From: Nitrospinales bacterium
GTDB lineage: Bacteria > Nitrospinota_A > UBA7883 > JACRGQ01
Length of the DNA: 64,000 nucleotides
Assembly: GCA_023248495.1 (NCBI GenBank)
Contig: JAHFEK010000006.1
Span: forward strand, 2,725-66,724
Direction of reading: 5' to 3'
Positions 1 to 64,000 of this stretch are shown in pieces. The notes under the pieces were generated by a model. It had not been told where the DNA came from. It saw only the letters and a list, made by a program, of their open reading frames with translations, and did not search any database. The position numbers and the translations under genes are program-made. Every line of letters begins with the position of its first letter. Positions within the stretch are counted from its first letter, which is position 1.

Positions 1-273
1 GGGGGAATCGATGCGGATGATGATCGCCTTGATGGATTTGTCGTTGGCATATTCCTTGATCTGTTTCACGGTCTCTTCGGAGGTCATGATGGCCCCGAAG
101 ACTTCAACCACGCCGATTTTATCTTTGCCGAGAGAAGCGATTTTTTCACTGCTGGAGCCGCCGCCGAAAGGCAGGATGGAAACGAGGACTATGAAGCCCG
201 CGGAAAGGGCTATTAAAAGAATAAACCCGGCCAGCAACCCTTTTTTATGGGAGTTAGTGGCCGGGTTTTCCAT
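1..273 (-). CDS. sppA: Signal peptide peptidase SppA (S49 family), 5' part; runs off the window
   Basis: Manual translation from ATG at 273: MENPATNSHKKGLLAGFILLIALSAGFIVLVSILPF...KIGVVEVFGAIMTSEETVKQIKEYANDKSIKAIIIRIDSP. It has an N-terminal TM segment and the 'RIDSP(GG)' motif, and rpsA-sppA is a known gene order. Confidence 0.85.
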   Translation of the reverse strand, partial: MENPATNSHKKGLLAGFILLIALSAGFIVLVSILPFGGGSSSEKIASLGKDKIGVVEVFGAIMTSEETVKQIKEYANDKSIKAIIIRIDSP

Positions 274-285
274 GGGTCGGATGGG

Positions 286-1959
<1,674 letters not shown>

Positions 1960-2004
1960 TACGTTAAAACCTCCTGATTTACTAAATTTGCGGCGCCTGC
2001 CGCA

Positions 2005-2652
2005 TTAAGCGAGAAATTGTATGATTTTATCCAGAGTCTCGTCAAGGCTTAAATGGGAATTGTCTATTTCTACCGCACCCGCGGGAACCACCAACGGAGA
2101 AATTAGGCGGCTGGAATCCTTAGAGTCGCGGTCAATTATTTGTTTTACAACGCCTTGCACGTTTTCCGCAGCCTGCCCCATTTGCAGTGCGCGTCGTTTT
2201 CCCCGCTCGGAGGAACTGGCCTTTAGGAAAAATTTATGTTCCGCGTTTGGAAAAACAACGCTTCCGGTGTCGCGCCCTTCGACAATCACTGTCTTGTGTT
2301 TTTGCGCGATGCCGCGTTGCAGGGCCACCATTTTTTTCCGCACGCCGGGGTGGGCCGAAACGGCCGAGACGCTGGCATCGACTTCCGGCGCGCGAATGGC
2401 TGCGGTAACATCGCGTCCGTCGATGAAAACCATTTGGCCACCTTCCGCTTCCTTAAAATCGATGACAATCGCGGCGGCGATGGCATCCAGTTTTCCCGCG
2501 TCATCGGGATTCACCCCGCGTTCAAGCGCAAGCAACGTCACGGCGCGGTACATCGCGCCGGTATCGAGATACACGCCGCCCAGTTTCTTTGCCAGCGCGC
2601 GCGCGGTGCTGCTCTTGCCGCTCCCCGCCGGTCCGTCAAGCGTGATAATCAC
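2005..2652 (-). CDS. cmk: Cytidylate kinase
   Basis: IITLDGPAGSGKSS P-loop, YLDTGAMYRA and EGRDTG motifs; directly upstream of rpsA. Confidence 0.97.
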   Translation of the reverse strand: MIITLDGPAGSGKSSTARALAKKLGGVYLDTGAMYRAVTLLALERGVNPDDAGKLDAIAAAIVIDFKEAEGGQMVFIDGRDVTAAIRAPEVDASVSAVSAHPGVRKKMVALQRGIAQKHKTVIVEGRDTGSVVFPNAEHKFFLKASSSERGKRRALQMGQAAENVQGVVKQIIDRDSKDSSRLISPLVVPAGAVEIDNSHLSLDETLDKIIQFLA

Positions 2653-3521
2653 CTTTTCAATTTTCCGCGGAACTCATTTGCCCGCTTGAACATCCGCATT
2701 AGGGCTTCGCGGTCGCCCGATTGGATGGCGTTTTCGATGGCGGCGAGATTGCCCCGCACGGCGGCGGACATCTCCAGCATCGTCGCGCGGTTCGCCAGCG
2801 CGATATCGGCCCACATCTCGGGGGGCGACCCGGCAATCCGGGTAAAATCCTTAAATCCCCCGGCGGCAAAGTTGAGGAGGTTTTCGCTCCCGTCTATTTC
2901 GCTGACGGTGTTCACCAACGCAAAGACCACCAGATGCGGCAGATGGCTCACCGCTCCCATGACGGTGTCGTGCAGGGCGGGATCCATCAGCACGGTCTTC
3001 ATGCCGGCTCCGCGCCAGAAAGCCGTCAGTTTTTTCAGCGGTTCGGCAGGCGTGTTGGGTGTAGGGGTAATGATGCATTGGTGGTTTTCAAAAAGCGTTT
3101 CAAACGATGACGCGGCCCCCGACTTCTCAGTGCCCGCGATGGGGTGTGAGCCGATAAAGACAAACCGTCCGGCGGCGATTTTTTCTCCCCGCTCCACGAT
3201 ATCTTTTTTTGTGGAACCGCCATCAGTTACCAGCGCCCCCTTTTTTATGTGGGGCGCAATCGCCTTAAGGGTGGGAATAATGGAAAGGACTGGCGGACAC
3301 AGCACGATAAAATCGGCTTCCTTCACCGCATCGTCCGCCGGAAGCGAAGCATCGATGATGCCCAGCTCGAGGGCGGCCTTCAGGTTCGCCTCGCTCCGCC
3401 CGACGCCAATCACCCTATTGGCCATGCCGCGGTTTTTTAATACACGGGCTATAGAACCACCGATAAGCCCTACGCCGATGATGACGGCGGTATTAAATAA
3501 AGGTTTTTCAGTCATTTTCAA
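2649..3521 (-). CDS. tyrA: Prephenate/arogenate dehydrogenase
   Basis: IIGVGLIGGS Rossmann motif, HPIAGTEKSG, SHLPH and GFKDFTRIA motifs. Confidence 0.95.
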   Translation of the reverse strand: MKMTEKPLFNTAVIIGVGLIGGSIARVLKNRGMANRVIGVGRSEANLKAALELGIIDASLPADDAVKEADFIVLCPPVLSIIPTLKAIAPHIKKGALVTDGGSTKKDIVERGEKIAAGRFVFIGSHPIAGTEKSGAASSFETLFENHQCIITPTPNTPAEPLKKLTAFWRGAGMKTVLMDPALHDTVMGAVSHLPHLVVFALVNTVSEIDGSENLLNFAAGGFKDFTRIAGSPPEMWADIALANRATMLEMSAAVRGNLAAIENAIQSGDREALMRMFKRANEFRGKLKR

Positions 3522-3860
3522 GTTTTTCGCAATGGTTTAACTTTACCCGCTTATCACATTAAAAATCAACTGTTTTTAAGGAAAACTCCCAATAAGAGAC
3601 TCGCGAGAGCGTCTTGGATAAAACAAATAAAAACAATGCGTTATTAAGAATAAGCGTGTTATGTAAAAAATTATATATTGTGGTGAATCCTTTTAATGTT
3701 GCCAATATATCATTGATAATATATGCATTGCGCATTATCAAAATTTGATATTACGTCGCCCGATCACTTCACATTTCATTGACTTATTGTTAAGTTGGTG
3801 TTATCATTTTGCCTACAATATCTTACGTGTCAAATCCCCATTCCAGAGAGGTGGCAGCAA

Positions 3861-4364
3861 GTGGAAGAGAAAGAATTTTCGGAGTTGAAAAGAGGCGCGC
3901 GCGTTGTTTATCCTGCGCATGGCGTTGGCATTATCGAGAAAATTGAAAAAATAAAAACGAACGGCGCGGCGGTTCAGTTTTACACGATTCGTATCGACGA
4001 ATCGGGCATGACGATCCGCGTCCCCTCTTCCCGCGCCCAGCAGGTCGGCATCCGCAATGTGATGTCCGAAGGGGAAGTGCGCAAGGTTCTCAAACTGTTG
4101 CGTGAAAAAGGGAAAGTGGTTAACGGCGTTAACTGGCACAAGCGGCAAAAAAGCTACATTGACCGCATAAAGTCCGGCTCGGTTTTGGAATTGGCGGAGA
4201 TACTGCGTGAACTGACCCTCATTCAAGCCAAAAAGGAACTGTCGTTCGGCGAACAGCGGATGTACGACAACGTCCGGCAACTTATGGTGGTGGAAATCGC
4301 GGAGGCGAAGGGGATACTGAAGGACGCCGCCGCCAAATTGCTCGATAAGGCGTTCACAGCCTGA
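3861..4364 (+). CDS. carD: CarD family transcriptional regulator
   Basis: VVYPAHGVGII motif and NWHKRQK...LSFGE. GTG start at 3861 follows a GAGAGG RBS; the carD-PIN/TRAM-ispD context is conserved. Confidence 0.92.
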   Translation: MEEKEFSELKRGARVVYPAHGVGIIEKIEKIKTNGAAVQFYTIRIDESGMTIRVPSSRAQQVGIRNVMSEGEVRKVLKLLREKGKVVNGVNWHKRQKSYIDRIKSGSVLELAEILRELTLIQAKKELSFGEQRMYDNVRQLMVVEIAEAKGILKDAAAKLLDKAFTA

Positions 4365-4389
4365 CGCTGACCGCAGACAAGGCATCTCA

Positions 4390-5436
4390 ATGTTGATGTT
4401 TCGCCTGCTGTTCATCCTGCTCGGCGCTGTTTTAGGCGGCTTTATAGGCCACCTGGGAGCCAGCGGCGTTTATTACACCCTTCGGATACTATCCATCGCC
4501 GAAGGGGCGGTTTTCGGCACGGTTATGGCCTCGTTGGCGGTGGCGGCGGAGATGAAACTCCGCACGCTGAAACTCCGGGCCATTGCCGGAGCGGCGTTCG
4601 GTATTTTCACGTCGCTCATCCTGGCGAACCTCCTGACCTACGCGTTGACCGGCCTTTCGCTTACTCCCTCCACCGGAAACCGCATCCTCATCCTTATGGT
4701 TAACCTCACCGCCGCGTTCATCGGCGCCTCCGTCGGTCTGCGCATTATCGAAGAGGTGGATCTCACCGTGATCAGCAAAATCATCAGGGGCAAATCGGAT
4801 TTTGGCCTTTTGCCGAAAGTGCTGGACACCAGCGTACTTATTGACGGCCGTATCGCCGATGTGGCGGAGACCGGTTTTATGGATGGAACCATCGTCGTTC
4901 CCGCGTTCGTGCTGGCGGAGTTGCACCAGATCGCCGACTCGCAGGATGACCTGAAGAAAACCCGCGGCCGCCGCGGCATTGAAGTGGTGCACCGCCTGCA
5001 GCAAAACGCGCTCTTCGACGTGCGAATAGTGAACGAGGATTTCCCCCGCATCAAAGAGGTGGATCACAAACTGATCGAGCTGTGCAAAAAAATCGACGGT
5101 AAAATCGTGACCAACGATTTCAACCTGAACAAGCTGGCCGAGCTGCATGGCGTCGGCGCGGTGAACATCAATTTGCTCGCCACCTCCACGCGGCCGCTGC
5201 TGCTGCCGGGGGAAGAACTTTTCTCCATGCTGGTGGTGAAAGAAGGCAAAGAACCGGGCCAGGGGCTTGCCTATCTGGAAGACGGCACGATGGTTGTCGT
5301 GGATAACGCCCGGAAACGGATCGGCCATAAGGTGAACGTGCAGGTAACCTCCGTGCTGCAAACCCCCACCGGAAGGATGATCTTCGCGAAATTTCTATCG
5401 GAACCCGGCGGATCGTCCGCCGCCGAAAGGGAGTGA
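4390..5436 (+). CDS. Membrane-anchored PIN/TRAM domain protein (YacL-like)
   Basis: N-terminal TM helices, KVLDTSVLIDGRI PIN motif, TNDFNLNK, and a C-terminal TRAM domain (YLEDGTMVVVD...VTSVLQTPTGRMIFA). Confidence 0.93.
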   Translation: MLMFRLLFILLGAVLGGFIGHLGASGVYYTLRILSIAEGAVFGTVMASLAVAAEMKLRTLKLRAIAGAAFGIFTSLILANLLTYALTGLSLTPSTGNRILILMVNLTAAFIGASVGLRIIEEVDLTVISKIIRGKSDFGLLPKVLDTSVLIDGRIADVAETGFMDGTIVVPAFVLAELHQIADSQDDLKKTRGRRGIEVVHRLQQNALFDVRIVNEDFPRIKEVDHKLIELCKKIDGKIVTNDFNLNKLAELHGVGAVNINLLATSTRPLLLPGEELFSMLVVKEGKEPGQGLAYLEDGTMVVVDNARKRIGHKVNVQVTSVLQTPTGRMIFAKFLSEPGGSSAAERE

Positions 5437-5443
5437 GCCGGTT

Positions 5444-6157
5444 GTGGGCCGCCCCACCATCACGGCGGTAATCCCCGCCGCCGGATCCGGCAGCCGTATG
5501 GGCGCCGCCGTTCCCAAGCAGTTCATGGAACTTAACGGGCACCCGCTGCTCGACTGGACCCTTGCCGCCATTTCCCAGGCCGATGAAATAACATCGATCA
5601 TCCTGGTGACACCGCCGGATGATGTGGCGCGCCTGACCGGGAAATATGTGGAAAACGCCCGTTGGCCGAAAATAACCCGCGCCATCGCCGGAGGAACAAC
5701 ACGCGCCACCTCGGTCTATAACGGGGTACGGGCCGCCGAGACCGAATGGATTTTGGCGCATGACGCGGCACGCCCGTTCGTCAGCCCCGCGCTGGTGCGC
5801 CGTACCGTCGAGGCCGCGCTGCGGCACGGCGCGGCCACCGCCGCAATCGCCGCGCACGATACGCTGAAAACGCGCGACGGGGATTTTTTAGGCGAATCGA
5901 TCAACCGCGCCACCGCGCTTATCATCCAGACGCCGCAAGTCTTCCGCTCGGCGGATCTCATCGCCGCGCACGAACGGCTACGGCACGAGGGAAAGGAATG
6001 GACCGACGAAACGTCGCTTCTGCAACATGCCGGAATAAAGGTCGCGTGGGTGCCGGGTGAAGCGGCGAATATGAAGATCACCACGCCGGATGATTTCCGG
6101 ATGGCGCAGGTAATGGCGGAGCGGAGCCCTTTTGTGAAGGGCCCCGCCCGCATATAG
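5444..6157 (+). CDS. ispD: 2-C-methyl-D-erythritol 4-phosphate cytidylyltransferase
   Basis: PAAGSGSRMG..PKQF, HDAARP, QTPQVF and NMKITTPDD motifs. Confidence 0.96.
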   Translation: MGRPTITAVIPAAGSGSRMGAAVPKQFMELNGHPLLDWTLAAISQADEITSIILVTPPDDVARLTGKYVENARWPKITRAIAGGTTRATSVYNGVRAAETEWILAHDAARPFVSPALVRRTVEAALRHGAATAAIAAHDTLKTRDGDFLGESINRATALIIQTPQVFRSADLIAAHERLRHEGKEWTDETSLLQHAGIKVAWVPGEAANMKITTPDDFRMAQVMAERSPFVKGPARI

Positions 6158-6185
6158 AAAGCCTCCTTGTTTAAGGCGCGCCGTT

Positions 6186-6220
6186 ACGCGCCCCGTGTTC
6201 GCGGGGCGCGTTCTGCGTTT
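6186..6220. terminator. Hairpin between convergent ispD and flagellin (probable terminator)
   Basis: ACGCGCCCCG...CGGGGCGCGT stem followed by a T-rich tail. Confidence 0.5.
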
Positions 6221-6226
6221 GTAAAA

Positions 6227-7078
6227 TCAGCCAAGCAGCTGGAGCACGGTCTGGGGCACCATGTTCGCCTGCGCCAAGATCGAGGTGGAAGCCTGCACCA
6301 GAATCTGGTTCCGGGTGAACTTCGAGATTTCCGTCGCATAGTCCGCGTCGCGTATCTGCGATTCGGCGGCGGTCAGGTTTTCAGCCGATACCGACAGGTT
6401 GGCCAGGGTATGCACGAGGCGGTTTTGCACGGCGCCGAGGCGGCCGCGGCCGTCCGTCACCTTGCTGATGGCGCTGTCGATATTTGCCAGCGAAGCCAAG
6501 GCGGATTGCGCGGTGAGCACGCTGGTGTTCTGCACCGCCAAGCCGGTGGTGGTGATGGCGGTCAGGTCGACGGCGGTGTTCAGGTTGATCCTATCGTTGG
6601 TGGTGGCGCGGATACCAACCTGGATAACCACCGAAGCGGTTGCGCCGGAGCTGAGTGAACCATCCACCAGTTTCTGCCCGTTGAATTCCGTCACCGCCGA
6701 GATGCGGTCGATTTCCGACTTGAGGGCCTGGAATTCGCGGTCGATCGTTTTGCGTTCGGTGCTGCCGACGGTGCCGGTAGCCGCCTGCGAAGCCAGTTCG
6801 CGCATACGGACAAGGATCGAGGATTGCTCGGAGAGCGCTCCTTCCGCCGTGTTGATGAGGCTGATGCCGTCATTGCCGTTGCGGGTGGCTTGGTTCAGCG
6901 AGCGGATCTGCGACCGCAGACCTTCCGAAATGGACAACCCGGCCGCGTCGTCCGCCGCCTTGTTTATCCGCATACCAGAGGAAAGTTTTTCCAGCGAAGA
7001 ACCCAAGTTGCTGCTGTTCGTCGCCAAGTTTCTTTGTGCGTTGACAGAGAAAAGGTTGTTATAAACTCGTAAAGCCAT
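6227..7078 (-). CDS. fliC: Flagellin (short, 283 aa)
   Basis: MALRVYNN...LEKLSSGMRINKAADDAAGL and ESQIRDADYA...QILVQASTSILAQAN. ATG at 7078 follows a GGAGGA RBS. Confidence 0.97.
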   Translation of the reverse strand: MALRVYNNLFSVNAQRNLATNSSNLGSSLEKLSSGMRINKAADDAAGLSISEGLRSQIRSLNQATRNGNDGISLINTAEGALSEQSSILVRMRELASQAATGTVGSTERKTIDREFQALKSEIDRISAVTEFNGQKLVDGSLSSGATASVVIQVGIRATTNDRINLNTAVDLTAITTTGLAVQNTSVLTAQSALASLANIDSAISKVTDGRGRLGAVQNRLVHTLANLSVSAENLTAAESQIRDADYATEISKFTRNQILVQASTSILAQANMVPQTVLQLLG

Positions 7079-7101
7079 GATCGTATCCTCCTTGAAAATT
7101 T

Positions 7102-7113
7102 GGCTTCCTTGCC
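7102..7113 (-). promoter_or_regulatory. Putative CsrA/RsmA-binding hairpin in the flagellin leader
   Basis: GGC-AAGGAA-GCC stem-loop with GGA in the loop, just upstream of the AAGGAGGA Shine-Dalgarno. This arrangement is known for CsrA-controlled flagellin mRNAs such as B. subtilis hag. Confidence 0.6.
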
Positions 7114-7488
7114 ATACCACCGCGGAAAATCCGCGACCCGCCACAAAAGGACGGCCGGACGCGCGTGGCGGCGCGCCCGCATTCCCCGCCACCCCAGCCG
7201 GGAATGTGTCGAAACGGGTTCAAAGGCTGTTTCTGGTCGAAGTCCTCCTTCATATTGGATGAAACTTTTACAAAATTTCATCCGATTCCCACGTTTTAGA
7301 ATTGCCCCGTTCGTTCGCGGTTCGCATGTGGAGTTTTTGAGAGGAACGGGCGGAGGGAGGTGTGTCCGTTGATGGTTGTTACCCACCGGCGGAACACCGA
7401 ACCCCCGGCGTTCTTGCCTTTGAAACCCTACGTTGCGAAACGCCAACTGTTTACCCCGTGGCGCTTCTCACTCTTTTATCTAGATAAC

Positions 7489-7516
7489 TTATCGACCCGG
7501 CAAAAATTTCCCATGA
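7489..7516 (-). promoter_or_regulatory. Possible sigma-28 promoter for flagellin
   Basis: Minus strand reads TCATG-N15-GTCGATAA. The -10 is 7/8 to GCCGATAA; the -35 and spacing are imperfect. Confidence 0.3.
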
Positions 7517-7654
7517 GGCCTATTTGTGGGTGCGGAAGAAAAGGATGCAGGAACTAAAGTTTTGCTTTTATTCGCCGGGGGAGGAGGCCTGCAAAGGGGG
7601 GACCCGCTCCCATCGGCCATGCCGTGAAGGGATAAAGAAAATTCTCGCGAGCGG

Positions 7655-9364
7655 TTAACTAGAGGGAGATGCTGAAGCGTAGGGTGCCGATTCGGGGAGA
7701 AATTCCATGAAGAATGTGGAGCCTGATGGGGATGTTTCAGCCCGCAGCAGACCGCCGTGGAGGCTCATGATGTCTTGGCAGTAAGGAAGTCCGAGGCCGG
7801 TTCCCCTTTCCCCGGCCGTTCCCCTGGTGCTGGTCATAACTTCATATTTAAAAATATCGGGCATTATGGCCTCGTGGACGCCGATGCCGGTATCCCTGAC
7901 GGCAAGAATATGGGGAGCCGGCGCGAACAGGGTAATTGTTCCCCCCTGCTGGGTAAACTTGATGGCGTTTGTAAGCAGATTCACGATTACTTCACCCAGC
8001 AAATCGACATCGCCCGTCAACTCCCATTTTAGGGGAATTTCATTTTGTATCATGATCCCTTTTTGCGACGCCGCGAGGGAGATTTTTTCAATCCATTTTC
8101 GCGCGAACGCATGAAGATAGAAGCGGCTTTTGTTGAGACTGATATTGCCGGCCTGCAAACGGCTCACATCGAGAATCTTCCCGGCACTTTCCATTAAATC
8201 ATCGGCGATCTTTTCCGAGGTGGCCAGCCAGCTGGCGATATCCGTTTTATTCGCGTCATTGTTATCTTTCGCCGCGCGGGAAAACTGGATATACCCCTTG
8301 ATCGTCGCCAGCGGCTCCCGGATGTTATGCGAAACCAGCGCCACGAAACGATCCTTTAGCCGCGTGGCGTCCTCGGCCCGTTCCTTCGCCACCCGCAATT
8401 CCTCGGTGCGCTCGTCCACGCGCCGCTGGTAGCGGCCGACGGTGAAACGGGTGGCCGCGAGAACTATCAGGGTGATAACAAGGCAAACCGCCAGATTGCC
8501 GTACAGTGTTTTTCGCAAACCGGCAAGCGAAGGATTCACGTCCTGCTCCACCAGCAGATACCATTGCAGCTCTTTTATAAAACGGGCGTTGACCAGCGCC
8601 GTTCTCCCTTGCTGGCGGTATTCAAACGACCCATGCTCCGATGAAAGGAGGGCGGGGGCGATTTCCCTGATGCCCGCCTCCTCCTTGATGTTGCGGTACG
8701 AATCGGCACTGCCGCTTCCCTTCAAGACAACGCTCCCCGCGCGGTCGACAAAAAAAATGTTGCGGCCATACCGGCTTTGATAATTCTCGATGACCTTGCG
8801 CGCCGAATCGACGGCCAGTCCGACGCCGGCGGCGCCGATAAAATGTCCGTTGTAATCGAATACGCGGTGATTGATGAAAATAGTCATGGTATCGCGGTTG
8901 GCCATATCCAGATCAACGTTGATTTCATAATCCGGCGTCATGCTCCGTACGCGGTAATACCAGACATCGCGCGGTTCGCCCTCCCGCACTTTTTTCAGAA
9001 TACCGTTGGCGTGGTAGTACACGCCCGTCTTTTCCGAAACGAAGAACGAGGTGAACGCGCCATGCTTATCCAGAATCCCCTTTAGGTACCTCGTAATTTC
9101 GGAGGTGTCGCGCTCGCCGCGCAATGTCCAATCGCGTAAAAAAGTGTCGTCGGCCATGAACGCGGAAATTAATATTGGGCGGAGAAGGTCGCGCTGGATT
9201 TCGGAGTAGATGTTATCGCTGGTGATGGGCAATTCGCGGGCGATGATCGCCTCGCGCACCGCCGCCTTGGACACGAAGTAGCTGGCGAGACTGGTGGCGA
9301 AGAACCCCGCCACCAGCAAAATGCTGATGAGGATGATAAGACGCCTGCTCTCGCCTATTTCCAT
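7655..9364 (-). CDS. Sensor histidine kinase with periplasmic Cache-like domain
   Basis: Two TM segments flank a periplasmic domain. H-box FVALVSHNIREPL, N-box NLLTNAIKF, G-boxes DTGIG and GTGLGL. Confidence 0.93.
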   Translation of the reverse strand: MEIGESRRLIILISILLVAGFFATSLASYFVSKAAVREAIIARELPITSDNIYSEIQRDLLRPILISAFMADDTFLRDWTLRGERDTSEITRYLKGILDKHGAFTSFFVSEKTGVYYHANGILKKVREGEPRDVWYYRVRSMTPDYEINVDLDMANRDTMTIFINHRVFDYNGHFIGAAGVGLAVDSARKVIENYQSRYGRNIFFVDRAGSVVLKGSGSADSYRNIKEEAGIREIAPALLSSEHGSFEYRQQGRTALVNARFIKELQWYLLVEQDVNPSLAGLRKTLYGNLAVCLVITLIVLAATRFTVGRYQRRVDERTEELRVAKERAEDATRLKDRFVALVSHNIREPLATIKGYIQFSRAAKDNNDANKTDIASWLATSEKIADDLMESAGKILDVSRLQAGNISLNKSRFYLHAFARKWIEKISLAASQKGIMIQNEIPLKWELTGDVDLLGEVIVNLLTNAIKFTQQGGTITLFAPAPHILAVRDTGIGVHEAIMPDIFKYEVMTSTRGTAGERGTGLGLPYCQDIMSLHGGLLRAETSPSGSTFFMEFLPESAPYASASPSS

Positions 9365-9469
9365 CGCCTCTCCATTTCCAAGTTCATTGAAGAGCCATTC
9401 GGTTGGCTAGCTTTGGATTGACTGTTCCGCATATACTACCACGCAATTTTTATCATGCCATTCACGCCG

Positions 9470-9720
9470 CCGGTATGCGGAGGCGCATCTCAGGCGGGGG
9501 GGTGTCATCTGAGCCATTGGCGGTGGAATAGCCTTTAGGCCACATCCTGCGGTAGACCCTCCCCCCGGTACCACAAATTTTAATCTGTGGTTGTTTCCAC
9601 GGGAAACAAGAACTCTTGGCCCTAACAGGCCAACAACAGAATGAATTCTGTTGTACCGACATCTCACACCTCTGTTGGCGTGGTTATAGCCCCTCTTCGT
9701 CCCATACCTCGTTACGTCAC
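9470..9720 (-). ncRNA. Candidate structured RNA (unclassified, multi-hairpin)
   Basis: At least seven adjacent stems, four of them enclosed by CGGTAC/GTACCG. Four stem imperfections read as G-U pairs only on the minus strand. Confidence 0.45.
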
Positions 9721-9817
9721 GCCGATTGGTGATTAGCAAAAATAACCCTTCTTTGGTATTGACTTTGCAGGGGGGGGTATAAAATGTGCTCATACTTTTT
9801 TACAGGAGAGGGCGCAT

Positions 9818-10351
9818 ATGAAACAAGAAATCTTTGGATCAAGAAAAAACATTTTCTTCTTACTTTTCATTTCCATGTTTGTATTTCAGGCCAATTTTGC
9901 CAGGGCTGATGAATGGGAAGATGCTGGATATAGCACTTACTCAGCACCAATGCTAAAGAAGAATTTTTCTTTTTCAACTCCAGATGAGGTCAGGCAATTC
10001 ACGACGAAGTATTGCAAAGCAGGGCTTGCATTATTAGAGGGCAAGGGACATGCATACCCAGGAAGCTTTGTTTCTCCCCCGTCAAATCCCAACGATGATG
10101 ATGGCACACATTGTTATATGTTTAATGGCCAAATATTTCAAGTGCTGGGAGAAAATGAGGGTCTTTACGAAGATTACGAACATAGGAACAAAATATTTTA
10201 TGTCTCATTCGGCAAAGAGGGCCGGGCAACTTCTTTTTTTACTGCCATTGTAACCGTCAAGGGGAGCTACAAATACCAGTCAAACGCTGGCATACAGATA
10301 GTTCCGAGGTTAAAAATTCTTAGAACAGCAAAGAGAGGGGAGAATGAATAG
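9818..10351 (+). CDS. Hypothetical exported protein
   Basis: 177-aa ORF with AGGAG RBS and a signal-peptide-like N-terminus (ending ANFARA). AT-richer than its flanks; family not recognised. Confidence 0.7.
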   Translation: MKQEIFGSRKNIFFLLFISMFVFQANFARADEWEDAGYSTYSAPMLKKNFSFSTPDEVRQFTTKYCKAGLALLEGKGHAYPGSFVSPPSNPNDDDGTHCYMFNGQIFQVLGENEGLYEDYEHRNKIFYVSFGKEGRATSFFTAIVTVKGSYKYQSNAGIQIVPRLKILRTAKRGENE

Positions 10352-10420
10352 CTAGCGGCTGGCGATAGATGTAAATGACGAAAATGCTTCGTATTTCTAA
10401 ACCCGAAATTGGAGGTCGAT

Positions 10421-10711
10421 ATGGAATATCCAAACATTAGTGGTGCTTGGCTGTCAAAAACGGGAAAGCTTGTTTACATAATCACCCAGCTTGAAGATAA
10501 GTTTGTCTGGAGAGTTGTTCATGAGAAAGGGGTTACTGAGACCGGAATCGGGTGGTTCAAGGATCCCCACAACGTTGAAGCCCAATGGAACTTCCACGGA
10601 GGAAAACTTGGGAAAGGCATTAAAACTTGTACAGGCGAAATAGCGAAAGATATGAAACAAATCCTTTGGAAGGACGGAGATCATTTTATGAAGCGAATCC
10701 CCAACCGATGA
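10421..10711 (+). CDS. Small hypothetical beta-rich protein
   Basis: GGAGG RBS and ATG at 10421; 96 aa, Trp/Gly-rich (NISGAWLSKTG...W..G..F). Confidence 0.7.
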   Translation: MEYPNISGAWLSKTGKLVYIITQLEDKFVWRVVHEKGVTETGIGWFKDPHNVEAQWNFHGGKLGKGIKTCTGEIAKDMKQILWKDGDHFMKRIPNR

Positions 10712-10725
10712 GTTTCGAGTAACGG

Positions 10726-10869
10726 TTAAATCCCGAAGCGGCGGGCGATGATGGCCTCGCGCACCCCCGCTTTGGAAACAAAGTAGCTGGCGAGGCTGGT
10801 GGCGAAAAAACCCGCCACCAGCAAAACGCTGATGAGGATGATAAGACGCCTGCTCTCGCCTATTTTCAT
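10726..10869 (-). pseudogene. Truncated 5' copy of the 7655-9364 histidine kinase
   Basis: MKIGESRRLIILISVLLVAGFFATSLASYFVSKAGVREAIIAR|RFGI*. 10741-10869 matches 9236-9364 with 10 differences in 129 nt. Confidence 0.9.
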
Positions 10870-10985
10870 CGTCTCCTCGGTGGGCATATCCATCGGCCAG
10901 TCATGCGGTGCGTGAGCATCGAAATGACCGTTGGGGATATACTACCACGCAATACACCATGCCAGCCCCCTGCCGGAAGGCGGGA

Positions 10986-12263
10986 TTAAAGCCGGCTGAA
11001 TGCGGCTTCGGCTGCGGCAATGGTATTGGCAATATCGGCATCGCTGTGCGCCAACGACATAAATCCCGCTTCAAATTGCGACGGGGCCAGATAGATGCCG
11101 TTCTCCAACATCAGCCCAAAATATTTTGCGAACTTTTTCGTATCGGACGTTTTGGATGAAGGGTAGTCGAACACTTTCTTGTCGGTAAAGAAAATCGAGA
11201 ACATCGCCCCCGCCCGGTTGCTGGTGGTCTTGTGCCCGGCCTTTTGCGCGGCGGCGGCAAGGCCATCGGCCAATTTTTTGCTCTTCTGTTCAAGCTGGCC
11301 GTATGTGCCGGGCTCTTTCAAAATGTTGAGGGTGGCAATGCCGGCCGCCATTGCCAGCGGATTGCCGCTAAGGGTTCCGGCCTGATAGACAGGTCCTTCG
11401 GGGGCCATCATTTTCATGATATCCCCGCGCCCGCCGAAGCAACCGACCGGCAGACCGCCGCCAATGATTTTGCCCAGCGTGGTGAGGTCGGGCTTCACCC
11501 CGTAGTACTGCTGCGCGCCGCCATATGCCAAACGGAAACCGGTGATAACCTCATCGAATATGAGCAATGCGCCATGCTTGTCGCACTGCGAGCGAAGACC
11601 CTGCAAAAATCCCGGCTCCGGTATCCACACCCCCATGTTGCCGACAACCGCTTCCAAAATCACGCAGGCGATTTTGCCGGGGTGCGCGGCGAACAGCTCT
11701 TCAACGTTCGACAGATCGTTGTATTTCGCGGTGACCGTGTTTTGGGCCACGCCCGAAGGCACGCCGGGACTGTCCGGCAGGCCGAGGGTTTCCACGCCGC
11801 TGCCGGCTTTCACCAGCATGCTATCGCCGTGGCCGTGATAACATCCTTCAAATTTGAGTATCACGTCACGCCCGGTAAATCCGCGCGCTAGGCGGATGGC
11901 GCTCATCACCGCTTCGGTGCCGCTGCTTACCATGCGGCACATCTCGATGGAAGGAACGGCGTCGATAACCATTTGCGCCAGCTCTATCTCGCGCTCGTGC
12001 GGCGCGCCGAAGCTGGTGCCTTCCTTCGCGGCTTCGGCGATGGCGGCCAATACGCGGTCATCGGCGTGGCCGACGATCATCGGCCCCCATGAGCCGACGT
12101 AATCGATATACGTGCGCCCCTCGACATCGGTGATGGCGCTGCCTTTGGCGCGCTTGATGAAAAGCGGATCGCGCCCCACGCTTTTGAACGCGCGCACGGG
12201 GCTGTTTACCCCGCCGGGCATCAGTGTTTTAGCTTTTTCGAACAGTTCTGTGGATCGGCTCAT
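10986..12263 (-). CDS. hemL: Glutamate-1-semialdehyde 2,1-aminomutase
   Basis: [39 protein letters not shown] and [12 protein letters not shown] motifs. Confidence 0.98.
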
Positions 12264-12275
12264 GCGTTTTCCTTA

Positions 12276-13145
12276 CTATTTCCTGGGATTCAAATATTTG
12301 CCGATGATTGGCTTCAGCGCCAGTTTTGTCTTCGGCGGGATTTTCTTCAGGTCGGTCATTATGGTGTGGGCCAGCATGTGATTGCACCCGGCGGGGCAAT
12401 CGGCGGCATCATTGATTTCCGCCACCGCTTCCTTGATGATTTTTTGGGATATCTCCACGTTCTTGTGGATGATCTCCAGGATGGCGGCGGTGCTCACCTC
12501 TTCATGCCCTTCGTACCAGCAGTCGTAATCGGTGGAAAGCGCGATGGTGACGTAACAGAGTTCCGCCTCGCGGGCGAGTTTCGCCTCGTTGAGGTTGGTC
12601 ATGCCAATGACGGACGCCCCCCACGAGCGGTACATGCGTGATTCGGCGCGGGTGGAAAATTGCGGCCCCTCCATATTTACATAGGTGCCGCCGACATGGG
12701 TAACGGCCCCCGCGCGCTTGGCCGCCGCGGATGTCACGCCGATGAGGTGCTTGCAAATGGGATCGGCGAACGAAACGTGGGCCACCACGCCGTTACCGAA
12801 AAAGGTGCTGGTACGCGCAAAGGTGCGGTCGATGAACTGATCCGGGAATACGATATGTCCCGGCTCAATTTCCTCCTTCAGGGAGCCGACGGCGGAAACG
12901 GAGAGGATTTTTTTCACCCCCAACGTCTTGAATCCGTAAATGTTGGCGCGGAAATTAAGCTCGCTTGGAAGTATCCGGTGCCCCCTGCCGTGGCGGGGAA
13001 GGAAGATAAGCTCTTTGCCGTTCAGCTCGCCGAAGACGTATTCGTCCGAGGGGTTGCCAAAAGGGGTTTTGAGCTTTTTGGTTTTCTTTATTTTCAGCTC
13101 TTTCATGCCGTAAAGGCCGCTGCCGCCTATAACACCTATCGCCAT
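12276..13145 (-). CDS. mtnP: S-methyl-5'-thioadenosine phosphorylase
   Basis: IGVIGGSGLY, LPRHG, EGPQFSTRAES, IGMT and TDYDCW motifs. Confidence 0.95.
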   Translation of the reverse strand: MAIGVIGGSGLYGMKELKIKKTKKLKTPFGNPSDEYVFGELNGKELIFLPRHGRGHRILPSELNFRANIYGFKTLGVKKILSVSAVGSLKEEIEPGHIVFPDQFIDRTFARTSTFFGNGVVAHVSFADPICKHLIGVTSAAAKRAGAVTHVGGTYVNMEGPQFSTRAESRMYRSWGASVIGMTNLNEAKLAREAELCYVTIALSTDYDCWYEGHEEVSTAAILEIIHKNVEISQKIIKEAVAEINDAADCPAGCNHMLAHTIMTDLKKIPPKTKLALKPIIGKYLNPRK

Positions 13146-13190
13146 GTATCGCGCTCCGTGGATGGGGGGTTGTGGGTGAAAGGAGCGGGA

Positions 13191-15461
13191 CTATTCCCGC
13201 TCCGCCTTTTGGTCGCTGATTTTCTTTTCGATCTCGCCCAGCAAAAAGCGAAGTTCGGTGATCTGCCCGGCCGCCCTGTCAATGGTCTTTTCCTCGGAGG
13301 AAAGCACCTTGAGCTTGGTCTTGATGTCTTCGGCGAGGATGTTGAGATCATTGAGCCGCTGTTCGGTGCGATTGATAAGCACCATGCGGGAGTTGAGCAC
13401 GTCGATCTTGGTTTCGGCCTCGTCCATGATGGTGGAGAGAGACCTGATCTTGTCCGAGATTTCGCCGAACGATTCCTGATGCTTGGCGATCTTCCGCTCC
13501 TGCGAACGGAGATCTTCTATCTGCGAGGTGAGAACGAGGATGTCTTCCTGGACTTTCTTGATGAGCGCCTCTTCCTTGCCGATCTGGTCGGCTTGGCGGG
13601 AGGTCTTTTCCATCATTCCGCCGAGCATGTTAAGCCGCTTTTCGGTCTCGATGAGAAGTTCCTCTTCGTCGCGGACGTTCCCCAGCCGTTTTTCCAGATC
13701 GACCAGCCGCGTTTGCATGGCGGTCAACCGCTCTTCGCCGCCGGCAAGCTGCTGGCTCCTCGCCACGAGGCCGCTTATCTGGCCATCCACCTTGTCGACC
13801 ACCGGTATGAGTTCTTCCTTCGCCTTGATGATCCCCTGTAGAAGGTTGTTTCCTTCCCGCACTTCCTCGAGCTTGCCCGATACGCTTTCCTCGATAACGA
13901 CCAGCTTGCTGCCGAGCATCTGGAGACGCCGCTCCTGGGCGTCGATGACGCTTTTTTCGCGGGTGATATCCAATATCTTTTCTTCCACCTGGCGGGTGAT
14001 CTCGCGCAGGTCTTCCACCTTCTTATCAAGGTTTTCAAGGAATTCGACCTTCTTGTTGATGCGATCCACCTTCAGCGTGGCGTCTTCGATGTAGTAATCC
14101 AGGCCGTCCAGTTTCTTCTCCAGCTTTTCGACAAGCGCCTTGCGCTGGAGCTGGTTTTCCATTTTCACGTCCAAGTTAATGACGGTGGAAGAGAGGGCGT
14201 TAACCTTTTTCTCCACCTGATCGACGATATTCCGGCGCGCCGACAGATCGTTTATCTGGGCGTTGAGCACTTCGTGCATTCCGCCCATCTTCTTGAGTTT
14301 GACTTCGATTTCTTCGCTGATCTTAATGTCTTCGCGGAAGCGCTGAAGCTTGAGTTCAAGGTCGTCCGCCTCTTGCTGGAACCGGGCCATTTTTTCGCGG
14401 GCGGCTTCCACGGATCCCATGTCGTCCTTGAGGATTTTCATCTTGTTGCCAATGGAATCGATAAGGAACACATTGAGCTTGTTGATCTTTTCCTCGGTGG
14501 CGGCCACCACTTCCTTGTCTTCCCGCACGCGGGTGATATTTACTTCCAGCTCGCTGTTCATTTCTTCCAGCTGCTTGAGCTTTCCGCCAATGCGCTTGAT
14601 CATGTCTTCTTTCATCATGATGTTGCCGGTTTCCACGCGCAACGCATTCATGTCCTTGATCAGTTGCGCCACATCGCGGTTCATCTGCGTCACCAACGCA
14701 TTTTGGCGCAACAGGTCTTCGCTGCTTGTTTGTAAACGGCTTATGGTCTGGCCGATTTTTTCGATGTCGTGACCGTACCCGTCGATCTCTTCTTTCTGCC
14801 GGGCGATGCGGCCGATTTTGTCTTCCAACTCGCGGCTGACGCCCTGCAAGCGGCCTATCTGGTCGTCCGAGGTCTTGAGCAACCCCTTAAAAGTTTCGAT
14901 AGCCTGCATCCGGTCGGCGATTTTATCCAGCATCTCCTCAAGGCGGATGACGTTCTTTTCGGTTTGTTTAACCAGCTTGTTCTCTTCGCCAAGTTTCTTG
15001 ACTTTGGCTTCCATGTCCCAGATCAGAATATTGAGCTTGCCGGCCTCTTCGTTGGCTTTTTCGACCACCAACCGCTGCTGGTTCAGCGCTTTCACTTTGC
15101 TTTTCACATGTTCCGCGATCAGGGAAACTTCGTCTACCGCCATCCGGTGTTCGTGCAGGCGTCCGGCGCTTTCTTCCACGCCGGAAGCAATGTCTTTCAC
15201 ACGGATTTCAAGGTTCCGCAGCTCCTCGAATTTCCCCCCCATCTTGTCGGCGAATTCGCTGAAAAAAGGGATTTTGCTTTCCAGGTTCTTCATCGTGGTG
15301 ACGTTCAGGTTCACCTTGTCGATGTTGTTTTGGATGTATTCAACAAGGAGGTTGAGACTCTTTCGCTGTGCGTCGGCTTCTTTCACCAAATCGGCAAAAC
15401 GGCTGATATCTTCCCGCGTGAGCTGCGAGCTGCCCAACGTGGTTATTTTTTCCTGTTCCAT
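13191..15461 (-). CDS. Long coiled-coil protein of tandem ~31-residue repeats, function unknown
   Basis: ATG at 15461 after an AAGGGAGG RBS; 756 aa, E/K/L/I-rich, almost no Pro, no TM segment or ATPase motif. Confidence 0.88.
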   Translation of the reverse strand: MEQEKITTLGSSQLTREDISRFADLVKEADAQRKSLNLLVEYIQNNIDKVNLNVTTMKNLESKIPFFSEFADKMGGKFEELRNLEIRVKDIASGVEESAGRLHEHRMAVDEVSLIAEHVKSKVKALNQQRLVVEKANEEAGKLNILIWDMEAKVKKLGEENKLVKQTEKNVIRLEEMLDKIADRMQAIETFKGLLKTSDDQIGRLQGVSRELEDKIGRIARQKEEIDGYGHDIEKIGQTISRLQTSSEDLLRQNALVTQMNRDVAQLIKDMNALRVETGNIMMKEDMIKRIGGKLKQLEEMNSELEVNITRVREDKEVVAATEEKINKLNVFLIDSIGNKMKILKDDMGSVEAAREKMARFQQEADDLELKLQRFREDIKISEEIEVKLKKMGGMHEVLNAQINDLSARRNIVDQVEKKVNALSSTVINLDVKMENQLQRKALVEKLEKKLDGLDYYIEDATLKVDRINKKVEFLENLDKKVEDLREITRQVEEKILDITREKSVIDAQERRLQMLGSKLVVIEESVSGKLEEVREGNNLLQGIIKAKEELIPVVDKVDGQISGLVARSQQLAGGEERLTAMQTRLVDLEKRLGNVRDEEELLIETEKRLNMLGGMMEKTSRQADQIGKEEALIKKVQEDILVLTSQIEDLRSQERKIAKHQESFGEISDKIRSLSTIMDEAETKIDVLNSRMVLINRTEQRLNDLNILAEDIKTKLKVLSSEEKTIDRAAGQITELRFLLGEIEKKISDQKAERE

Positions 15462-15575
15462 GCAACAACCTCCCTTAACGCGCAACAAATACCGCCGCAA
15501 TCGAGGGCATTATGCCCTCACCCGGCGATATTTTGGGAAAAAAGCCTCCATTTGGGAAGCTATTCCCCCCTCCTC

Positions 15576-15869
15576 TTAAATGCCGTAATCTACTTTCACG
15601 GTAGCAAAGCAGATTTTCTTAATCAAATCAAGTACTTTTACGTGCTCCGGATGAACTTGGTACTCTTTCAACCGTTCGACATTTTCAAATACCGAGTTGA
15701 GAACGATGTCGTACGAATTGTGGGCATGAACAACGTCAAAGGCTACTTCCGCTTCTTTCATCAATCCGCCGGTATTGTGCAACAGGGATGAAAGCTGGTG
15801 GGCCAACTGCTTTCCCTCCGCGCCGGAGATCCCCTCTTTCAGCTTGAACAGCACGATGTGACGTATCAC
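15576..15869 (-). CDS. Dabb (stress-responsive alpha/beta barrel) family protein
   Basis: MIRHIVLFKLK...YQVHPEH...VDY pattern. Confidence 0.88.
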   Translation of the reverse strand: MIRHIVLFKLKEGISGAEGKQLAHQLSSLLHNTGGLMKEAEVAFDVVHAHNSYDIVLNSVFENVERLKEYQVHPEHVKVLDLIKKICFATVKVDYGI

Positions 15870-16618
15870 TAAATTCCCCCAACGGCCCGTTTATTCTGGG
15901 CGGCGGACTCAATCAGCCTTTTCATGCTGGCCACGGCGGAAGAAAATCCCACATAGATGGACTGCGCCACGATGCTGTGACCGATGTTAAGTTCGTCCAA
16001 CCCTTCGATGGCGGCTATAAAGGTGACATTCCGGTAATTTAGTCCGTGACCGGCGTGAACGACAAGCCCCAGATTGCGGGCCACATGAATCGTTCGTTGC
16101 ACGTCGCGCAGGGTTTTGGTGACATCCTTATCGCTCACCGCTTCGCTGTAAGCGGCGGTATTGATTTCCACAGCCAGCGCCTGGGTGGCGGCGCAGGCAT
16201 CAATTTGTCTCTGACCCGGATCCACGAAAAAAGAAAGGGCGATGCCGGCGGCGGAAAAAGTCTTGGTTAAATCGCGATAAAACTCCGGGCGGGCCGCTAC
16301 ATCCAACCCCCCTTCGGTGGTCAACTCCTGCCGCCGTTCCGGCACAATAGTGACTTGATCCGGCCGAACCTTGAGGGCAATATCGATGATCTCGTCCGTT
16401 GCGGACATTTCGAGATTCAGGCGGCAGCCGGAAAGCTTGCGTATGGCGAATACATCGGCATCATGTATGTGGCGGCGGTCTTCGCGCAGGTGAACGGTGA
16501 TGCAGGAAACCCCTTCCTCCAGCGCCATCTTCGCGGCGGCCACCGGATCGGGATAGGCCGCACGCCGCGCCTGCCGCAGCGTCGCCACATGGTCAACATT
16601 TACACCCAGTTTCGCCAT
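15869..16618 (-). CDS. pdxJ: Pyridoxine 5'-phosphate synthase
   Basis: LGVNVDHVATLRQAR, HLREDRRHI, TTEGGLDV, HAGHGLNY and ELNIGHSI motifs. Confidence 0.97.
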   Translation of the reverse strand: MAKLGVNVDHVATLRQARRAAYPDPVAAAKMALEEGVSCITVHLREDRRHIHDADVFAIRKLSGCRLNLEMSATDEIIDIALKVRPDQVTIVPERRQELTTEGGLDVAARPEFYRDLTKTFSAAGIALSFFVDPGQRQIDACAATQALAVEINTAAYSEAVSDKDVTKTLRDVQRTIHVARNLGLVVHAGHGLNYRNVTFIAAIEGLDELNIGHSIVAQSIYVGFSSAVASMKRLIESAAQNKRAVGGI

Positions 16619-16829
16619 AGTTGGGATGATTGTACCGCACTTATTCGCCGTGGAATACTGGAGATATGCCATATACGCGAAAACCGCAAAAAATGATTTC
16701 CCAATAACCCCCGATGGTTAGATATGGTATATTTTGGACAATAGGGTTTGAGGGTGAGCCATCCGTAATTCACGGATGGAATGGGGGATTGCGCCGTGGG
16801 AGCGGCGAAAGTTAACGGACAGGAGAGGC

Positions 16830-18974
16830 ATGTCAGCCAAAGCGGTCTTTACAAGAGATGTATTTCTCCGTATGCAGAGACTTGTCTTCATTGTTTTCCT
16901 TTTTGCGCTGGGCCTCGCCATCGTCCTCCTTCTGGAGGAACGAAAAGAAATACGGCGGTCGGAACATTACCGCCTGATGGACTCGATTGCGGGAGGCCTG
17001 AATAACGCCGCCAGCTTGCACGCGCTGGAACGTGGAATCGGCAACACCATTCTCGGCATGGATTTCCCCACTCCCGCGATGATCCAGCGGTTCAATGAAA
17101 TTGGCGGCAAGGCGGATATGGAAACAAACGCCGTGCTGCTGCATCTTGAAGAATATATGGCTTTGGATTCCGATCACGACGTGGAACGGCTGGCGAACGG
17201 ATGGAAACGGCGCATGGCGGCGCTTGAAGCGGCCCGCAAAAGGATAACCGCCCACAACATTAAAACGGAAGAATGGGTGGCCGCCGCCTCTGAAAACATT
17301 GAAACCGAATTCACGCTGCGCGACACGATATTCGCCCCGCATGAAATCGGCGAAAAAATCATGTACTACAACATCGTGATACGGGCCAACATCGCCAAGT
17401 TGTGCGAATACGCCGGACGTGAGCGGGCGCTTCTGGGAGGGTTGATCGCCGCGGGCCGCCCCATCACGCCGGAAACAATGGAAACATTGCTAGCTTACCG
17501 GGTCATTGTGAACGACGCCGCAATCAGGGTATTGGGCTTGCGCCAACTGGAGGAAACGCCCGCGCCGCTTTTAGCGGCCATCGACCATTTTGAAAAGGTT
17601 TTTTTAACCGATTACGAAAACGCGCGTAAATCAGTGTACGCCGCGTCGGCGGCGCGCGCCCCCTATCCGTTTTCGGGGGAAGCCTGGCTGGTCAAAGCCA
17701 CCGAAGCGATTGAATCCGGGCTGGACATCTCGCGCGCGGTGGGCGAAATATCCAAGAGCGGCGTTGTTGACATCCGTGACCGGGCGGTTTTCCGGGCTGG
17801 ACTTTACCTCCTGGTGTTTGTGGCCGCATTGGCCGTATTCGGCCTTATCCTTTGGCAAAGGGCCGCCCACGGCAAGCTTGAAGTTGAAAAAAGCGAAGCC
17901 GAAAAAGCGACGGAAACAAAAAACAAGCTCCTGGCTCTGGTCGCGCACGACCTGCGCGGCGGCTTCGCCACCATCCTTTCGCTGTTGAAACGGGCGGGAT
18001 CCGACGCGGAATCCCAGCCCGCCGGGTTCCGGGCGACGGTCTCCCGCGTTATCCTGATAGTGGAGAATCTCATGCGCATGACCGAGGAAATCCTGAGCAT
18101 CAACCGCATCAAAAGCGGCAAGCTGGGGGTAAAACGCGAGTTCATGGATGTGCGCCACGCGGTGGATCTGGTATTCGAGCGCGTGGCCCAGCAGGCCGAG
18201 GAAAAAGGCGCCACGCTGGTAAACGCCATCCCCGCCGGAATGCGCTTTTATGCCGACCCCAACCTGATGGAAGAGGTATTTCACAACCTGATCACCAACG
18301 CCATAAAGTTCTGCAAAAAGAACGAAGGGAGGGTCGAAGTCGGCGCCCCGCCCGGCAAGAACGGCGTGGTCACCGTTAAAGACAATGGCATCGGCATACC
18401 GGAAACGCTGTTGGGAAAAATTTTCAAGCATGAGGAAAAAACCAGCCGCGCGGGCACTTCCGGCGAACGGGGAACCGGGCTGGGCCTCCCGCTGGTCAGC
18501 GACATCATCGGCGCGCACGCCGGTAATATCTCCGTGGAATCATCGGCGGCAAGCGGCAGCACTTTCACGATTACCCTGCCGTACCGGCGCCCGTACGCCG
18601 CCATCATGGGCGATGACATTCAGTTCAAATACCGGCTGGAAAAATTCTTCGCCAACAACCTGGACGTGGAAATGGTGGAGGTCGATACGCCTTATTCGCT
18701 CATCAAAACAACCGCTAGCGGAGGAAGCCCGGAATTCATCATCATCACCACCCAAGGGGGCAGCGGCGATATCCTTAACTTCCTCTCCGCCTTGCGCCAA
18801 TCGGATGAATACGCCCGCACACCGCTCATCATCGCCGGGAACGAAACCGATGCCACAAACAAAGCGCAGTACATCCGCGCGGGGGCCAACCATTTCCTGC
18901 AGAAACACGACGCCGAGAAGGAACTGCTTGTCCTGGCAAAACGCTACAGCGGCCCGCGCGACGCCGCCGCCTAG
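16830..18974 (+). CDS. Hybrid sensor histidine kinase with NIT-like (nitrate/nitrite-sensing) domain and degenerate receiver
   Basis: TM-periplasmic-TM layout. LHALERG and EYAGRERA resemble the NIT-domain 'LQxERG' and 'KExAGxERA' motifs. H-box VAHDLRG, NLITNAIKF, GTGLGL, and a C-terminal REC-like domain ending AGANHFLQK. Confidence 0.85.
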   Translation: MSAKAVFTRDVFLRMQRLVFIVFLFALGLAIVLLLEERKEIRRSEHYRLMDSIAGGLNNAASLHALERGIGNTILGMDFPTPAMIQRFNEIGGKADMETNAVLLHLEEYMALDSDHDVERLANGWKRRMAALEAARKRITAHNIKTEEWVAAASENIETEFTLRDTIFAPHEIGEKIMYYNIVIRANIAKLCEYAGRERALLGGLIAAGRPITPETMETLLAYRVIVNDAAIRVLGLRQLEETPAPLLAAIDHFEKVFLTDYENARKSVYAASAARAPYPFSGEAWLVKATEAIESGLDISRAVGEISKSGVVDIRDRAVFRAGLYLLVFVAALAVFGLILWQRAAHGKLEVEKSEAEKATETKNKLLALVAHDLRGGFATILSLLKRAGSDAESQPAGFRATVSRVILIVENLMRMTEEILSINRIKSGKLGVKREFMDVRHAVDLVFERVAQQAEEKGATLVNAIPAGMRFYADPNLMEEVFHNLITNAIKFCKKNEGRVEVGAPPGKNGVVTVKDNGIGIPETLLGKIFKHEEKTSRAGTSGERGTGLGLPLVSDIIGAHAGNISVESSAASGSTFTITLPYRRPYAAIMGDDIQFKYRLEKFFANNLDVEMVEVDTPYSLIKTTASGGSPEFIIITTQGGSGDILNFLSALRQSDEYARTPLIIAGNETDATNKAQYIRAGANHFLQKHDAEKELLVLAKRYSGPRDAAA

Positions 18975-19019
18975 TTCCCTTTTTGCCCTTGGGGGCAATG
19001 TCACGCGGAAACGTGCAAC

Positions 19020-20459
19020 CTAGCCGGGAAAATTGATAACGAGGGATTTCGGTTCGGTCATTTCCCCAATGGCATATCGCAGCCCCTCGCGGCCGAGGCC
19101 GGAACTTTTCACACCGCCGTACGGCATGTGATCGATGCGGAACGTCGGCACGTCCCCTATCATCACGCCCCCCACATCGAGCGTTTCCCACGCGGTGAAC
19201 GAGGCGCGGAGATCGTTGGAAAAAATACCGGCTTGCAGTCCAAACTCGCTGTCATTGAGAAGCGCCAGCGCTTCATCCATAGTGGCATACGGAATCAGTG
19301 TCACCACCGGCCCGAAAACTTCCATACAGTTAACTTTCATTTGGGGGCTGGTCTGTTCCAACACGGTCGGTTGGAGAATGCTCTCCTCTCCTATGCCGCC
19401 GCACAGGATTTTCGCCCCACCCTTCACAGCCTCGTCTATCCAACCGAGGATGCGCTGTACCTCGCGTGGGGAGATGAGCGGCCCAACATTGACCGTTTCG
19501 TCCAGCGGGTCGCCGGTTTTCAACGCCGCCACCTTCGGGATGAAGAGCGCCTTGAATTTTTCGTAAACCGCCCGCTGCACGAAGACGCGCTGCACGGCGA
19601 TGCAGGTTTGCCCCGCATAACTGAAGCCGCCGGTGACAATCCGGCTGGCGGCATACTCAAGGTCGGCATCGCCATGCACGATCACCCCGGCGTTGCCGCC
19701 CAGCTCCAGCGCCACCTTCTTTTTTCCCGCGATATTCTTTAGCATCCACCCCACGCCGGGACTGCCGGTGAACGAGAGCATTTTGTACCGTTCATCGCGC
19801 GCCATTGTCTCCGCCAATTCGTTGGATGTGGGCACCACCGAGAACGCCCCTTTGGGCCAGGCCGAGGCATCCACAATCTCCGCCAGCAGCAGCGCGGTCA
19901 GCGGCGTTTGCGGCGCGGGCTTTATCACAATGGGATTCCCCGCCGCCAGCGCGGGAGCAACCTTGTGCGCCACAAGATTCAGCGGAAAATTAAACGGCGT
20001 AATGCCTAGAATGGGACCGAGCGGAAAACGCTTTATGAAACACTGCCGCCCCTTCGCCAGCGGGTGGATTTCAAGCGGCAGCACTTCGCCGGAAATGCGT
20101 TTCGCCTCCTCCGCGGCCGTAAGGAACGTAAAAAGGCTCCGCTGCACCTCTTGCCGCGCGTTGAGTAACGGTTTCCCCGCCTCGCGCGCGATAACTCGGG
20201 CCAGCTCTTCGGCGCGCGCGGCGATGCCATCATGAATGGACATTAAAACGGCGGCGCGATCCGCCGGCGTAAGTTTTTTAGTCTCTTTGAATGCGGCGCG
20301 CGCGGCTACGGCGGCGGCCTCCACCTCCCCCGAACCGGCGAGAAAAACCTCCCCGATCGACTCGCCGGTGAACGGCGCGATGACGGAAGCTTTTTTCGCG
20401 GTGGCTGTAAAGCGGCCGCCAACATAGATGAGATGTTCCTGCATTGGCTTATTATCCAC
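19020..20459 (-). CDS. Aldehyde dehydrogenase family protein
   Basis: ITPFNFPLNL, FTGS, LELGGNA, GQTC catalytic Cys, EVFGPV and PYGGVKSSG motifs. Confidence 0.95.
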   Translation of the reverse strand: MDNKPMQEHLIYVGGRFTATAKKASVIAPFTGESIGEVFLAGSGEVEAAAVAARAAFKETKKLTPADRAAVLMSIHDGIAARAEELARVIAREAGKPLLNARQEVQRSLFTFLTAAEEAKRISGEVLPLEIHPLAKGRQCFIKRFPLGPILGITPFNFPLNLVAHKVAPALAAGNPIVIKPAPQTPLTALLLAEIVDASAWPKGAFSVVPTSNELAETMARDERYKMLSFTGSPGVGWMLKNIAGKKKVALELGGNAGVIVHGDADLEYAASRIVTGGFSYAGQTCIAVQRVFVQRAVYEKFKALFIPKVAALKTGDPLDETVNVGPLISPREVQRILGWIDEAVKGGAKILCGGIGEESILQPTVLEQTSPQMKVNCMEVFGPVVTLIPYATMDEALALLNDSEFGLQAGIFSNDLRASFTAWETLDVGGVMIGDVPTFRIDHMPYGGVKSSGLGREGLRYAIGEMTEPKSLVINFPG

Positions 20460-20484
20460 CTTTCGCTTTTCCCGCGCAAAGATT

Positions 20485-20559
20485 TGTCATCCTGAACTGC
20501 GGTGAAGAAACTCTTTCCGGAAAGAGGGCCTTCGAACGTGAACGCTCTCACAGAATGAC
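20485..20559. repeat. REP-like palindromic repeat, copy A
   Basis: TGTCATCCTG...GAAGAAACTCTTTCCGGAAAGAGGGCCTTC...CAGAATGAC; related to the copies at 26070 and 56099. Confidence 0.65.
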
Positions 20560-20585
20560 CACTGGAACGGAGTATAATTCACCGC

Positions 20586-22013
20586 ATGAGACGAAACTTT
20601 TTTCTGCCGGCAATTCTGTGCGCAATGCTGATTGCTGGCGCGGCGGGGTGCGGTGGCGGACTCGGAGTGCCAAAGCCGGCCTTCGAAACATCCGAAACGG
20701 TAGCGGATATTCCCTTGGAAGAGAGCGGGATTGAAATCCCGGTTATGGTTCAGATGAACCCTATTTTGCGAAAGGTCGAGGAAAAAGTTCCGCTGGAGTT
20801 CAACAGCAAGGGGTGGGAAACCGTGGGAACAAGTCCCGTGGGGGACGTGGGGGTAAAATACCGCGTGTGGCGCGGCCCTTTGCAAGCGTCCCTCGCCGGG
20901 AACAAAGTGACCATCACCGTGCGCCTCTATTATTCGCTGGCGGTGGCGCACAAGCTTAAAGCCGGTATTTTTGGCGGCGGCGAAACCCCCTGGATGCAGT
21001 TCGGCCAGTGCGGCGATGGCCGTGAGACCCCGCGCGAGGCCATCTTCAGGATGGAAACATCGCTCGACTGGGCCCCGGATTGGAAAGTGCGCTCCAAAAC
21101 CAAACTGCTGCCGAACCTCTATCCCAACAGTTGCGATTTAACGGCCCTGAAATTCGATATTACCGGCGCGGTCGACGGTAGAATCCATCCCCGTCTGGAA
21201 GAAGCGGCGAAGCTGATTGATGAACGGATACCGGCGGCGGCCGATTTCAAAAGCACCGCCGAAGAGGCCTGGAAAAAAATGCAGACGCCGCTGCAAGTGG
21301 AAAAAGACGTCTGGCTGCTGCCAAATCCGCGCGAAATACACGTAACCGCGATAGAAAGCTCCGGCGATCAACTTGTCACCGGTATCGGCATTACGGGAAT
21401 CCCCGCGCTGGTGGCCGGAAAAATGCCGGCATCCACCATCCTCCCGCTGCCGGAACTGAAAGCGGGCCCAAAGGGAACCGGCACATTCAACATAGCGCTC
21501 AATGCATCATTGAATTTCGATGCGGCGGCGGAACAGCTTTTCCGGCGGCTTTCAGATAAACCGTTGGCCTTAGGCGCGCGCCGCGTCAGCATCACCGGCG
21601 TATCGATATTTCCATCGAAAGAACGCTGCGTGATACAACTGGGGCTGAAAGGGGACGTGAACGGCACAATCTATTTCACGGGAACGCCGGCTTACGACGA
21701 GGAGAAAGGGTTTTTGTCCCTGGCCAAACTCGACTACACGCTGGAAACCGAGAGCGTTCTGCACACCGCCGCCGAATGGCTTCTCCACGATGACTTCCGC
21801 AATGAGCTGCGCAAGCAGGCCCAGTGGCGGATGGACGCCGGGCTTAAAGACGCCAAAGGAAAAATAGAACAGGCGCTCAATGTTACTCTAAACGAACACA
21901 CCACCCTGCGGGCGGAAGTCAGGGAGCTTTATTTACGCCGCTTTTTTATGAACCAAAATGGTTTCCGAGCCGATATCGTCGCCCAAGGCGTCGCCGCCGT
22001 CGAGTGGAAGTAG
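20586..22013 (+). CDS. Putative lipoprotein, DUF4403-like
   Basis: Lipobox-like LIAGAAGC and GTIYFTGTPAYD...LDYTLET motif in a long beta-rich protein. Confidence 0.7.
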   Translation: MRRNFFLPAILCAMLIAGAAGCGGGLGVPKPAFETSETVADIPLEESGIEIPVMVQMNPILRKVEEKVPLEFNSKGWETVGTSPVGDVGVKYRVWRGPLQASLAGNKVTITVRLYYSLAVAHKLKAGIFGGGETPWMQFGQCGDGRETPREAIFRMETSLDWAPDWKVRSKTKLLPNLYPNSCDLTALKFDITGAVDGRIHPRLEEAAKLIDERIPAAADFKSTAEEAWKKMQTPLQVEKDVWLLPNPREIHVTAIESSGDQLVTGIGITGIPALVAGKMPASTILPLPELKAGPKGTGTFNIALNASLNFDAAAEQLFRRLSDKPLALGARRVSITGVSIFPSKERCVIQLGLKGDVNGTIYFTGTPAYDEEKGFLSLAKLDYTLETESVLHTAAEWLLHDDFRNELRKQAQWRMDAGLKDAKGKIEQALNVTLNEHTTLRAEVRELYLRRFFMNQNGFRADIVAQGVAAVEWK

Positions 22014-22168
22014 ACCGTTCTAAAAGGCCATAACCGGCGGGTGGCATGTCGCAAATATTTGCGGGGGCGTCAAAAAAGTGGGGGAAAATCCTTCCAAATT
22101 GACGGGGACTTAGGCTGTGCGACCTTTGCATGGCATTGTAATTACGTCACTTGTCATATTGCATTAAA

Positions 22169-22184
22169 CGGCACACAGCTTGCA
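22169..22184 (+). promoter_or_regulatory. Sigma-54 (-24/-12) promoter for flgB-fliE
   Basis: CGGCAC-ACAGC-TTGCA with exact GG-N10-GC spacing, ~25 nt upstream of the flgB ATG. Confidence 0.75.
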
Positions 22185-22208
22185 TTTTTATGGGTAAGAG
22201 GAAAATTT

Positions 22209-22628
22209 ATGGGACTTATTGGCTCGATACTGTTTAGCGACCGCACCCCGGCGATGCTGAAGAGGTCGCTGGATCTCAACGCCCAGAAAGCGTCGGTTCA
22301 TGCCGCCAACATTGCCAACGCCGAGACCCCCGGATACAAGGCATCGCGGTTTGAATTTGAAGGTATTTTACGCGGGGTGGTGGACGGCTCGGCCATGCCG
22401 ATGAAAGCTACCCACGCCGGTCACTTTGGCGCGCCGATCCAGGATATACGGAGCATCCAGGGAGTAACCGACATCGACTTGACGCCTGGCCGGATCGACG
22501 GCAATAACGTGGACATGGAAAAAGAGGTTTCGGCGTTTTCCGAAACCCAGATCGCGTACGACGCGGCGATAACCGCGATGAACAAGCGGTCCGGCATTAT
22601 TAAATCGGCCATCACCGACGTGAAGTAA
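22209..22628 (+). CDS. flgB: Flagellar basal body rod protein FlgB
   Basis: ANIANAETPGYKA and DGNNVDMEKE motifs. Confidence 0.95.
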   Translation: MGLIGSILFSDRTPAMLKRSLDLNAQKASVHAANIANAETPGYKASRFEFEGILRGVVDGSAMPMKATHAGHFGAPIQDIRSIQGVTDIDLTPGRIDGNNVDMEKEVSAFSETQIAYDAAITAMNKRSGIIKSAITDVK

Positions 22629-22638
22629 GGAATAGACG

Positions 22639-22944
22639 ATGAAAATATCCGGGCTTAACACGAACTTTAAGCCGCTGGGGGCCGACCTCGGCGTCAAGGC
22701 GGCGCATACCGGCGTGTCAGCCGGCCAAAGCTTTGGGGACGCGCTGAAGGAATCGATGAACGAAGTGAATAATATGCAGCTTGACGCCGACAAATCCATC
22801 GAAGCCTTGGTCAGCGGCGAAAACAAGGACATCCACGGAACGATGATCGCCCTTTCGAAAGCGGATCTCGCTTTCCGCATGACGGTGCAAGTGCGCAACA
22901 AGGTGCTCGACGCATATCAGGAAGTAATGAGAATGCAGGTATAA
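22639..22944 (+). CDS. fliE: Flagellar hook-basal body protein FliE
   Basis: SFGDALK...DIHGTMIA..KA.LAF...VQVRNKVLDAYQEVMRMQV. Confidence 0.96.
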   Translation: MKISGLNTNFKPLGADLGVKAAHTGVSAGQSFGDALKESMNEVNNMQLDADKSIEALVSGENKDIHGTMIALSKADLAFRMTVQVRNKVLDAYQEVMRMQV

Positions 22945-22987
22945 GCGGCTTTAGCCGGGTTTAATCAGCCCCGGCAAGCCCGATGAC

Positions 22988-23044
22988 GGGCGGTGACGGC
23001 TTGGAGAGAGTAACGTTTTTCCCCGCCACCGCCCTACTTTTTTA
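22988..23044 (+). terminator. Probable intrinsic terminator after fliE
   Basis: GGGCGGTG...CACCGCCC stem followed by TACTTTTTT. Confidence 0.55.
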
Positions 23045-23092
23045 TTCCCGTTAATAACCCCGGCGGGAACAGCGCCGGATTCCTGAATTCGG

Positions 23093-24253
23093 CTATTTTA
23101 GCGCGGCGGCGAGAACGGCGCGGTAGACGGCGTCAAACGGCTTTCCCGTTTTTTTCGCCAGTGTTTTGCAGTCATCGTACTCCGGTTTCAACCGCCGCTG
23201 GCCGCCGGGGGTGAGCGCTTCCTTTACCCGCACTTCGCCGAATTTCGTTTTCACCTTGATGACTTTGCGTTCCAGCTCGAACCGCTCGACCTCGTACTGC
23301 CGCACGCCAAGCGTGGGAGTTTCCTCCAACATCAGGTTGCGGAGGCCGGCGGCCCTCAGCGGATCGCACAGCACGGAGAGGATAAATGCCTGCCGCCCCT
23401 TTTTCATCATTACGCCAGCCACCCAAACGTCTAGCGCTCCCGCGCCAAGGATTTTCAGCATCGCGTAACCCAGGCTTTCGGGGGTGGCGTCGTCGATATT
23501 CGTCTCCAATACCATCAGCCGCCTGCCGCGCCCCGCAGGCTCGCCCAGCACGATGCGAAAGAGGTTCGGCGTTCGGTCTTGCCGGATCTTCGTCCCGGCC
23601 CCATAGCCCGCGGCCAACGGCTTCATCGCGGGCATCGCCCCAAAAGTTTCGGCAAGCGCGGATGCGATGGCCGCGCCGGTGGGGGTGGTCAGCTCCATTG
23701 GCGTTGCGTCCGGCGTGAGAGGTATCCCTTTGAGCAGCAGAAGCGTGGCGGGAGCCGGCACCGGCATCATGCCGTGCATGGTATCCACCATGCCACTGCC
23801 GGTTGGGATGGGGGAACAGACAAAGCGGGTGATGCCGAGCCGGTGAAAACCGAGCGCCGCCGCCGTGATATCGACAATGCTGTCCACCGCGCCCACCTCG
23901 TGAAAATGCACTTTCTCGATGCTCTGGCCGTGCACCTTCGCCTCGGCTTCGGCGATTTTTTTAAAAATGGCGAGCGCGGTTTCTTTCACCGCCGCATCCA
24001 GCTTGCTTGTTTCGATAAGCTGGCGGATCGCGGCGTAATCGCGGCTTTTTTGTTTTTTGGTTATCTGGACGCCGAAGTGAGTGGCGGTGATGCCGCATCG
24101 TTTCACCGGCTCAGCGGTGAGGCGGTAACCGTGCACATCGAGCTTTTTCAGCTCGCGTTTTAGATAGGCCAGCGGCACGCCAAGGTCGATCAGCGCCCCC
24201 ACAACCATGTCGCCGCTGATGCCGGAAAACGCGTCAAAGTAAGCGATTGTCAT
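23093..24253 (-). CDS. larC: Nickel pincer cofactor biosynthesis protein LarC
   Basis: FSGISGDM, VHFHEVGAVDSIVD, PVPAPAT, TPTGAA, ETNIDD and KPEYDD motifs. Confidence 0.95.
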   Translation of the reverse strand: MTIAYFDAFSGISGDMVVGALIDLGVPLAYLKRELKKLDVHGYRLTAEPVKRCGITATHFGVQITKKQKSRDYAAIRQLIETSKLDAAVKETALAIFKKIAEAEAKVHGQSIEKVHFHEVGAVDSIVDITAAALGFHRLGITRFVCSPIPTGSGMVDTMHGMMPVPAPATLLLLKGIPLTPDATPMELTTPTGAAIASALAETFGAMPAMKPLAAGYGAGTKIRQDRTPNLFRIVLGEPAGRGRRLMVLETNIDDATPESLGYAMLKILGAGALDVWVAGVMMKKGRQAFILSVLCDPLRAAGLRNLMLEETPTLGVRQYEVERFELERKVIKVKTKFGEVRVKEALTPGGQRRLKPEYDDCKTLAKKTGKPFDAVYRAVLAAALK

Positions 24254-25008
24254 TTCTGTCCGTACTTTCCCTTGATAATCCGGTGGGCCATCGCGGCCGC
24301 GCCGAAACCGTTATCAATATTCACCACGGCGATGCCGCTGGCGCAGCTGTTAAGCATCGCCAGCAATGGCGCGAGGCCGCCGAACGCCGCGCCATAACCG
24401 ACCGAGGTGGGCACCGCCACCACCGGCGACGCGACCATGCCGCCCACCACGCTGGCGAGCGCGCCATCCATCCCGGCTGCCACGATGATGCAGTCGGCCC
24501 CTTGCAGCGCATCGCGCTGATCCAGCAGCCGGTGGATGCCAGCGACGCCCACATCGTAAATCGTCGTCACGTTCAAACCCATGATGGATGCCGTTACCGC
24601 CGCCTCTTCCGCCACCGGAATGTCGGAGGTGCCCGCGGTGAGCACCAGCAAGCGTCCGATTTTCCCAACTGGTTTTTTCTCGACGGTTATCGCGCCGCTC
24701 AGCGCGTGGTAGACGGCATTCTGCGCCACCTTCTTCACGGCGGCATACATTTTCTTGTCGGCGCGGGTTGCCAGCAGCCGGTCACTCCGCGCCAGCAGTT
24801 TTTTGGCGATGGCGGCAATCTGCGCGGGAGTTTTTCCGGGGCAGAAAATCACCTCGCAAAATCCCTGCCGGTGCGCGCGGTGGTGATCCACCTTGGCGAA
24901 TACAATATCTTCATACGGTTCGTTCACGATTTTCGCCGCCGCACTTTTGGGCGAGAGCTTCCCCTCTTTAACCGCCGCCAGCATTTTTTCCAGATGCGGC
25001 CGATCCAT
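24250..25008 (-). CDS. larB: Nickel pincer cofactor biosynthesis protein LarB
   Basis: AKVDHHR, AGTSDIPVAEEA, DVGVAGIHRL, VPTSVGYG and VVNIDNGFGAA motifs. Confidence 0.95.
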   Translation of the reverse strand: MDRPHLEKMLAAVKEGKLSPKSAAAKIVNEPYEDIVFAKVDHHRAHRQGFCEVIFCPGKTPAQIAAIAKKLLARSDRLLATRADKKMYAAVKKVAQNAVYHALSGAITVEKKPVGKIGRLLVLTAGTSDIPVAEEAAVTASIMGLNVTTIYDVGVAGIHRLLDQRDALQGADCIIVAAGMDGALASVVGGMVASPVVAVPTSVGYGAAFGGLAPLLAMLNSCASGIAVVNIDNGFGAAAMAHRIIKGKYGQK

Positions 25009-26015
25009 CAATAAAACTCCCCCTTCAGGGTGCGCCCCATCAACTCCGCCACCGCCTCTTTGGGGTTTTTCCCCTCGTGGCAAACGCGGAACACCTCGGC
25101 GCAGACCGGCATATCAACCCCTTTGTTCTTGGCCAGCTCGTGCAGGGAGCGGCTGGTTAGCACCCCTTCGGCGACGGCTTTCATGCCGCCGAGGATTTGC
25201 CCGATGCTTTCCCCCGCGCCGAGCCTCATGCCGACGGAGCGGTTGCGGCTCAAATCGCCGGTGGCGGTGAGGATCAGGTCGCCGACACCCGACAGGCCGG
25301 CGAAGGTCGCCTCGGAACCGCCCATCGCTTTGCCCAGCCGCACCATCTCGGCCAAGCCGCGGGTAATGAGCGCGGCGCGGGCGTTATGCCCCAGCTTGAG
25401 GCCGTCGGCGATACCGGCCGCGATGGCGATAACGTTCTTCACCGCGCCGCCCAACTCCACGCCGATCACATCGTCGTGAGTGTATACGCGCATCCGCTGG
25501 TCGCTCAGCAACTCTTGCACTTTTTGGGCGGCTGCCGGATCGCGCGAAGCGGCGGTAATGGCGGTCGGCAACCCCATCGCCACCTCTTTGGCGAAGGTGG
25601 GGCCGGAAAGGCAGACCAGCCGGCGCGCGGCGGCGGACGGCAGCAGCTCGTCGAAAATCTCGCTCGGCATGCGCAACCGGTTATTCTCGATCCCCTTGGT
25701 GGCGGAAACAATCACCACCCCGGGCGTGAAATGCGGAATCATCTTTTTGATAACCCCCTCCATCACATGGGAGGGAACAACGAAAAACACCACATCCGCA
25801 CCAGCGGCTTTTGCAAGATCCGCAGTGGCGGTGATGTTGCCGCTTAACGTGAAGCCGGGAAGAAAGGCGTCATTGGTATGCCGGCTGTTTATCTCGTCAA
25901 CCACTTCGGACTCGTATGCCCACAGCGTCACCGGCCCCCCTTTGCCGCCGAGGTGACGCGCTATCGCGGTGCCCCAGGCCCCCGCCCCGATAACCGATGC
26001 TTTTTGTGATTCCAT
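25008..26015 (-). CDS. gpsA: NAD(P)H-dependent glycerol-3-phosphate dehydrogenase
   Basis: GAGAWGTA, SGPTFAKEV, GGAVKNVIAIA and GDLILT..SRN motifs. Confidence 0.97.
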   Translation of the reverse strand: MESQKASVIGAGAWGTAIARHLGGKGGPVTLWAYESEVVDEINSRHTNDAFLPGFTLSGNITATADLAKAAGADVVFFVVPSHVMEGVIKKMIPHFTPGVVIVSATKGIENNRLRMPSEIFDELLPSAAARRLVCLSGPTFAKEVAMGLPTAITAASRDPAAAQKVQELLSDQRMRVYTHDDVIGVELGGAVKNVIAIAAGIADGLKLGHNARAALITRGLAEMVRLGKAMGGSEATFAGLSGVGDLILTATGDLSRNRSVGMRLGAGESIGQILGGMKAVAEGVLTSRSLHELAKNKGVDMPVCAEVFRVCHEGKNPKEAVAELMGRTLKGEFY

Positions 26016-26069
26016 GAACGCTATTAGACACAGTAAGCCAAAGCGCCGTCAAATATGATTTATCACCCG

Positions 26070-26184
26070 TGTCTTACTGGGGACCAACGCTGCGAAGAAT
26101 CCCCCGCCGAAAGGGGGTACTTCATTACGTTCAGGATGAAAACGGGGAAAAGGGATTTTTCGACGCGTACTCCCTAAAATGATA
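26070..26184. repeat. REP-like palindromic repeat, copy B plus a degenerate right half
   Basis: GCGAAGAATCCCCC...GGGGGTACTTC...CAGGATGAAA, then AGGGATTTTTCGACGC...CCCTAAAATGATA, which resembles the right arm of the 56099 copy. Confidence 0.55.
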
Positions 26185-26194
26185 CGGGGGGCGG

Positions 26195-26572
26195 TTATTT
26201 GACCGAAAACGACTTTACCGTGAGAATCTTGTTGTCGTCCTCATCCTCATCCACCACACCGGTTACCACCACCTGCTTGCCGACCAATCCAAGAAGCTCG
26301 TTCCCTTTGGCATCGTCGTTCACCAGATAAAATTCGGTTCCCTCCGCCTTCTCCTCCTGGATCTCCACGGCGATAATTTTATCATTTTCATCCACTGCCG
26401 CTTTCTCTACGACACCGGTGATAGTGACGTCCTTATCCGGCGCACGGACAACCTCGTTTTGCCGCGCGTGGGCAAGGGGAACGATGGCCGATCCCAAAAG
26501 GAATACACAGATGAAAAAAAGACGCGCGGCGGCCCGGAGAGGAACCGGAAAGCGGAATACCGGAAACACCAT
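26195..26572 (-). CDS. Small exported acidic protein (OB-fold-like), function unknown
   Basis: Signal peptide (ending LAHA) and VGKQVVVTGVV beta pattern. Confidence 0.7.
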   Translation of the reverse strand: MVFPVFRFPVPLRAAARLFFICVFLLGSAIVPLAHARQNEVVRAPDKDVTITGVVEKAAVDENDKIIAVEIQEEKAEGTEFYLVNDDAKGNELLGLVGKQVVVTGVVDEDEDDNKILTVKSFSVK

Positions 26573-26655
26573 GGGCTGTATTATATCCTATTAGCGCCAT
26601 TTGCAATGCGATCTCATTCCTTGCATTGCGGCGGATGGCGCGGCAGAATCTGGGT

Positions 26656-27516
26656 ATGACAATCATCCGATGCGCGGTTACGCGCGTCTTTACCAACCGG
26701 GGCAAAAACGGTAATCCGCTGGGAGTGGTAACCGATACCGCAGGGCTTTCCGCCGGGCAGATGCAGAGTATCGCCCATACCCTTGGCTACTCTGAAACAT
26801 CCTTCGTTTTTTTCGACGCGAAGGGGGGGGACTACCGGGTTCGCTTCTTCACCCCGGATAAGGAAATTCCTTTCGCCGGACATCCGGCGCTGGGAACGCT
26901 CTTCGTGCTGCGCTCCCTGCGGCTGGTGCCAAAGAAAACGGCTTACATTCAGATAATCGGGCGGCGGAAGGTACTGCTGGAAATTATGCCGGACGGACTG
27001 ATACGGATGGAACAGGGAAAACCCGCGTTCATGCCGGGAACGACCCGCGCGCTGGCCGCCGAGTTGGTGGGAGCGGCGGAAAACGAAGTCATCGGTGATC
27101 CGTTGACGGTTAGCACCGGGCTGCCGCACCTTATCATCCCGCTGAAAGGGGCGGCGCGGATTCGGGAGGCGCGCATTCTCAATGCCGTGTACCAACACGT
27201 GAGGAAGAAAACCGGAGCATCCTGCGTGATGCCGTTCACCATCGACAAGGGCAAAATTCACTGCCGGATGTTCGCCCCGGCGCTCGGCATTGCCGAAGAT
27301 CCGGCGACCGGAAGCGGATGCGGACCGTTGGCCGCCTACCTCGTGCGCCAGAAGCTTGTGGCGGCATCGGGCGAAACCGCGACGCTTGAAATCCTGCAAG
27401 GGGGAGCAAAAAAATCGCTTCTCGCGGTGTGGGTGCGGCGGACGAGGGACGGCATCGCCTCGGTCGCGGTAGGAGGCTATTGCGTCATGTGCAAGCCACG
27501 CACGGTAAGGCTGTAA
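26656..27516 (+). CDS. PhzF family isomerase
   Basis: GNPLGVV, YSETSF, RFFTPDKEIPFAGHP and EDPATGS motifs. Confidence 0.93.
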   Translation: MTIIRCAVTRVFTNRGKNGNPLGVVTDTAGLSAGQMQSIAHTLGYSETSFVFFDAKGGDYRVRFFTPDKEIPFAGHPALGTLFVLRSLRLVPKKTAYIQIIGRRKVLLEIMPDGLIRMEQGKPAFMPGTTRALAAELVGAAENEVIGDPLTVSTGLPHLIIPLKGAARIREARILNAVYQHVRKKTGASCVMPFTIDKGKIHCRMFAPALGIAEDPATGSGCGPLAAYLVRQKLVAASGETATLEILQGGAKKSLLAVWVRRTRDGIASVAVGGYCVMCKPRTVRL

Positions 27517-27528
27517 CCGCTAGACCGA

Positions 27529-29691
27529 TTATGGGCTGGGGGATTCCGGCAGAGGAACCTTGGGAGCGATGAGCGGCGTGCTTTTTCCGCCGATGTCGCC
27601 GATCCCCTTCAGGTTAATGCTGAAAAATACCCTGTTCTCCATCTCGGAACGGGCCGCGCTACCGGAAAGGGGCTCGGTGCGCCGGCGCGAACCCGCGTTA
27701 AATGACACTCCCCAGCAGCACGATTCCCAATTCACCGTGGCGAGCGAACCGGTGGGTTCGTGGCGGTCTTCATCGTAGATAGCCGAAATTTCGGAGGAAA
27801 ATGCCTTGCTAAACCGGTAGCCCAACAGTCCGGAAGAAAAGGTTGAGCGCGGGGTGTTCACGAAACGGCGGTCATATGAAATATGAAAATCGTTCCATGT
27901 AAATCCCGCTTCCTGGCTCATGGCCGATGGCTCATGGTCATAGTGGTTGTACGCCAAGTCGGCGTTAAGGAGAAACCATTCGGCGGGGTGGATTTTGAAT
28001 TCCACCTTCAGGTCGGCCCATGGGCGCGTTTCCGTAATATCGTTCCGCTGCGCCTCGCGAAAGTCATACCCTTGGCTTACATTAAACCGCGCGATTTCAT
28101 CGGTTCGCAGCCGGGAATAGACGCGGTTCAACAGCGAAAAAGTGGTGAGGGTCTGGGGAGCATGCTGATCCGCCATATCCAGTGGAACCGCATATTGGCG
28201 GACGTCACCGCCGATCTCGTATCCGGGAATATATATAAAATCCAGCCGGGGGGTGATGACATGCTTCCACCCCTCTTCGCCACTGTTAAATATCCGGTAT
28301 ATGCGCGGTCCCTCCACCCCCGCGCCGGCGGCATAATAATTCACCGCCAAGGCGCTGTTATCCGTGGTGGAACGGCTGTACCAGGTGGAACGCCCCTCCA
28401 CCCACGGGGTAACATTGGCGAACGGGGATGCGGCAAACGGCAGTGACAAACGGGGACGCAGGTCGAAACGGCTGATATCGCCGCCGAGGCGGTTGGTGAA
28501 AAACGAAGCGGCCGACGCGCTCCCGTCCGCCACCAGCGGCGATCCGCCGATGTACTGGGGCATCGCCGCGAAGAGCAGTTCGGGCTGTTTGCTGAATATC
28601 TCGCCATCAATGGCTTCCATCTCGCGCTGATCGCGTCCCGTCATCGACAAGGCGTACGGCCCGCCGGTGGAATGGACGTTGACGAACGAATCGGTGTAAC
28701 GGCGGGTGCGCATCAAAATGCTGTCGTCAAATTCCTTGCCGTAACTGGTGCGGCTTTCGATATCCGCGCGGGCCATGCTATCGATGTAATCGTTGATTTT
28801 CATGCGGTGGTCATATTTAGCGCTGTAGAGCGGCTGCTCAAGAATGCGGTCGTAAAGGTAGTCGAGATTCAGCTGGCCATAGGTGCGCTCGGCGTACGCG
28901 TAACGATATTCGACCCCTTCGTGGGCGCCGCGCCAATCCATCCAGTCCAGCGAGAGAGTGACGTCGTCCTGATCCGAAAGGGCGGCAAAATAATTGTTTT
29001 TCACCGTGGCCCCCGCCGTGGAGGAGTAGCCGATACCGGGAAGCAGAAAACCGCTCGTGCGCTTGGTGACCGCGGGCGCGAACCAATAGGGGGCATAAAA
29101 AACCGGCACATCGTAAAACAGGAGCGAGACCCCTTCGAATACGGCAATCCCCTCCATCCGCAGATCGAGATGGCGCGCCTTGAAAACCCATTCCTGATTG
29201 TCGGCCGGACAACTGGTGACAATCCCCTCATCCATTACGTAATGATCGGCGGACTGACGCTCGATTCTCTCGGCGGAAAAGGAGAGGCTTTTCCCAAAAA
29301 CCCCTTTAGCGCCCCACAGGGTGCTGTAGCCGGTATCAAGGGAAAACTCCATGTTGCGGGCGGTGATGTCGGTGTTATCAACCTGCAGCCGCACATCTCC
29401 CTGAATATGCCCCGTTTGGCTTTCACTTTGGATTGTGCATTCCTGGCCGGTGATGGTGAAATCGCCGTACCGTATCTCGATGCCGCCCTTGGCGTCCCAC
29501 GTCTTTTCCGCGTCGGAATAGGCGATGCTGTCGGCGGTAATCTTAAATGTATCGCCGCCTTTCCCGCCCGCGGACTCCTGATGCGCCGGCGCGGAAACGG
29601 GCGGCGTCTCTTCAGCCGCGGCGGAAACCACAAAAAGAAAAAGCGCGCACACTGGCGCGCTTAATAAAGAAATCAGCCGGGGATTATGCAT
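27529..29691 (-). CDS. lptD: LPS-assembly protein LptD
   Basis: Signal peptide, OstA-like jellyroll (ITADSIAY), TSCP...W, RTSGFLLP motif, a beta-barrel with the CCW motif and NLKGIG near the C-terminus. Confidence 0.88.
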   Translation of the reverse strand: MHNPRLISLLSAPVCALFLFVVSAAAEETPPVSAPAHQESAGGKGGDTFKITADSIAYSDAEKTWDAKGGIEIRYGDFTITGQECTIQSESQTGHIQGDVRLQVDNTDITARNMEFSLDTGYSTLWGAKGVFGKSLSFSAERIERQSADHYVMDEGIVTSCPADNQEWVFKARHLDLRMEGIAVFEGVSLLFYDVPVFYAPYWFAPAVTKRTSGFLLPGIGYSSTAGATVKNNYFAALSDQDDVTLSLDWMDWRGAHEGVEYRYAYAERTYGQLNLDYLYDRILEQPLYSAKYDHRMKINDYIDSMARADIESRTSYGKEFDDSILMRTRRYTDSFVNVHSTGGPYALSMTGRDQREMEAIDGEIFSKQPELLFAAMPQYIGGSPLVADGSASAASFFTNRLGGDISRFDLRPRLSLPFAASPFANVTPWVEGRSTWYSRSTTDNSALAVNYYAAGAGVEGPRIYRIFNSGEEGWKHVITPRLDFIYIPGYEIGGDVRQYAVPLDMADQHAPQTLTTFSLLNRVYSRLRTDEIARFNVSQGYDFREAQRNDITETRPWADLKVEFKIHPAEWFLLNADLAYNHYDHEPSAMSQEAGFTWNDFHISYDRRFVNTPRSTFSSGLLGYRFSKAFSSEISAIYDEDRHEPTGSLATVNWESCCWGVSFNAGSRRRTEPLSGSAARSEMENRVFFSINLKGIGDIGGKSTPLIAPKVPLPESPSP

Positions 29692-29706
29692 GCTCCCCGG
29701 CCTTGG

Positions 29707-30255
29707 TTACAGAACAAATACGGCGAGCGCGACCACGGTATGCCACACGCGGCCTTTCACTATGGCGGTTTGGGTTATATTGCGGGTGTTAACGATCTTG
29801 TTGCTGATCTTGAATACCTGGCGGCGCTCGTCCCAGCTCTGGCTTTCATCGAACTCTATGCCCAGCGTGGAAGCCAACATCGCCGCGGCGAGATCCTCGG
29901 CATAGTCGCCGGCGCTTTTCTCCGTTTCGCCGTAGGAGTGGTGTTCGCTCAAATAGCCGTAGGCGTTCTTATCGGTGGGAATGGCGCACCCGATGCTGGT
30001 GGCGACCAGCCGGTGCGGCTCGTTGCTGGCTATGCGGGCCTGCACCACAAACGTGATGGAACCCGACTCAAGGAGCTTTTCCCCTTCTTTGCGGCTGACA
30101 ATCTTGCAGCGCGGAGGAAGAATGGAGGACACGGTCACGAGATTGCAGCGTTCGACGCCCGCGTCGCGCAACGCCAGTTCGTACGAGCGGAGTTCTTCTT
30201 TATGAACCCCGACTCCCCTGGTGAAAAATAGTTTCCGCGGTACAAGGTTACTCAC
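29707..30255 (-). CDS. pdaD: Pyruvoyl-dependent arginine decarboxylase
   Basis: SYELALRDAG..NLVTVSSILPP (Ser-Ser cleavage site) and YGYLSEHH motif; the GTG start overlaps the nadE stop. Confidence 0.9.
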   Translation of the reverse strand: MSNLVPRKLFFTRGVGVHKEELRSYELALRDAGVERCNLVTVSSILPPRCKIVSRKEGEKLLESGSITFVVQARIASNEPHRLVATSIGCAIPTDKNAYGYLSEHHSYGETEKSAGDYAEDLAAAMLASTLGIEFDESQSWDERRQVFKISNKIVNTRNITQTAIVKGRVWHTVVALAVFVL

Positions 30256-31894
30256 TGTCTTCTTTTGCCTCCACCCCATCTATAAACCGGTTTGTGATTG
30301 GAACCCTTCGATCCCTCCCGAACGCTTTCGGCGTCAGCTTCACGCCCGGCGCCGTCTGGCGCCGTTTATACTCGCTTTTATCGACCAACGAGACCGTCTT
30401 CTTTACATCGCGTTCATCATAGCCAAGCGCAATTATCTCCACAACACTTTTTTCTTCTTCCACGTACAGCCGGAGCACCGCGTCGAGCACGGCGTACTCC
30501 GGCAGGGAGTCGCTATCCAGCTGGCCGGGGCGCAATTCCGCCGATGGCGGCTTGGTGAGAGTGCCCTCCGGAATCCGGGAAAGTCCCGGCTGGCCGTTGA
30601 TCCAGCGGCACACATCGTACACCCGTGTTTTGGGCAGATCCTTGATAACGGCGAAGCCCCCCGCCATGTCGCCGTAGAGGGTGCAATAACCGACGCCTAA
30701 TTCGCTTTTATTGCCGGTGGCAAGCACCAGGGCGCCAAACTTGTTGCTCAGCCCCATGATGAGGCTCCCCCGGATGCGCGCCTGAATATTTTCCTCCGCC
30801 AGCCCCGGCGCGATACCGGCGAAAAGCGGCCCGAGGGCGCGGTCAAAACCATCCATCAGATCGGTTATGGGAATGATGTCGAAGCGGATGCCGAGGTTGT
30901 GCGCCAACGCGCGGGCATCGGATACGCTTCCTTCGCTGCTGTATTTGGACGGCATCGCCACTCCCCACACCCGTTCCCGTCCCAACGCCGCCGCCGCCAC
31001 GACCGCGGTGAGCGCGCTGTCGATCCCGCCGGAAAGGGCAACCAGCACGTTGCTGAAACCATTTTTTCCGACGTAGTCGCGGACGCCGAGTTTGAGCGCC
31101 TCCCATACGTTTTCCGGATACGGCAGCGGTGGCACGATCCGGTTTTTTGGCGAGCCGTCCCCCGCGTTCAGCGGCACATCGGCGATCAGCAGATCCGGGG
31201 CGAATTCGCGCGCCGAGGCTATTATCACGCCATCCGCGCCGCAAATAAACGATCCGCCGTCAAACACCAATTCGTCCTGCCCGCCGATGAGGTTGCAATA
31301 CACCAGCGGCTTGCCGCACTTTTTCGCAAAGGCCGTGGCCACGCCGCGGCGTTCCCCGGTCTTGCCCAAATGGTAGGGCGAGGAGGAAAGATTCAACAAC
31401 AGATCCACATCGGGCCGGGCGCAACGCGCCACCACCGGCGACGCCTCCACCCAAATATCCTCGCAGATCGTAATCCCCACCCGCACCCCGTTCACCGCGA
31501 CCGCGCAGCCATCGCCGGAAACGAAGTACCGCTTTTCATCGAACACGCCGTAGTTCGGCAACTCGGTCTTGTGCGCCACGGCGGCGGCGCGGCCATCCAT
31601 CAGCACGGCGGCGGCGTTATAAAGTTTTCCTTCGTGGCGGCGGGGATAGCCCATCACCGCGGCGATGCCATGCGCCGATTGGGCGATTTCATCCACCGTC
31701 CGCCGGGCCGCGCGGATAAATCCTTCTTTGTACAGAAGGTCTTCGGGGGGATAACCGGTCACCGCCAGTTCGGGAAAAACAACGAGCGCCGCCCCCTCCT
31801 TTTTCGCCGCTTCGATGGCGGCGGTGATTTGTGAGGCGTTATGGGCAAAATCCCCCATCACCGTATTAATCTGCGCAAGCGCCACGCGAATCAT
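30248..31894 (-). CDS. nadE: Glutamine-dependent NAD+ synthetase
   Basis: Nitrilase domain (FPEL, LPNYGVFDEKRYF, ICEDIW) plus synthetase domain (LSGGIDS, ENIQARIRG, PSAELRPGQ). Confidence 0.97.
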   Translation of the reverse strand: MIRVALAQINTVMGDFAHNASQITAAIEAAKKEGAALVVFPELAVTGYPPEDLLYKEGFIRAARRTVDEIAQSAHGIAAVMGYPRRHEGKLYNAAAVLMDGRAAAVAHKTELPNYGVFDEKRYFVSGDGCAVAVNGVRVGITICEDIWVEASPVVARCARPDVDLLLNLSSSPYHLGKTGERRGVATAFAKKCGKPLVYCNLIGGQDELVFDGGSFICGADGVIIASAREFAPDLLIADVPLNAGDGSPKNRIVPPLPYPENVWEALKLGVRDYVGKNGFSNVLVALSGGIDSALTAVVAAAALGRERVWGVAMPSKYSSEGSVSDARALAHNLGIRFDIIPITDLMDGFDRALGPLFAGIAPGLAEENIQARIRGSLIMGLSNKFGALVLATGNKSELGVGYCTLYGDMAGGFAVIKDLPKTRVYDVCRWINGQPGLSRIPEGTLTKPPSAELRPGQLDSDSLPEYAVLDAVLRLYVEEEKSVVEIIALGYDERDVKKTVSLVDKSEYKRRQTAPGVKLTPKAFGRDRRVPITNRFIDGVEAKEDSE

Positions 31895-32736
31895 TGCTTC
31901 TCCACCAATACCCCGGACGTGGTTTTATTCCGTATGACGCGAACCGTCGTTCCTTCCGCCTTCACCAAGCTCAAAATAATATCGCCGAAGGCCATGTTTA
32001 TTCTAAGCCGCACGGGAACTTGGTACTCGTCATCGGTGAGCCAGACATATAACAGGTTGCTATCGGTGAACGCTCCCTCGAATTTCAACCGGGAGATAAG
32101 CATAATGGTATCCACCTGCCCGTCAAGCGCGGTTATCCGCTCACGCTTTGCCACGGTAATCTCGGCGAAATAATTCTTGTTGTTCTCGAAAATCGGCACT
32201 TGCAGCTTCTGCCCCGGTGCCAGGCGTGTGGCGCGAATAAAGTATGCCGCGCCAAAAACGTCCTGCGCCCCGGGATTGAGCGGAAACCTTTCGCGCGGCT
32301 TGTCGTCCTGCGTGACGCTGGCCGTGGCATGGGAATGATCGAATTCCAACAGTTTGTCCTTCGTGGTGGTGCTTTCGCGTATCACCGCCTTCATGCTCAC
32401 GGGCAACCGTGTTTCCGGATCCCACAGCGAATCAAAATGGTCGTCCATCGTAAAGATTTTGGATATGACATTCATGGTCCACGTGTGCAAAATGAAGCGC
32501 AGTCCCGGGCGGCCGTCGGGTTGCACGCCATCGGCCACGTTCGCTTCAAACATACCGGCATCGAAAAAAAGCCACCGTCCGGAAAAAAGCAGCGACTCGC
32601 CCGGCTTGAACGGAAGATCCTGCGCGCGCGCGGAGGTGGCGGAAAGCAACAACAGCAGCACGAACAGCCAGACGGCTATTTCGTGTTGGTGGCGAATACG
32701 ATCGACCACGGATCGAACTTTTTTAATCTGAAGCAT
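31891..32736 (-). CDS. DUF3108-like exported protein
   Basis: Signal peptide (SARA-Q), PFKPGESL and VWLTDD..QVPVR patterns. The start codon is uncertain. Confidence 0.75.
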   Translation of the reverse strand: MLQIKKVRSVVDRIRHQHEIAVWLFVLLLLLSATSARAQDLPFKPGESLLFSGRWLFFDAGMFEANVADGVQPDGRPGLRFILHTWTMNVISKIFTMDDHFDSLWDPETRLPVSMKAVIRESTTTKDKLLEFDHSHATASVTQDDKPRERFPLNPGAQDVFGAAYFIRATRLAPGQKLQVPIFENNKNYFAEITVAKRERITALDGQVDTIMLISRLKFEGAFTDSNLLYVWLTDDEYQVPVRLRINMAFGDIILSLVKAEGTTVRVIRNKTTSGVLVEKQ

Positions 32737-33293
32737 GAATCGACCTGCAGGCCCGAGGCCTCGGCCAGATCCGCAAGCGCCAGGGTGGCGCGCCATCCCA
32801 ACTTGCGGCAGACGGGATCCAACAGTTCCTCCGCCCGCGCAAGCAATTTTTTCTCGCTCAGAAAGTGGTTCACCAGCACAATCGGCTGGCCCGGCTTGCA
32901 CACCCGTTTCATCTCGGCCACCGCCTTCACCGGATCCGGCACCACGCTGATGACGAACGTGGCGAGCACATGGTCGAAGTGACTATCGGGAAACTGCAAA
33001 TTGCACGCATCCATCTCCATCAGGGTCACATGCTCCATGCAGTGCTTGCGCTTCTTCCGCTCCGCTTTTCGCAGCATCGACCGGGAAAGATCGACGCCGG
33101 TTATGTGGCAATCACGCGGATAAAGGGGCAAGGTAAGGCCGGTGCCAACCCCCACGTCAAGTACCCGGTCATGGGGCCGAATTTTCATGCGCTGAATGGC
33201 ATGCCGTTGACGCGGATAGAACATCAGCTTGAAAATGAAATCATAGACGTTGGAATAATTGTGATAAATCTTCTTGATGTCTTCGTGATCCAT
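32676..33293 (-). CDS. Class I SAM-dependent methyltransferase (PmtA-like phospholipid N-methyltransferase)
   Basis: VLDVGVGTG, GVDLS..ML, MDACNLQFPD and VISVVPDP...RVCKPG..IVLVNHF motifs. Confidence 0.85.
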   Translation of the reverse strand: MDHEDIKKIYHNYSNVYDFIFKLMFYPRQRHAIQRMKIRPHDRVLDVGVGTGLTLPLYPRDCHITGVDLSRSMLRKAERKKRKHCMEHVTLMEMDACNLQFPDSHFDHVLATFVISVVPDPVKAVAEMKRVCKPGQPIVLVNHFLSEKKLLARAEELLDPVCRKLGWRATLALADLAEASGLQVDSCFRLKKFDPWSIVFATNTK

Positions 33294-33379
33294 CGATACC
33301 CCTTATCCCCATTTCCCAACGTCGGCGGCCAGAATATCAGATTACCCTTTGATTTCCCAATGTCCGCGGCCCGCGTGGC

Positions 33380-34807
33380 TTAACGTGGCGCGGCGGAAAG
33401 GCTTTCGAAAAGCCCCGGCTGCTGGATATCCATGCCGGGGAGCGGCACCGGATACGCTCCGCTGAAACAGGCGGTGCAAAAGTCCGCGCCATGATCGCCG
33501 AATACTTTGAGCATCCGCTCGTTAGTGAGGTAGGTAAGTGATTCGCATCCCAGGTACCGCTGGATTTCCGGCACCGATTTGTTGGCGGCGATCAGCTCCT
33601 CTTGACGGGGCGTGTCGATGCCGTAATAGCAGGGATTCGTGGTGGGGGGCGAGCTGATCCGCAGATGCACTTCGCGCGCGCCCGCCTGCCGGATGAGATT
33701 GATGATCTTGCGCGAGGTGGTGCCCCGCACAATCGAGTCGTCCACCACCACCACCCGCTTCCCCTCAATCAGCTTCTTGATCGGGTTGAGCTTTATCTTC
33801 ACGCCGAAATGGCGTATCTGCTGAGATGGCTCGATGAAGGTGCGCCCCACATAGTGGTTGCGAATCAGCCCCATTTCGAACGGAATGCCGGATTCCTCGG
33901 CGTAGCCCATGGCGGCCGGCACGCCGGAATCGGGGACGGGGATGACGATATCCGCCTTGACCGGATTTTCCCTGGCCAGCTCGCGCCCAAAGGCCTTGCG
34001 GATGCCGTAGACCGACTCCCCAAAAACCATCGAATCGGGCCGGGCGAAATAGATGAACTCGAAAATGCAGTGCGCCGGGCGGCGCTTCGGAAACGGGTAG
34101 AACGAGCGCACCCCTTCGGGCGAGACAACGACCATTTCGCCGGGGTTCACATCACGCACATATTCCGCGCCGATGAGGTCGAACGCGCAGGTCTCCGAAG
34201 CGAATACCGTCGCGCCGTCCAGCTTGCCCATCGCCAGCGGGCGGAAGCCATTGGGGTCGCGCACCGCCACCATCTCGTCTTCGGTCATCAACAGCAGCGA
34301 ATAGGCCCCCTGCACCTGCATGAGGGCGTCCACCGTGCGGGAGATGAAATTTCCGGCGGTCGATTTGGCGATAAGGTGCACGATCACCTCGGTATCGATG
34401 CTGCTGCGGAAGATGGAGCCGAGGTCTTCAAGGCGGCTGCGGGCTTCGGCGGCATTCACCAGGTTGCCGTTGTGCGCCACCGCCAGCGCCCCCAGCGAAT
34501 AGTTGATGGCGACCGGCTGCGCGTTTTTCAGCAGCGATTCGCCGGTGGTGGAATAACGGTTATGGCCGATGGCCACGTCGCCGCGCAGAAGCTCTATTTT
34601 ATCTTTACTGAAAATATCCGCCACCAGCCCCATGCCGATCTCGGCGTGATGCGAGGCGCGGTCGGAGGTGACAATGCCGGTGCTCTCCTGCCCGCGGTGC
34701 TGCATGGCGTATAGCCCCAAATAGGCAAGGTTGGCCGCCTCGGGGTGGCCGTAAACGCCGAACACCGCGCACTGATCGTGAAACTTTCCCTCTTCATTCT
34801 GCATCAT
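33380..34807 (-). CDS. purF: Amidophosphoribosyltransferase
   Basis: N-terminal Cys (CAVFG), QHRGQE, GHNRYST and [15 protein letters not shown] motif. Confidence 0.98.
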
Positions 34808-34960
34808 TTTTTGATTATACCTTACCCCTCCCGTTTAGCGGTAGGGGGATGAAACATGACCAGGAAAATTTGCATCTTTCAACACTCAAACAGGGGCTTC
34901 CATTTCTGAAATGTGGTATCCTTTTGATTAAGGTTAAGGGTTATTGCTAATGGGGTTCTG

Positions 34961-35947
34961 ATGAATATTAAATACATAGATTTATTCGCGGGAATAGGCG
35001 GTTTCAGAGTTGCCGCCAATCAATCATTTGTGGAAAACAACCTTACAGGGCAATGCGTATTTTCCAGCGAAATCGATAGAAACGCGAGGGAAGAATATTG
35101 CGCCAATTTTGGTGAATATCCTTCGGGCGACATAACTAAAATCGACGCCAGATTAATCCCGGATCATGATTTATTGTTTGCTGGGTTTCCTTGCCAGCCT
35201 TTTAGCATCATTGGCAATGGAAAGGGTTTTGTGGATACCAGGGGAACGCTTTTCTTTGATATCGCTCGGATTTTAGACGCAAAACGTCCAATGGCTTTTG
35301 TTTTGGAAAATGTTAAGCGCCTAGTTAGCCATAACAATGGGAAAACATTGCAAAAAATCCTCAAGACTCTTCGCGATCTCGGCTATTTTGTGGACTTTAA
35401 GGTATTAAATGCCTTAGATTATGGCCTTCCCCAAAAAAGAGAGCGTGTCTTCATTGTCGGTTTTCACAAACCAATGGTCTATTTTTGGCCTTCCAAGCAT
35501 AATTTTATGAAACCCCTATCGGAAATTCTTGAAAAAAAGGTGCCGAATAAGCATTTCGCCTCTGAACAAATTGTTTTTAAAAGAAAAACTCGGCATTCGC
35601 CTAAGTATCATCCGTCCATCTGGCACGAAAATAAATCTGGAAATGTAAGCTCCTATCCATTTTCATGCGCCCTGCGAGCTGGCGCTTCGTACAATTATCT
35701 TCTTGTTAATGGAGAGAGAAGACTTACCCCTAGGGAGATGTTACGGCTTCAGGGATTTCCGGAAAATTTCAAAATAGTCGTCCCCGATTCTCAAATAAGA
35801 AAACAGGCGGGCAATTCCGTCCCCGTTAACGCCGTAAAGGCCGTAATTGATTCTTTAGTACCCCACTTAAAGGCCGAATTGCAATTGAGCATGGTCTCGG
35901 AAAGGGTAAAACCATACCGGAGAAAAAATGGCAGACGAGTCGCCTAA
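34961..35947 (+). CDS. DNA (cytosine-5)-methyltransferase
   Basis: DLFAGIGG (motif I), GFPCQPFS (IV), ENV (VI), PQKRERVF (VIII), RLQGFP and GNSV; AT-rich. Confidence 0.96.
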   Translation: MNIKYIDLFAGIGGFRVAANQSFVENNLTGQCVFSSEIDRNAREEYCANFGEYPSGDITKIDARLIPDHDLLFAGFPCQPFSIIGNGKGFVDTRGTLFFDIARILDAKRPMAFVLENVKRLVSHNNGKTLQKILKTLRDLGYFVDFKVLNALDYGLPQKRERVFIVGFHKPMVYFWPSKHNFMKPLSEILEKKVPNKHFASEQIVFKRKTRHSPKYHPSIWHENKSGNVSSYPFSCALRAGASYNYLLVNGERRLTPREMLRLQGFPENFKIVVPDSQIRKQAGNSVPVNAVKAVIDSLVPHLKAELQLSMVSERVKPYRRKNGRRVA

Positions 35948-36671
35948 ATTAAGAACGGTAAATAAGGTTAGGCCTCCGTTTGCCCTGAATGATTTTCCAA
36001 AGAATTTCGGCTACATAATAGGCGAAGAGCTTGTTTACCTTCTTGCCACAAAGGGAAGAGCCGATCTTGAAGGTGGCGAATGGGAAGCGATTTTCGCAAA
36101 AAGCATTGGTGCAGAGTGGAAACCTTCAAATGTTGGGCTGGATGATGTTGTGCTAGAATCATGTGCTTGGGGTGCTAAGACAGTTAAGGCCAAAACGCCA
36201 AGTAAGCAAAAAATCGTACGATTAATTTCAGGAAGAAATTCCCTCGGCTACTCCTTTAATGTTGACGATGTTACAAAGCCAGCGCTAAATGACGTGGGAA
36301 ATAAAGTTCTCCATATATGGAATGAACGGGTTGCCGATATCCGCAAACGACATAAACACTTAAGAACCATCGTTATGGTTAAATCCGATGACCTTTCGGA
36401 AGTACTTATTTTTGAGTTTGAAACCATAAGATACGATGCAGAACTTTATACATGGACTTGGAATAAAAGAAAAAACCTTGAAGGGGTCGAAAAAAGTTCG
36501 GGTGAACATAAGTTCACATGGCAGCCTCACGGTTCCCAATTCACCATTATTGAAACAGTCCCCCAGAATGGATTGATAATCAGAATTAAAAAGCCGAAAA
36601 AACTTGATAGAGGCAAGGTGCTAAAAGAATTGGGCTTCGACAAAAGCTGGGTTACGGTTATTAGAAAGTAG
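35928..36671 (+). CDS. Putative type II restriction endonuclease
   Basis: Overlaps the C5-MTase and abuts vsr. E..WE...LDDV...WGAKTVK resembles a PD-(D/E)xK-type arrangement; family not recognised. Confidence 0.6.
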   Translation: MADESPKLRTVNKVRPPFALNDFPKNFGYIIGEELVYLLATKGRADLEGGEWEAIFAKSIGAEWKPSNVGLDDVVLESCAWGAKTVKAKTPSKQKIVRLISGRNSLGYSFNVDDVTKPALNDVGNKVLHIWNERVADIRKRHKHLRTIVMVKSDDLSEVLIFEFETIRYDAELYTWTWNKRKNLEGVEKSSGEHKFTWQPHGSQFTIIETVPQNGLIIRIKKPKKLDRGKVLKELGFDKSWVTVIRK

Positions 36672-37126
36672 TGGAGAAAATATCTTCGCAAAAACGCTCC
36701 CAAATTATGAGAGCGGTAAAATCAAGAAATAACAAATCAACCGAACTACTGTTAATCCGTCTTTTTAAAAACCACCACATTATCGGTTGGCGGAGATTTC
36801 CCAAAATCACAGGCAACCCCGATTTTTATTTTCCGAAGTTTAAAGCCGTAATCTTCGTGGATGGTTGCTTTTGGCACGGTCATTCCTGCCGGAAAAAGTA
36901 TCCCGCCACAAATAGCCAATATTGGAAAACTAAAATCAGCAACAACAGACGCCGCGATAAAAAAATTTCCAAAGAATTAAAATTGCGTGGTTACAGGGTC
37001 ATTAGGATATGGGAATGTGACCTTAAGAAAGCAATGCTTAAGAGAAATTTACTTCCTCGGCCTTTCAAACAGCTTATTGATGTAATCCGCCAAACGATAG
37101 TGCCGCCTACGCGAAGTCGCCGGTGA
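36671..37126 (+). CDS. vsr: Very short patch repair endonuclease
   Basis: RSQIMRAVKS, G.PDF, FVDGCFWHGH, N..RD and IWEC motifs. Confidence 0.95.
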   Translation: MEKISSQKRSQIMRAVKSRNNKSTELLLIRLFKNHHIIGWRRFPKITGNPDFYFPKFKAVIFVDGCFWHGHSCRKKYPATNSQYWKTKISNNRRRDKKISKELKLRGYRVIRIWECDLKKAMLKRNLLPRPFKQLIDVIRQTIVPPTRSRR

Positions 37127-39197
37127 CGGCGGCGATGGAGTGGTAAAGGATATCGGCCATCTTTTTCAGCTCGCCTTGGGTGCTGCTCAAAATCGGGAAA
37201 AGTACCGTGATGTCGCCCAGCGGGCGGACGATCAGGCCGCGCCGCCGCGCCTCCATCGCCACCGCGTGGCCGGTTCGCAGATGCGGGGCGAATGGCTCGC
37301 GCGTGTCGCGGTTTTTCACCAGCTCGATGCCGACGATCATCCCCTTGTGGCGCACATCCCCCACATGCGGCAGGTTCTCGAATTTCACCAGTTCGTCCAG
37401 CAACTGAAGGCTGCGCGCCTCCACCTGCGCCAGCATCTTCTTTTGCCGGAACATCTTTAGGCTTTCCAGCGCCACGGCGCAGGCCGGCGGATGGCCGGTG
37501 AAGGTGTGCCCGTGGAAAAAGGTTTTCTTCTCCTCATAGTCGCCCAAAAACGCCTCGTACACCTTTTCGCTGGCCATCGTGGCGGCTAGCGGCAACACCC
37601 CCGCCGCGAGGCTTTTCGAGAGCGCCATCAGATCCGGCTGCACCTCTTCGTGTTCGCAGGCGAACATCTTGCCGGTGCGGCCAAAGCCGACCGCCACCTC
37701 GTCCGCTATCATCAGTATGCCAAAGCGGTCGCATACCTCGCGCGCTTTCTTCAGATAGCCATGCGGCGCGGTGACGATGCCGCCGGGGCATTGCACTATC
37801 GGCTCGATGATGAGCGCGGCGATCTTTTCGTGGTGCATCTCGGCCATCCGCTCCAGTTCCCCCGCGCAGGCGAGCGCGCAGTCGGGATACGTTTTGCCCA
37901 GCGGACAGCGGTAACAGTGCGGCGCGGGGGCGAAAAAAACGTCCGCCAAAAGCGGCCCAAACACGCGGCGGTAGAGATCGACCCCGCCCACCGCGACGGC
38001 CCCCAGCGTATCGCCGTGGTACGCGCCGCCGATTGCCAAAAATTTGGTCTTCTTCGATTTTTTCCCCAGCGTGTTGCGGAAATACTGCACCGACATTTTC
38101 AACGCCACTTCCACCGCGGTGGATCCGTTGTCGCTATAAAAAACGCGCGTGAGACTATGCGGCGTTATCTCCGCCAGCCGATGCGCCAGCTCTATGGCGG
38201 GGCGGTTGGAAAGCCCCAAAAAGGTGGCGTGATCCAGCCGGGCCGCCTGCTTGGCCAATGCGCGGGTAAGGCGCGGGTGCCCGTGGCCGTGCACGTTCAC
38301 CCAATAGCTGGAATGCCCGTCGTAATACCCCTCGCCTTCCAGCCCGGTGAGCCGGACGCCGTTGCCACGGCTGACAATGAGCATCGGCTCCTTTTCCCAC
38401 TCGCGCATCTGGGTAAATGGATGCCACACATGCTGGCGATCCATCCGTTCCAGCCGCTGCTGAAGTTGGGGGGCGTTTTCACGGTCGATGTATTCCACCA
38501 GTTTCGCGCTATCGAAACTATTTGCCGCGGCACGGCGCAATTCGGCGTAATCGGGAGTTTTACGCGCGAGGCCCTTGCAATAGGGGAGCACGCCCCACAC
38601 CGGAACATTGCAGTTTTTCTCAAGGAATTTCAGGTCAACCGGCGGGTTGTCCTTTGGATCGTTCTCCACCACCACAATACCGGCTATTTCCACGCCATAG
38701 GTCTCGGCGGCCAACACGGTGGCGAGCGTCTGGTGAATCATCCCCAGCTTTGAACTGGTGACGATCACGGCGGGGATGTTGAGCATCTTGATGACATCGG
38801 CCCAAAACAGTTCGTCGGTAAGCGGCGTCATGAGGCCCCCGGCCCCTTCCACGATCACCATGTTGCGCTGTTCGGAAAGGGATCGGAATGCGTTGACGAT
38901 CCGCGCCGGTTCGATGCGGCGGTTTTCGGCCAGCGCCGCGTGATAGGGGGCAAGCGGCAGCGAAAAGGCATAGGGCATGGCGAGGTCATCCTTATCGCCC
39001 GTCCCGGCCATCATGCGCATAAATTCAAGGTCGGACGAAACGGCTTTTCCCCCCTGTACCGGCGCGCCGGTCTGGATCGGCTTCATCACCGCCACGTCGT
39101 ACCACTCTTCCGCCAGCAGATGCGCCAATGCGCCAGCCACCACGGTTTTGCCGACGCCGGTGCCGGTGCCGGTGACAAACAACCCCTTGTGCTTCAT
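37107..39197 (-). CDS. bioA: Fused dethiobiotin synthase / DAPA aminotransferase (BioD-BioA)
   Basis: N-terminal FVTGTGTGVGKT, MKPIQTG and VEGAGG (BioD); C-terminal VWHPFTQM, DNGSTAVEVALK, YHGDTLG, DEVAVGFGRTG and FFHGHTF (BioA). Both are in one ORF. Confidence 0.95.
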   Translation of the reverse strand: MKHKGLFVTGTGTGVGKTVVAGALAHLLAEEWYDVAVMKPIQTGAPVQGGKAVSSDLEFMRMMAGTGDKDDLAMPYAFSLPLAPYHAALAENRRIEPARIVNAFRSLSEQRNMVIVEGAGGLMTPLTDELFWADVIKMLNIPAVIVTSSKLGMIHQTLATVLAAETYGVEIAGIVVVENDPKDNPPVDLKFLEKNCNVPVWGVLPYCKGLARKTPDYAELRRAAANSFDSAKLVEYIDRENAPQLQQRLERMDRQHVWHPFTQMREWEKEPMLIVSRGNGVRLTGLEGEGYYDGHSSYWVNVHGHGHPRLTRALAKQAARLDHATFLGLSNRPAIELAHRLAEITPHSLTRVFYSDNGSTAVEVALKMSVQYFRNTLGKKSKKTKFLAIGGAYHGDTLGAVAVGGVDLYRRVFGPLLADVFFAPAPHCYRCPLGKTYPDCALACAGELERMAEMHHEKIAALIIEPIVQCPGGIVTAPHGYLKKAREVCDRFGILMIADEVAVGFGRTGKMFACEHEEVQPDLMALSKSLAAGVLPLAATMASEKVYEAFLGDYEEKKTFFHGHTFTGHPPACAVALESLKMFRQKKMLAQVEARSLQLLDELVKFENLPHVGDVRHKGMIVGIELVKNRDTREPFAPHLRTGHAVAMEARRRGLIVRPLGDITVLFPILSSTQGELKKMADILYHSIAAVTGDFA

Positions 39198-39967
39198 TCG
39201 CGCTCCCCTTCAAAATAGGCTATTTCCCAGGTTGCCGTGATGCCGCCGCCCGCCGCCGGGTAGTAGCGGCGCGTTTTGGCAAGGATATCGCGGCGCGGCG
39301 CGTTTTCCGGCCTGCCGGCCGCGGCGGCGCCGGTACCCTTGAGCGCGGCGAAAAGCTCATCCACACCGGCATAACGCCGGACGGCGGTTTCACGTTCCCA
39401 GCGGACGCGGCGGAATCCCTCCCGCTTCATAAGAGCCTCCAGCCGCGCGGGAGCGGCGAGCGGTAAAAAATTCGCCGTGCGGCCGGTACATTCCAGACAG
39501 GCGGCGGCATAAGCTTCACGCAACTCCGCCAGCGTCCCCTCCGCCAGCGTGGCGAAAAAAAGCCGGCCGCCGGGACGCAGCACGCGGGCGGTGCCGGCAA
39601 AAAAACCCGGCTCGGCGGCGGCCCACTGGAAGGCAAGCGATGAAACCGCCGCGTCGAACGCCCCATCGCGGAACGGCAGGCGCGCCGCGTCGGCCACCGC
39701 CACCGCCCGTATCCCCGCGTTGCGCGATTCGCGCGCCATCGGCAACGCGATGTCGATGGCGCACACGCGGGCGGCGGGCCAGCGGTGCGCGGCGTCAATC
39801 GACGTGAACCCTGTGCCGCAGCCTATATCAAGCAGGCGGCCCGGCGGCTCCGGCAATTGGGCGAATTCGGCCACCAAGCGGCGCGATACCTCTTTTTGCA
39901 GCGCGGCGTGACGCGTATAGGTGCGCGCGCCGCGGGCAAACGAATTTTTTATCCGGGCCGGAATCAT
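39194..39967 (-). CDS. bioC: Malonyl-ACP O-methyltransferase BioC
   Basis: SFARGARTY..HA.LQ, LDIGCGTG, SSLAFQW and GTLAEL motifs, in a bio operon context. Confidence 0.88.
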   Translation of the reverse strand: MIPARIKNSFARGARTYTRHAALQKEVSRRLVAEFAQLPEPPGRLLDIGCGTGFTSIDAAHRWPAARVCAIDIALPMARESRNAGIRAVAVADAARLPFRDGAFDAAVSSLAFQWAAAEPGFFAGTARVLRPGGRLFFATLAEGTLAELREAYAAACLECTGRTANFLPLAAPARLEALMKREGFRRVRWERETAVRRYAGVDELFAALKGTGAAAAGRPENAPRRDILAKTRRYYPAAGGGITATWEIAYFEGERE

Positions 39968-40743
39968 TCCAAAAATGTCTCCAACACGCGGTTAAAAAAC
40001 TCCGGCCGGGTAAGAAACGGCGCGTGGCCGCAACCCGGAGCAAGAACGATGTTCGCGCGTGACGTTAGTAACCCCGACCATACCCCCGTTACCTCCACCG
40101 GGATAATTCTATCACCCCGCCCGTGGACTATCAAAGATTGAACGGCGAGCCGCCGCAGTTCTTCACGGATATCGGCCGCGTGAAGGTCGGCGAGCAGATC
40201 AAGAACCGACGCGCGATCCGGCGGGTGTGCGAATACAAGTTCCCCGATCGCCGCCCGGTCATCCGGTGAAAGGACTTCGCCGTGAACAAAGAATGCAAGG
40301 ATGGATTCGCGCAGGGTGTTTTCGAAGTCGGTGGCCATCTGCCGCGCAAACCATTTGGTCTTGCCGGCGGGGGTGCCCCAGCGGTCGTCTTTCGATGGCG
40401 CGGTAAAACAGGGAGTGCCGGAAACAAGCGCCAGCTTCGCCACCCGCGCGGGGTTCAACAACGCCGCATGGCAAACTGCCTGCGTGCCAAGCGACCAGCC
40501 GATGAGCGCCGCCCCTTTCAATTGTTCTTCGTCGAGAAAGCGGGCCACCTCCTCCCCGCAACGGCGGATGGTGAGCGGCTCTTCCAGCGGCGCGCTTAAT
40601 CCGTGGCCGGGAAGATCCACGGCGAAAACGCGGTGGGAAGGGGCGAAGTAATCGAGCTGCTTTTTCCAGACCGCGCCGCTCATCGCCCAGCCGTGGACGA
40701 AAACGAGCGGTGTGCCCCGTTCGCCGCCGCGCCGGACGTTCAT
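39964..40743 (-). CDS. bioH: Pimeloyl-ACP methyl ester esterase BioH-like alpha/beta hydrolase
   Basis: HGWAM...W, DLPGHG, GWSLG nucleophile elbow and GHAPFL motif; adjacent to bioC. Confidence 0.85.
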   Translation of the reverse strand: MNVRRGGERGTPLVFVHGWAMSGAVWKKQLDYFAPSHRVFAVDLPGHGLSAPLEEPLTIRRCGEEVARFLDEEQLKGAALIGWSLGTQAVCHAALLNPARVAKLALVSGTPCFTAPSKDDRWGTPAGKTKWFARQMATDFENTLRESILAFFVHGEVLSPDDRAAIGELVFAHPPDRASVLDLLADLHAADIREELRRLAVQSLIVHGRGDRIIPVEVTGVWSGLLTSRANIVLAPGCGHAPFLTRPEFFNRVLETFLE

Positions 40744-41210
40744 TTATTTATCTTGTACTGGCGCTCCGTTTCCCGGTCGAGCGCCCTATTCTTCAGCGTT
40801 TCGCGTTTATCGTGCATCTTTTTTCCACGGCCAAGGCCAAGTTCCACCTTGGCGTAGTGCCGCTTGAAATAGATTTTTAACGGCAGGAGCGTAAGCCCCT
40901 TCTCCTGCGTTTTCTCGATGAGCTTCATCATCTGGTTTTTGTGCAGCAGCAACTTGCGGGGGCGGGTCGGCTCGTGGTTCTGCACATTGCCGTGGGAGTA
41001 CTCGCTGATATGCAACTTTTCCAGATACAGCTCGCCGCGCCGTTCGTTGGCGTAGGCATCCCCCATCTGCACGCTCCCCTCGCGCAGGGCCTTCACCTCG
41101 GTACCCTGCAAGACAAGGCCGGCCTCGACGGTTTCCATAATTTCATAGTTGTGGTACGCCTTGCGGTTCGTCGCCACGATTTTTATGCCATCGGTATCTT
41201 TTTGCTTCAT
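40740..41210 (-). CDS. smpB: SsrA-binding protein
   Basis: NRKAYHNY, EAGLVLQGTEVKALR, RKLLLHK and GKKMHDKR motifs. Confidence 0.97.
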   Translation of the reverse strand: MKQKDTDGIKIVATNRKAYHNYEIMETVEAGLVLQGTEVKALREGSVQMGDAYANERRGELYLEKLHISEYSHGNVQNHEPTRPRKLLLHKNQMMKLIEKTQEKGLTLLPLKIYFKRHYAKVELGLGRGKKMHDKRETLKNRALDRETERQYKINK

Positions 41211-41267
41211 ACGGCAATTCTATCCGGTTTGTGCGCGATAAGGGGAATGGCGGGGAAAAAAAGCGGG

Positions 41268-42338
41268 TTACGGCTTTTCGTAAGGAAGAACTTTGGCCGC
41301 GATGCGCTCTTTCTGGCCGAATTCCGCGGCGGCCGCGTCCGCTTCTTCCCGCGTGGTGTAAGCGCCCATCATCACCCGGTACCAGGTGTTTTTGGTCGAC
41401 TCCTTTTTCAGGTAGTAGGCTTGGTGCCCCTTTTTCATGATGGCGGCAACACGGTTTTTCGCGTCGGCCTCGCTTGCCACCGTTTCAACCAAAAGGGCGA
41501 ATTTCGGCTCGGCCACGGCCGGTTCGGCTGCTTTTGGCTCCGCCGCCTTCGGCGCGGCGGGGATTGGCGCGGCCGGGGCTTCAATCGTTACCGGCGCGGG
41601 CGGCACGGTATCAGGCATTATCTCGGTGCTGAAAGATGACGCTCCCGGCTTGTTCTCCAGCTTGCCGGTTACGGCGCCGCTGACCGGCGCTTCACCGGTT
41701 ACTTTGGCCGCTTTGCGCGGTTCCGCTTTCGGGGCGGCATTTATCTTCTTAACATCCACCTGCTTCTGAAGCGGTTCCAGCGTTTTGCGCTGACGGGGAT
41801 ACACCCTCTTCTTTTTCACCTTTTCGTGTTTGGCCTTATTTGCTTTTTTCGGCTCGGCGTTTTTTTCTTCTATTTTGACGGTCGGCTTGGAGGCGGTTTT
41901 TTCAATGATGGCGCCGGTGGAAGGGGCCGGTGCGGCGGGGGCCGCCGCGCCCTTCTGCTGAGCGGCAGCCGCCGGTGGAGCGGGAACCGGCGCCGCCGCG
42001 CTTTTCTGCGGAACGGCTTCAGCTTTTTTTTCGGCCTTCTGCCTAAGCTCTTCATCAGGGGTTTGCGGCACCTGCTTGGGCAGGGTTCCTTCCAGTTTGC
42101 TTAATTCCTCTTTTTTGGCCCCATCGGGAAGCGGCATTTCTGTCGCCTGTTCGGCGGGCGGAGCTTCCACCTTTGTTTGCTCCTCCAGCTTGGCTTCGTT
42201 CTTTTTTGTTAAAAAACCAAGCGCCAAGGCCAGCACCACAATGGCGGCAATACTGCCGACAATAACGGTAAGCTGTGTTTTGGAGAAATTCAACTTGTCG
42301 GGGCTATCCCCCTGATCGTCGCTGTTTTTTGGTGGCAT
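41268..42338 (-). CDS. SPOR domain-containing membrane protein
   Basis: Single TM segment, Pro/Ala/Lys-rich linker and C-terminal SPOR (WYRVMMGAYTTREEA); follows argS, a common arrangement. Confidence 0.85.
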   Translation of the reverse strand: MPPKNSDDQGDSPDKLNFSKTQLTVIVGSIAAIVVLALALGFLTKKNEAKLEEQTKVEAPPAEQATEMPLPDGAKKEELSKLEGTLPKQVPQTPDEELRQKAEKKAEAVPQKSAAAPVPAPPAAAAQQKGAAAPAAPAPSTGAIIEKTASKPTVKIEEKNAEPKKANKAKHEKVKKKRVYPRQRKTLEPLQKQVDVKKINAAPKAEPRKAAKVTGEAPVSGAVTGKLENKPGASSFSTEIMPDTVPPAPVTIEAPAAPIPAAPKAAEPKAAEPAVAEPKFALLVETVASEADAKNRVAAIMKKGHQAYYLKKESTKNTWYRVMMGAYTTREEADAAAAEFGQKERIAAKVLPYEKP

Positions 42339-42371
42339 ACTGGCGGTATTCTAGCCTAATTCCATCGGAAG

Positions 42372-44027
42372 TTACATCTTTTCGGGAGCCGAAACCCCTA
42401 ACAGTTCAAGGCCGTTTTTCAACACCGTGCGGATACGCGCCGCCAGCGCCAACCGCGCGGCGGTCAACGCGGCGTCATCGCTCAATACCCGGTTGCCTGT
42501 GTAATACTTGTGCCAGGCGCTCGCCAACTCCGTTAAATAATGGGTGGTGGCATGCGGGGCCAGCCCCTTGGCGGCGTCTTCCACCATCGCCGGAAAAAAG
42601 AGCGCTTTCTTAATGACCCGCAGATCGTCCTCTTGATTGAGCAACGCCCAGTTGGGCGCGGCGGTAATCGGATCAACGCCGCGCTCCGCCGCCGTTTTGA
42701 ATATGTTGCTTATCCGCGCGTGGGCGTATTGCACGTAGTAGACGGGATTTTCGTTGCTTTGGCTCTTGGCCAGATCCACGTCGAACTCCAGCTGCGCATC
42801 GTAACCGCGGGTGAGGAACGTAAAGCGGCAGGCATCCACCCCCACCTCGTCCACCACTTCCTTCAATTCCGTGAACTTGCCGGATCGGGTGGACATGGCG
42901 ACAACCTGGCCCCCTTTTTTAAGCGAAACAATCTGGATGAGCAACGGCTGGAGCGAATCGGGATCTTTCCCCAGCGCCTTCGCGGCGGCCTTCATCCGCG
43001 CCACATACCCGTGGTGGTCGGCCCCCCAAATATCGATCAGCCGGGTGAAACCGCGTGCGTACTTATCGTCGTGATAGGCGATGTCCGCCGCGAGGTAGGT
43101 GGTGATGCCGTTGGCCCGCTTCACCACGCGGTCCTTTTCGTCCCCCGCCAGCTCGATGGTCTTCAGCCAGAGCGCTCCGTCCTTTTCATAGATGGCGCCA
43201 TGCTGTTTCAGGTGTTCGATTGTTTTTTCCACCGCGCCGGATTCGTGAAAGCTTTTTTCGCTGGCCCAGTTATCAAAGTTGACCCGGAAATTAATCAGGT
43301 CTTTCTTAATGTCATCAAGGATTTTATCGGCGGTATACGTGGTGAAAAAGGGGAGCGCGGCGGCGGCGCTTTGCTTCAAAAACGCATCGCCGTGCGCGTC
43401 CTTTATCTCCTGCGCGATATCGCGGATATAAAGGCCCTGGTAACTGTTTTCCAGCAGGGCATCGTCTTGGCCGAAAAGCTGCTTGTAGCGGATCAGCGTG
43501 CTGCGCCCAAGGTTCTCCATCTGGAGGCCGGTGTCGTTGGTGTAGTACTCGGCGGTGACATCGTAACCCGCCTTTTTTAGCAGGCGGGCCAACGCGTCGC
43601 CCACCGCCGCGCCCCGCCCGTGGCCGATGTGCAGCGGGCCGGTCGGATTGGCGCTGACAAATTCCACCAGCACCTTTTCGCCAGGCACCGGCGGCAGGGT
43701 GCCGAAATCGGCATTGTCGGCGGGAACTTTTGTAAATTCTTCCAGCCACTTCTCCGGCGTAACCGTCATGTTGATGAAGCCGGGACCGGCAATACCGACG
43801 GCGGTAAACAGCGGGTGTCCCTTCAGCGTGGCGGCCAGCTCTTCCGCTATTTTACGCGGGTTGCTTTTCAGCGGCTTCGTCATAACCATCGCGGCATTGG
43901 TGGAAAAATCGCCGAACTTTTCTTCGGGCACCTCGATGGCAATATACGGCAATTCACCGTTAAACCCGGCCTTTTTGGCCACCGGGGCAAGCGCTTCCAT
44001 CACCGCATCGCGTACAGCTTTTCTCAT
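42372..44027 (-). CDS. argS: Arginine--tRNA ligase
   Basis: VEFVSANPTGPLHIGHGRGA, GADHHGY, MSTRSG and YYVQYAHARI motifs. Confidence 0.98.
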   Translation of the reverse strand: MRKAVRDAVMEALAPVAKKAGFNGELPYIAIEVPEEKFGDFSTNAAMVMTKPLKSNPRKIAEELAATLKGHPLFTAVGIAGPGFINMTVTPEKWLEEFTKVPADNADFGTLPPVPGEKVLVEFVSANPTGPLHIGHGRGAAVGDALARLLKKAGYDVTAEYYTNDTGLQMENLGRSTLIRYKQLFGQDDALLENSYQGLYIRDIAQEIKDAHGDAFLKQSAAAALPFFTTYTADKILDDIKKDLINFRVNFDNWASEKSFHESGAVEKTIEHLKQHGAIYEKDGALWLKTIELAGDEKDRVVKRANGITTYLAADIAYHDDKYARGFTRLIDIWGADHHGYVARMKAAAKALGKDPDSLQPLLIQIVSLKKGGQVVAMSTRSGKFTELKEVVDEVGVDACRFTFLTRGYDAQLEFDVDLAKSQSNENPVYYVQYAHARISNIFKTAAERGVDPITAAPNWALLNQEDDLRVIKKALFFPAMVEDAAKGLAPHATTHYLTELASAWHKYYTGNRVLSDDAALTAARLALAARIRTVLKNGLELLGVSAPEKM

Positions 44028-44143
44028 AGGGTGCTCATTATCGCCAATTTGGACGGTGAAGGCAAAAGAAGTTGCCCCCTTCGGGGGCAAGCACAGACTG
44101 AAGTCTATGCTACCCGGAAAAAAGGTACAATACGCGGACGATA

Positions 44144-44791
44144 ATGAAAAAATTTATTCCGCTCACGGTATTCGCCATCGCCTTCGGGCTGGTGGAGGCG
44201 GCGGTGGTTGTGTACACCCGCTGGCTCTATTACCCAAACGGCTTCGCCTTTCCGGTGAGCATGCCCCCGCTGGCGTTCCTAAAAGTGGAGCTTTGGCGCG
44301 AGTTGGCGACGCTGGCCATGCTGGGCGCGGCGGGCGCGATGGCCGGGCGCGGCGGCTGGCAAAAATTTGGTTTCTTCATGTGGGCGTTCGGCGTATGGGA
44401 CCTTTTCTATTACCTCTGGCTAAACCTCTTCATCGGCTGGCCCGCATCGCTGTTCGACCCGGACATCCTGTTCCTCGTGCCGGTCACGTGGTGGGGGCCG
44501 GTGCTCTCGCCCTGCATCGTCGCGGTTTCCATGTGCGCGGCGGCGCTGATAATCGTGCGGCGCGGCGAGGCGGAACAAATGCCCGTACTAAAACCGCTCG
44601 ACGTAATCGGCGTTGCCATCGGCGCGTGCATCATCCTTTACACCTACATGGCGGATGCCGCCATCATCACGGCGGGCGGAATGCCGCCGCCATACCGTTG
44701 GGGCATTTTCTGGATTGGCGAGCTTGCGGGCGCCGCCGCCTTTATTAAACTGCTCTCGAGGAAGCCGGATGGACGAAGCGCTGCTGGTTGA
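44144..44791 (+). CDS. Hypothetical integral membrane protein
   Basis: About six hydrophobic segments; ELWRELAT...WDLFYY...DILFLVPVTWWGPV. Confidence 0.8.
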   Translation: MKKFIPLTVFAIAFGLVEAAVVVYTRWLYYPNGFAFPVSMPPLAFLKVELWRELATLAMLGAAGAMAGRGGWQKFGFFMWAFGVWDLFYYLWLNLFIGWPASLFDPDILFLVPVTWWGPVLSPCIVAVSMCAAALIIVRRGEAEQMPVLKPLDVIGVAIGACIILYTYMADAAIITAGGMPPPYRWGIFWIGELAGAAAFIKLLSRKPDGRSAAG

Positions 44792-45527
44792 ACGCCTCCA
44801 CGCCGCGCGGTGGCAGGAGATCATTATTCTCGACGAGGTGGCAAGCACCAACGGCTACGCCCTGCAAATGTTGGCGGAGGGAACGCTGCGCGATGGAGCG
44901 GTTATAATCGCCGATCGCCAAACGGCGGGACGCGGCCGATTCAAACGCGCGTGGTTTTCTGGCGGCGGGCTGGCGTTTACCGTGGTGATAGTCAGCCCGG
45001 AGTTGCCGCACCGCATCGGCCCCATCACGCTGAACACCGGTGTGGCGGTGGCAAAGGGATTGAAAGCCGCCACCGGGCGCGATTTTTATTTGAAGTATCC
45101 CAACGACGTGATGAGTGAAAAAGAGAACGGTAAAAAGATAGCCGGGATTTTGGTGGAAATGAAACCCGCTCAAGGAGGGACGGCGCTCATCATCGGCATT
45201 GGCGTGAATGTGGGGCAGAATCAGTTTCCTGATGAGTTGCAATCGACCGCCGCCAGCCTGCGCCAGTTGGGGTTTAATGCGGGACGGGAAGCGGTGGCGG
45301 CGGAAATCCTCAATGTGCTGCAAGCCGATCTCGAACGGCCGTTTTGCGATTTGCGGCAAGAGTGGCTTAATATGGATTGCACCATTGGTAAGCAGGTGCG
45401 GATAAAAAATCTCAAAGTGGACATCAAAGGAACCGCCGCCGGACTGGATGACAACGGCGCGTTGCTGGTGAGCACCGCGCGCGGCATGGAACGGGTCACC
45501 GCCGGCGACGTACTTTTCGGGGAGTAA
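44769..45527 (+). CDS. birA: Biotin--[acetyl-CoA carboxylase] ligase (no HTH domain)
   Basis: STN, QTAGRGR, LKYPND, KIAGIL and GIGVNV motifs. Confidence 0.93.
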   Translation: MDEALLVERLHAARWQEIIILDEVASTNGYALQMLAEGTLRDGAVIIADRQTAGRGRFKRAWFSGGGLAFTVVIVSPELPHRIGPITLNTGVAVAKGLKAATGRDFYLKYPNDVMSEKENGKKIAGILVEMKPAQGGTALIIGIGVNVGQNQFPDELQSTAASLRQLGFNAGREAVAAEILNVLQADLERPFCDLRQEWLNMDCTIGKQVRIKNLKVDIKGTAAGLDDNGALLVSTARGMERVTAGDVLFGE

Positions 45528-45532
45528 ACAAA

Positions 45533-46297
45533 ATGCTGATTGCCTTCGATATTGGAAACACCAACACCGTGGCGGGAGTTTTTAACAAGAATGCCCTTCG
45601 CTATAAATTCCGTTATCACACCAGTAACATCGAGACGGCGGACGAACTGGCCTTGAAAATCAGTATGTTGCTCAAAGATAAAGAGATCGACAAAGGGGAC
45701 ATTACCGCCGTCATCGTCTGTTCGGTGGTGCCCACTCTTACCGGGGCGTACATCGATATCGCCAAGCCGCTCTTTGGAGCCAATCCCATAGTAGTGGGTC
45801 CAAGGGTGAAAACCGGGATAGCCCTCCTGTACGATAACCCGCATGAAGTGGGGGCCGATCGAATTGCCAACACCGTCGGCGGCTTCGTCAAATATGGCGG
45901 ACCGCTCATTGTGGTGGACCTCGGCACCGCAATAACCTTCGACGCGGTATCGGCGAAAGGCGAATATTTGGGGGGCGTCATCGCACCCGGGATTGACACT
46001 TCTATGGCCTCACTCTCCAAACGCGCGGCACAACTGCCGCAGGTGGGGCTGGATAAACCTACCAAAGTCATCGGAAAAAACACTGTGGCGGCCATGCAAA
46101 GCGGCGCGGTCTTCGGTTTTTGCGGATTGATCGATACGATCGCGCGAAAAATGCAAAAAGAAATGGGGGGAAACCCCAAAGTGGTTGCGACCGGCGGCCA
46201 AAGCTATTGGTTGAAAGAGGTAAGCGAAACCATCGAGGCTGTCGATCCCGACCTTACACTCTTTGGACTTTTGGAAATATGGAAGCGGAATCGGTAA
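45533..46297 (+). CDS. coaX: Type III pantothenate kinase
   Basis: DIGNTNT, EVGADR, VVDLGTAITFD, GGVIAPG and ATGG motifs. Confidence 0.96.
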   Translation: MLIAFDIGNTNTVAGVFNKNALRYKFRYHTSNIETADELALKISMLLKDKEIDKGDITAVIVCSVVPTLTGAYIDIAKPLFGANPIVVGPRVKTGIALLYDNPHEVGADRIANTVGGFVKYGGPLIVVDLGTAITFDAVSAKGEYLGGVIAPGIDTSMASLSKRAAQLPQVGLDKPTKVIGKNTVAAMQSGAVFGFCGLIDTIARKMQKEMGGNPKVVATGGQSYWLKEVSETIEAVDPDLTLFGLLEIWKRNR

Positions 46298-46298
46298 G

Positions 46299-46883
46299 GT
46301 GATAAAAAATATCTGCGTGTTTTGCGGATCCGGCGCGGGAACCCGTCCCGCTTACTCCATCAACGCCCGCCGCCTCGGCGCGCTCATTGTCCAACGGGGC
46401 ATGGGGCTTGTATACGGAGGGGCCGACATCGGCCTGATGCGCGATGTGGCGGAAGGAGCTTTGTGGGAAAGCGGGAACGTTACCGGCATCATTCCCGCCG
46501 GCCTTGTCGAGAAGGAGATACAACACCGGGCCCTAACCCAGCTGCTGGTGGTAAACAACATGCACCAGCGCAAAGCGAAGATGGCCGATTTGTCAGAAGC
46601 CTTCATCGCGCTCCCCGGAGGCCTTGGCACGCTGGAGGAGTTTTTCGAGGTGCTTTCGTGGGCGCAACTCGGCTTGCACAAAAAGCCGTGCGCCCTGCTA
46701 AATGTGGAAGGATACTACGACGGCCTCATTGCTTTTTTGGATCACGCGGTGGAACATAAGTTCATCTCTCCCCCGCACCGGCAACTCGTGTTGATGGAAA
46801 AAACCCCCGAAGCGGTCTTGGACGCCATCGCCGCCTACCAGCCTCCCGCCATCGACCTCTGGATCAAACGGGGCGAAACATAA
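46299..46883 (+). CDS. LOG family nucleotide monophosphate nucleosidase (TIGR00730-like)
   Basis: ICVFCGS, LVYGG, MHQRK and PGGLGTLEE motifs. Confidence 0.93.
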   Translation: MIKNICVFCGSGAGTRPAYSINARRLGALIVQRGMGLVYGGADIGLMRDVAEGALWESGNVTGIIPAGLVEKEIQHRALTQLLVVNNMHQRKAKMADLSEAFIALPGGLGTLEEFFEVLSWAQLGLHKKPCALLNVEGYYDGLIAFLDHAVEHKFISPPHRQLVLMEKTPEAVLDAIAAYQPPAIDLWIKRGET

Positions 46884-46913
46884 AAAAAGCCCGCGGGGAT
46901 TAATCCCGCGGGC
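46882..46913 (-). terminator. Intrinsic terminator of the carbonic anhydrase gene
   Basis: On the minus strand, a GCCCGCGGG...CCCGCGGGC stem is followed by T7. Confidence 0.75.
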
Positions 46914-46935
46914 GGTCTGATCGGCGCAAAGCGGC

Positions 46936-47691
46936 TTAGTGCTTGTGTTCGGCATGCCCCTCGTGGCCATCGCCCAGAAGCTTGGCCTGATCGGGGTGCT
47001 CACCCATCCATTCCACGTGGCCATCCACCAGGTCGTACACCGCGCCGACAACCTTAACTTTACCCGAAGCGACAAGGTGGCGGATCTCTTCACTGCGGGT
47101 AAGCATGTCGGATATCGATTGCAGCACGTTTTCGCTGATGGCGCGGTTAATCAGATCATCGCCTTCAAGACGCTTGTCCTTTGCGCGCTTGGCGGCGGGA
47201 ACGATATTATCAACCAATTGCGGAATGCTGCCGCCGACTTTATCCCCCTTAACCACGGCGGTGACGGCGCCGCACTTTTTGTGTCCCAACACCACAATAA
47301 GGGGGGTGCCGAGGTGCCCCGCGCCATATTCCACGGTGCCAATCTCATCGGTATCAGACACGTTGCCGGCCACGCGAATGACAAACAGATCGCCAATGCC
47401 GCGGTCGAATACCAGCTCGATAGGCGCGCGCGAATCGGAGCAGCCGAGAATGCTGGCGAAGGGATGCTGGCCGCCTTTGGTTTCATCACGGCGAGCCTGG
47501 GAAACGTTCGGGCTGGTCAACTTGCCCGACATGTAGCGGGCGTTGCCTTCCTTCAACATGGCAAGGGCCTGATCGGGTGTGGGACCGGCGGGCGTCGCCG
47601 CCGGTGCGGCTTCCTTACCGGCGGCAAAAACCGCCAGTGGCGAAAGGATAAACATAATGGCAAACGCGGCGGCAACCATGGACTTTTTCAT
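46936..47691 (-). CDS. Exported beta-class carbonic anhydrase
   Basis: Signal peptide (LAVFA), CSDSR, RVAGN and HKKCGAV zinc ligands; His-rich tail. Confidence 0.95.
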   Translation of the reverse strand: MKKSMVAAAFAIMFILSPLAVFAAGKEAAPAATPAGPTPDQALAMLKEGNARYMSGKLTSPNVSQARRDETKGGQHPFASILGCSDSRAPIELVFDRGIGDLFVIRVAGNVSDTDEIGTVEYGAGHLGTPLIVVLGHKKCGAVTAVVKGDKVGGSIPQLVDNIVPAAKRAKDKRLEGDDLINRAISENVLQSISDMLTRSEEIRHLVASGKVKVVGAVYDLVDGHVEWMGEHPDQAKLLGDGHEGHAEHKH

Positions 47692-47803
47692 TTATAACCA
47701 TCCTCCCAATAATAATTAACAGCATTTTTTAACAGGCCCTGAATTTATACATCAACGACGGAATGAATAACAATTTATTAATAAAAGGCGGCGGAAAATG
47801 ATG

Positions 47804-48895
47804 TTATTTCATTTCGGTGGTGGTGGAATAAAGCGGGATTTTCATTTCCGTTTTCGTTATCACCACCGGCTGGTAGGTCAGATAAGCCTCCGCGACAATC
47901 TTGACGATGTCCCTGGGCCGAACGCCGAAGCGGAATGTCTCTACCCGCGATTCCCCTGGCAGCAGCCTGTTGTCGCTTGAAATCTTTTTGCCATAGAGGA
48001 ACGCATCGCCGTCCGTCAGCATCTCTTCGCCTTTGTCGTTCATGATCCGCTTGCGGTACAGTTTCTTTTTCACTTCCACGACATTACCGGCGGCATCCAG
48101 CGCATGCACTTCCAGCACCAATGTCCGCGCCGGAGTGCCGGTGGGAATGGCGTGTCCGGCCCCCTCGTTCGTCAACAAGACGTCGGCCAACACGGCATCG
48201 TTCATCCGAACCGGCTCTTTCGTTTCCACCCGCACCGCCCCCAGCATTTTTTCCATGCTGTGGGCCAACGAGTGGTCATGGATGGAATCGCGCCCGTTTT
48301 CCTTTGCGCTCCGGCCGGGCATCTCGGCCATGTGGCAGTTTTGACAGTGCACACCGGACATCATGTATTGCGATTTGTTCCATTCATCATATGTATTCCC
48401 CACCTTTGTTCCGAGGCGGTTCGTGAAATCGTGGCAACCGGAACAGAGCCGCGCGGTGGCGAAGGCCTCGCTATAGGCGGTGCCGTGCTCTTTTGGGGCG
48501 CTTTCCTTCAGCGCGGAATGTTTCACATCGCCCGTCTTCAACACGAAGACACCATTTTTCACATCCGCCACGCTATGGCAAAAATCGCAGGTAATCCCCT
48601 CGCGGGTGATTTCTTCCTTCGCGGCATAGTCGCCGGTTATCCGCGTGGTGGGTGCGTGACAGGGAAGACAGATGCGCGCCGCCCCGCCTTCGGTCTCGGC
48701 ATATGCTTTTTGGTACGCGGCCTGGAATATCGGATTGTTATAGGAAAGGGCGTGAAGCGATTTTTTCCAATTGTCGTAGTGATCCTGGTGGCATGAACCG
48801 CAAACTTTGGCTGCATTAAAAGGGACGGGTGTTTTGGCGAAAGCGGTCAACGGAACCGCCAGAATGAAAAGCAAAAATATGATCCGCCGGTTCAT
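47804..48895 (-). CDS. Periplasmic pentaheme c-type cytochrome (c554-like N-domain plus beta-rich C-domain)
   Basis: Signal peptide; five CXXCH motifs (CGSCH, CLPCH, CDFCH, CSGCH, CQNCH); GHAIPTG motif. Confidence 0.9.
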   Translation of the reverse strand: MNRRIIFLLFILAVPLTAFAKTPVPFNAAKVCGSCHQDHYDNWKKSLHALSYNNPIFQAAYQKAYAETEGGAARICLPCHAPTTRITGDYAAKEEITREGITCDFCHSVADVKNGVFVLKTGDVKHSALKESAPKEHGTAYSEAFATARLCSGCHDFTNRLGTKVGNTYDEWNKSQYMMSGVHCQNCHMAEMPGRSAKENGRDSIHDHSLAHSMEKMLGAVRVETKEPVRMNDAVLADVLLTNEGAGHAIPTGTPARTLVLEVHALDAAGNVVEVKKKLYRKRIMNDKGEEMLTDGDAFLYGKKISSDNRLLPGESRVETFRFGVRPRDIVKIVAEAYLTYQPVVITKTEMKIPLYSTTTEMK

Positions 48896-49150
48896 CGCAG
48901 CCTCCCGCCAAGAAAAATGAACACCCTTGTGCTTATGAACTCATCATACCACGATTTTTTAATGGGCCTCCGCCAGCCAAGAGCAGGTCAGTTGCGGAAG
49001 GGTTTTTCCCTTGAATGACCATACGATTGCTTATCGCCACCCTCTGCCAAACCGATCGCAAGGCCGTACCGCGGTACTGTTATAAATATAATAATTTAGG
49101 CCCCAAATATCTTTCTGAGTGATAAAATGGCACTTGTAGGGAGGGAGAAG

Positions 49151-50380
49151 ATGTTACCGAATCTTCGATCCACTAATAACCTCATTGGTCTTGGCGCTAT
49201 TTTTCTAGTCTGCCTCTTTTCTAGCGGTGCGGGAGCCGCGTCCTTTTCCCTCAAATCTTCCTCGCAATTCCTTTGGGGTGAAAACTGGCTGGGAGAAAAC
49301 GATCCGGTCGTGGCCGAATACCTCAAATTTAAATATGATGGCGAATCTAAAATGCGGTTTACCGGCTATGGCAGGGCATCGAAATCCTTCGGCGCTGGAA
49401 CTCTGCGCGATACCGCCACCCAGGGCCGCCTTTATTACGGCTATCTCGACTATTGGGGGATCGATTCTTTTTCACTGCGGGCGGGCCGGCAGTATGCCAG
49501 CTATTCCGCCGGCGGCATGGTTCTTGACGGGCTGACCGCCGACTTTCGCAACCTTTCATCCTATGCCGGGATGGCGTTGTCGGCCGGCAGCGATGTGCAA
49601 ATGCCGGTTAACTCCGATTATTCCACCGATCAAAAAACGGCGCTGGCCGCCAGCGTCTACCTGAAGAACACCGGCCTCACCGAAGCCGACCTCAGTTATG
49701 TGCGCAAATACGACGGGAAAAGCGCCGCGCGTGAAACGGTGGGCATGAATGTGGCCTCCTCGTTTCGACTGGTAAAACCGTATGCACGAGCCGCCTACAA
49801 CAATCTCACGGAATCGTTCGACACCATCATAGCCGGCCTTGATATCTTTCCCACCGCGCGCCTGGCGGTGCGGGGGGAATACTACCAAGCGTATCCCACA
49901 TTCGACGCAAGTTCCATCTACAGCGTTTTCGCGGTGGACCGCTATAGCGAATATCTTTTGAAAGCGGCGTATGACGTGACAACGCGTTTCACCGGCTTCG
50001 CCGCGTACAAGCGGCAGGCGTACGAGGAGAACGACACCGCCGACGTCATTTCGTTGGGAGGAACGTACCTGCCCTCGGATAACGCGTGGATGAATGTGAC
50101 GGTGGATAACCGGCAGGGCCGGGGGGGCCGCCTGTGGGGAGGCCAAATCTACGGTGATTATGGCATTTCCGGCGACCTCAAGCTTTCGTCCGGCATCCAG
50201 CGCGACATGTATCAGCGCGTGGAAACGGTGGACACCTGGGCCAATGCCTCCCGCTACTGGCTGGGAATCAAGTACCGGATCAAGGAAGAGAGCCAAGTGA
50301 CGGTGCGGGTGGAGGAAAACGTAAACGAAAATTTCAACCACCGGCTTGTGGGGAGGGCAACCTTTGATATCAGCTTCTGA
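49151..50380 (+). CDS. Outer-membrane beta-barrel porin of a porin-cytochrome complex (OmbB/ExtB-like)
   Basis: Signal peptide, aromatic-rich alternating beta strands and C-terminal Phe (ATFDISF); lies directly upstream of two multiheme cytochromes. Confidence 0.8.
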   Translation: MLPNLRSTNNLIGLGAIFLVCLFSSGAGAASFSLKSSSQFLWGENWLGENDPVVAEYLKFKYDGESKMRFTGYGRASKSFGAGTLRDTATQGRLYYGYLDYWGIDSFSLRAGRQYASYSAGGMVLDGLTADFRNLSSYAGMALSAGSDVQMPVNSDYSTDQKTALAASVYLKNTGLTEADLSYVRKYDGKSAARETVGMNVASSFRLVKPYARAAYNNLTESFDTIIAGLDIFPTARLAVRGEYYQAYPTFDASSIYSVFAVDRYSEYLLKAAYDVTTRFTGFAAYKRQAYEENDTADVISLGGTYLPSDNAWMNVTVDNRQGRGGRLWGGQIYGDYGISGDLKLSSGIQRDMYQRVETVDTWANASRYWLGIKYRIKEESQVTVRVEENVNENFNHRLVGRATFDISF

Positions 50381-51152
50381 ACGCGTTGCGCGCATCACGG
50401 CGCTGTCCCTGTTGATAACGGGAATCTTTTGCCTGTACGCGGGCGGCGCCGGGGCTTTTGCCCACAAGAAATATGCCACGGAGCCGCGCGATGTCTGCAA
50501 CGAATGCCACAAAGACATGAATGTGGCCCAAAATCACGGGCCGCTCTGGACCACCGAACACCGGACCTATACGTTGAAAACCGACACCAACTGCAAGACC
50601 TGCCATGAACAGGCTTTCTGCACCGATTGCCACTATGGCGGCGGAATCGGCGCCGACCTGCACGCAAGCACCAGCGGCCCGGATTACTTGCCCAAATCGC
50701 ATCGATCCGATTTCCGCGAACTCCACCCGCTCAAAGCAAAGGACGATCCCCCTTCCTGCCAACGGTGTCACGACAACGAGCGGTTCTGCGCCGATTGCCA
50801 TGCCCGGTTCAACAAAGATGAATTGATGGGCGCTTCGCACCGGAAGGGTTTTTCAGAGCTTGAGGTTCAAGCGGGAGGGGTCAAGCACAGTTCGTTCACC
50901 AGCGGACAATGTATACAGTGCCACCCCAATAGCCTGTTGCCGAAGCACGAGTGGTCCGCGCAACACGCGCGCGAAGCGCGGCAAGACCTCGCTTCGTGTC
51001 AATCGTGTCATACCGATGGCGACGTCTGCCTGAAATGCCACGCCGCCACCAATGGCTTAAAACGCAACCCGCATCCGAAAGATTGGGCGAAGATCGCGGA
51101 CAAGATGCGCACCGCCAGCGGGGGCAAAACATGTGACCGGTGTCATCCTTAA
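50364..51152 (+). CDS. Periplasmic nonaheme c-type cytochrome (OmaB-like position)
   Basis: TTG at 50364 after GGAGG; signal peptide (AGAFA); nine CXXCH motifs. Confidence 0.9.
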   Translation: MISASERVARITALSLLITGIFCLYAGGAGAFAHKKYATEPRDVCNECHKDMNVAQNHGPLWTTEHRTYTLKTDTNCKTCHEQAFCTDCHYGGGIGADLHASTSGPDYLPKSHRSDFRELHPLKAKDDPPSCQRCHDNERFCADCHARFNKDELMGASHRKGFSELEVQAGGVKHSSFTSGQCIQCHPNSLLPKHEWSAQHAREARQDLASCQSCHTDGDVCLKCHAATNGLKRNPHPKDWAKIADKMRTASGGKTCDRCHP

Positions 51153-51170
51153 AGCATGGAAGGGGTTGTT

Positions 51171-53525
51171 ATGAACAGGCATATGAAACGGGTGGCGGTT
51201 ATGCTCATGGCGGCCGCGGTGCTGCTTTTGTTCGCGGCATGCGGCGATGGCAAAAAGGGAAGTTCGGGAATGGGCAGCGGCATGGGAGTTACCGCGATCG
51301 GCACTACAACCTGTTTCAAGTGCCATGCGGATAATAACAATCCCGCCGGGCTTAAAAAGCCTTTCGGTGACACTCAAGCGGTTGCGGCCAATGGCTTGGG
51401 ATGGCTGAATTCGCGCCACGCGAACAAAATCGGCGGGCCAAAATATGCCGATGCTGATTGGGTCTCCTCCTGCGCCTCTTGCCATGATCCAAACCATGAA
51501 GGTTCGGAAATTGCCAGTTTCTATTTTGACACCGGACTGAATACATTCGGCACCACCAACCGGCCGATTACCGGGTGCGAGTCGTGCCACGGCAATGGCG
51601 GCAATCATTATGGCGTGGGTCCGCTGGAATATAACAATCCCGGTGCCGCCCGCTGTGCCCTTTGCCACGGCGCTTCTTTTCCACATTCCGCTCTCGCCCG
51701 TTATAAGGAGAAGCTCGATATTTATGCCGACTACCTGGGTTCCGCTCACGCGGGATCGCGAAACGCCAACGTGCTGGTTACCGGCACGCCCGCCAATGTC
51801 ACCGCCATCTGCTCACGCTGCCATACCGATGAAGGCGCGAGACGTTACATTAATACTTACGATGGCTCCTCCGGCGGCCAATCCAGCTATGCCGGTGCGG
51901 TCAACGCCCTCGAAGCCGCGGCCAGCATCAACGGCGCGTCGGCCATTGAATGCAAAACCTGCCATGACGCGCACAATCCAAACCGGTTCCTGGCTGAGAA
52001 CGGCCCGGCGGGCGCGGCATTAACGAATATCACCACCGGCGCGTGGTCGGCGGAATTCGCCACCTGCAACACCTGCCATCAATTGCTTAATGCCGACGGC
52101 ACAAAAAACACCGCGGGCTACCATAATCCAGCGGTGAACACCGCGGCCGCCGCCGATAGCAGCCAGATCATCACCGATACGCACTTTGCCACGAAAGGGA
52201 GCTGGACCGGCGCCGGCGGCGTCAATATAAACGCTATTGCCGGCTACTACATCGATTTCGCGGATAAGCGCGCCTGCACCAACTGCCACAATCCCCACCA
52301 AGCCAACGTGACCATCAACCGGCAATGGCACGCCTCGAAACACGGCGGCGATTTCACCGCCGCCGGGGCGTGGGCGCACTACGACTGGAAGGCAAGCAAC
52401 CGGCAGGCCTGCCAACGGTGCCATACCACCAGCGGCGCGGTCACGTACCTTGATACCCTGATCGCGGGTGGAACCTACGGCACCGGAAACATCGCGGCCA
52501 CGGCCAATAGCACCGCGCCGGAAATGTTGCAATGCCAAGGCTGTCACACCGACAACAAAGGGACGCTGCGCAATCCCGGCGCTCTCACGGTGACGTATTA
52601 CGGCGATGCCCAAGCGCTGGCCGATTTCGTTACCACCGCCGCGGTGCCGGTTACCTATCCCGACCTGGCCGGATCGAACATCTGCCTATCGTGTCACGTT
52701 GGCCGTGAAAGCGGTTCCAGCATAAAAGCCTCCACGAAGGCCTTCACCAACGGCACCAGTTTCATAAATTCCCACTATTTGAGCGCCGGTGGCACGGTCT
52801 TCGCCCAAACGGGGTATACCTACTACACCGCCACCGCCACTTCCGATCCGTACGCCAACCCCAGCTTCTATAAGCACGACACGATAGGGTTGGCGGCCAG
52901 CAAGAACATCGGCGGCAGCAACGGCCCCTGCGTTGGCTGCCACATGACTTCCACGGCGGATGCCGCCACCAACTATGGCTCGCACCGTTTCCTCCCGGTG
53001 CAAAAAGATTCCGCCGGCGCCATCACCGCGATGACAACCACCGTCTGTGCCAACTGCCATGCCGGCAAGTACAGCATGACCCCCGCCGAGTTGGAGCACC
53101 AGATGACCCTTTTCAACGCGGGCATTGGCGTGCTTAAAGATATGCTTGCCAATAGCGGGTTTTACTTCGTCAACACTTCGCCGTATTTTTACACCACCGC
53201 CGCGGGAACAGCCGCGCAAACCGTGTGGGGAAGCAGCAAGGCCGTCGGCCAGCAGAATATGGGGGCCGCGTTCAACTACAACCTGCTGGAGCATGACCCG
53301 GGGGCGTACGCCCACAACCGTTATTACGCCAAACGGCTGATCTACGATTCCATCGACTGGCTGGATGACAAAACGATGAACCACAGCGTGCCGGGCACGT
53401 TGGATGGAATCGCCGCTTCATCCAGTTACAGCAGGGCGGATGCCATTGCGTACCTTATCGACAGCGCATCGGCAACCGACCCGTTGACCGGCGTCGGCGC
53501 GGCGCAGACCGGCGGCAGGCCGTAA
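51171..53525 (+). CDS. Outer-membrane lipoprotein multiheme cytochrome, 13 hemes (OmcB/OmcC-like)
   Basis: Lipobox LLFAA-C and 13 CXXCH motifs. The C-terminal FNYNLLEHDPGAYAHNRYYAKRLIYDSIDWLDD is recalled as typical of Geobacter OmcB-family proteins. Confidence 0.88.
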   Translation: MNRHMKRVAVMLMAAAVLLLFAACGDGKKGSSGMGSGMGVTAIGTTTCFKCHADNNNPAGLKKPFGDTQAVAANGLGWLNSRHANKIGGPKYADADWVSSCASCHDPNHEGSEIASFYFDTGLNTFGTTNRPITGCESCHGNGGNHYGVGPLEYNNPGAARCALCHGASFPHSALARYKEKLDIYADYLGSAHAGSRNANVLVTGTPANVTAICSRCHTDEGARRYINTYDGSSGGQSSYAGAVNALEAAASINGASAIECKTCHDAHNPNRFLAENGPAGAALTNITTGAWSAEFATCNTCHQLLNADGTKNTAGYHNPAVNTAAAADSSQIITDTHFATKGSWTGAGGVNINAIAGYYIDFADKRACTNCHNPHQANVTINRQWHASKHGGDFTAAGAWAHYDWKASNRQACQRCHTTSGAVTYLDTLIAGGTYGTGNIAATANSTAPEMLQCQGCHTDNKGTLRNPGALTVTYYGDAQALADFVTTAAVPVTYPDLAGSNICLSCHVGRESGSSIKASTKAFTNGTSFINSHYLSAGGTVFAQTGYTYYTATATSDPYANPSFYKHDTIGLAASKNIGGSNGPCVGCHMTSTADAATNYGSHRFLPVQKDSAGAITAMTTTVCANCHAGKYSMTPAELEHQMTLFNAGIGVLKDMLANSGFYFVNTSPYFYTTAAGTAAQTVWGSSKAVGQQNMGAAFNYNLLEHDPGAYAHNRYYAKRLIYDSIDWLDDKTMNHSVPGTLDGIAASSSYSRADAIAYLIDSASATDPLTGVGAAQTGGRP

Positions 53526-53576
53526 ACGAACGATGAAGCGCCAGCGGAAGGGCTTTTACTTTAAGGGAGGTGGAAG

Positions 53577-53963
53577 ATGAGCGAAATCATGGGACGAAAA
53601 GGGATAAGCCGGCTTTTGCCGCTGGCTCTGCTGACCGCCGTTCTCTTCACCGTCAGCCCCGTCATCGCCGAGGAGGATGAAGATGAAAAACCGCCGGCCG
53701 ACTTTGTGATGAAAGACACCGGCGAGAGCGACTGGGTCATGTTGAGCCATGCGAAACACGAGAAAAAAGTTCCTAAATGCACCTCCTGCCACCCGAAAGT
53801 TTTCTCGTCCAAAATGGGGCGGACCAAGGAAACGAAGGGTGAACTGAAAATGACCGCGATGGAAAAAGGTGAATTCTGCGGCGCGTGCCACAACGGCAAA
53901 GATAATTTCGACGTTAAGGTGAAAGATGATTGCATAAAGTGCCACAGCGTTAAAAAGGAATAG
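53577..53963 (+). CDS. Periplasmic triheme c7-type cytochrome (PpcA-like)
   Basis: Signal peptide, HAKH distal ligands and three CXXCH motifs (CTSCH, CGACH, CIKCH). Confidence 0.85.
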   Translation: MSEIMGRKGISRLLPLALLTAVLFTVSPVIAEEDEDEKPPADFVMKDTGESDWVMLSHAKHEKKVPKCTSCHPKVFSSKMGRTKETKGELKMTAMEKGEFCGACHNGKDNFDVKVKDDCIKCHSVKKE

Positions 53964-53965
53964 CT

Positions 53966-55951
53966 TTATTGCGCCGCGGAAACGCCCGGCGGCGGGGCGA
54001 TGCCGTCAAGTTTCTTTTTCAACTCCTTGGCGGCGCGTTTGATCGGCTTTGGATTATGCATGCCGTGGCTGCCGTCGTTTACGATCCCCAGGACAAATGT
54101 CCGGGCGTTGTCCACGGCGGCTTTCTGCTCCGCCGATAGATTCATTTTCACGGCGCGGGTGATGCCGGCGTTCAAATCATCGATGAGGGCGTCGGTGTCT
54201 TTCACGCCTTTTCTCATTTTTTCCGCGTAGACGGGATCCTTGTGACAGGCGGCGCAATCCTCCGGCGTCACCTCTTTGCCGTTCATCTGGTGGCACTTGG
54301 TGCACGGGAAATCAAGGCTCTTCATGCTCGGCTCATCCACCGCGTTCCAGCGCCCCTGAATGATGTCGTTTTGCGGCGTATGGCACTCTTCGCACTTCTT
54401 CGTAATTTTTTGCTTGTGGTGGCACGGGGCGCATCCCGCTTTGTCGATGGTCAGCTCGGCATGTTTCACGGCGATGCTGTGGCACCGTTGACATTCAAAT
54501 TTACCGCCGGTATGGGTCTTGTGATTGAACGGGAGACCGGCATAGAGCGGCGCCACTTTGTCCAGATAGAAGTGGCAGGTGAGGCAATCGGCGTTAGGTT
54601 TTCGTTCCTTCATGCCGGCGCGCGGCAGGATTAGGGAAATCTTGCCTTGTTTGCCGATGTTCGCGAGGGTGGCCCGCGCCGCTTCCAGAATCTCGTTCGC
54701 ATAACGGACGTTATGCACGATGTTGCCGCGCGCGACGATGGCCAGATTCCCGCGCACGGCGGCCACTTCCGCTTTTGCCCCTTTACCGGCGAGATGCCCC
54801 TCCAGCGCCGCCGCCGCATTGTTGAGCGCGACGACCCGCTCTTCAGCGTCGTGTTGCCATGTTTTTATAAGCTTGTTAAACCCCCGCCCGTGGCAGGTAT
54901 CGCAGCTTTTACCGCTGGCATAGTAAGTGCCGGGGCCTTTTTCCCCCGCCGCTGTCAGACCATGGGAAATGTGGCAGCCCCGGCAGTTCAGCCCAATCTC
55001 GTACATCCGGTTCGGCAGGGGGGGTACGCCGCTGGCCCCCTCGCCGGTGAATAGGGTGATCGTGGCGTTATGGTGCCGCGGGTGGCAGGTTTGGCAATCC
55101 GCCACCGTTGTGGCGTCGCCGGGGCGGAGCTTGTGTTCAATGGCGAGATGGCACCGCTGGCATTCGATTTTGTTTTCGGAAATATGCTTTGCGTGCATAA
55201 GGCTGGTGTTTTTGAATTGGCCGAGCCGTTCGTTATCCCAGTGGCACGCGAAACAGTTTTGCTTGGCAACGGGGCCGGTTCCCTGCACGGTGTGGCTGTG
55301 GCAGGTCTGGCAGGCCAGTTTCTCGCGCAGCACGATGCTATGGTCATAGCGAAGCTCGCCGGCCTTTGAGCGGCGCAGCATCACGTCGCGGTCGTGACAA
55401 ACGGTGCATTCGGCCTGTTTCGGCGTGACGCCCCCCTCTCCCGCTTTAAAGTGGCAAAGGTAACAGGCGGTCGCCGTGACGGTTATATGCAGCCCCTGCA
55501 CAATCTGCGAGTGGCAACTGGTGCAGCGGAGCTTTTTGCCCCCCTTCAAATCTCCCAAGTGCGGCGTGTGGTCGAATACTACCCCTTCTTTAAAGTTCAC
55601 CCTCCCCCGAAGGAGGCGTGTTTCGTGACAGCCGGTCCGGAGGCAGCTTTCATCCGGGATCTCGGCCCACGGACGTGATTTTTTATATGTACGCGAAGTG
55701 TATTTCACCAATTGCACCAAGCCGTTCAGTTTGCCGGCGATGGCCCCTTTGAGACCCGGGGCGAAGTGGCATTCGATGCATTCGACCTTATTGTGCGATG
55801 AATTCCGCCAACTGTCGTAAAACGGCTGCATGTAGTGGCATGTAACGCAAAAACCGGAACGGGACGTGAACATGGCCGTGCCAGCCGTGAGAATCGCAAG
55901 TCCGACGAGCGAAAGGACGGCTATGGTGAGCGCCCTTTTGAGCTTACCCAT
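53966..55951 (-). CDS. Membrane-anchored NapC/NirT(NrfH)-type multiheme cytochrome with long polyheme extension
   Basis: N-terminal TM segment followed by TSRSGFCVTCHYM..YDSWRNSSH..VECIECH (NapC/NirT pattern); 17 CXXCH motifs plus one CX4CH. Confidence 0.88.
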   Translation of the reverse strand: MGKLKRALTIAVLSLVGLAILTAGTAMFTSRSGFCVTCHYMQPFYDSWRNSSHNKVECIECHFAPGLKGAIAGKLNGLVQLVKYTSRTYKKSRPWAEIPDESCLRTGCHETRLLRGRVNFKEGVVFDHTPHLGDLKGGKKLRCTSCHSQIVQGLHITVTATACYLCHFKAGEGGVTPKQAECTVCHDRDVMLRRSKAGELRYDHSIVLREKLACQTCHSHTVQGTGPVAKQNCFACHWDNERLGQFKNTSLMHAKHISENKIECQRCHLAIEHKLRPGDATTVADCQTCHPRHHNATITLFTGEGASGVPPLPNRMYEIGLNCRGCHISHGLTAAGEKGPGTYYASGKSCDTCHGRGFNKLIKTWQHDAEERVVALNNAAAALEGHLAGKGAKAEVAAVRGNLAIVARGNIVHNVRYANEILEAARATLANIGKQGKISLILPRAGMKERKPNADCLTCHFYLDKVAPLYAGLPFNHKTHTGGKFECQRCHSIAVKHAELTIDKAGCAPCHHKQKITKKCEECHTPQNDIIQGRWNAVDEPSMKSLDFPCTKCHQMNGKEVTPEDCAACHKDPVYAEKMRKGVKDTDALIDDLNAGITRAVKMNLSAEQKAAVDNARTFVLGIVNDGSHGMHNPKPIKRAAKELKKKLDGIAPPPGVSAAQ

Positions 55952-56098
55952 ATGATTTATTAAACCTTCCCCGTGATGCTTTTATTATACCATCCCGCGC
56001 GAAACGCCTAATGCATTATTGAAACCGGGGGTAAACCAAAATGTGCGTATGGAAGATCATCACTGGCAAATGGAAGTAGGACGCGAAGTGTAAACTCC

Positions 56099-56154
56099 GC
56101 GAAGAATCCCTTTCCGGAAAGGGATTCTTCGTCGCCCTGCTCCTCAGAATGACA
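56099..56154. repeat. REP-like palindromic repeat, copy C
   Basis: Perfect 32-bp palindrome CGAAGAATCCCTTTCC/GGAAAGGGATTCTTCG (56100-56131) followed by TCGCCCTGCTCCTCAGAATGACA. Confidence 0.75.
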
Positions 56155-56189
56155 TGCATGTGCAGTTTTTCAACATCCTGCTAAATGCA

Positions 56190-57608
56190 CTATTCGACCA
56201 AGTATCCTTGCAGCCAAAGAACGCCGGTGATGCATTTTCCCAATTCCAACATGCAGTCAGCGTCCAATGCCGAATCCGCGATATAAAGAAAAACATTGAA
56301 ATCATAATCGTCAGGGCGCATCAGTGTCGCTTTTAACCGGCTTAGGTCAATTCCCCGAACATGTATCCTCTTAATCTCATCCACCTTGACCATAAAGTCA
56401 TAATCATCACTTCCAAGGTCTTCCCGCTGGAAAAGGATTGCCGCCCCATCAAGAGATATTTTTATTGGTTCCAAGCTATCAGAAACATCTGGACGGCCCG
56501 CCTGACGCATAGCCTTTAACTTTTCAGGATCATCAATCACAACCTCATTGTGTTTGGGGTTGCCAGCCATGTAAACCAAGCCCGACAACATGAACTTTGC
56601 TTTCATTCCTGGATGATACTTATCCCGGTTCTTATAGTAATGCGTATCAAAGAAGGAGATGGGAGCGCAACCGGCAATGGTGCCTAAAATAGTCCCTATG
56701 CTCACCACATGTTGAACGAAGTTTAGCTGTTTGTTGCTGGTGGTTGCCCAAAAGTCGTCCCGCTCGTAAGTCATTTTGTCCTGCTGTTTCTCGCCGTTCT
56801 CCCCCACGATAGTGACGCTGCTCTTTTTGCCGAAGGGTGGATTCGTCAGCACCATATCCACCTCTTCAGCTACTTTGCCGCGCAGGGCGTCTTTGCTTTC
56901 GACCGGGCTTTCGTCGCCACCGATGCCGTGCAGGTAGAGATTCATGGCGCAAAGGCGAACCACGCTATCCACTATGTCCGCGCCGCGCAGGGCTTTCTCT
57001 TTAAGGTGGCGCGCGGCCCCGTGATCCAGCTTTTGGTGCTTCTCGATGTAATCGTAAGCGGCAAGGAGGAACCCGCCGGTACCGCAGGCCGGGTCAGCGA
57101 TTACCATTCCGGTCTTGGGGCGCATTACCTCCACCATCGCGCGGATGAGCGGGCGCGGCGTGAAGTACTGTCCCGCCCCGCCTTTTACGTCGGATGCGTT
57201 TTTTTCCAGCAATCCTTCGTAGATGTCACCTTTAACGTCGGTGCTCATGGAGGACCAGTCTTCCTTGCCGATCATGTTTATCAGGTGGGCGAGCTTGGCG
57301 GGGTCGGATATCTTGTTCTGCGCTTTTTTGAAGATGACGCCGAGCAAGCCGGGATACTTGCCCAACGCTTCAAGAATGTGGCGGTACTGGATTTCCAATG
57401 CGTCGCCGTCCAGCTTGGCAAGGGCCTTCCATTGGTATTCTTTCTGGATTCTTACATCCTTCCCCTGCTCCATCCGCTCCTGCGCCATTTTGAGGAAGAT
57501 GAGGAAGGTTATCTGCTCAACGTAATCGCCATAGGAAAGGCCGTCGTCGCGCATGACGTGAGCGTAGTTCCAAACTTTCTGGACAATGGCGGCGCTGTTT
57601 TCGGTCAT
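56190..57608 (-). pseudogene. hsdM: Type I R-M methyltransferase HsdM, C-terminally truncated and fused in frame to an unrelated ORF remnant
   Basis: GQYFTPR, DPACGTGGFL, NPPF and SNKQLNFVQH motifs are present. HsdM-like sequence stops at ~56700, where an AT-richer, unrelated sequence begins. Confidence 0.8.
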
Positions 57609-57652
57609 TTTTGTTCTCTGATTATAATGGCTACGGCTCGTTGATGACCGTG

Positions 57653-57997
57653 TCAGGAAGGAAACTCGGCTTTAAGGATACGTTCGACCTTATCTTGCAG
57701 GGCTGGCGCTTCCACCGTAGCGGCACTCCAGACGAGAACCCAGTCCACTGAAAAATAGGCGTGTACAACATAGTTGCGGAAATCCGTGATTTTTCGCCAC
57801 GGGATATCAGGATATTTTTCTTTGACCCCTTGCGGCAATTTGGAGGCCGCTTCCCCTATAACTATCAGTTTCATCAATACGGCGCTTTTTACAACGTCGC
57901 TATCCATGAACTTTTCAAAAGTAACACCTTCAATAAAAGAGCGTATCGCCTTTGCGGCTTCCACTATATCCGCAAGATAAAGCTTTTCACGCCGCAT
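57653..57997 (-). CDS. HepT-like (DUF86/HEPN) ribonuclease toxin
   Basis: YLADIVEA, IGEA, IPWRKI and RNYVVHAY (RX4H HEPN motif). Confidence 0.92.
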   Translation of the reverse strand: MRREKLYLADIVEAAKAIRSFIEGVTFEKFMDSDVVKSAVLMKLIVIGEAASKLPQGVKEKYPDIPWRKITDFRNYVVHAYFSVDWVLVWSAATVEAPALQDKVERILKAEFPS

Positions 57998-58289
57998 AAA
58001 AAACTTTCGAGCTGTTTAATACCTCATCCCGGATGATGGGATTAAGCCCCCTTTTGGAAACGAGGTCCACTTTTCGGCCGAGAATATCAGCAAGCTCGTG
58101 CTGCATTCCGATGAATTCCAAAAGCCCTATTTTTGCATCCGGCATGAACTCCACAAGAAAGTCGATGTCGCTTTGATCGGTAAAATCGTCCCGCACGGCG
58201 GAACCGAAAACGGAAAGCTCCCGCACCTGATACCGTTTGCATATCCCGGCGATGGCCTCTTTCGGCAATTCAATTTTTATTGCGTTCAT
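57987..58289 (-). CDS. MntA-like minimal nucleotidyltransferase antitoxin
   Basis: VFGSAVRDDF...SDIDFLVEF (GSX10DXD) and LGRKVDLV motifs; overlaps the HEPN gene. Confidence 0.93.
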   Translation of the reverse strand: MNAIKIELPKEAIAGICKRYQVRELSVFGSAVRDDFTDQSDIDFLVEFMPDAKIGLLEFIGMQHELADILGRKVDLVSKRGLNPIIRDEVLNSSKVFYAA

Positions 58290-58303
58290 TTTTATACTTT
58301 CCT

Positions 58304-59863
58304 TTACCTTACGCCCATTTTAGCCTGTTTTCGTGGTTTGGCGGAATGGGACTCACGGTTCCTCTTTAAATCCCGTCCTTTCTCTCTTTCGGCTTGGATA
58401 CGCTTGAGGAGTTCGCTGGCCGGTTCGTCGTCCGGGTTTTGCGGCACCAGCTTCCCCTCGAACGCCTTTTTCAGGATGGACTGGCGGAGGCTCTTAATAA
58501 TTGGCTCAACCTTAAAAACACTTTGCTCAATGTGCTTTATTCTGCTCAGAAGTTCCTCGTATTCTTCTATCAGGACATGTTGTTCATGCAGTGGGGGCAA
58601 CGCGACTGGTATTTTCCTTATGATACCTAGATTTAAAATTTCCATCGTCCCTCCGTGCGAGGCAATCTTGAACAAATGTTTTACTTGTGGTGCCTGCAAA
58701 TATATTTGCACATACTTGGATAAAACGAGCTTGTTGTCTAAAGACACTTTCACAAGGCGTGGATTTATTATGCCCGGCTCACAATCTTTAGGGAGGATTA
58801 ATACCCTTCCAATAGTTCCAACCAAACTAATCAACATATCGCCCGGTTTGATCGCGCAGCTTTCAAGTTCTTCATACAACTTTCTATCAACGTAATAATC
58901 ACCATATCTATGGTCGTTCCTAATAACTTGCTCTTGACCATATATTTTGTAACCAGCCTTGGAATACATCGACTTCTTAAGAGAAGAACCAAATGGTCCG
59001 GCTTTTAGGGAATTGTCTTCATCGGTCGCTAGTATCTCAAGGTTTATCCATACCCACCCCTCGGGCAATTCGGGGAGGGATGAAGTATCAGGGGAAGCGG
59101 GTTCCTGGTATTTTTCTTTCCATTTGTCGTCTTTGGGGGTGATGCCTTTGCGTTTGAAGTCGGCCAGCTGGGCTTCTTCCCACTTTTTGCGGCGTTCTTT
59201 CAGGATGCGGTCGAGAAGTTTTGAGGCGGGTTCCAGCTTGGCTTTGTTCTTTTCGCGCCACTTTTTGGTGAGTTCACCGGTGACGGCGGCCTTTAGCACA
59301 GATTGGCGGTACTGCTTTAAAAGCGCCTTCGCTTTTTCCAGCGCCTTCACCCCCGCATCCAGATTGCTGAAAAGCTCCTCAATCTTCGCCACAATCCTCT
59401 TTTGCCCATTGAGCGGCGGAAGAGGCAAGGTGATCGTTCTTAGTTTTGATGCATTAACATTCTGCAAAGCTATGCCACTGCTGAGTTCAGAAATATTTTT
59501 CCAATATCGCGAACTTTGTAAAAAATAAGCTAAGTAGCTTGGATTAATCAGAGGACGAAATCGAATTAAGTAAGATGCAAATACAGATTTGGCGGGATTC
59601 TTGATTAATGAACTTACACCAATTGACCCAGCTCTGGAAATTACAATATCTCCATCGTTCAAAAGATACTTATTGAGATTATAAGGCTCCTCGTGGCAGA
59701 AAGGAACATCGTTCCAATTTATTGGCCCCGAAGTAATATCTGTGGTTCTTAGAAAGTAGATTTTGCCCGTTTTGGATGCTTTGGTTGTCCATCCATACTG
59801 TGGATATGCACATACCTCATCAAGAGTGCTCTCAACCCACCCCTTCGGCAGTTCCTCGCTCAC
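58304..59863 (-). CDS. hsdS: Type I R-M specificity subunit
   Basis: LPKGW...PLPPL..QKRIVAKIEELF...LKAAVTGELT, with a second LPEGW...LPPL.EQ...LKKAFEGKLV (two TRDs). Confidence 0.93.
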   Translation of the reverse strand: MSEELPKGWVESTLDEVCAYPQYGWTTKASKTGKIYFLRTTDITSGPINWNDVPFCHEEPYNLNKYLLNDGDIVISRAGSIGVSSLIKNPAKSVFASYLIRFRPLINPSYLAYFLQSSRYWKNISELSSGIALQNVNASKLRTITLPLPPLNGQKRIVAKIEELFSNLDAGVKALEKAKALLKQYRQSVLKAAVTGELTKKWREKNKAKLEPASKLLDRILKERRKKWEEAQLADFKRKGITPKDDKWKEKYQEPASPDTSSLPELPEGWVWINLEILATDEDNSLKAGPFGSSLKKSMYSKAGYKIYGQEQVIRNDHRYGDYYVDRKLYEELESCAIKPGDMLISLVGTIGRVLILPKDCEPGIINPRLVKVSLDNKLVLSKYVQIYLQAPQVKHLFKIASHGGTMEILNLGIIRKIPVALPPLHEQHVLIEEYEELLSRIKHIEQSVFKVEPIIKSLRQSILKKAFEGKLVPQNPDDEPASELLKRIQAEREKGRDLKRNRESHSAKPRKQAKMGVR

Positions 59864-59895
59864 GCTACCAAGGCTCCGTTAAGGTCTTCGATAAT
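59860..59895 (-). repeat. Diverged duplicate of the last 12 codons of hsdR
   Basis: IIEDLNGALVA* versus IIDDLNGALVA* at 60472-60507 (31/36 nt identical); its TGA overlaps the hsdS GTG. Confidence 0.85.
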
Positions 59896-59924
59896 GTGGA
59901 CGGGTGTGGGGCAGGTGAGTCCCA

Positions 59925-60041
59925 TCATGGCGTCGGCCCAAGCGAGGCCCTTAAGGTTATCCGCAGCTCGCGCTGGGCCGTTGCGTAGTCCCCTCCTTCG
60001 GCCTTTTCGACCCACTCTTTAACGAGAGGCTTCAGCTTCAT
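59925..60041 (-). pseudogene. Truncated HEPN-domain toxin gene
   Basis: MKLKPLVKEWVEKAEGGDYATAQRELR is a typical HEPN N-terminus coupled to an MNT gene. It breaks off after ~27 residues. Confidence 0.7.
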
Positions 60042-60351
60042 GGAGCGTTTTGCCCTTGTTGATGATGTCGGAAATAAAAAAATCATCCCATGCCAGCCGT
60101 TGCCGCACCTGATCGGGAGACCGTACAAGAATATCCACCGGAAGGGTGGTGCCGACCCGCGCCAGTATTTCACACGCCTTCCGGGCCGGTTTCCCTTTGA
60201 AAGGCATGACGACAAGCAAATCAACATCTGAAGCATCGGTTGGCGTGCCCGTGGCATATGAACCAAAGAGAATTATTCTGTCGGGATTATATGCCTCGGC
60301 GATACGCCGGGAAAGATTGCGGATTTCCGCGATAGTTATCTTTTTTCCCAT
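60019..60351 (-). CDS. Minimal nucleotidyltransferase (MNT) antitoxin
   Basis: PDRIILFGSYATG.PT..SDVDLLVV and PVDILV motifs. Confidence 0.92.
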   Translation of the reverse strand: MGKKITIAEIRNLSRRIAEAYNPDRIILFGSYATGTPTDASDVDLLVVMPFKGKPARKACEILARVGTTLPVDILVRSPDQVRQRLAWDDFFISDIINKGKTLHEAEASR

Positions 60352-60471
60352 ACCTAAAACCCCTTCGCCATCCGCCCGAAAACCCGTCAATCATCCTAAT
60401 CTGTTACCGTCTTAACTAGCTTGAGTATAACATTTCCCGGATACGGTTTGATTCCCGGAAATCACCGCGAA

Positions 60472-63258
60472 TCACGCCACCAAAGCTCCGTTAAGGTCAT
60501 CTATGATTTGGTCGGTTTCGGGACCGAACAGTTTTAGCGCCTTCCCCAGTCCGCCGTGTGCGGTGAAAGGGGCCAGATCAAAATCGTCCCGCTCCACCGA
60601 TCCGGAAAGGGAAATACGCTCTTTTATCATCCGCAGCCACTCCATCTGTTCCGCCGTAAAGCTCTTGCCGTTCCGCTGTTGCTGGGCCAGCCATTCATCA
60701 AAACGGCGTTCCACAATATCGGGAAACGGCTCCAGCACGTCCGCCGCCCCCGCAGCAAAACGGATGAGCGAAATTATATTGGTCAACACCGTGGCGGGGC
60801 TGGCGTTGCGCACCCGGCTTTTTTCCAGATTGGCATAGGCGCTCCAGACCCGTTCCGGAGCCAGATTGTATGGAGGATCTTGCAGTTCATCGGCAAGTTT
60901 CTTTATCGCATCGTGGGTAATGTGGCGTTTGGCGTAGGTCTGGCTGTAGATAATCTGCAACGCTGTAATCTCGTCCTTGTGCTTCTCTATAAATTGGCGG
61001 AAATTTTGAATTATCTGGCGTGCCTTTTCTTTATCATGCCCCACTTCTATGAGCGTATCTATAGTGCCGTGGTCTATGGTCTGCTCGTTCTCGCGCCTCA
61101 TCGATTCCAGCAGGTCGCGCACATCGGGGCGGTTGAATGGCTCCACGGCGGCATCGGCCAGTTTTATGCGGGCCTTCTCGCATTCCTCCGGTTTTGGTTG
61201 CTCTTTGGCGTTGGTGGCTTTAGCGGCATCCAGCGCCGCATCGGGATTGAGCGAGTGGATAATATCGCCGGTGATCTGCATAACCTGTTTACCGGCTACT
61301 TCCTTTATCCGTTCCTTTTGGCGGGAATCCAAAGTGCGGTCCAACCGGGCAAGGCGGTTTGCCAACGAGCTTAGGGTATCTTCATCGCGCGCGCCGAGGG
61401 CCACTTTGTGCATCAGCTTTTCAAAGGAAATGCCACGCGCCCGCTCCAATGAGCGGCAATCCCCTTTGTCCGATTCCGTCACCCCCACGGCGTCCACCAG
61501 AACAAAGTGCGTTTTGCTAATGGCATCGGCGGTGACAGACCTTAACTCCGTTTCTGTAACGGTGCGGGTGCCGCGCCCCTTCATCTGGTCGAAATAAACC
61601 TGGCTTTTCACGTCGCGCATGAATATCAGACACTCCAAGGGCTTTATGTCGGTGCCGGTGGAAATCATATCCACCGTGACGGCGATGCGGAAAACGGGAT
61701 CGTTTCGGAATGCCTTTATCAGGTTGTCGGTGCTTTCGCTGGTGACGCGATAGGTGATCTTCTTGCAAAAGTCGTTTCCTTTGGCGAACTCTTCGCGAAC
61801 GATCTGCACTATCCGCTCGGCGTGGTCGTCGCTTTTGGCGAAGATAAGGGTTTTGGGCACCCATGTGCGCCCGGGGAAAAGGTCGGTAAAGAGCTTATCC
61901 CTGAATGTGCGGATGACGGTGCGTATTTGATCCGGCACCACCACGTCGTGATCTATCTGCGTTTTTGCGTAGTTCTCCTCTTCGTCCAACGTTTCCCAAC
62001 GGCTTTGGCGGGTTTTGCGGTTTCGGCGCTCCACCTCGAACCCGGTTTCCAGTTTCACGCCGTTTTCGGATACTTCGGTTTTTATGCGGTAGATGTCGAA
62101 TCCAACGTTCACGCCGTCGGCCACGGCGTTTTCGTGACTGTATTCGGCCACGAGGTTTTTATCGAAAAATCCAAACGTGTGCTTGCTGGGGGTGGCGGTG
62201 AGGCCGATGAGGTAAGCATCGAAATACTCCAGCACCTGCCGCCAGAGGTTGTAGATGCTGCGGTGGCATTCGTCCACCACGATGAAATCGAATTCCTCGA
62301 TGGGGATGCGGGGGTTGTAAGCGATTTCGCGCGGGGTGACAACCTCCGCCGCCTCGAAGCCGGATTTCTCGTCCAGTTCGTCGTCTATCTCTTGCCCGGC
62401 AAGTTGGGAATAGAGCCTCTGGACGGTGGTGATGGTGACCTTTGCCACATCGCTGAGCTGGCTCCCCTTAAGATGCTGGATGTTGTACAACTCGGTGAAC
62501 TTGCGGCCGCCATCCGGTGTAAGGTATTGCTGAAACTCGTTTTCGGCCTGCGTGCCAAGCGATTTGCGATCTACCAGAAAAAGGATGCGTTTGGCTTTGG
62601 CGTACTTGATAAGGCGGTAGGCGAATGTGACGGCAGTAAACGTTTTGCCCGCGCCAGTGGCCATCTGGATGAGGGCGCGAGACCGGTTTTGGGCCAACGA
62701 TTTATCAAGGCCGGTGATTGCCTCTACCTGGCATTGGCGAAGACCGGCTGTATCCAGCTGCGGCAAATGACGGAGGCGGGCGCGAAGAGTATCATCCTCT
62801 TGTAACCATTCGTGCAGTGTTTCTGGTTTATGGAAGGTGAAAAGGCGGCGGGAACGGGAATCGGGATCGCGCTGATCGCGGAAGAAGGTTTCCACGCCGG
62901 TACTTTCGTAGGTGAACGGGAGCGGATCGCCCCAACGCTGGATAATCTGCGTACTGGAGCGGGTATAGCGGGAAGATTGTTCCGCCACGCCGGAAAGAGT
63001 GGTTCCGACCTTTTTCGCCTCTAGGGTGCCGGCGGCTTTGCCATCGATGATAAGCATGTAATCGGCGGGCCCGGAATCGGTGGGAAATTCGCGCACGGCC
63101 ACGCCAAGGCTGGCACGGATATTAAGCTTTTTGTAATCCTGCAACACCCAGCCCGCCGCCGTGAGCTGTTTATCTATCAGCTTACGCGCTTCGGCTTCGG
63201 AAGCGCCTAACGGCTCTTTGGCTTCATCCCCGGTTTCGCCATATTCCCTTGTTGGCAT
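60472..63258 (-). CDS. hsdR: Type I R-M restriction subunit (DEAD/H helicase-nuclease)
   Basis: ADY...EAK nuclease motif, MATGAGKT, FLVDR, DECHRS, GLTATP, TVDMISTGTD and QMKGRGTR motifs. Confidence 0.95.
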   Translation of the reverse strand: MPTREYGETGDEAKEPLGASEAEARKLIDKQLTAAGWVLQDYKKLNIRASLGVAVREFPTDSGPADYMLIIDGKAAGTLEAKKVGTTLSGVAEQSSRYTRSSTQIIQRWGDPLPFTYESTGVETFFRDQRDPDSRSRRLFTFHKPETLHEWLQEDDTLRARLRHLPQLDTAGLRQCQVEAITGLDKSLAQNRSRALIQMATGAGKTFTAVTFAYRLIKYAKAKRILFLVDRKSLGTQAENEFQQYLTPDGGRKFTELYNIQHLKGSQLSDVAKVTITTVQRLYSQLAGQEIDDELDEKSGFEAAEVVTPREIAYNPRIPIEEFDFIVVDECHRSIYNLWRQVLEYFDAYLIGLTATPSKHTFGFFDKNLVAEYSHENAVADGVNVGFDIYRIKTEVSENGVKLETGFEVERRNRKTRQSRWETLDEEENYAKTQIDHDVVVPDQIRTVIRTFRDKLFTDLFPGRTWVPKTLIFAKSDDHAERIVQIVREEFAKGNDFCKKITYRVTSESTDNLIKAFRNDPVFRIAVTVDMISTGTDIKPLECLIFMRDVKSQVYFDQMKGRGTRTVTETELRSVTADAISKTHFVLVDAVGVTESDKGDCRSLERARGISFEKLMHKVALGARDEDTLSSLANRLARLDRTLDSRQKERIKEVAGKQVMQITGDIIHSLNPDAALDAAKATNAKEQPKPEECEKARIKLADAAVEPFNRPDVRDLLESMRRENEQTIDHGTIDTLIEVGHDKEKARQIIQNFRQFIEKHKDEITALQIIYSQTYAKRHITHDAIKKLADELQDPPYNLAPERVWSAYANLEKSRVRNASPATVLTNIISLIRFAAGAADVLEPFPDIVERRFDEWLAQQQRNGKSFTAEQMEWLRMIKERISLSGSVERDDFDLAPFTAHGGLGKALKLFGPETDQIIDDLNGALVA

Positions 63259-63690
63259 TCGCTAGCTTTCCCCTATGCAGGTAATGCACTTTATACTTGG
63301 ATATAATAGCAAAGTCCGCAGGATTTAGCTTAATTTCAACTATATAGCTTCCGTAAAATATAGTCATTTAAACGTTGGCGCCATTTTCTTTGCCCTGATA
63401 CAAGATCTAATGTATCTACTGAACTGGCAGTAACTTGATTATTCCAAATGATTTCATCAAACTTCGCGCAGTTTACGGTTTAAACAACACCGTGAAACGG
63501 TTCATTAATACAACGGATTGTGAATTCAACCCCAACAAGGGGTGTGAACCACGATATCAAAATAGTTCTATCATCTTCGCCGGAAATTATACTATTTTCA
63601 AAAGGGCATTTATTTAAGTTTCAATTAATAATTTCAATTTATGCTTCACAAAATTTCATCTTATGGTTCAACTTACAACACGAGCGCTAT

Positions 63691-64000
63691 TTACACGTCG
63701 AGGTTGCGGACTTCCAAAGCATGGCGGTAGATGAAATCGCGGCGCGGTTCGACGAGTTCCCCCATCAAAAGGCTAAAAATATCGTTCGCCTCCACGGCGT
63801 CTTCCACCTGTACTTGCAGCAGGGTGCGCTTGGCCGGATCCATTGTGGTTTCCCACAACTGTGAGGGATTCATTTCACCCAGCCCTTTGTAACGCTGAAC
63901 ATACATCCCCTCGCGCGCGGCGGCCAGAATGCGGTCGACCAACGCGCGGATATCGGTGCACTCCTGCGGCTCCTTTCCCTTCTCTTCGATGGTGAACGGA
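63691..64000 (-). CDS. gyrB: DNA gyrase subunit B, 3' end (partial)
   Basis: [21 protein letters not shown]...[13 protein letters not shown]...NLDV* C-terminal motif. Confidence 0.95.

What the first reader, a model, noticed from the sequence alone, without database searches (positions are those of the whole stretch)
47804..55951. Single-locus, apparently complete trans-envelope electron conduit (porin-cytochrome complex + periplasmic shuttle + quinol-side cytochrome)
Seen in sequence: an operon of beta-barrel (C-terminal Phe), 9-heme periplasmic cytochrome, 13-heme lipoprotein cytochrome and triheme c7-type cytochrome. A membrane-anchored NapC/NirT-type 17(+1)-heme protein converges on it, and a pentaheme diverges from it, giving 47 canonical CXXCH motifs in ~8 kb. 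Established: porin-periplasmic MHC-lipoprotein MHC is the order of Geobacter ombB-omaB-omcB; c7 cytochromes (PpcA) shuttle electrons across the periplasm; NapC/NirT members (CymA, ImcH-type) link to the quinone pool, and in model organisms these parts lie at separate loci. Inference: this locus encodes the whole inner-membrane-to-surface chain, in a host that may not be a known electroactive taxon (possibly Nitrospinota-like). Electron direction (metal reduction or electron uptake) cannot be read from sequence.
Basis: partly seen in the sequence, partly recalled or inferred. Interest (0 to 1): 0.88.

Follow-up and report, generated by a model that had tools for sequence, protein, structure and literature searches.

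The report
Porin-cytochrome electron conduit gene cluster
A groundwater bacterium from a little-studied Nitrospinota-like lineage carries, at one locus, a Geobacter-type outer-membrane electron conduit beside a likely inner-membrane entry cytochrome: known machinery, but in a new host and with a partner not yet described.

Summary
Six ORFs at 47804-55951 carry 5+0+9+13+3+17 = 47 CXXCH motifs, in the stated order and orientation.

- **Core operon:** barrel, 9-heme and 13-heme lipoprotein are true homologues of Geobacter-type porin-cytochrome (Pcc) clusters. The barrel models as 22 strands, and the 9-heme protein is predicted to sit inside it.
- **Host distribution:** barrel and 9-heme genes occur only in the window's genus, 4 of 33 genomes of its small phylum. 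Their barrel groups with Nitrospirota versions, which suggests horizontal acquisition.
- **Triheme protein:** it is c7-type, closest to GSU1996 domains, and not shown to be PpcA.
- **17(+1)-heme protein:** it is a NrfH-like quinol module fused to about 14 more hemes, and is neither ImcH nor CbcL. Its family (about 660 aa, many phyla) often lies beside Pcc-type or Mtr-like porin-cytochrome pairs in metagenomes, which supports a role as inner-membrane partner.
- **Pentaheme:** it belongs to a phylum-wide multi-copy family and is not shown to be part of the conduit.
- **A second module elsewhere:** the genome, like most of the phylum, also encodes a 30-heme cytochrome next to a remotely related barrel.

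Electron direction is unresolved. Overall this is a new variant of a known kind, of moderate interest.

The parts
49127..50380 (+). Pcc-type outer-membrane beta-barrel (OmbB-like), 417 aa; alternative start at 49151
   Evidence: No heme motif, 1 Cys and a C-terminal Phe. AlphaFold2 model: 22 strands, mean pLDDT 80, pTM 0.68. The best Foldseek TM scores (0.56-0.58, query-normalised) are to 22-strand TonB-dependent receptor barrels. 208 relatives were found in species genomes. It is a single copy in its own genome.
50385..51152 (+). Secreted 9-heme cytochrome (OmaB-like) predicted to sit inside the barrel; the ORF is open from the TTG at 50346
   Evidence: 9 CXXCH. It is 40-55% identical to the 8/9-heme genes that follow the barrel in other lineages. 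The 8-heme forms lack one motif through an indel. Complex prediction with the barrel passed its controls.
51156..53525 (+). 13-heme lipoprotein cytochrome (OmcB-like position)
   Evidence: 13 CXXCH, a lipobox-like LLFAAC followed by a Gly/Ser-rich linker. Pfam MtrC/MtrF domain II/IV scores 63.8 bits against a cut-off of 30. 67 of 68 equivalent third genes in related loci have a signal peptide ending in [GAS]-C.
53577..53963 (+). Secreted c7-type triheme cytochrome
   Evidence: PF14522 scores 55 bits (cut-off 24.8) and TIGR04257 scores 63.4 bits (cut-off 40). The best solved relative is 3OV0, a chain of four c7-type domains, at E 3e-35. It occupies the same position at 78-81% identity in L002, L003 and G005.
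53966..55951 (-). Membrane-anchored 17(+1)-heme cytochrome: an NrfH/NapC-like quinol-dehydrogenase module fused to about 14 further hemes
   Evidence: PF03264 scores 30.8 bits (cut-off 24.1). TIGR03153 NrfH scores 47.6 bits over model positions 5-136 of 138, below the equivalog cut-off of 134.2. It aligns to solved NrfH 2J7A, including FC..CH.M. All 17 CXXCH and the CX4CH are invariant in 16 family members. It converges on the operon in all 3 genus genomes where contiguity allows a test.
47804..48895 (-). Secreted pentaheme cytochrome, divergent neighbour; membership in the conduit not shown
   Evidence: 5 CXXCH, and all 10 Cys lie in those motifs. NF040886 ExtKL scores 79.7 bits against a cut-off of 250. 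The family is present in 31 of 33 genomes of the phylum, usually in 2-4 copies. It lies beside the barrel in G000 and G005 but not in G007.

Best explanation
Window 49127-53963 (+) is a four-gene operon. It encodes a 22-strand outer-membrane barrel, a secreted 9-heme cytochrome that threads into the barrel, a 13-heme surface lipoprotein cytochrome and a small secreted c7-type triheme cytochrome. The first three genes are a member of the Geobacter-type porin-cytochrome (Pcc, OmbB-OmaB-OmcB-like) family, in its 9-heme branch, which is otherwise seen mainly in Nitrospirota/Thermodesulfovibrionales bins.

Converging on the operon, 53966-55951 (-) encodes an inner-membrane-anchored cytochrome. Its N-terminus is an NrfH/NapC-type quinol-dehydrogenase module, and it is extended by about 14 more hemes.

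Most likely mechanism: (mena)quinol is oxidised at the NrfH-like module. Electrons then run along its 18-heme chain into the periplasm, directly or via the c7 protein, to the 9-heme protein in the barrel. From there they reach the 13-heme lipoprotein outside the cell and finally an insoluble or large acceptor such as Fe(III)/Mn(IV) minerals or humics.

- **Shown here:** gene content, motifs, homology, predicted barrel fold, and conserved linkage.
- **Inferred:** physical contacts, localisation, direction and substrate. I put outward (reductive) flow at about 60% and inward flow at about 25%.

The barrel and 9-heme genes were probably acquired horizontally by this one genus. The pentaheme at 47804-48895 is a native, phylum-wide paralogue and is not shown to be a part.
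For: **Pcc membership**
- Barrel relatives lie in 208 stretches of species genomes, and 78 loci were kept.
- By tblastn, the 9-heme homologue is present in 76 of 78 loci and the 13-heme homologue in 60 of 78.
- 68 of 78 loci show an 8/9-heme gene followed by a large cytochrome, and 67 of those 68 carry a lipoprotein signal.
- Named Geobacteraceae isolates (Geobacter sp. AOG1, G. argillaceus, Geomonas, Geomobilimonas, Pelotalea) carry the same triad, at 33-37% barrel identity and 44-45% identity for the 9-heme protein.
- The barrel profile hits 50 of 87 genomes of that family, often as tandem pairs about 5.4 kb apart. This fits the published tandem ombB/ombC clusters (abstract of PMC4589669, listing).

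**Barrel and its cytochrome**
- The barrel model has 22 strands with mean pLDDT 80.
- Barrel plus 9-heme complex: median score 0.73, best of 3 controls 0.00. That mark was reached by 58 of 80 solved complexes and 2 of 110 mismatched pairs. These counts hold only roughly here, because my own alignments were used.
- The three runs agree in at least 60% of their contacts, and the partner's pLDDT is at least 63.
- Contacts involve barrel residues from 43 to 414 and the family's most conserved loop, 257-273.

**Inner-membrane partner**
- It has an NrfH-like N-terminus with the motif CXXCHxM.
- The full-length family is highly conserved and found in many phyla.
- Of 47 metagenome loci with at least 8 kb of flank, 47 hold another cytochrome ORF with 4 or more hemes. 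11 of them hit the Pcc barrel or 9-heme profiles. 19 have a Cys-poor ORF of at least 380 aa next to an ORF with 5 or more hemes: 10 are Pcc-type and 9 are Mtr-like, about 620-670 aa beside a 10-heme gene.
- The convergent arrangement is conserved in G000, G005 and G006, which is 3 of the 3 genus genomes where contiguity allows a test.

**Acquisition**
- Both the barrel profile and the 9-heme profile hit 4 of 33 genomes of the phylum, all in one genus out of 26.
- In the tree, the window's clade groups with a mostly Nitrospirota clade at local SH-like support of 100.
Against: - There is no experimental evidence of any kind.
- G. sulfurreducens PCA proteins themselves were not available for comparison.
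- The complex score is a model's own confidence. It may owe something to learned MtrAB-like architecture, and no hemes were modelled.
- The 13-heme protein's surface exposure rests only on a lipobox and on analogy.
- The inner-membrane cytochrome scores below NCBIfam's NrfH cut-off, and its quinol activity is inferred.
- In two other genera of the same family (G010, G014), shorter NrfH-like multihemes sit in operons with pentahemes of the 47804-48895 family. The 17-heme protein may therefore serve that pentaheme as well, or instead.
- One relative (G012) has the 17-heme, c7 and 12-heme lipoprotein homologues but no barrel or 9-heme hit in a 97%-complete genome. Those parts can therefore exist without this barrel.
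- Only 11 of the 47 long metagenome loci show a Pcc profile hit, so the linkage is frequent but not universal.
- Direction is open. The genome has an A-type heme-copper oxidase, an ATP-citrate-lyase domain and no RuBisCO, which would also fit a lithoautotroph that takes up electrons.
Confidence: 0.7

Rival explanations
1. The same hardware runs inward. It would be an electron-uptake conduit oxidising Fe(II), Mn(II) or solid-phase donors, feeding an aerobic or microaerobic respiratory chain and, through the NrfH-like module run in reverse, the quinone pool of an rTCA autotroph.
For: - The genome encodes a CtaD-like heme-copper oxidase subunit I (545 bits) and two more distant ones.
- It has an ATP-citrate-lyase citrate-binding domain (184 bits) and no RuBisCO hit.
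- No NarG/NxrA-size molybdoenzyme was found.
- Near-identical DNA occurs in groundwater metagenome runs of two studies.
- CymA and CbcL/MtoC-type proteins occur in both Fe(III) reducers and Fe(II) oxidisers and are thought to be reversible (abstract and passages of PMC6295460).
Against: - The characterised members of this Pcc family act in Fe(III) reduction (abstracts of PMC4245776 and PMC4589669).
- OmbB-OmaB-OmcB homologues were reported absent from 73 neutrophilic Fe(II)-oxidiser genomes (abstract of PMC5566968).
- Oxidase and ATP-citrate-lyase genes do not by themselves show autotrophy or the direction of flow.
- The genome is only 87.7% complete.
Confidence: 0.25
2. The 17-heme NrfH-like protein mainly serves the neighbouring pentaheme as a periplasmic NrfH/NrfA-like respiratory pair for a soluble substrate. 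On this reading its position next to the Pcc operon is incidental.
For: - In G010 and G014, which belong to the same family but other genera, a pentaheme homologue (46-49% identical) is directly followed by an NrfH-like 11-14-heme protein on the same strand.
- The pentaheme family is native to the phylum, in 31 of 33 genomes.
Against: - Those operon partners are shorter proteins (463-538 aa). G014's matches only residues 27-429 of the 17-heme protein at 33% identity, and G010's matches residues 14-429 at 33%.
- The full-length 660-aa family lies next to porin-cytochrome pairs in other phyla.
- In the window the two genes are separated by the oppositely oriented operon, and in G007 the pentaheme lies on another contig.
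- The pentaheme lacks the heme-ligating Cys and the Sec/Cys that define the only characterised enzyme of similar build, MccSep (preprint 10.1101/2025.11.18.688581, passages).
Confidence: 0.15
3. The cluster is foreign to the genome (a mis-binned contig) or is a decaying remnant without function.
For: The barrel and 9-heme genes are restricted to one genus, and a type I restriction-modification island lies directly next to the cluster.
Against: - The same 75.9-kb contig carries housekeeping genes (an arginyl-tRNA synthetase-like ORF at 42372-44090 and others), and G+C is even along it.
- All 4 genus genomes carry the genes at 72-88% identity with open frames.
- No stops or frameshifts occur in any of the six ORFs.
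Confidence: 0.03

Closest known systems
Geobacter sulfurreducens OmbB-OmaB-OmcB / OmbC-OmaC-OmcC porin-cytochrome (Pcc) complex
   Same: The gene order is the same: porin, periplasmic multiheme, lipoprotein multiheme. The barrel and periplasmic cytochrome are homologous to those of Geobacteraceae clusters, and the third gene carries a lipoprotein signal.
   Different: Heme counts are 9 and 13 instead of the published 8 and 12. The barrel is only 33-37% identical to Geobacteraceae versions and groups with Nitrospirota versions. No OrfR/OrfS-type regulator is seen beside it. A c7 gene and an inner-membrane cytochrome gene are attached. The host belongs to a different phylum.
Ignavibacterium-type pcc clusters (porin, 14-heme periplasmic and small lipoprotein cytochrome; IALB_1837-1840 in Shi et al. 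2014), as seen here in metagenome loci L096, L124, L140, L162 and L169
   Same: The overall logic is the same: a homologue of the 17-heme NrfH-like protein, then a small 3-4-heme secreted cytochrome, then the porin, a periplasmic multiheme and a lipoprotein multiheme. The barrel and periplasmic cytochrome hit the window's family profiles at E 1e-7 to 1e-18.
   Different: All genes lie on one strand. The cytochromes have 14 and 6 hemes. The small cytochrome is c554-like, not c7. Extra Rieske/cytochrome b, NrfD/FeS or cytochrome b561-type genes lie in the same clusters.
mtr/mto clusters that include a quinol dehydrogenase gene (Rhodoferax ferrireducens mtrABC with two cymA and mtrH; Sideroxydans Mto pathway with CymA)
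   Same: One locus, or one pathway, runs from the quinone pool to the cell surface (passages of PMC6295460; section 7 of PMC4245776).
   Different: The protein families are unrelated: MtrB-type barrels, decaheme MtrA/C and tetraheme CymA. Pfam and NCBIfam gave no family hit at all for the window's barrel.
NrfH / NapC / CymA quinol dehydrogenases (solved NrfH, 2J7A)
   Same: The window protein has an N-terminal membrane helix followed by FCxxCHxM...CxxCH, which aligns to NrfH residues 12-75. It also has a Pfam NapC/NirT hit above the cut-off.
   Different: It is 661 aa with 17+1 hemes, against about 160 aa and 4 hemes. It scores 47.6 bits against the NrfH equivalog cut-off of 134.2.
ImcH and CbcL, the Geobacter inner-membrane cytochromes for extracellular electron transfer
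   Same: All are proposed to link the quinone pool to periplasmic cytochromes. ImcH-like proteins of two Geobacter genomes share the NapC/NirT-like region, corresponding to residues 15-92 of the window protein at 36-39% identity.
   Different: Those ImcH-like proteins have 3 hydrophobic segments, 6 CXXCH and a first CX3CH (Levar 2014 passages), whereas the window protein has one anchor and 17+1 motifs. CbcL's cytochrome b-type membrane domain is absent: the window protein has no PF01292 hit.
GSU1996-type c7 domain cytochromes (3OV0, 3OUE, 3OUQ, 1RWJ) and PpcA
   Same: It is a triheme c7-type domain.
   Different: It has a single domain, against four in 3OV0. No PpcA entry appeared at E up to 0.01.
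MccSep / ExtKL pentaheme polysulfide reductase (relevant to the neighbour at 47804-48895)
   Same: It is a secreted pentaheme with a non-heme C-terminal part. It gives weak hits to NF040886 (79.7 bits) and to solved MccSep (27 bits).
   Different: It has no Cys outside the five CXXCH motifs. It therefore lacks the heme-ligating Cys and the Sec/Cys that define MccSep.

Membership tests
Pcc (OmbB-OmaB-OmcB-type porin-cytochrome cluster) | [quoted passage not shown] | tested here: met
   The ORF order is barrel, 9-heme, 13-heme, separated by 3-5 bp gaps when the 9-heme gene starts at the GTG at 50385. The barrel model has 22 strands.
Pcc (OmbB-OmaB-OmcB-type porin-cytochrome cluster) | Sequence homology of the porin and the periplasmic cytochrome to Geobacter Pcc proteins (Shi 2014 used BLAST at E<0.01) | tested here: met
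   tblastn to clusters of named Geobacteraceae isolates gives E 1e-59 to 1e-64 for the barrel. The 9-heme protein is 44-45% identical. The barrel profile hits 50 of 87 genomes of that family.
Pcc (OmbB-OmaB-OmcB-type porin-cytochrome cluster) | Direct homology to G. sulfurreducens PCA OmbB, OmaB and OmcB themselves | not tested
Pcc (OmbB-OmaB-OmcB-type porin-cytochrome cluster) | The outer cytochrome is a lipoprotein | tested here: met
   The window protein has LLFAAC followed by a Gly/Ser linker. 67 of 68 homologous positions in related loci have a signal peptide ending in [GAS]-C. Surface exposure itself was not tested.
Pcc (OmbB-OmaB-OmcB-type porin-cytochrome cluster) | The periplasmic cytochrome is inserted in the porin | tested here: met
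   This rests on prediction only. The score is 0.73 against a best control of 0.00. That mark was reached by 58 of 80 solved and 2 of 110 mismatched pairs, and these counts hold only roughly with my own alignments. The runs agree in at least 60% of contacts, and partner pLDDT is at least 63.
Pcc (OmbB-OmaB-OmcB-type porin-cytochrome cluster) | [quoted passage not shown] | not testable with these tools
   This needs genetics or proteoliposome assays.
NapC/NirT/NrfH quinol dehydrogenases | An N-terminal membrane helix followed by a heme-1 motif in the quinol site (CXXCHxM in NrfH) | tested here: met
   There is a hydrophobic segment at about residues 8-28 and the motif FCVTCHYM at 34-41. This region aligns to 2J7A residues 12-75 and is invariant in 16 family members.
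NapC/NirT/NrfH quinol dehydrogenases | A small tetra- or pentaheme protein that scores as an NrfH/NapC/TorC equivalog | tested here: not met
   The protein has 661 aa and 17+1 motifs. It scores 47.6 bits for TIGR03153 (cut-off 134.2) and 32.5 bits for TorC (cut-off 455).
ImcH | Three transmembrane helices and seven heme motifs, the first being CX3CH (Levar 2014) | tested here: not met
   The window protein has one anchor, 17 CXXCH and one CX4CH. The ImcH-like ORFs of G033 and G034 match only its residues 15-92.
CbcL/MtoC/MtrH | A HydC/FdnI-like diheme cytochrome b membrane domain fused to the c-type hemes | tested here: not met
   The window protein has no PF01292 or other cytochrome b hit. 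Such a domain is a separate gene in some related metagenome loci.
c7 / PpcA periplasmic triheme cytochromes | A triheme c7-type domain with a signal peptide | tested here: met
   PF14522 scores 55 bits and TIGR04257 scores 63.4 bits, both above their cut-offs. A signal-peptide-like N-terminus is present.
c7 / PpcA periplasmic triheme cytochromes | Orthology to PpcA | tested here: inconclusive
   The PDB sequence search returned GSU1996-type entries and cytochrome c3, but no entry named PpcA at E up to 0.01. I did not check which PDB codes hold PpcA.
MccSep/ExtKL (for 47804-48895) | A heme-ligating Cys and a Sec/Cys catalytic residue in addition to five CXXCH | tested here: not met
   All 10 Cys lie in the five CXXCH motifs. 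NF040886 scores 79.7 bits against a cut-off of 250.
MtrCAB | An MtrB-type barrel with decaheme MtrA and MtrC | tested here: not met
   The barrel has no Pfam or NCBIfam hit. The heme counts are 9 and 13. No MtrB entry is among the 50 Foldseek hits listed.

The most novel reading that the evidence does not exclude
The roughly 660-aa, 18-heme NrfH-fusion family would be an unrecognised, widespread class of inner-membrane quinol:cytochrome oxidoreductase for extracellular electron transfer. It would be long enough to carry electrons across much of the periplasm by itself, and would plug interchangeably into Pcc-type or Mtr-like outer-membrane conduits in many phyla. The window's small Nitrospinota-like phylum would also be natively electroactive through a conserved module of a giant (26-38-heme) cytochrome plus a remote Pcc-like barrel. 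One genus would then have stacked a second, horizontally acquired Pcc conduit on top of it.
Probability: 0.3. Interest if true: 0.75.

Novelty: new variant of a known kind. Interest (0 to 1): 0.5.

Why it matters
Pcc conduits are the Geobacter route for moving respiratory electrons to minerals and electrodes. Finding one in a groundwater lineage allied to nitrite oxidisers widens the set of organisms that may drive subsurface iron, manganese and humic redox cycling.

The more useful lead is the attached inner-membrane protein. The quinone-side entry to such conduits is known only from CymA, ImcH, CbcL and a few others. Here a conserved 18-heme NrfH fusion lies beside two different conduit types in several phyla. 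That makes it a testable candidate for a further entry module.

The phylum-wide pairing of a giant cytochrome with a barrel suggests that these organisms' physiology is not yet understood.

Tried and rejected
**Ideas tested and rejected**
- **The pentaheme as a polysulfide reductase of the MccSep/ExtKL kind.** Rejected, because it has no Cys outside its heme motifs.
- **The 17-heme protein as ImcH or CbcL.** Rejected.
- **An Mtr-type conduit.** Rejected.
- **A nitrite-oxidiser context.** No NarG/NxrA-like hit was found with PF00384 in a genome that is 87.7% complete. This is 'not found with this query', not proof of absence.

**Searches that gave nothing useful**
- PDB sequence searches gave nothing for the 13-heme protein or for the 9-heme family profile.
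- The promoter/terminator scan was uninformative. It found 3 promoter-like sites against 5.0 expected, none in the 48896-49126 spacer. It found 24 terminator-like sites against 12.2 expected.
- The protein atlas gave only generic names for the 17-heme family.

**Expression**
- No RNA holder was listed for the stretch.
- One metatranscriptome run from the same sample as the probable source was laid. It yielded two short contigs (187 and 162 nt, identical to the window) inside 47804-48895 and nothing elsewhere.
- Contigs in an RNA library do not show transcription, and parts without cover say nothing. I use this neither for nor against.

**Literature**
- Searches for Nitrospinota or Nitrospinae together with multiheme, extracellular electron transfer or porin-cytochrome found 2 papers and 1 paper respectively. 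The 2 I saw only as a search listing. In the 1 (PMC10654088, passages), neither term occurs in connection with a Pcc cluster.
- Thermodesulfovibrionia plus porin-cytochrome found 3 papers. In the one I read, the term refers to Cyc2.
- The search 'octadecaheme/heptadecaheme/18-heme/17-heme' found 1 unrelated paper.
- I therefore found no printed description of this cluster or of the 17-heme family. These are word searches of an open-access subset only.
They may already list such genes.
- Supplementary tables of Shi 2014, Zhong & Shi 2018 and He 2017 were likewise not seen.

**Papers and how much of each I saw**
- PMC4245776: abstract, passages and section 7.
- PMC4251993, PMC6295460, PMC5566968, PMC10839748, PMC10203281, PMC10654088, PMC13647500 and the preprint 10.1101/2025.11.18.688581: passages found by term search.
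- PMC4589669: search listing and abstract start only.

**Recalled from memory, from no call**
- MtrB has 26 strands, and MtrCAB has been solved.
- In NrfH, the Met of CXXCHxM ligates heme 1.
- 3OV0 is GSU1996.

Full report
**1. What is there**

They carry 5, 0, 9, 13, 3 and 17 CXXCH motifs, 47 in all, plus one CX4CH in the last.

- The heme-free 417-aa protein has a single Cys and ends in Phe.
- The 13-heme protein has a signal peptide ending LLFAAC, followed by a Gly/Ser-rich stretch.
- The 9-heme, triheme and pentaheme proteins have ordinary secretion signals.
- The 17-heme protein has one N-terminal hydrophobic anchor.
- With the 9-heme gene starting at the GTG at 50385, as alignment A2 suggests, the first three plus-strand genes are separated by 3-5 bp. 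The fourth follows after 51 bp.
- The stops of the c7 gene and of the converging 17-heme gene are 2 bp apart.
- In the whole 2.57-Mb, 93-contig genome only 15 ORFs carry 3 or more CXXCH, and 5 of them are here. G+C is even across the contig.

**2. The core is a Pcc-type conduit**

The barrel has no Pfam or NCBIfam family, but it has many relatives. 257 proteins scored E <= 0.001 among the candidates examined, and 208 stretches were found in one-genome-per-species contigs, of which 78 loci were kept.

The gene order is conserved in those loci.

- A homologue of the 9-heme gene is present in 76 of 78 loci, and a homologue of the 13-heme gene in 60 of 78.
- 68 of 78 show an 8- or 9-heme gene of 200-350 aa directly followed by a large cytochrome.
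- 67 of those 68 carry a signal peptide ending in [GAS]-C. The exception is an N-terminally cut ORF.

Named isolates with the triad include Geobacter sp. AOG1, G. argillaceus, Pelotalea chapellei, Geomobilimonas luticola and two Geomonas species. The barrel profile hits 50 of 87 genomes of that family, often as two copies about 5.4 kb apart. This is the pattern published for the tandem ombB-omaB-omcB and ombC-omaC-omcC clusters (abstract start of PMC4589669).

Shi et al. [quoted passage not shown] They found such clusters in six phyla. The word stem 'Nitrospir' does not occur in their main text.

The 9-heme form differs from the 8-heme form by an indel that holds one CXXCH. I could not compare with the G. 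sulfurreducens PCA proteins themselves.

**3. Fold and assembly**

- The AlphaFold2 model of the barrel has 22 strands, with mean pLDDT 80 and pTM 0.68. Its loop at 258-268 is of low confidence.
- Foldseek finds only generic barrels. The best query-normalised TM scores, 0.56-0.58, are to 22-strand TonB-dependent receptor barrels. The protein has no plug domain, so it is a wide, empty barrel.
- Co-folding of the barrel with the 9-heme protein, each given as its family alignment, had a median score of 0.73 against a best control of 0.00.
- That mark was reached by 58 of 80 solved complexes and 2 of 110 mismatched pairs. These counts hold only roughly here, because my own alignments were used.
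- The three runs agree in at least 60% of their contacts, and the partner's pLDDT is at least 63.
- Confident contacts run from barrel residue 43 to 414, that is, all around the wall. They include 257-273, the most conserved segment of the family. On the cytochrome side they cover residues 79-253. This is what a cytochrome inside the lumen would give.
- The model supports binding but does not show it. No hemes were modelled, and a learned MtrAB-like picture may contribute.
- No sequence relative of the 9-heme family or of the 13-heme protein is in the PDB.

**4. The c7 protein**

It scores above the cut-offs for Pfam Cytochrome_C7 and for TIGR04257. Its best solved relatives are the multi-domain c7-type cytochrome 3OV0 (E 3e-35) and fragments of it. 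No entry named PpcA appeared. It keeps its position after the lipoprotein gene in L002, L003 and G005, at 78-81% identity.

**5. The 17(+1)-heme protein**

- Its first roughly 140 residues match NrfH (TIGR03153, model positions 5-136 of 138, at 47.6 bits against a cut-off of 134.2) and Pfam NapC/NirT. They align to solved NrfH through the anchor helix and FCxxCHxM.
- The remainder consists of c7/c3-like repeats.
- The full-length architecture is a conserved family. Relatives of 36-45% identity over 95-99% of the length carry names from Ignavibacteria, Kryptonia, Calditrichaeota, KSB1, Zixibacteria, Fidelibacterota, Gemmatimonadetes, Aminicenantes and Acidobacteriota.
- All 17 CXXCH and the CX4CH are invariant in a 16-member alignment.
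- Databases give the family only generic names.
- It is not ImcH. In two Geobacter genomes the best matches are ORFs of 517 and 520 aa with three hydrophobic segments, six CXXCH and a first CX3CH. That is the published ImcH architecture (Levar 2014), and those ORFs share only residues 15-92 of the window protein.
- It has no cytochrome b domain, so it is not CbcL-like.
- Zhong & Shi 2018 surveyed CymA (4-5 motifs), CbcL-type (3-23) and ImcH (6-10) homologues. This family falls outside the CymA and ImcH descriptions and lacks the CbcL membrane domain.

**6. Is it linked to conduits elsewhere?**

523 of them encode a relative, and 80 loci were kept. 47 of these have at least 8 kb of flank in total.

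- All 47 hold another ORF with 4 or more CXXCH.
- 11 hit the window's barrel or 9-heme profiles at E < 1e-6.
- 19 have a Cys-poor ORF of at least 380 aa next to an ORF with 5 or more hemes on the same strand.
- Of those 19, ten are Pcc-type: a barrel of about 420-445 aa, then a 14-heme protein, then a 6-heme lipoprotein. This is the arrangement Shi 2014 describe for Ignavibacterium album.
- The other nine are Mtr-like: a barrel of 556-674 aa beside a 10-heme gene.
- In the Pcc-type loci the order is 17-heme homologue, small 3-4-heme secreted cytochrome, barrel, periplasmic cytochrome, lipoprotein cytochrome. That is the same logic as in the window.
- Rieske/cytochrome b, NrfD/FeS and cytochrome b561-type genes also lie in these clusters.

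ORFs here were called mechanically, and the criteria are crude. Linkage is frequent but not universal.

**7. Host and history**

- The window's phylum holds 33 species genomes in the collection.
- The barrel occurs in 4 of 33 and the 9-heme gene in 4 of 33. All are in the window's genus, one of 26 genera, even at E <= 1e-5 with profiles.
- The only named relatives above 70% barrel identity are labelled Nitrospinae bacterium, Nitrospinales bacterium or plain 'bacterium'.
- In a FastTree of 76 barrels, the window plus two relatives sit on a long branch (0.92). They group with a 26-row, mostly Nitrospirota clade (local SH-like support of 100) and stand apart from the Geobacterales/Syntrophales clade. 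The tree is quick, midpoint-rooted, and warned about long branches.
- This pattern suggests horizontal acquisition by the genus. Neither donor nor date is shown.
- The 17-heme gene is found full-length in the genus and in one other genus (G012, 45% identity). Shorter NrfH-like relatives occur in five more genomes, giving 10 of 33 in all.
- In G005 the order is pentaheme (-), then barrel, 9-heme, 13-heme, c7 and a 916-aa 19-heme gene (+), then the 17-heme gene (-). G006/L003 has the same extra 19-heme gene. The window lacks that gene, and the genome has no close copy of it.

**8. The pentaheme**

- Its family is in 31 of 33 genomes of the phylum, usually in 2-4 copies. The window's genome has three further copies.
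- It is beside the barrel in G000 and G005. In G007 it lies on another contig while 8 kb upstream of the barrel is present. In G006 the contig ends, so no test is possible.
- In G010 and G014, a homologue is followed on the same strand by a shorter NrfH-like 11-14-heme protein. The family therefore seems to work with NrfH-like partners.
- It resembles ExtKL/MccSep weakly but lacks the Cys and Sec/Cys that define that enzyme.
- I treat it as a neighbour of uncertain relation to the conduit.

**9. Direction**

- The genome has a CtaD-like oxidase and two distant heme-copper oxidases, NuoG, a PhsA/Psr-like molybdoenzyme and an ATP-citrate-lyase domain. No RuBisCO hit and no NarG/NxrA-like hit were found, at 87.7% completeness.
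- Characterised Pcc complexes reduce Fe(III). OmbB-type clusters were reported absent from neutrophilic Fe(II) oxidisers.
- NapC-type proteins can run either way.
- I favour outward flow at about 60% but cannot decide the question.

**10. A second module**

- On contig C76, a 958-aa 30-heme cytochrome is followed by a 427-aa Cys-free protein ending in YRF.
- That protein models as a 22-strand barrel with mean pLDDT 81.7.
- It is a remote relative of the Pcc barrel: profile-profile probability 97.4%, E 1.5e-11, 15% identity.
- It occurs in 27 of 33 genomes of the phylum.
- In all 15 genomes I looked at, it lies directly after a giant cytochrome. The heme counts are 26-38, or 10 and 17 where the contig cuts the gene. 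In two cases the ORF calls overlap.
- So the window's locus is not the genome's only candidate conduit, and the phylum may have one of its own.

**11. Occurrence**

Near-identical DNA is held by groundwater metagenome runs of two studies, one of which may be the source. A run of the second study has contigs at 95-99% identity across 47804-52735.

**12. Verdict**

- It is wrong on the 'ImcH-type' label, and PpcA orthology was not shown.
- It is unsupported for the pentaheme.
- It is overstated on uniqueness.
- The cluster is a Pcc conduit in a new host lineage, with a so far undescribed type of inner-membrane partner. I rate it a new variant of a known kind, of moderate interest.

Noticed in passing
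G000 contig C76, 22985-27138 (locus L177:4986-9142): A 958-aa, 30-heme cytochrome is directly followed by a 427-aa Cys-free protein that models as a 22-strand barrel (pLDDT 81.7). This barrel is a remote homologue of the Pcc barrel (hhalign 97.4%, E 1.5e-11). It is present in 27 of 33 genomes of the phylum, and in 15 of 15 genomes inspected it follows a giant multiheme gene. It may be a phylum-wide two-gene porin-cytochrome module.
   Followed up: partly
L176 (G005:C28) 13457-16207; L003 6127-8853: Same-genus relatives carry an extra 908-916-aa 19-heme cytochrome gene between the c7 gene and the converging 17-heme gene. The window lacks it, with only 2 bp between the two stops, and its genome has no close copy.
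   Followed up: partly
L173 (G012:C9) 1845-10267; also L090: A genome of another genus in the same family has homologues of the 13-heme lipoprotein (39% identity), the c7 protein (49%) and the 17-heme protein (44%), plus an 11-heme gene. It has no barrel or 9-heme hit anywhere in a 97%-complete genome. How a lipoprotein cytochrome would be wired there is unexplained.
   Followed up: partly
L174 (G010:C49) 7612-10502; L175 (G014:C62) 2062-4701: Homologues of the window's pentaheme are followed on the same strand by NrfH-like 11-14-heme membrane cytochromes. This suggests a native NrfH-like/pentaheme respiratory pair of unknown substrate in this phylum.
   Followed up: partly
window 46936-47691 (-): A beta-class carbonic anhydrase (PF00484, 130.7 bits) with a secretion-signal-like N-terminus and a His-rich tail lies next to the pentaheme gene.
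   Followed up: no
window 56190-63258 (-): A type I restriction-modification system (hsdM, hsdS, hsdR) directly flanks the cluster, with a HepT/MNT-type toxin-antitoxin pair inserted between hsdM and hsdS. The HsdM ORF matches the N6_Mtase model only over positions 2-179 of 311, so its C-terminal third is atypical.
   Followed up: no
metagenome loci L095, L096, L155, L156, L162, L169: In FCB-type contigs, the 17-heme homologue sits in very large respiratory clusters. These hold Rieske plus cytochrome b plus a 9-11-heme gene, an 18-heme cytochrome next to a cytochrome b561-type membrane protein, and NrfD/FeS pairs. In L155 and L156 there is also a 10-heme / 620-aa barrel / 10-heme set that looks Mtr-like.
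   Followed up: partly
L070 versus L064; L019: A barrel on a contig labelled Candidatus Peribacteraceae is nearly identical to one labelled Syntrophaceae (end branches 0.019 and 0.004). A contig labelled Chloroflexota sits inside the Nitrospirota clade. These are likely binning or labelling artefacts rather than biology.
   Followed up: no
window 47879-48064 and 48166-48321: Two short contigs of a metatranscriptome run, from the same sample as the probable source run, match the pentaheme gene exactly. Nothing else in the 8.1-kb stretch was covered. This does not show transcription.
   Followed up: no
window 53988-54007 (+): A terminator-like hairpin with a T-run lies just after the c7 stop, inside the 3' coding end of the converging 17-heme gene. 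It is a consensus match only.
   Followed up: no
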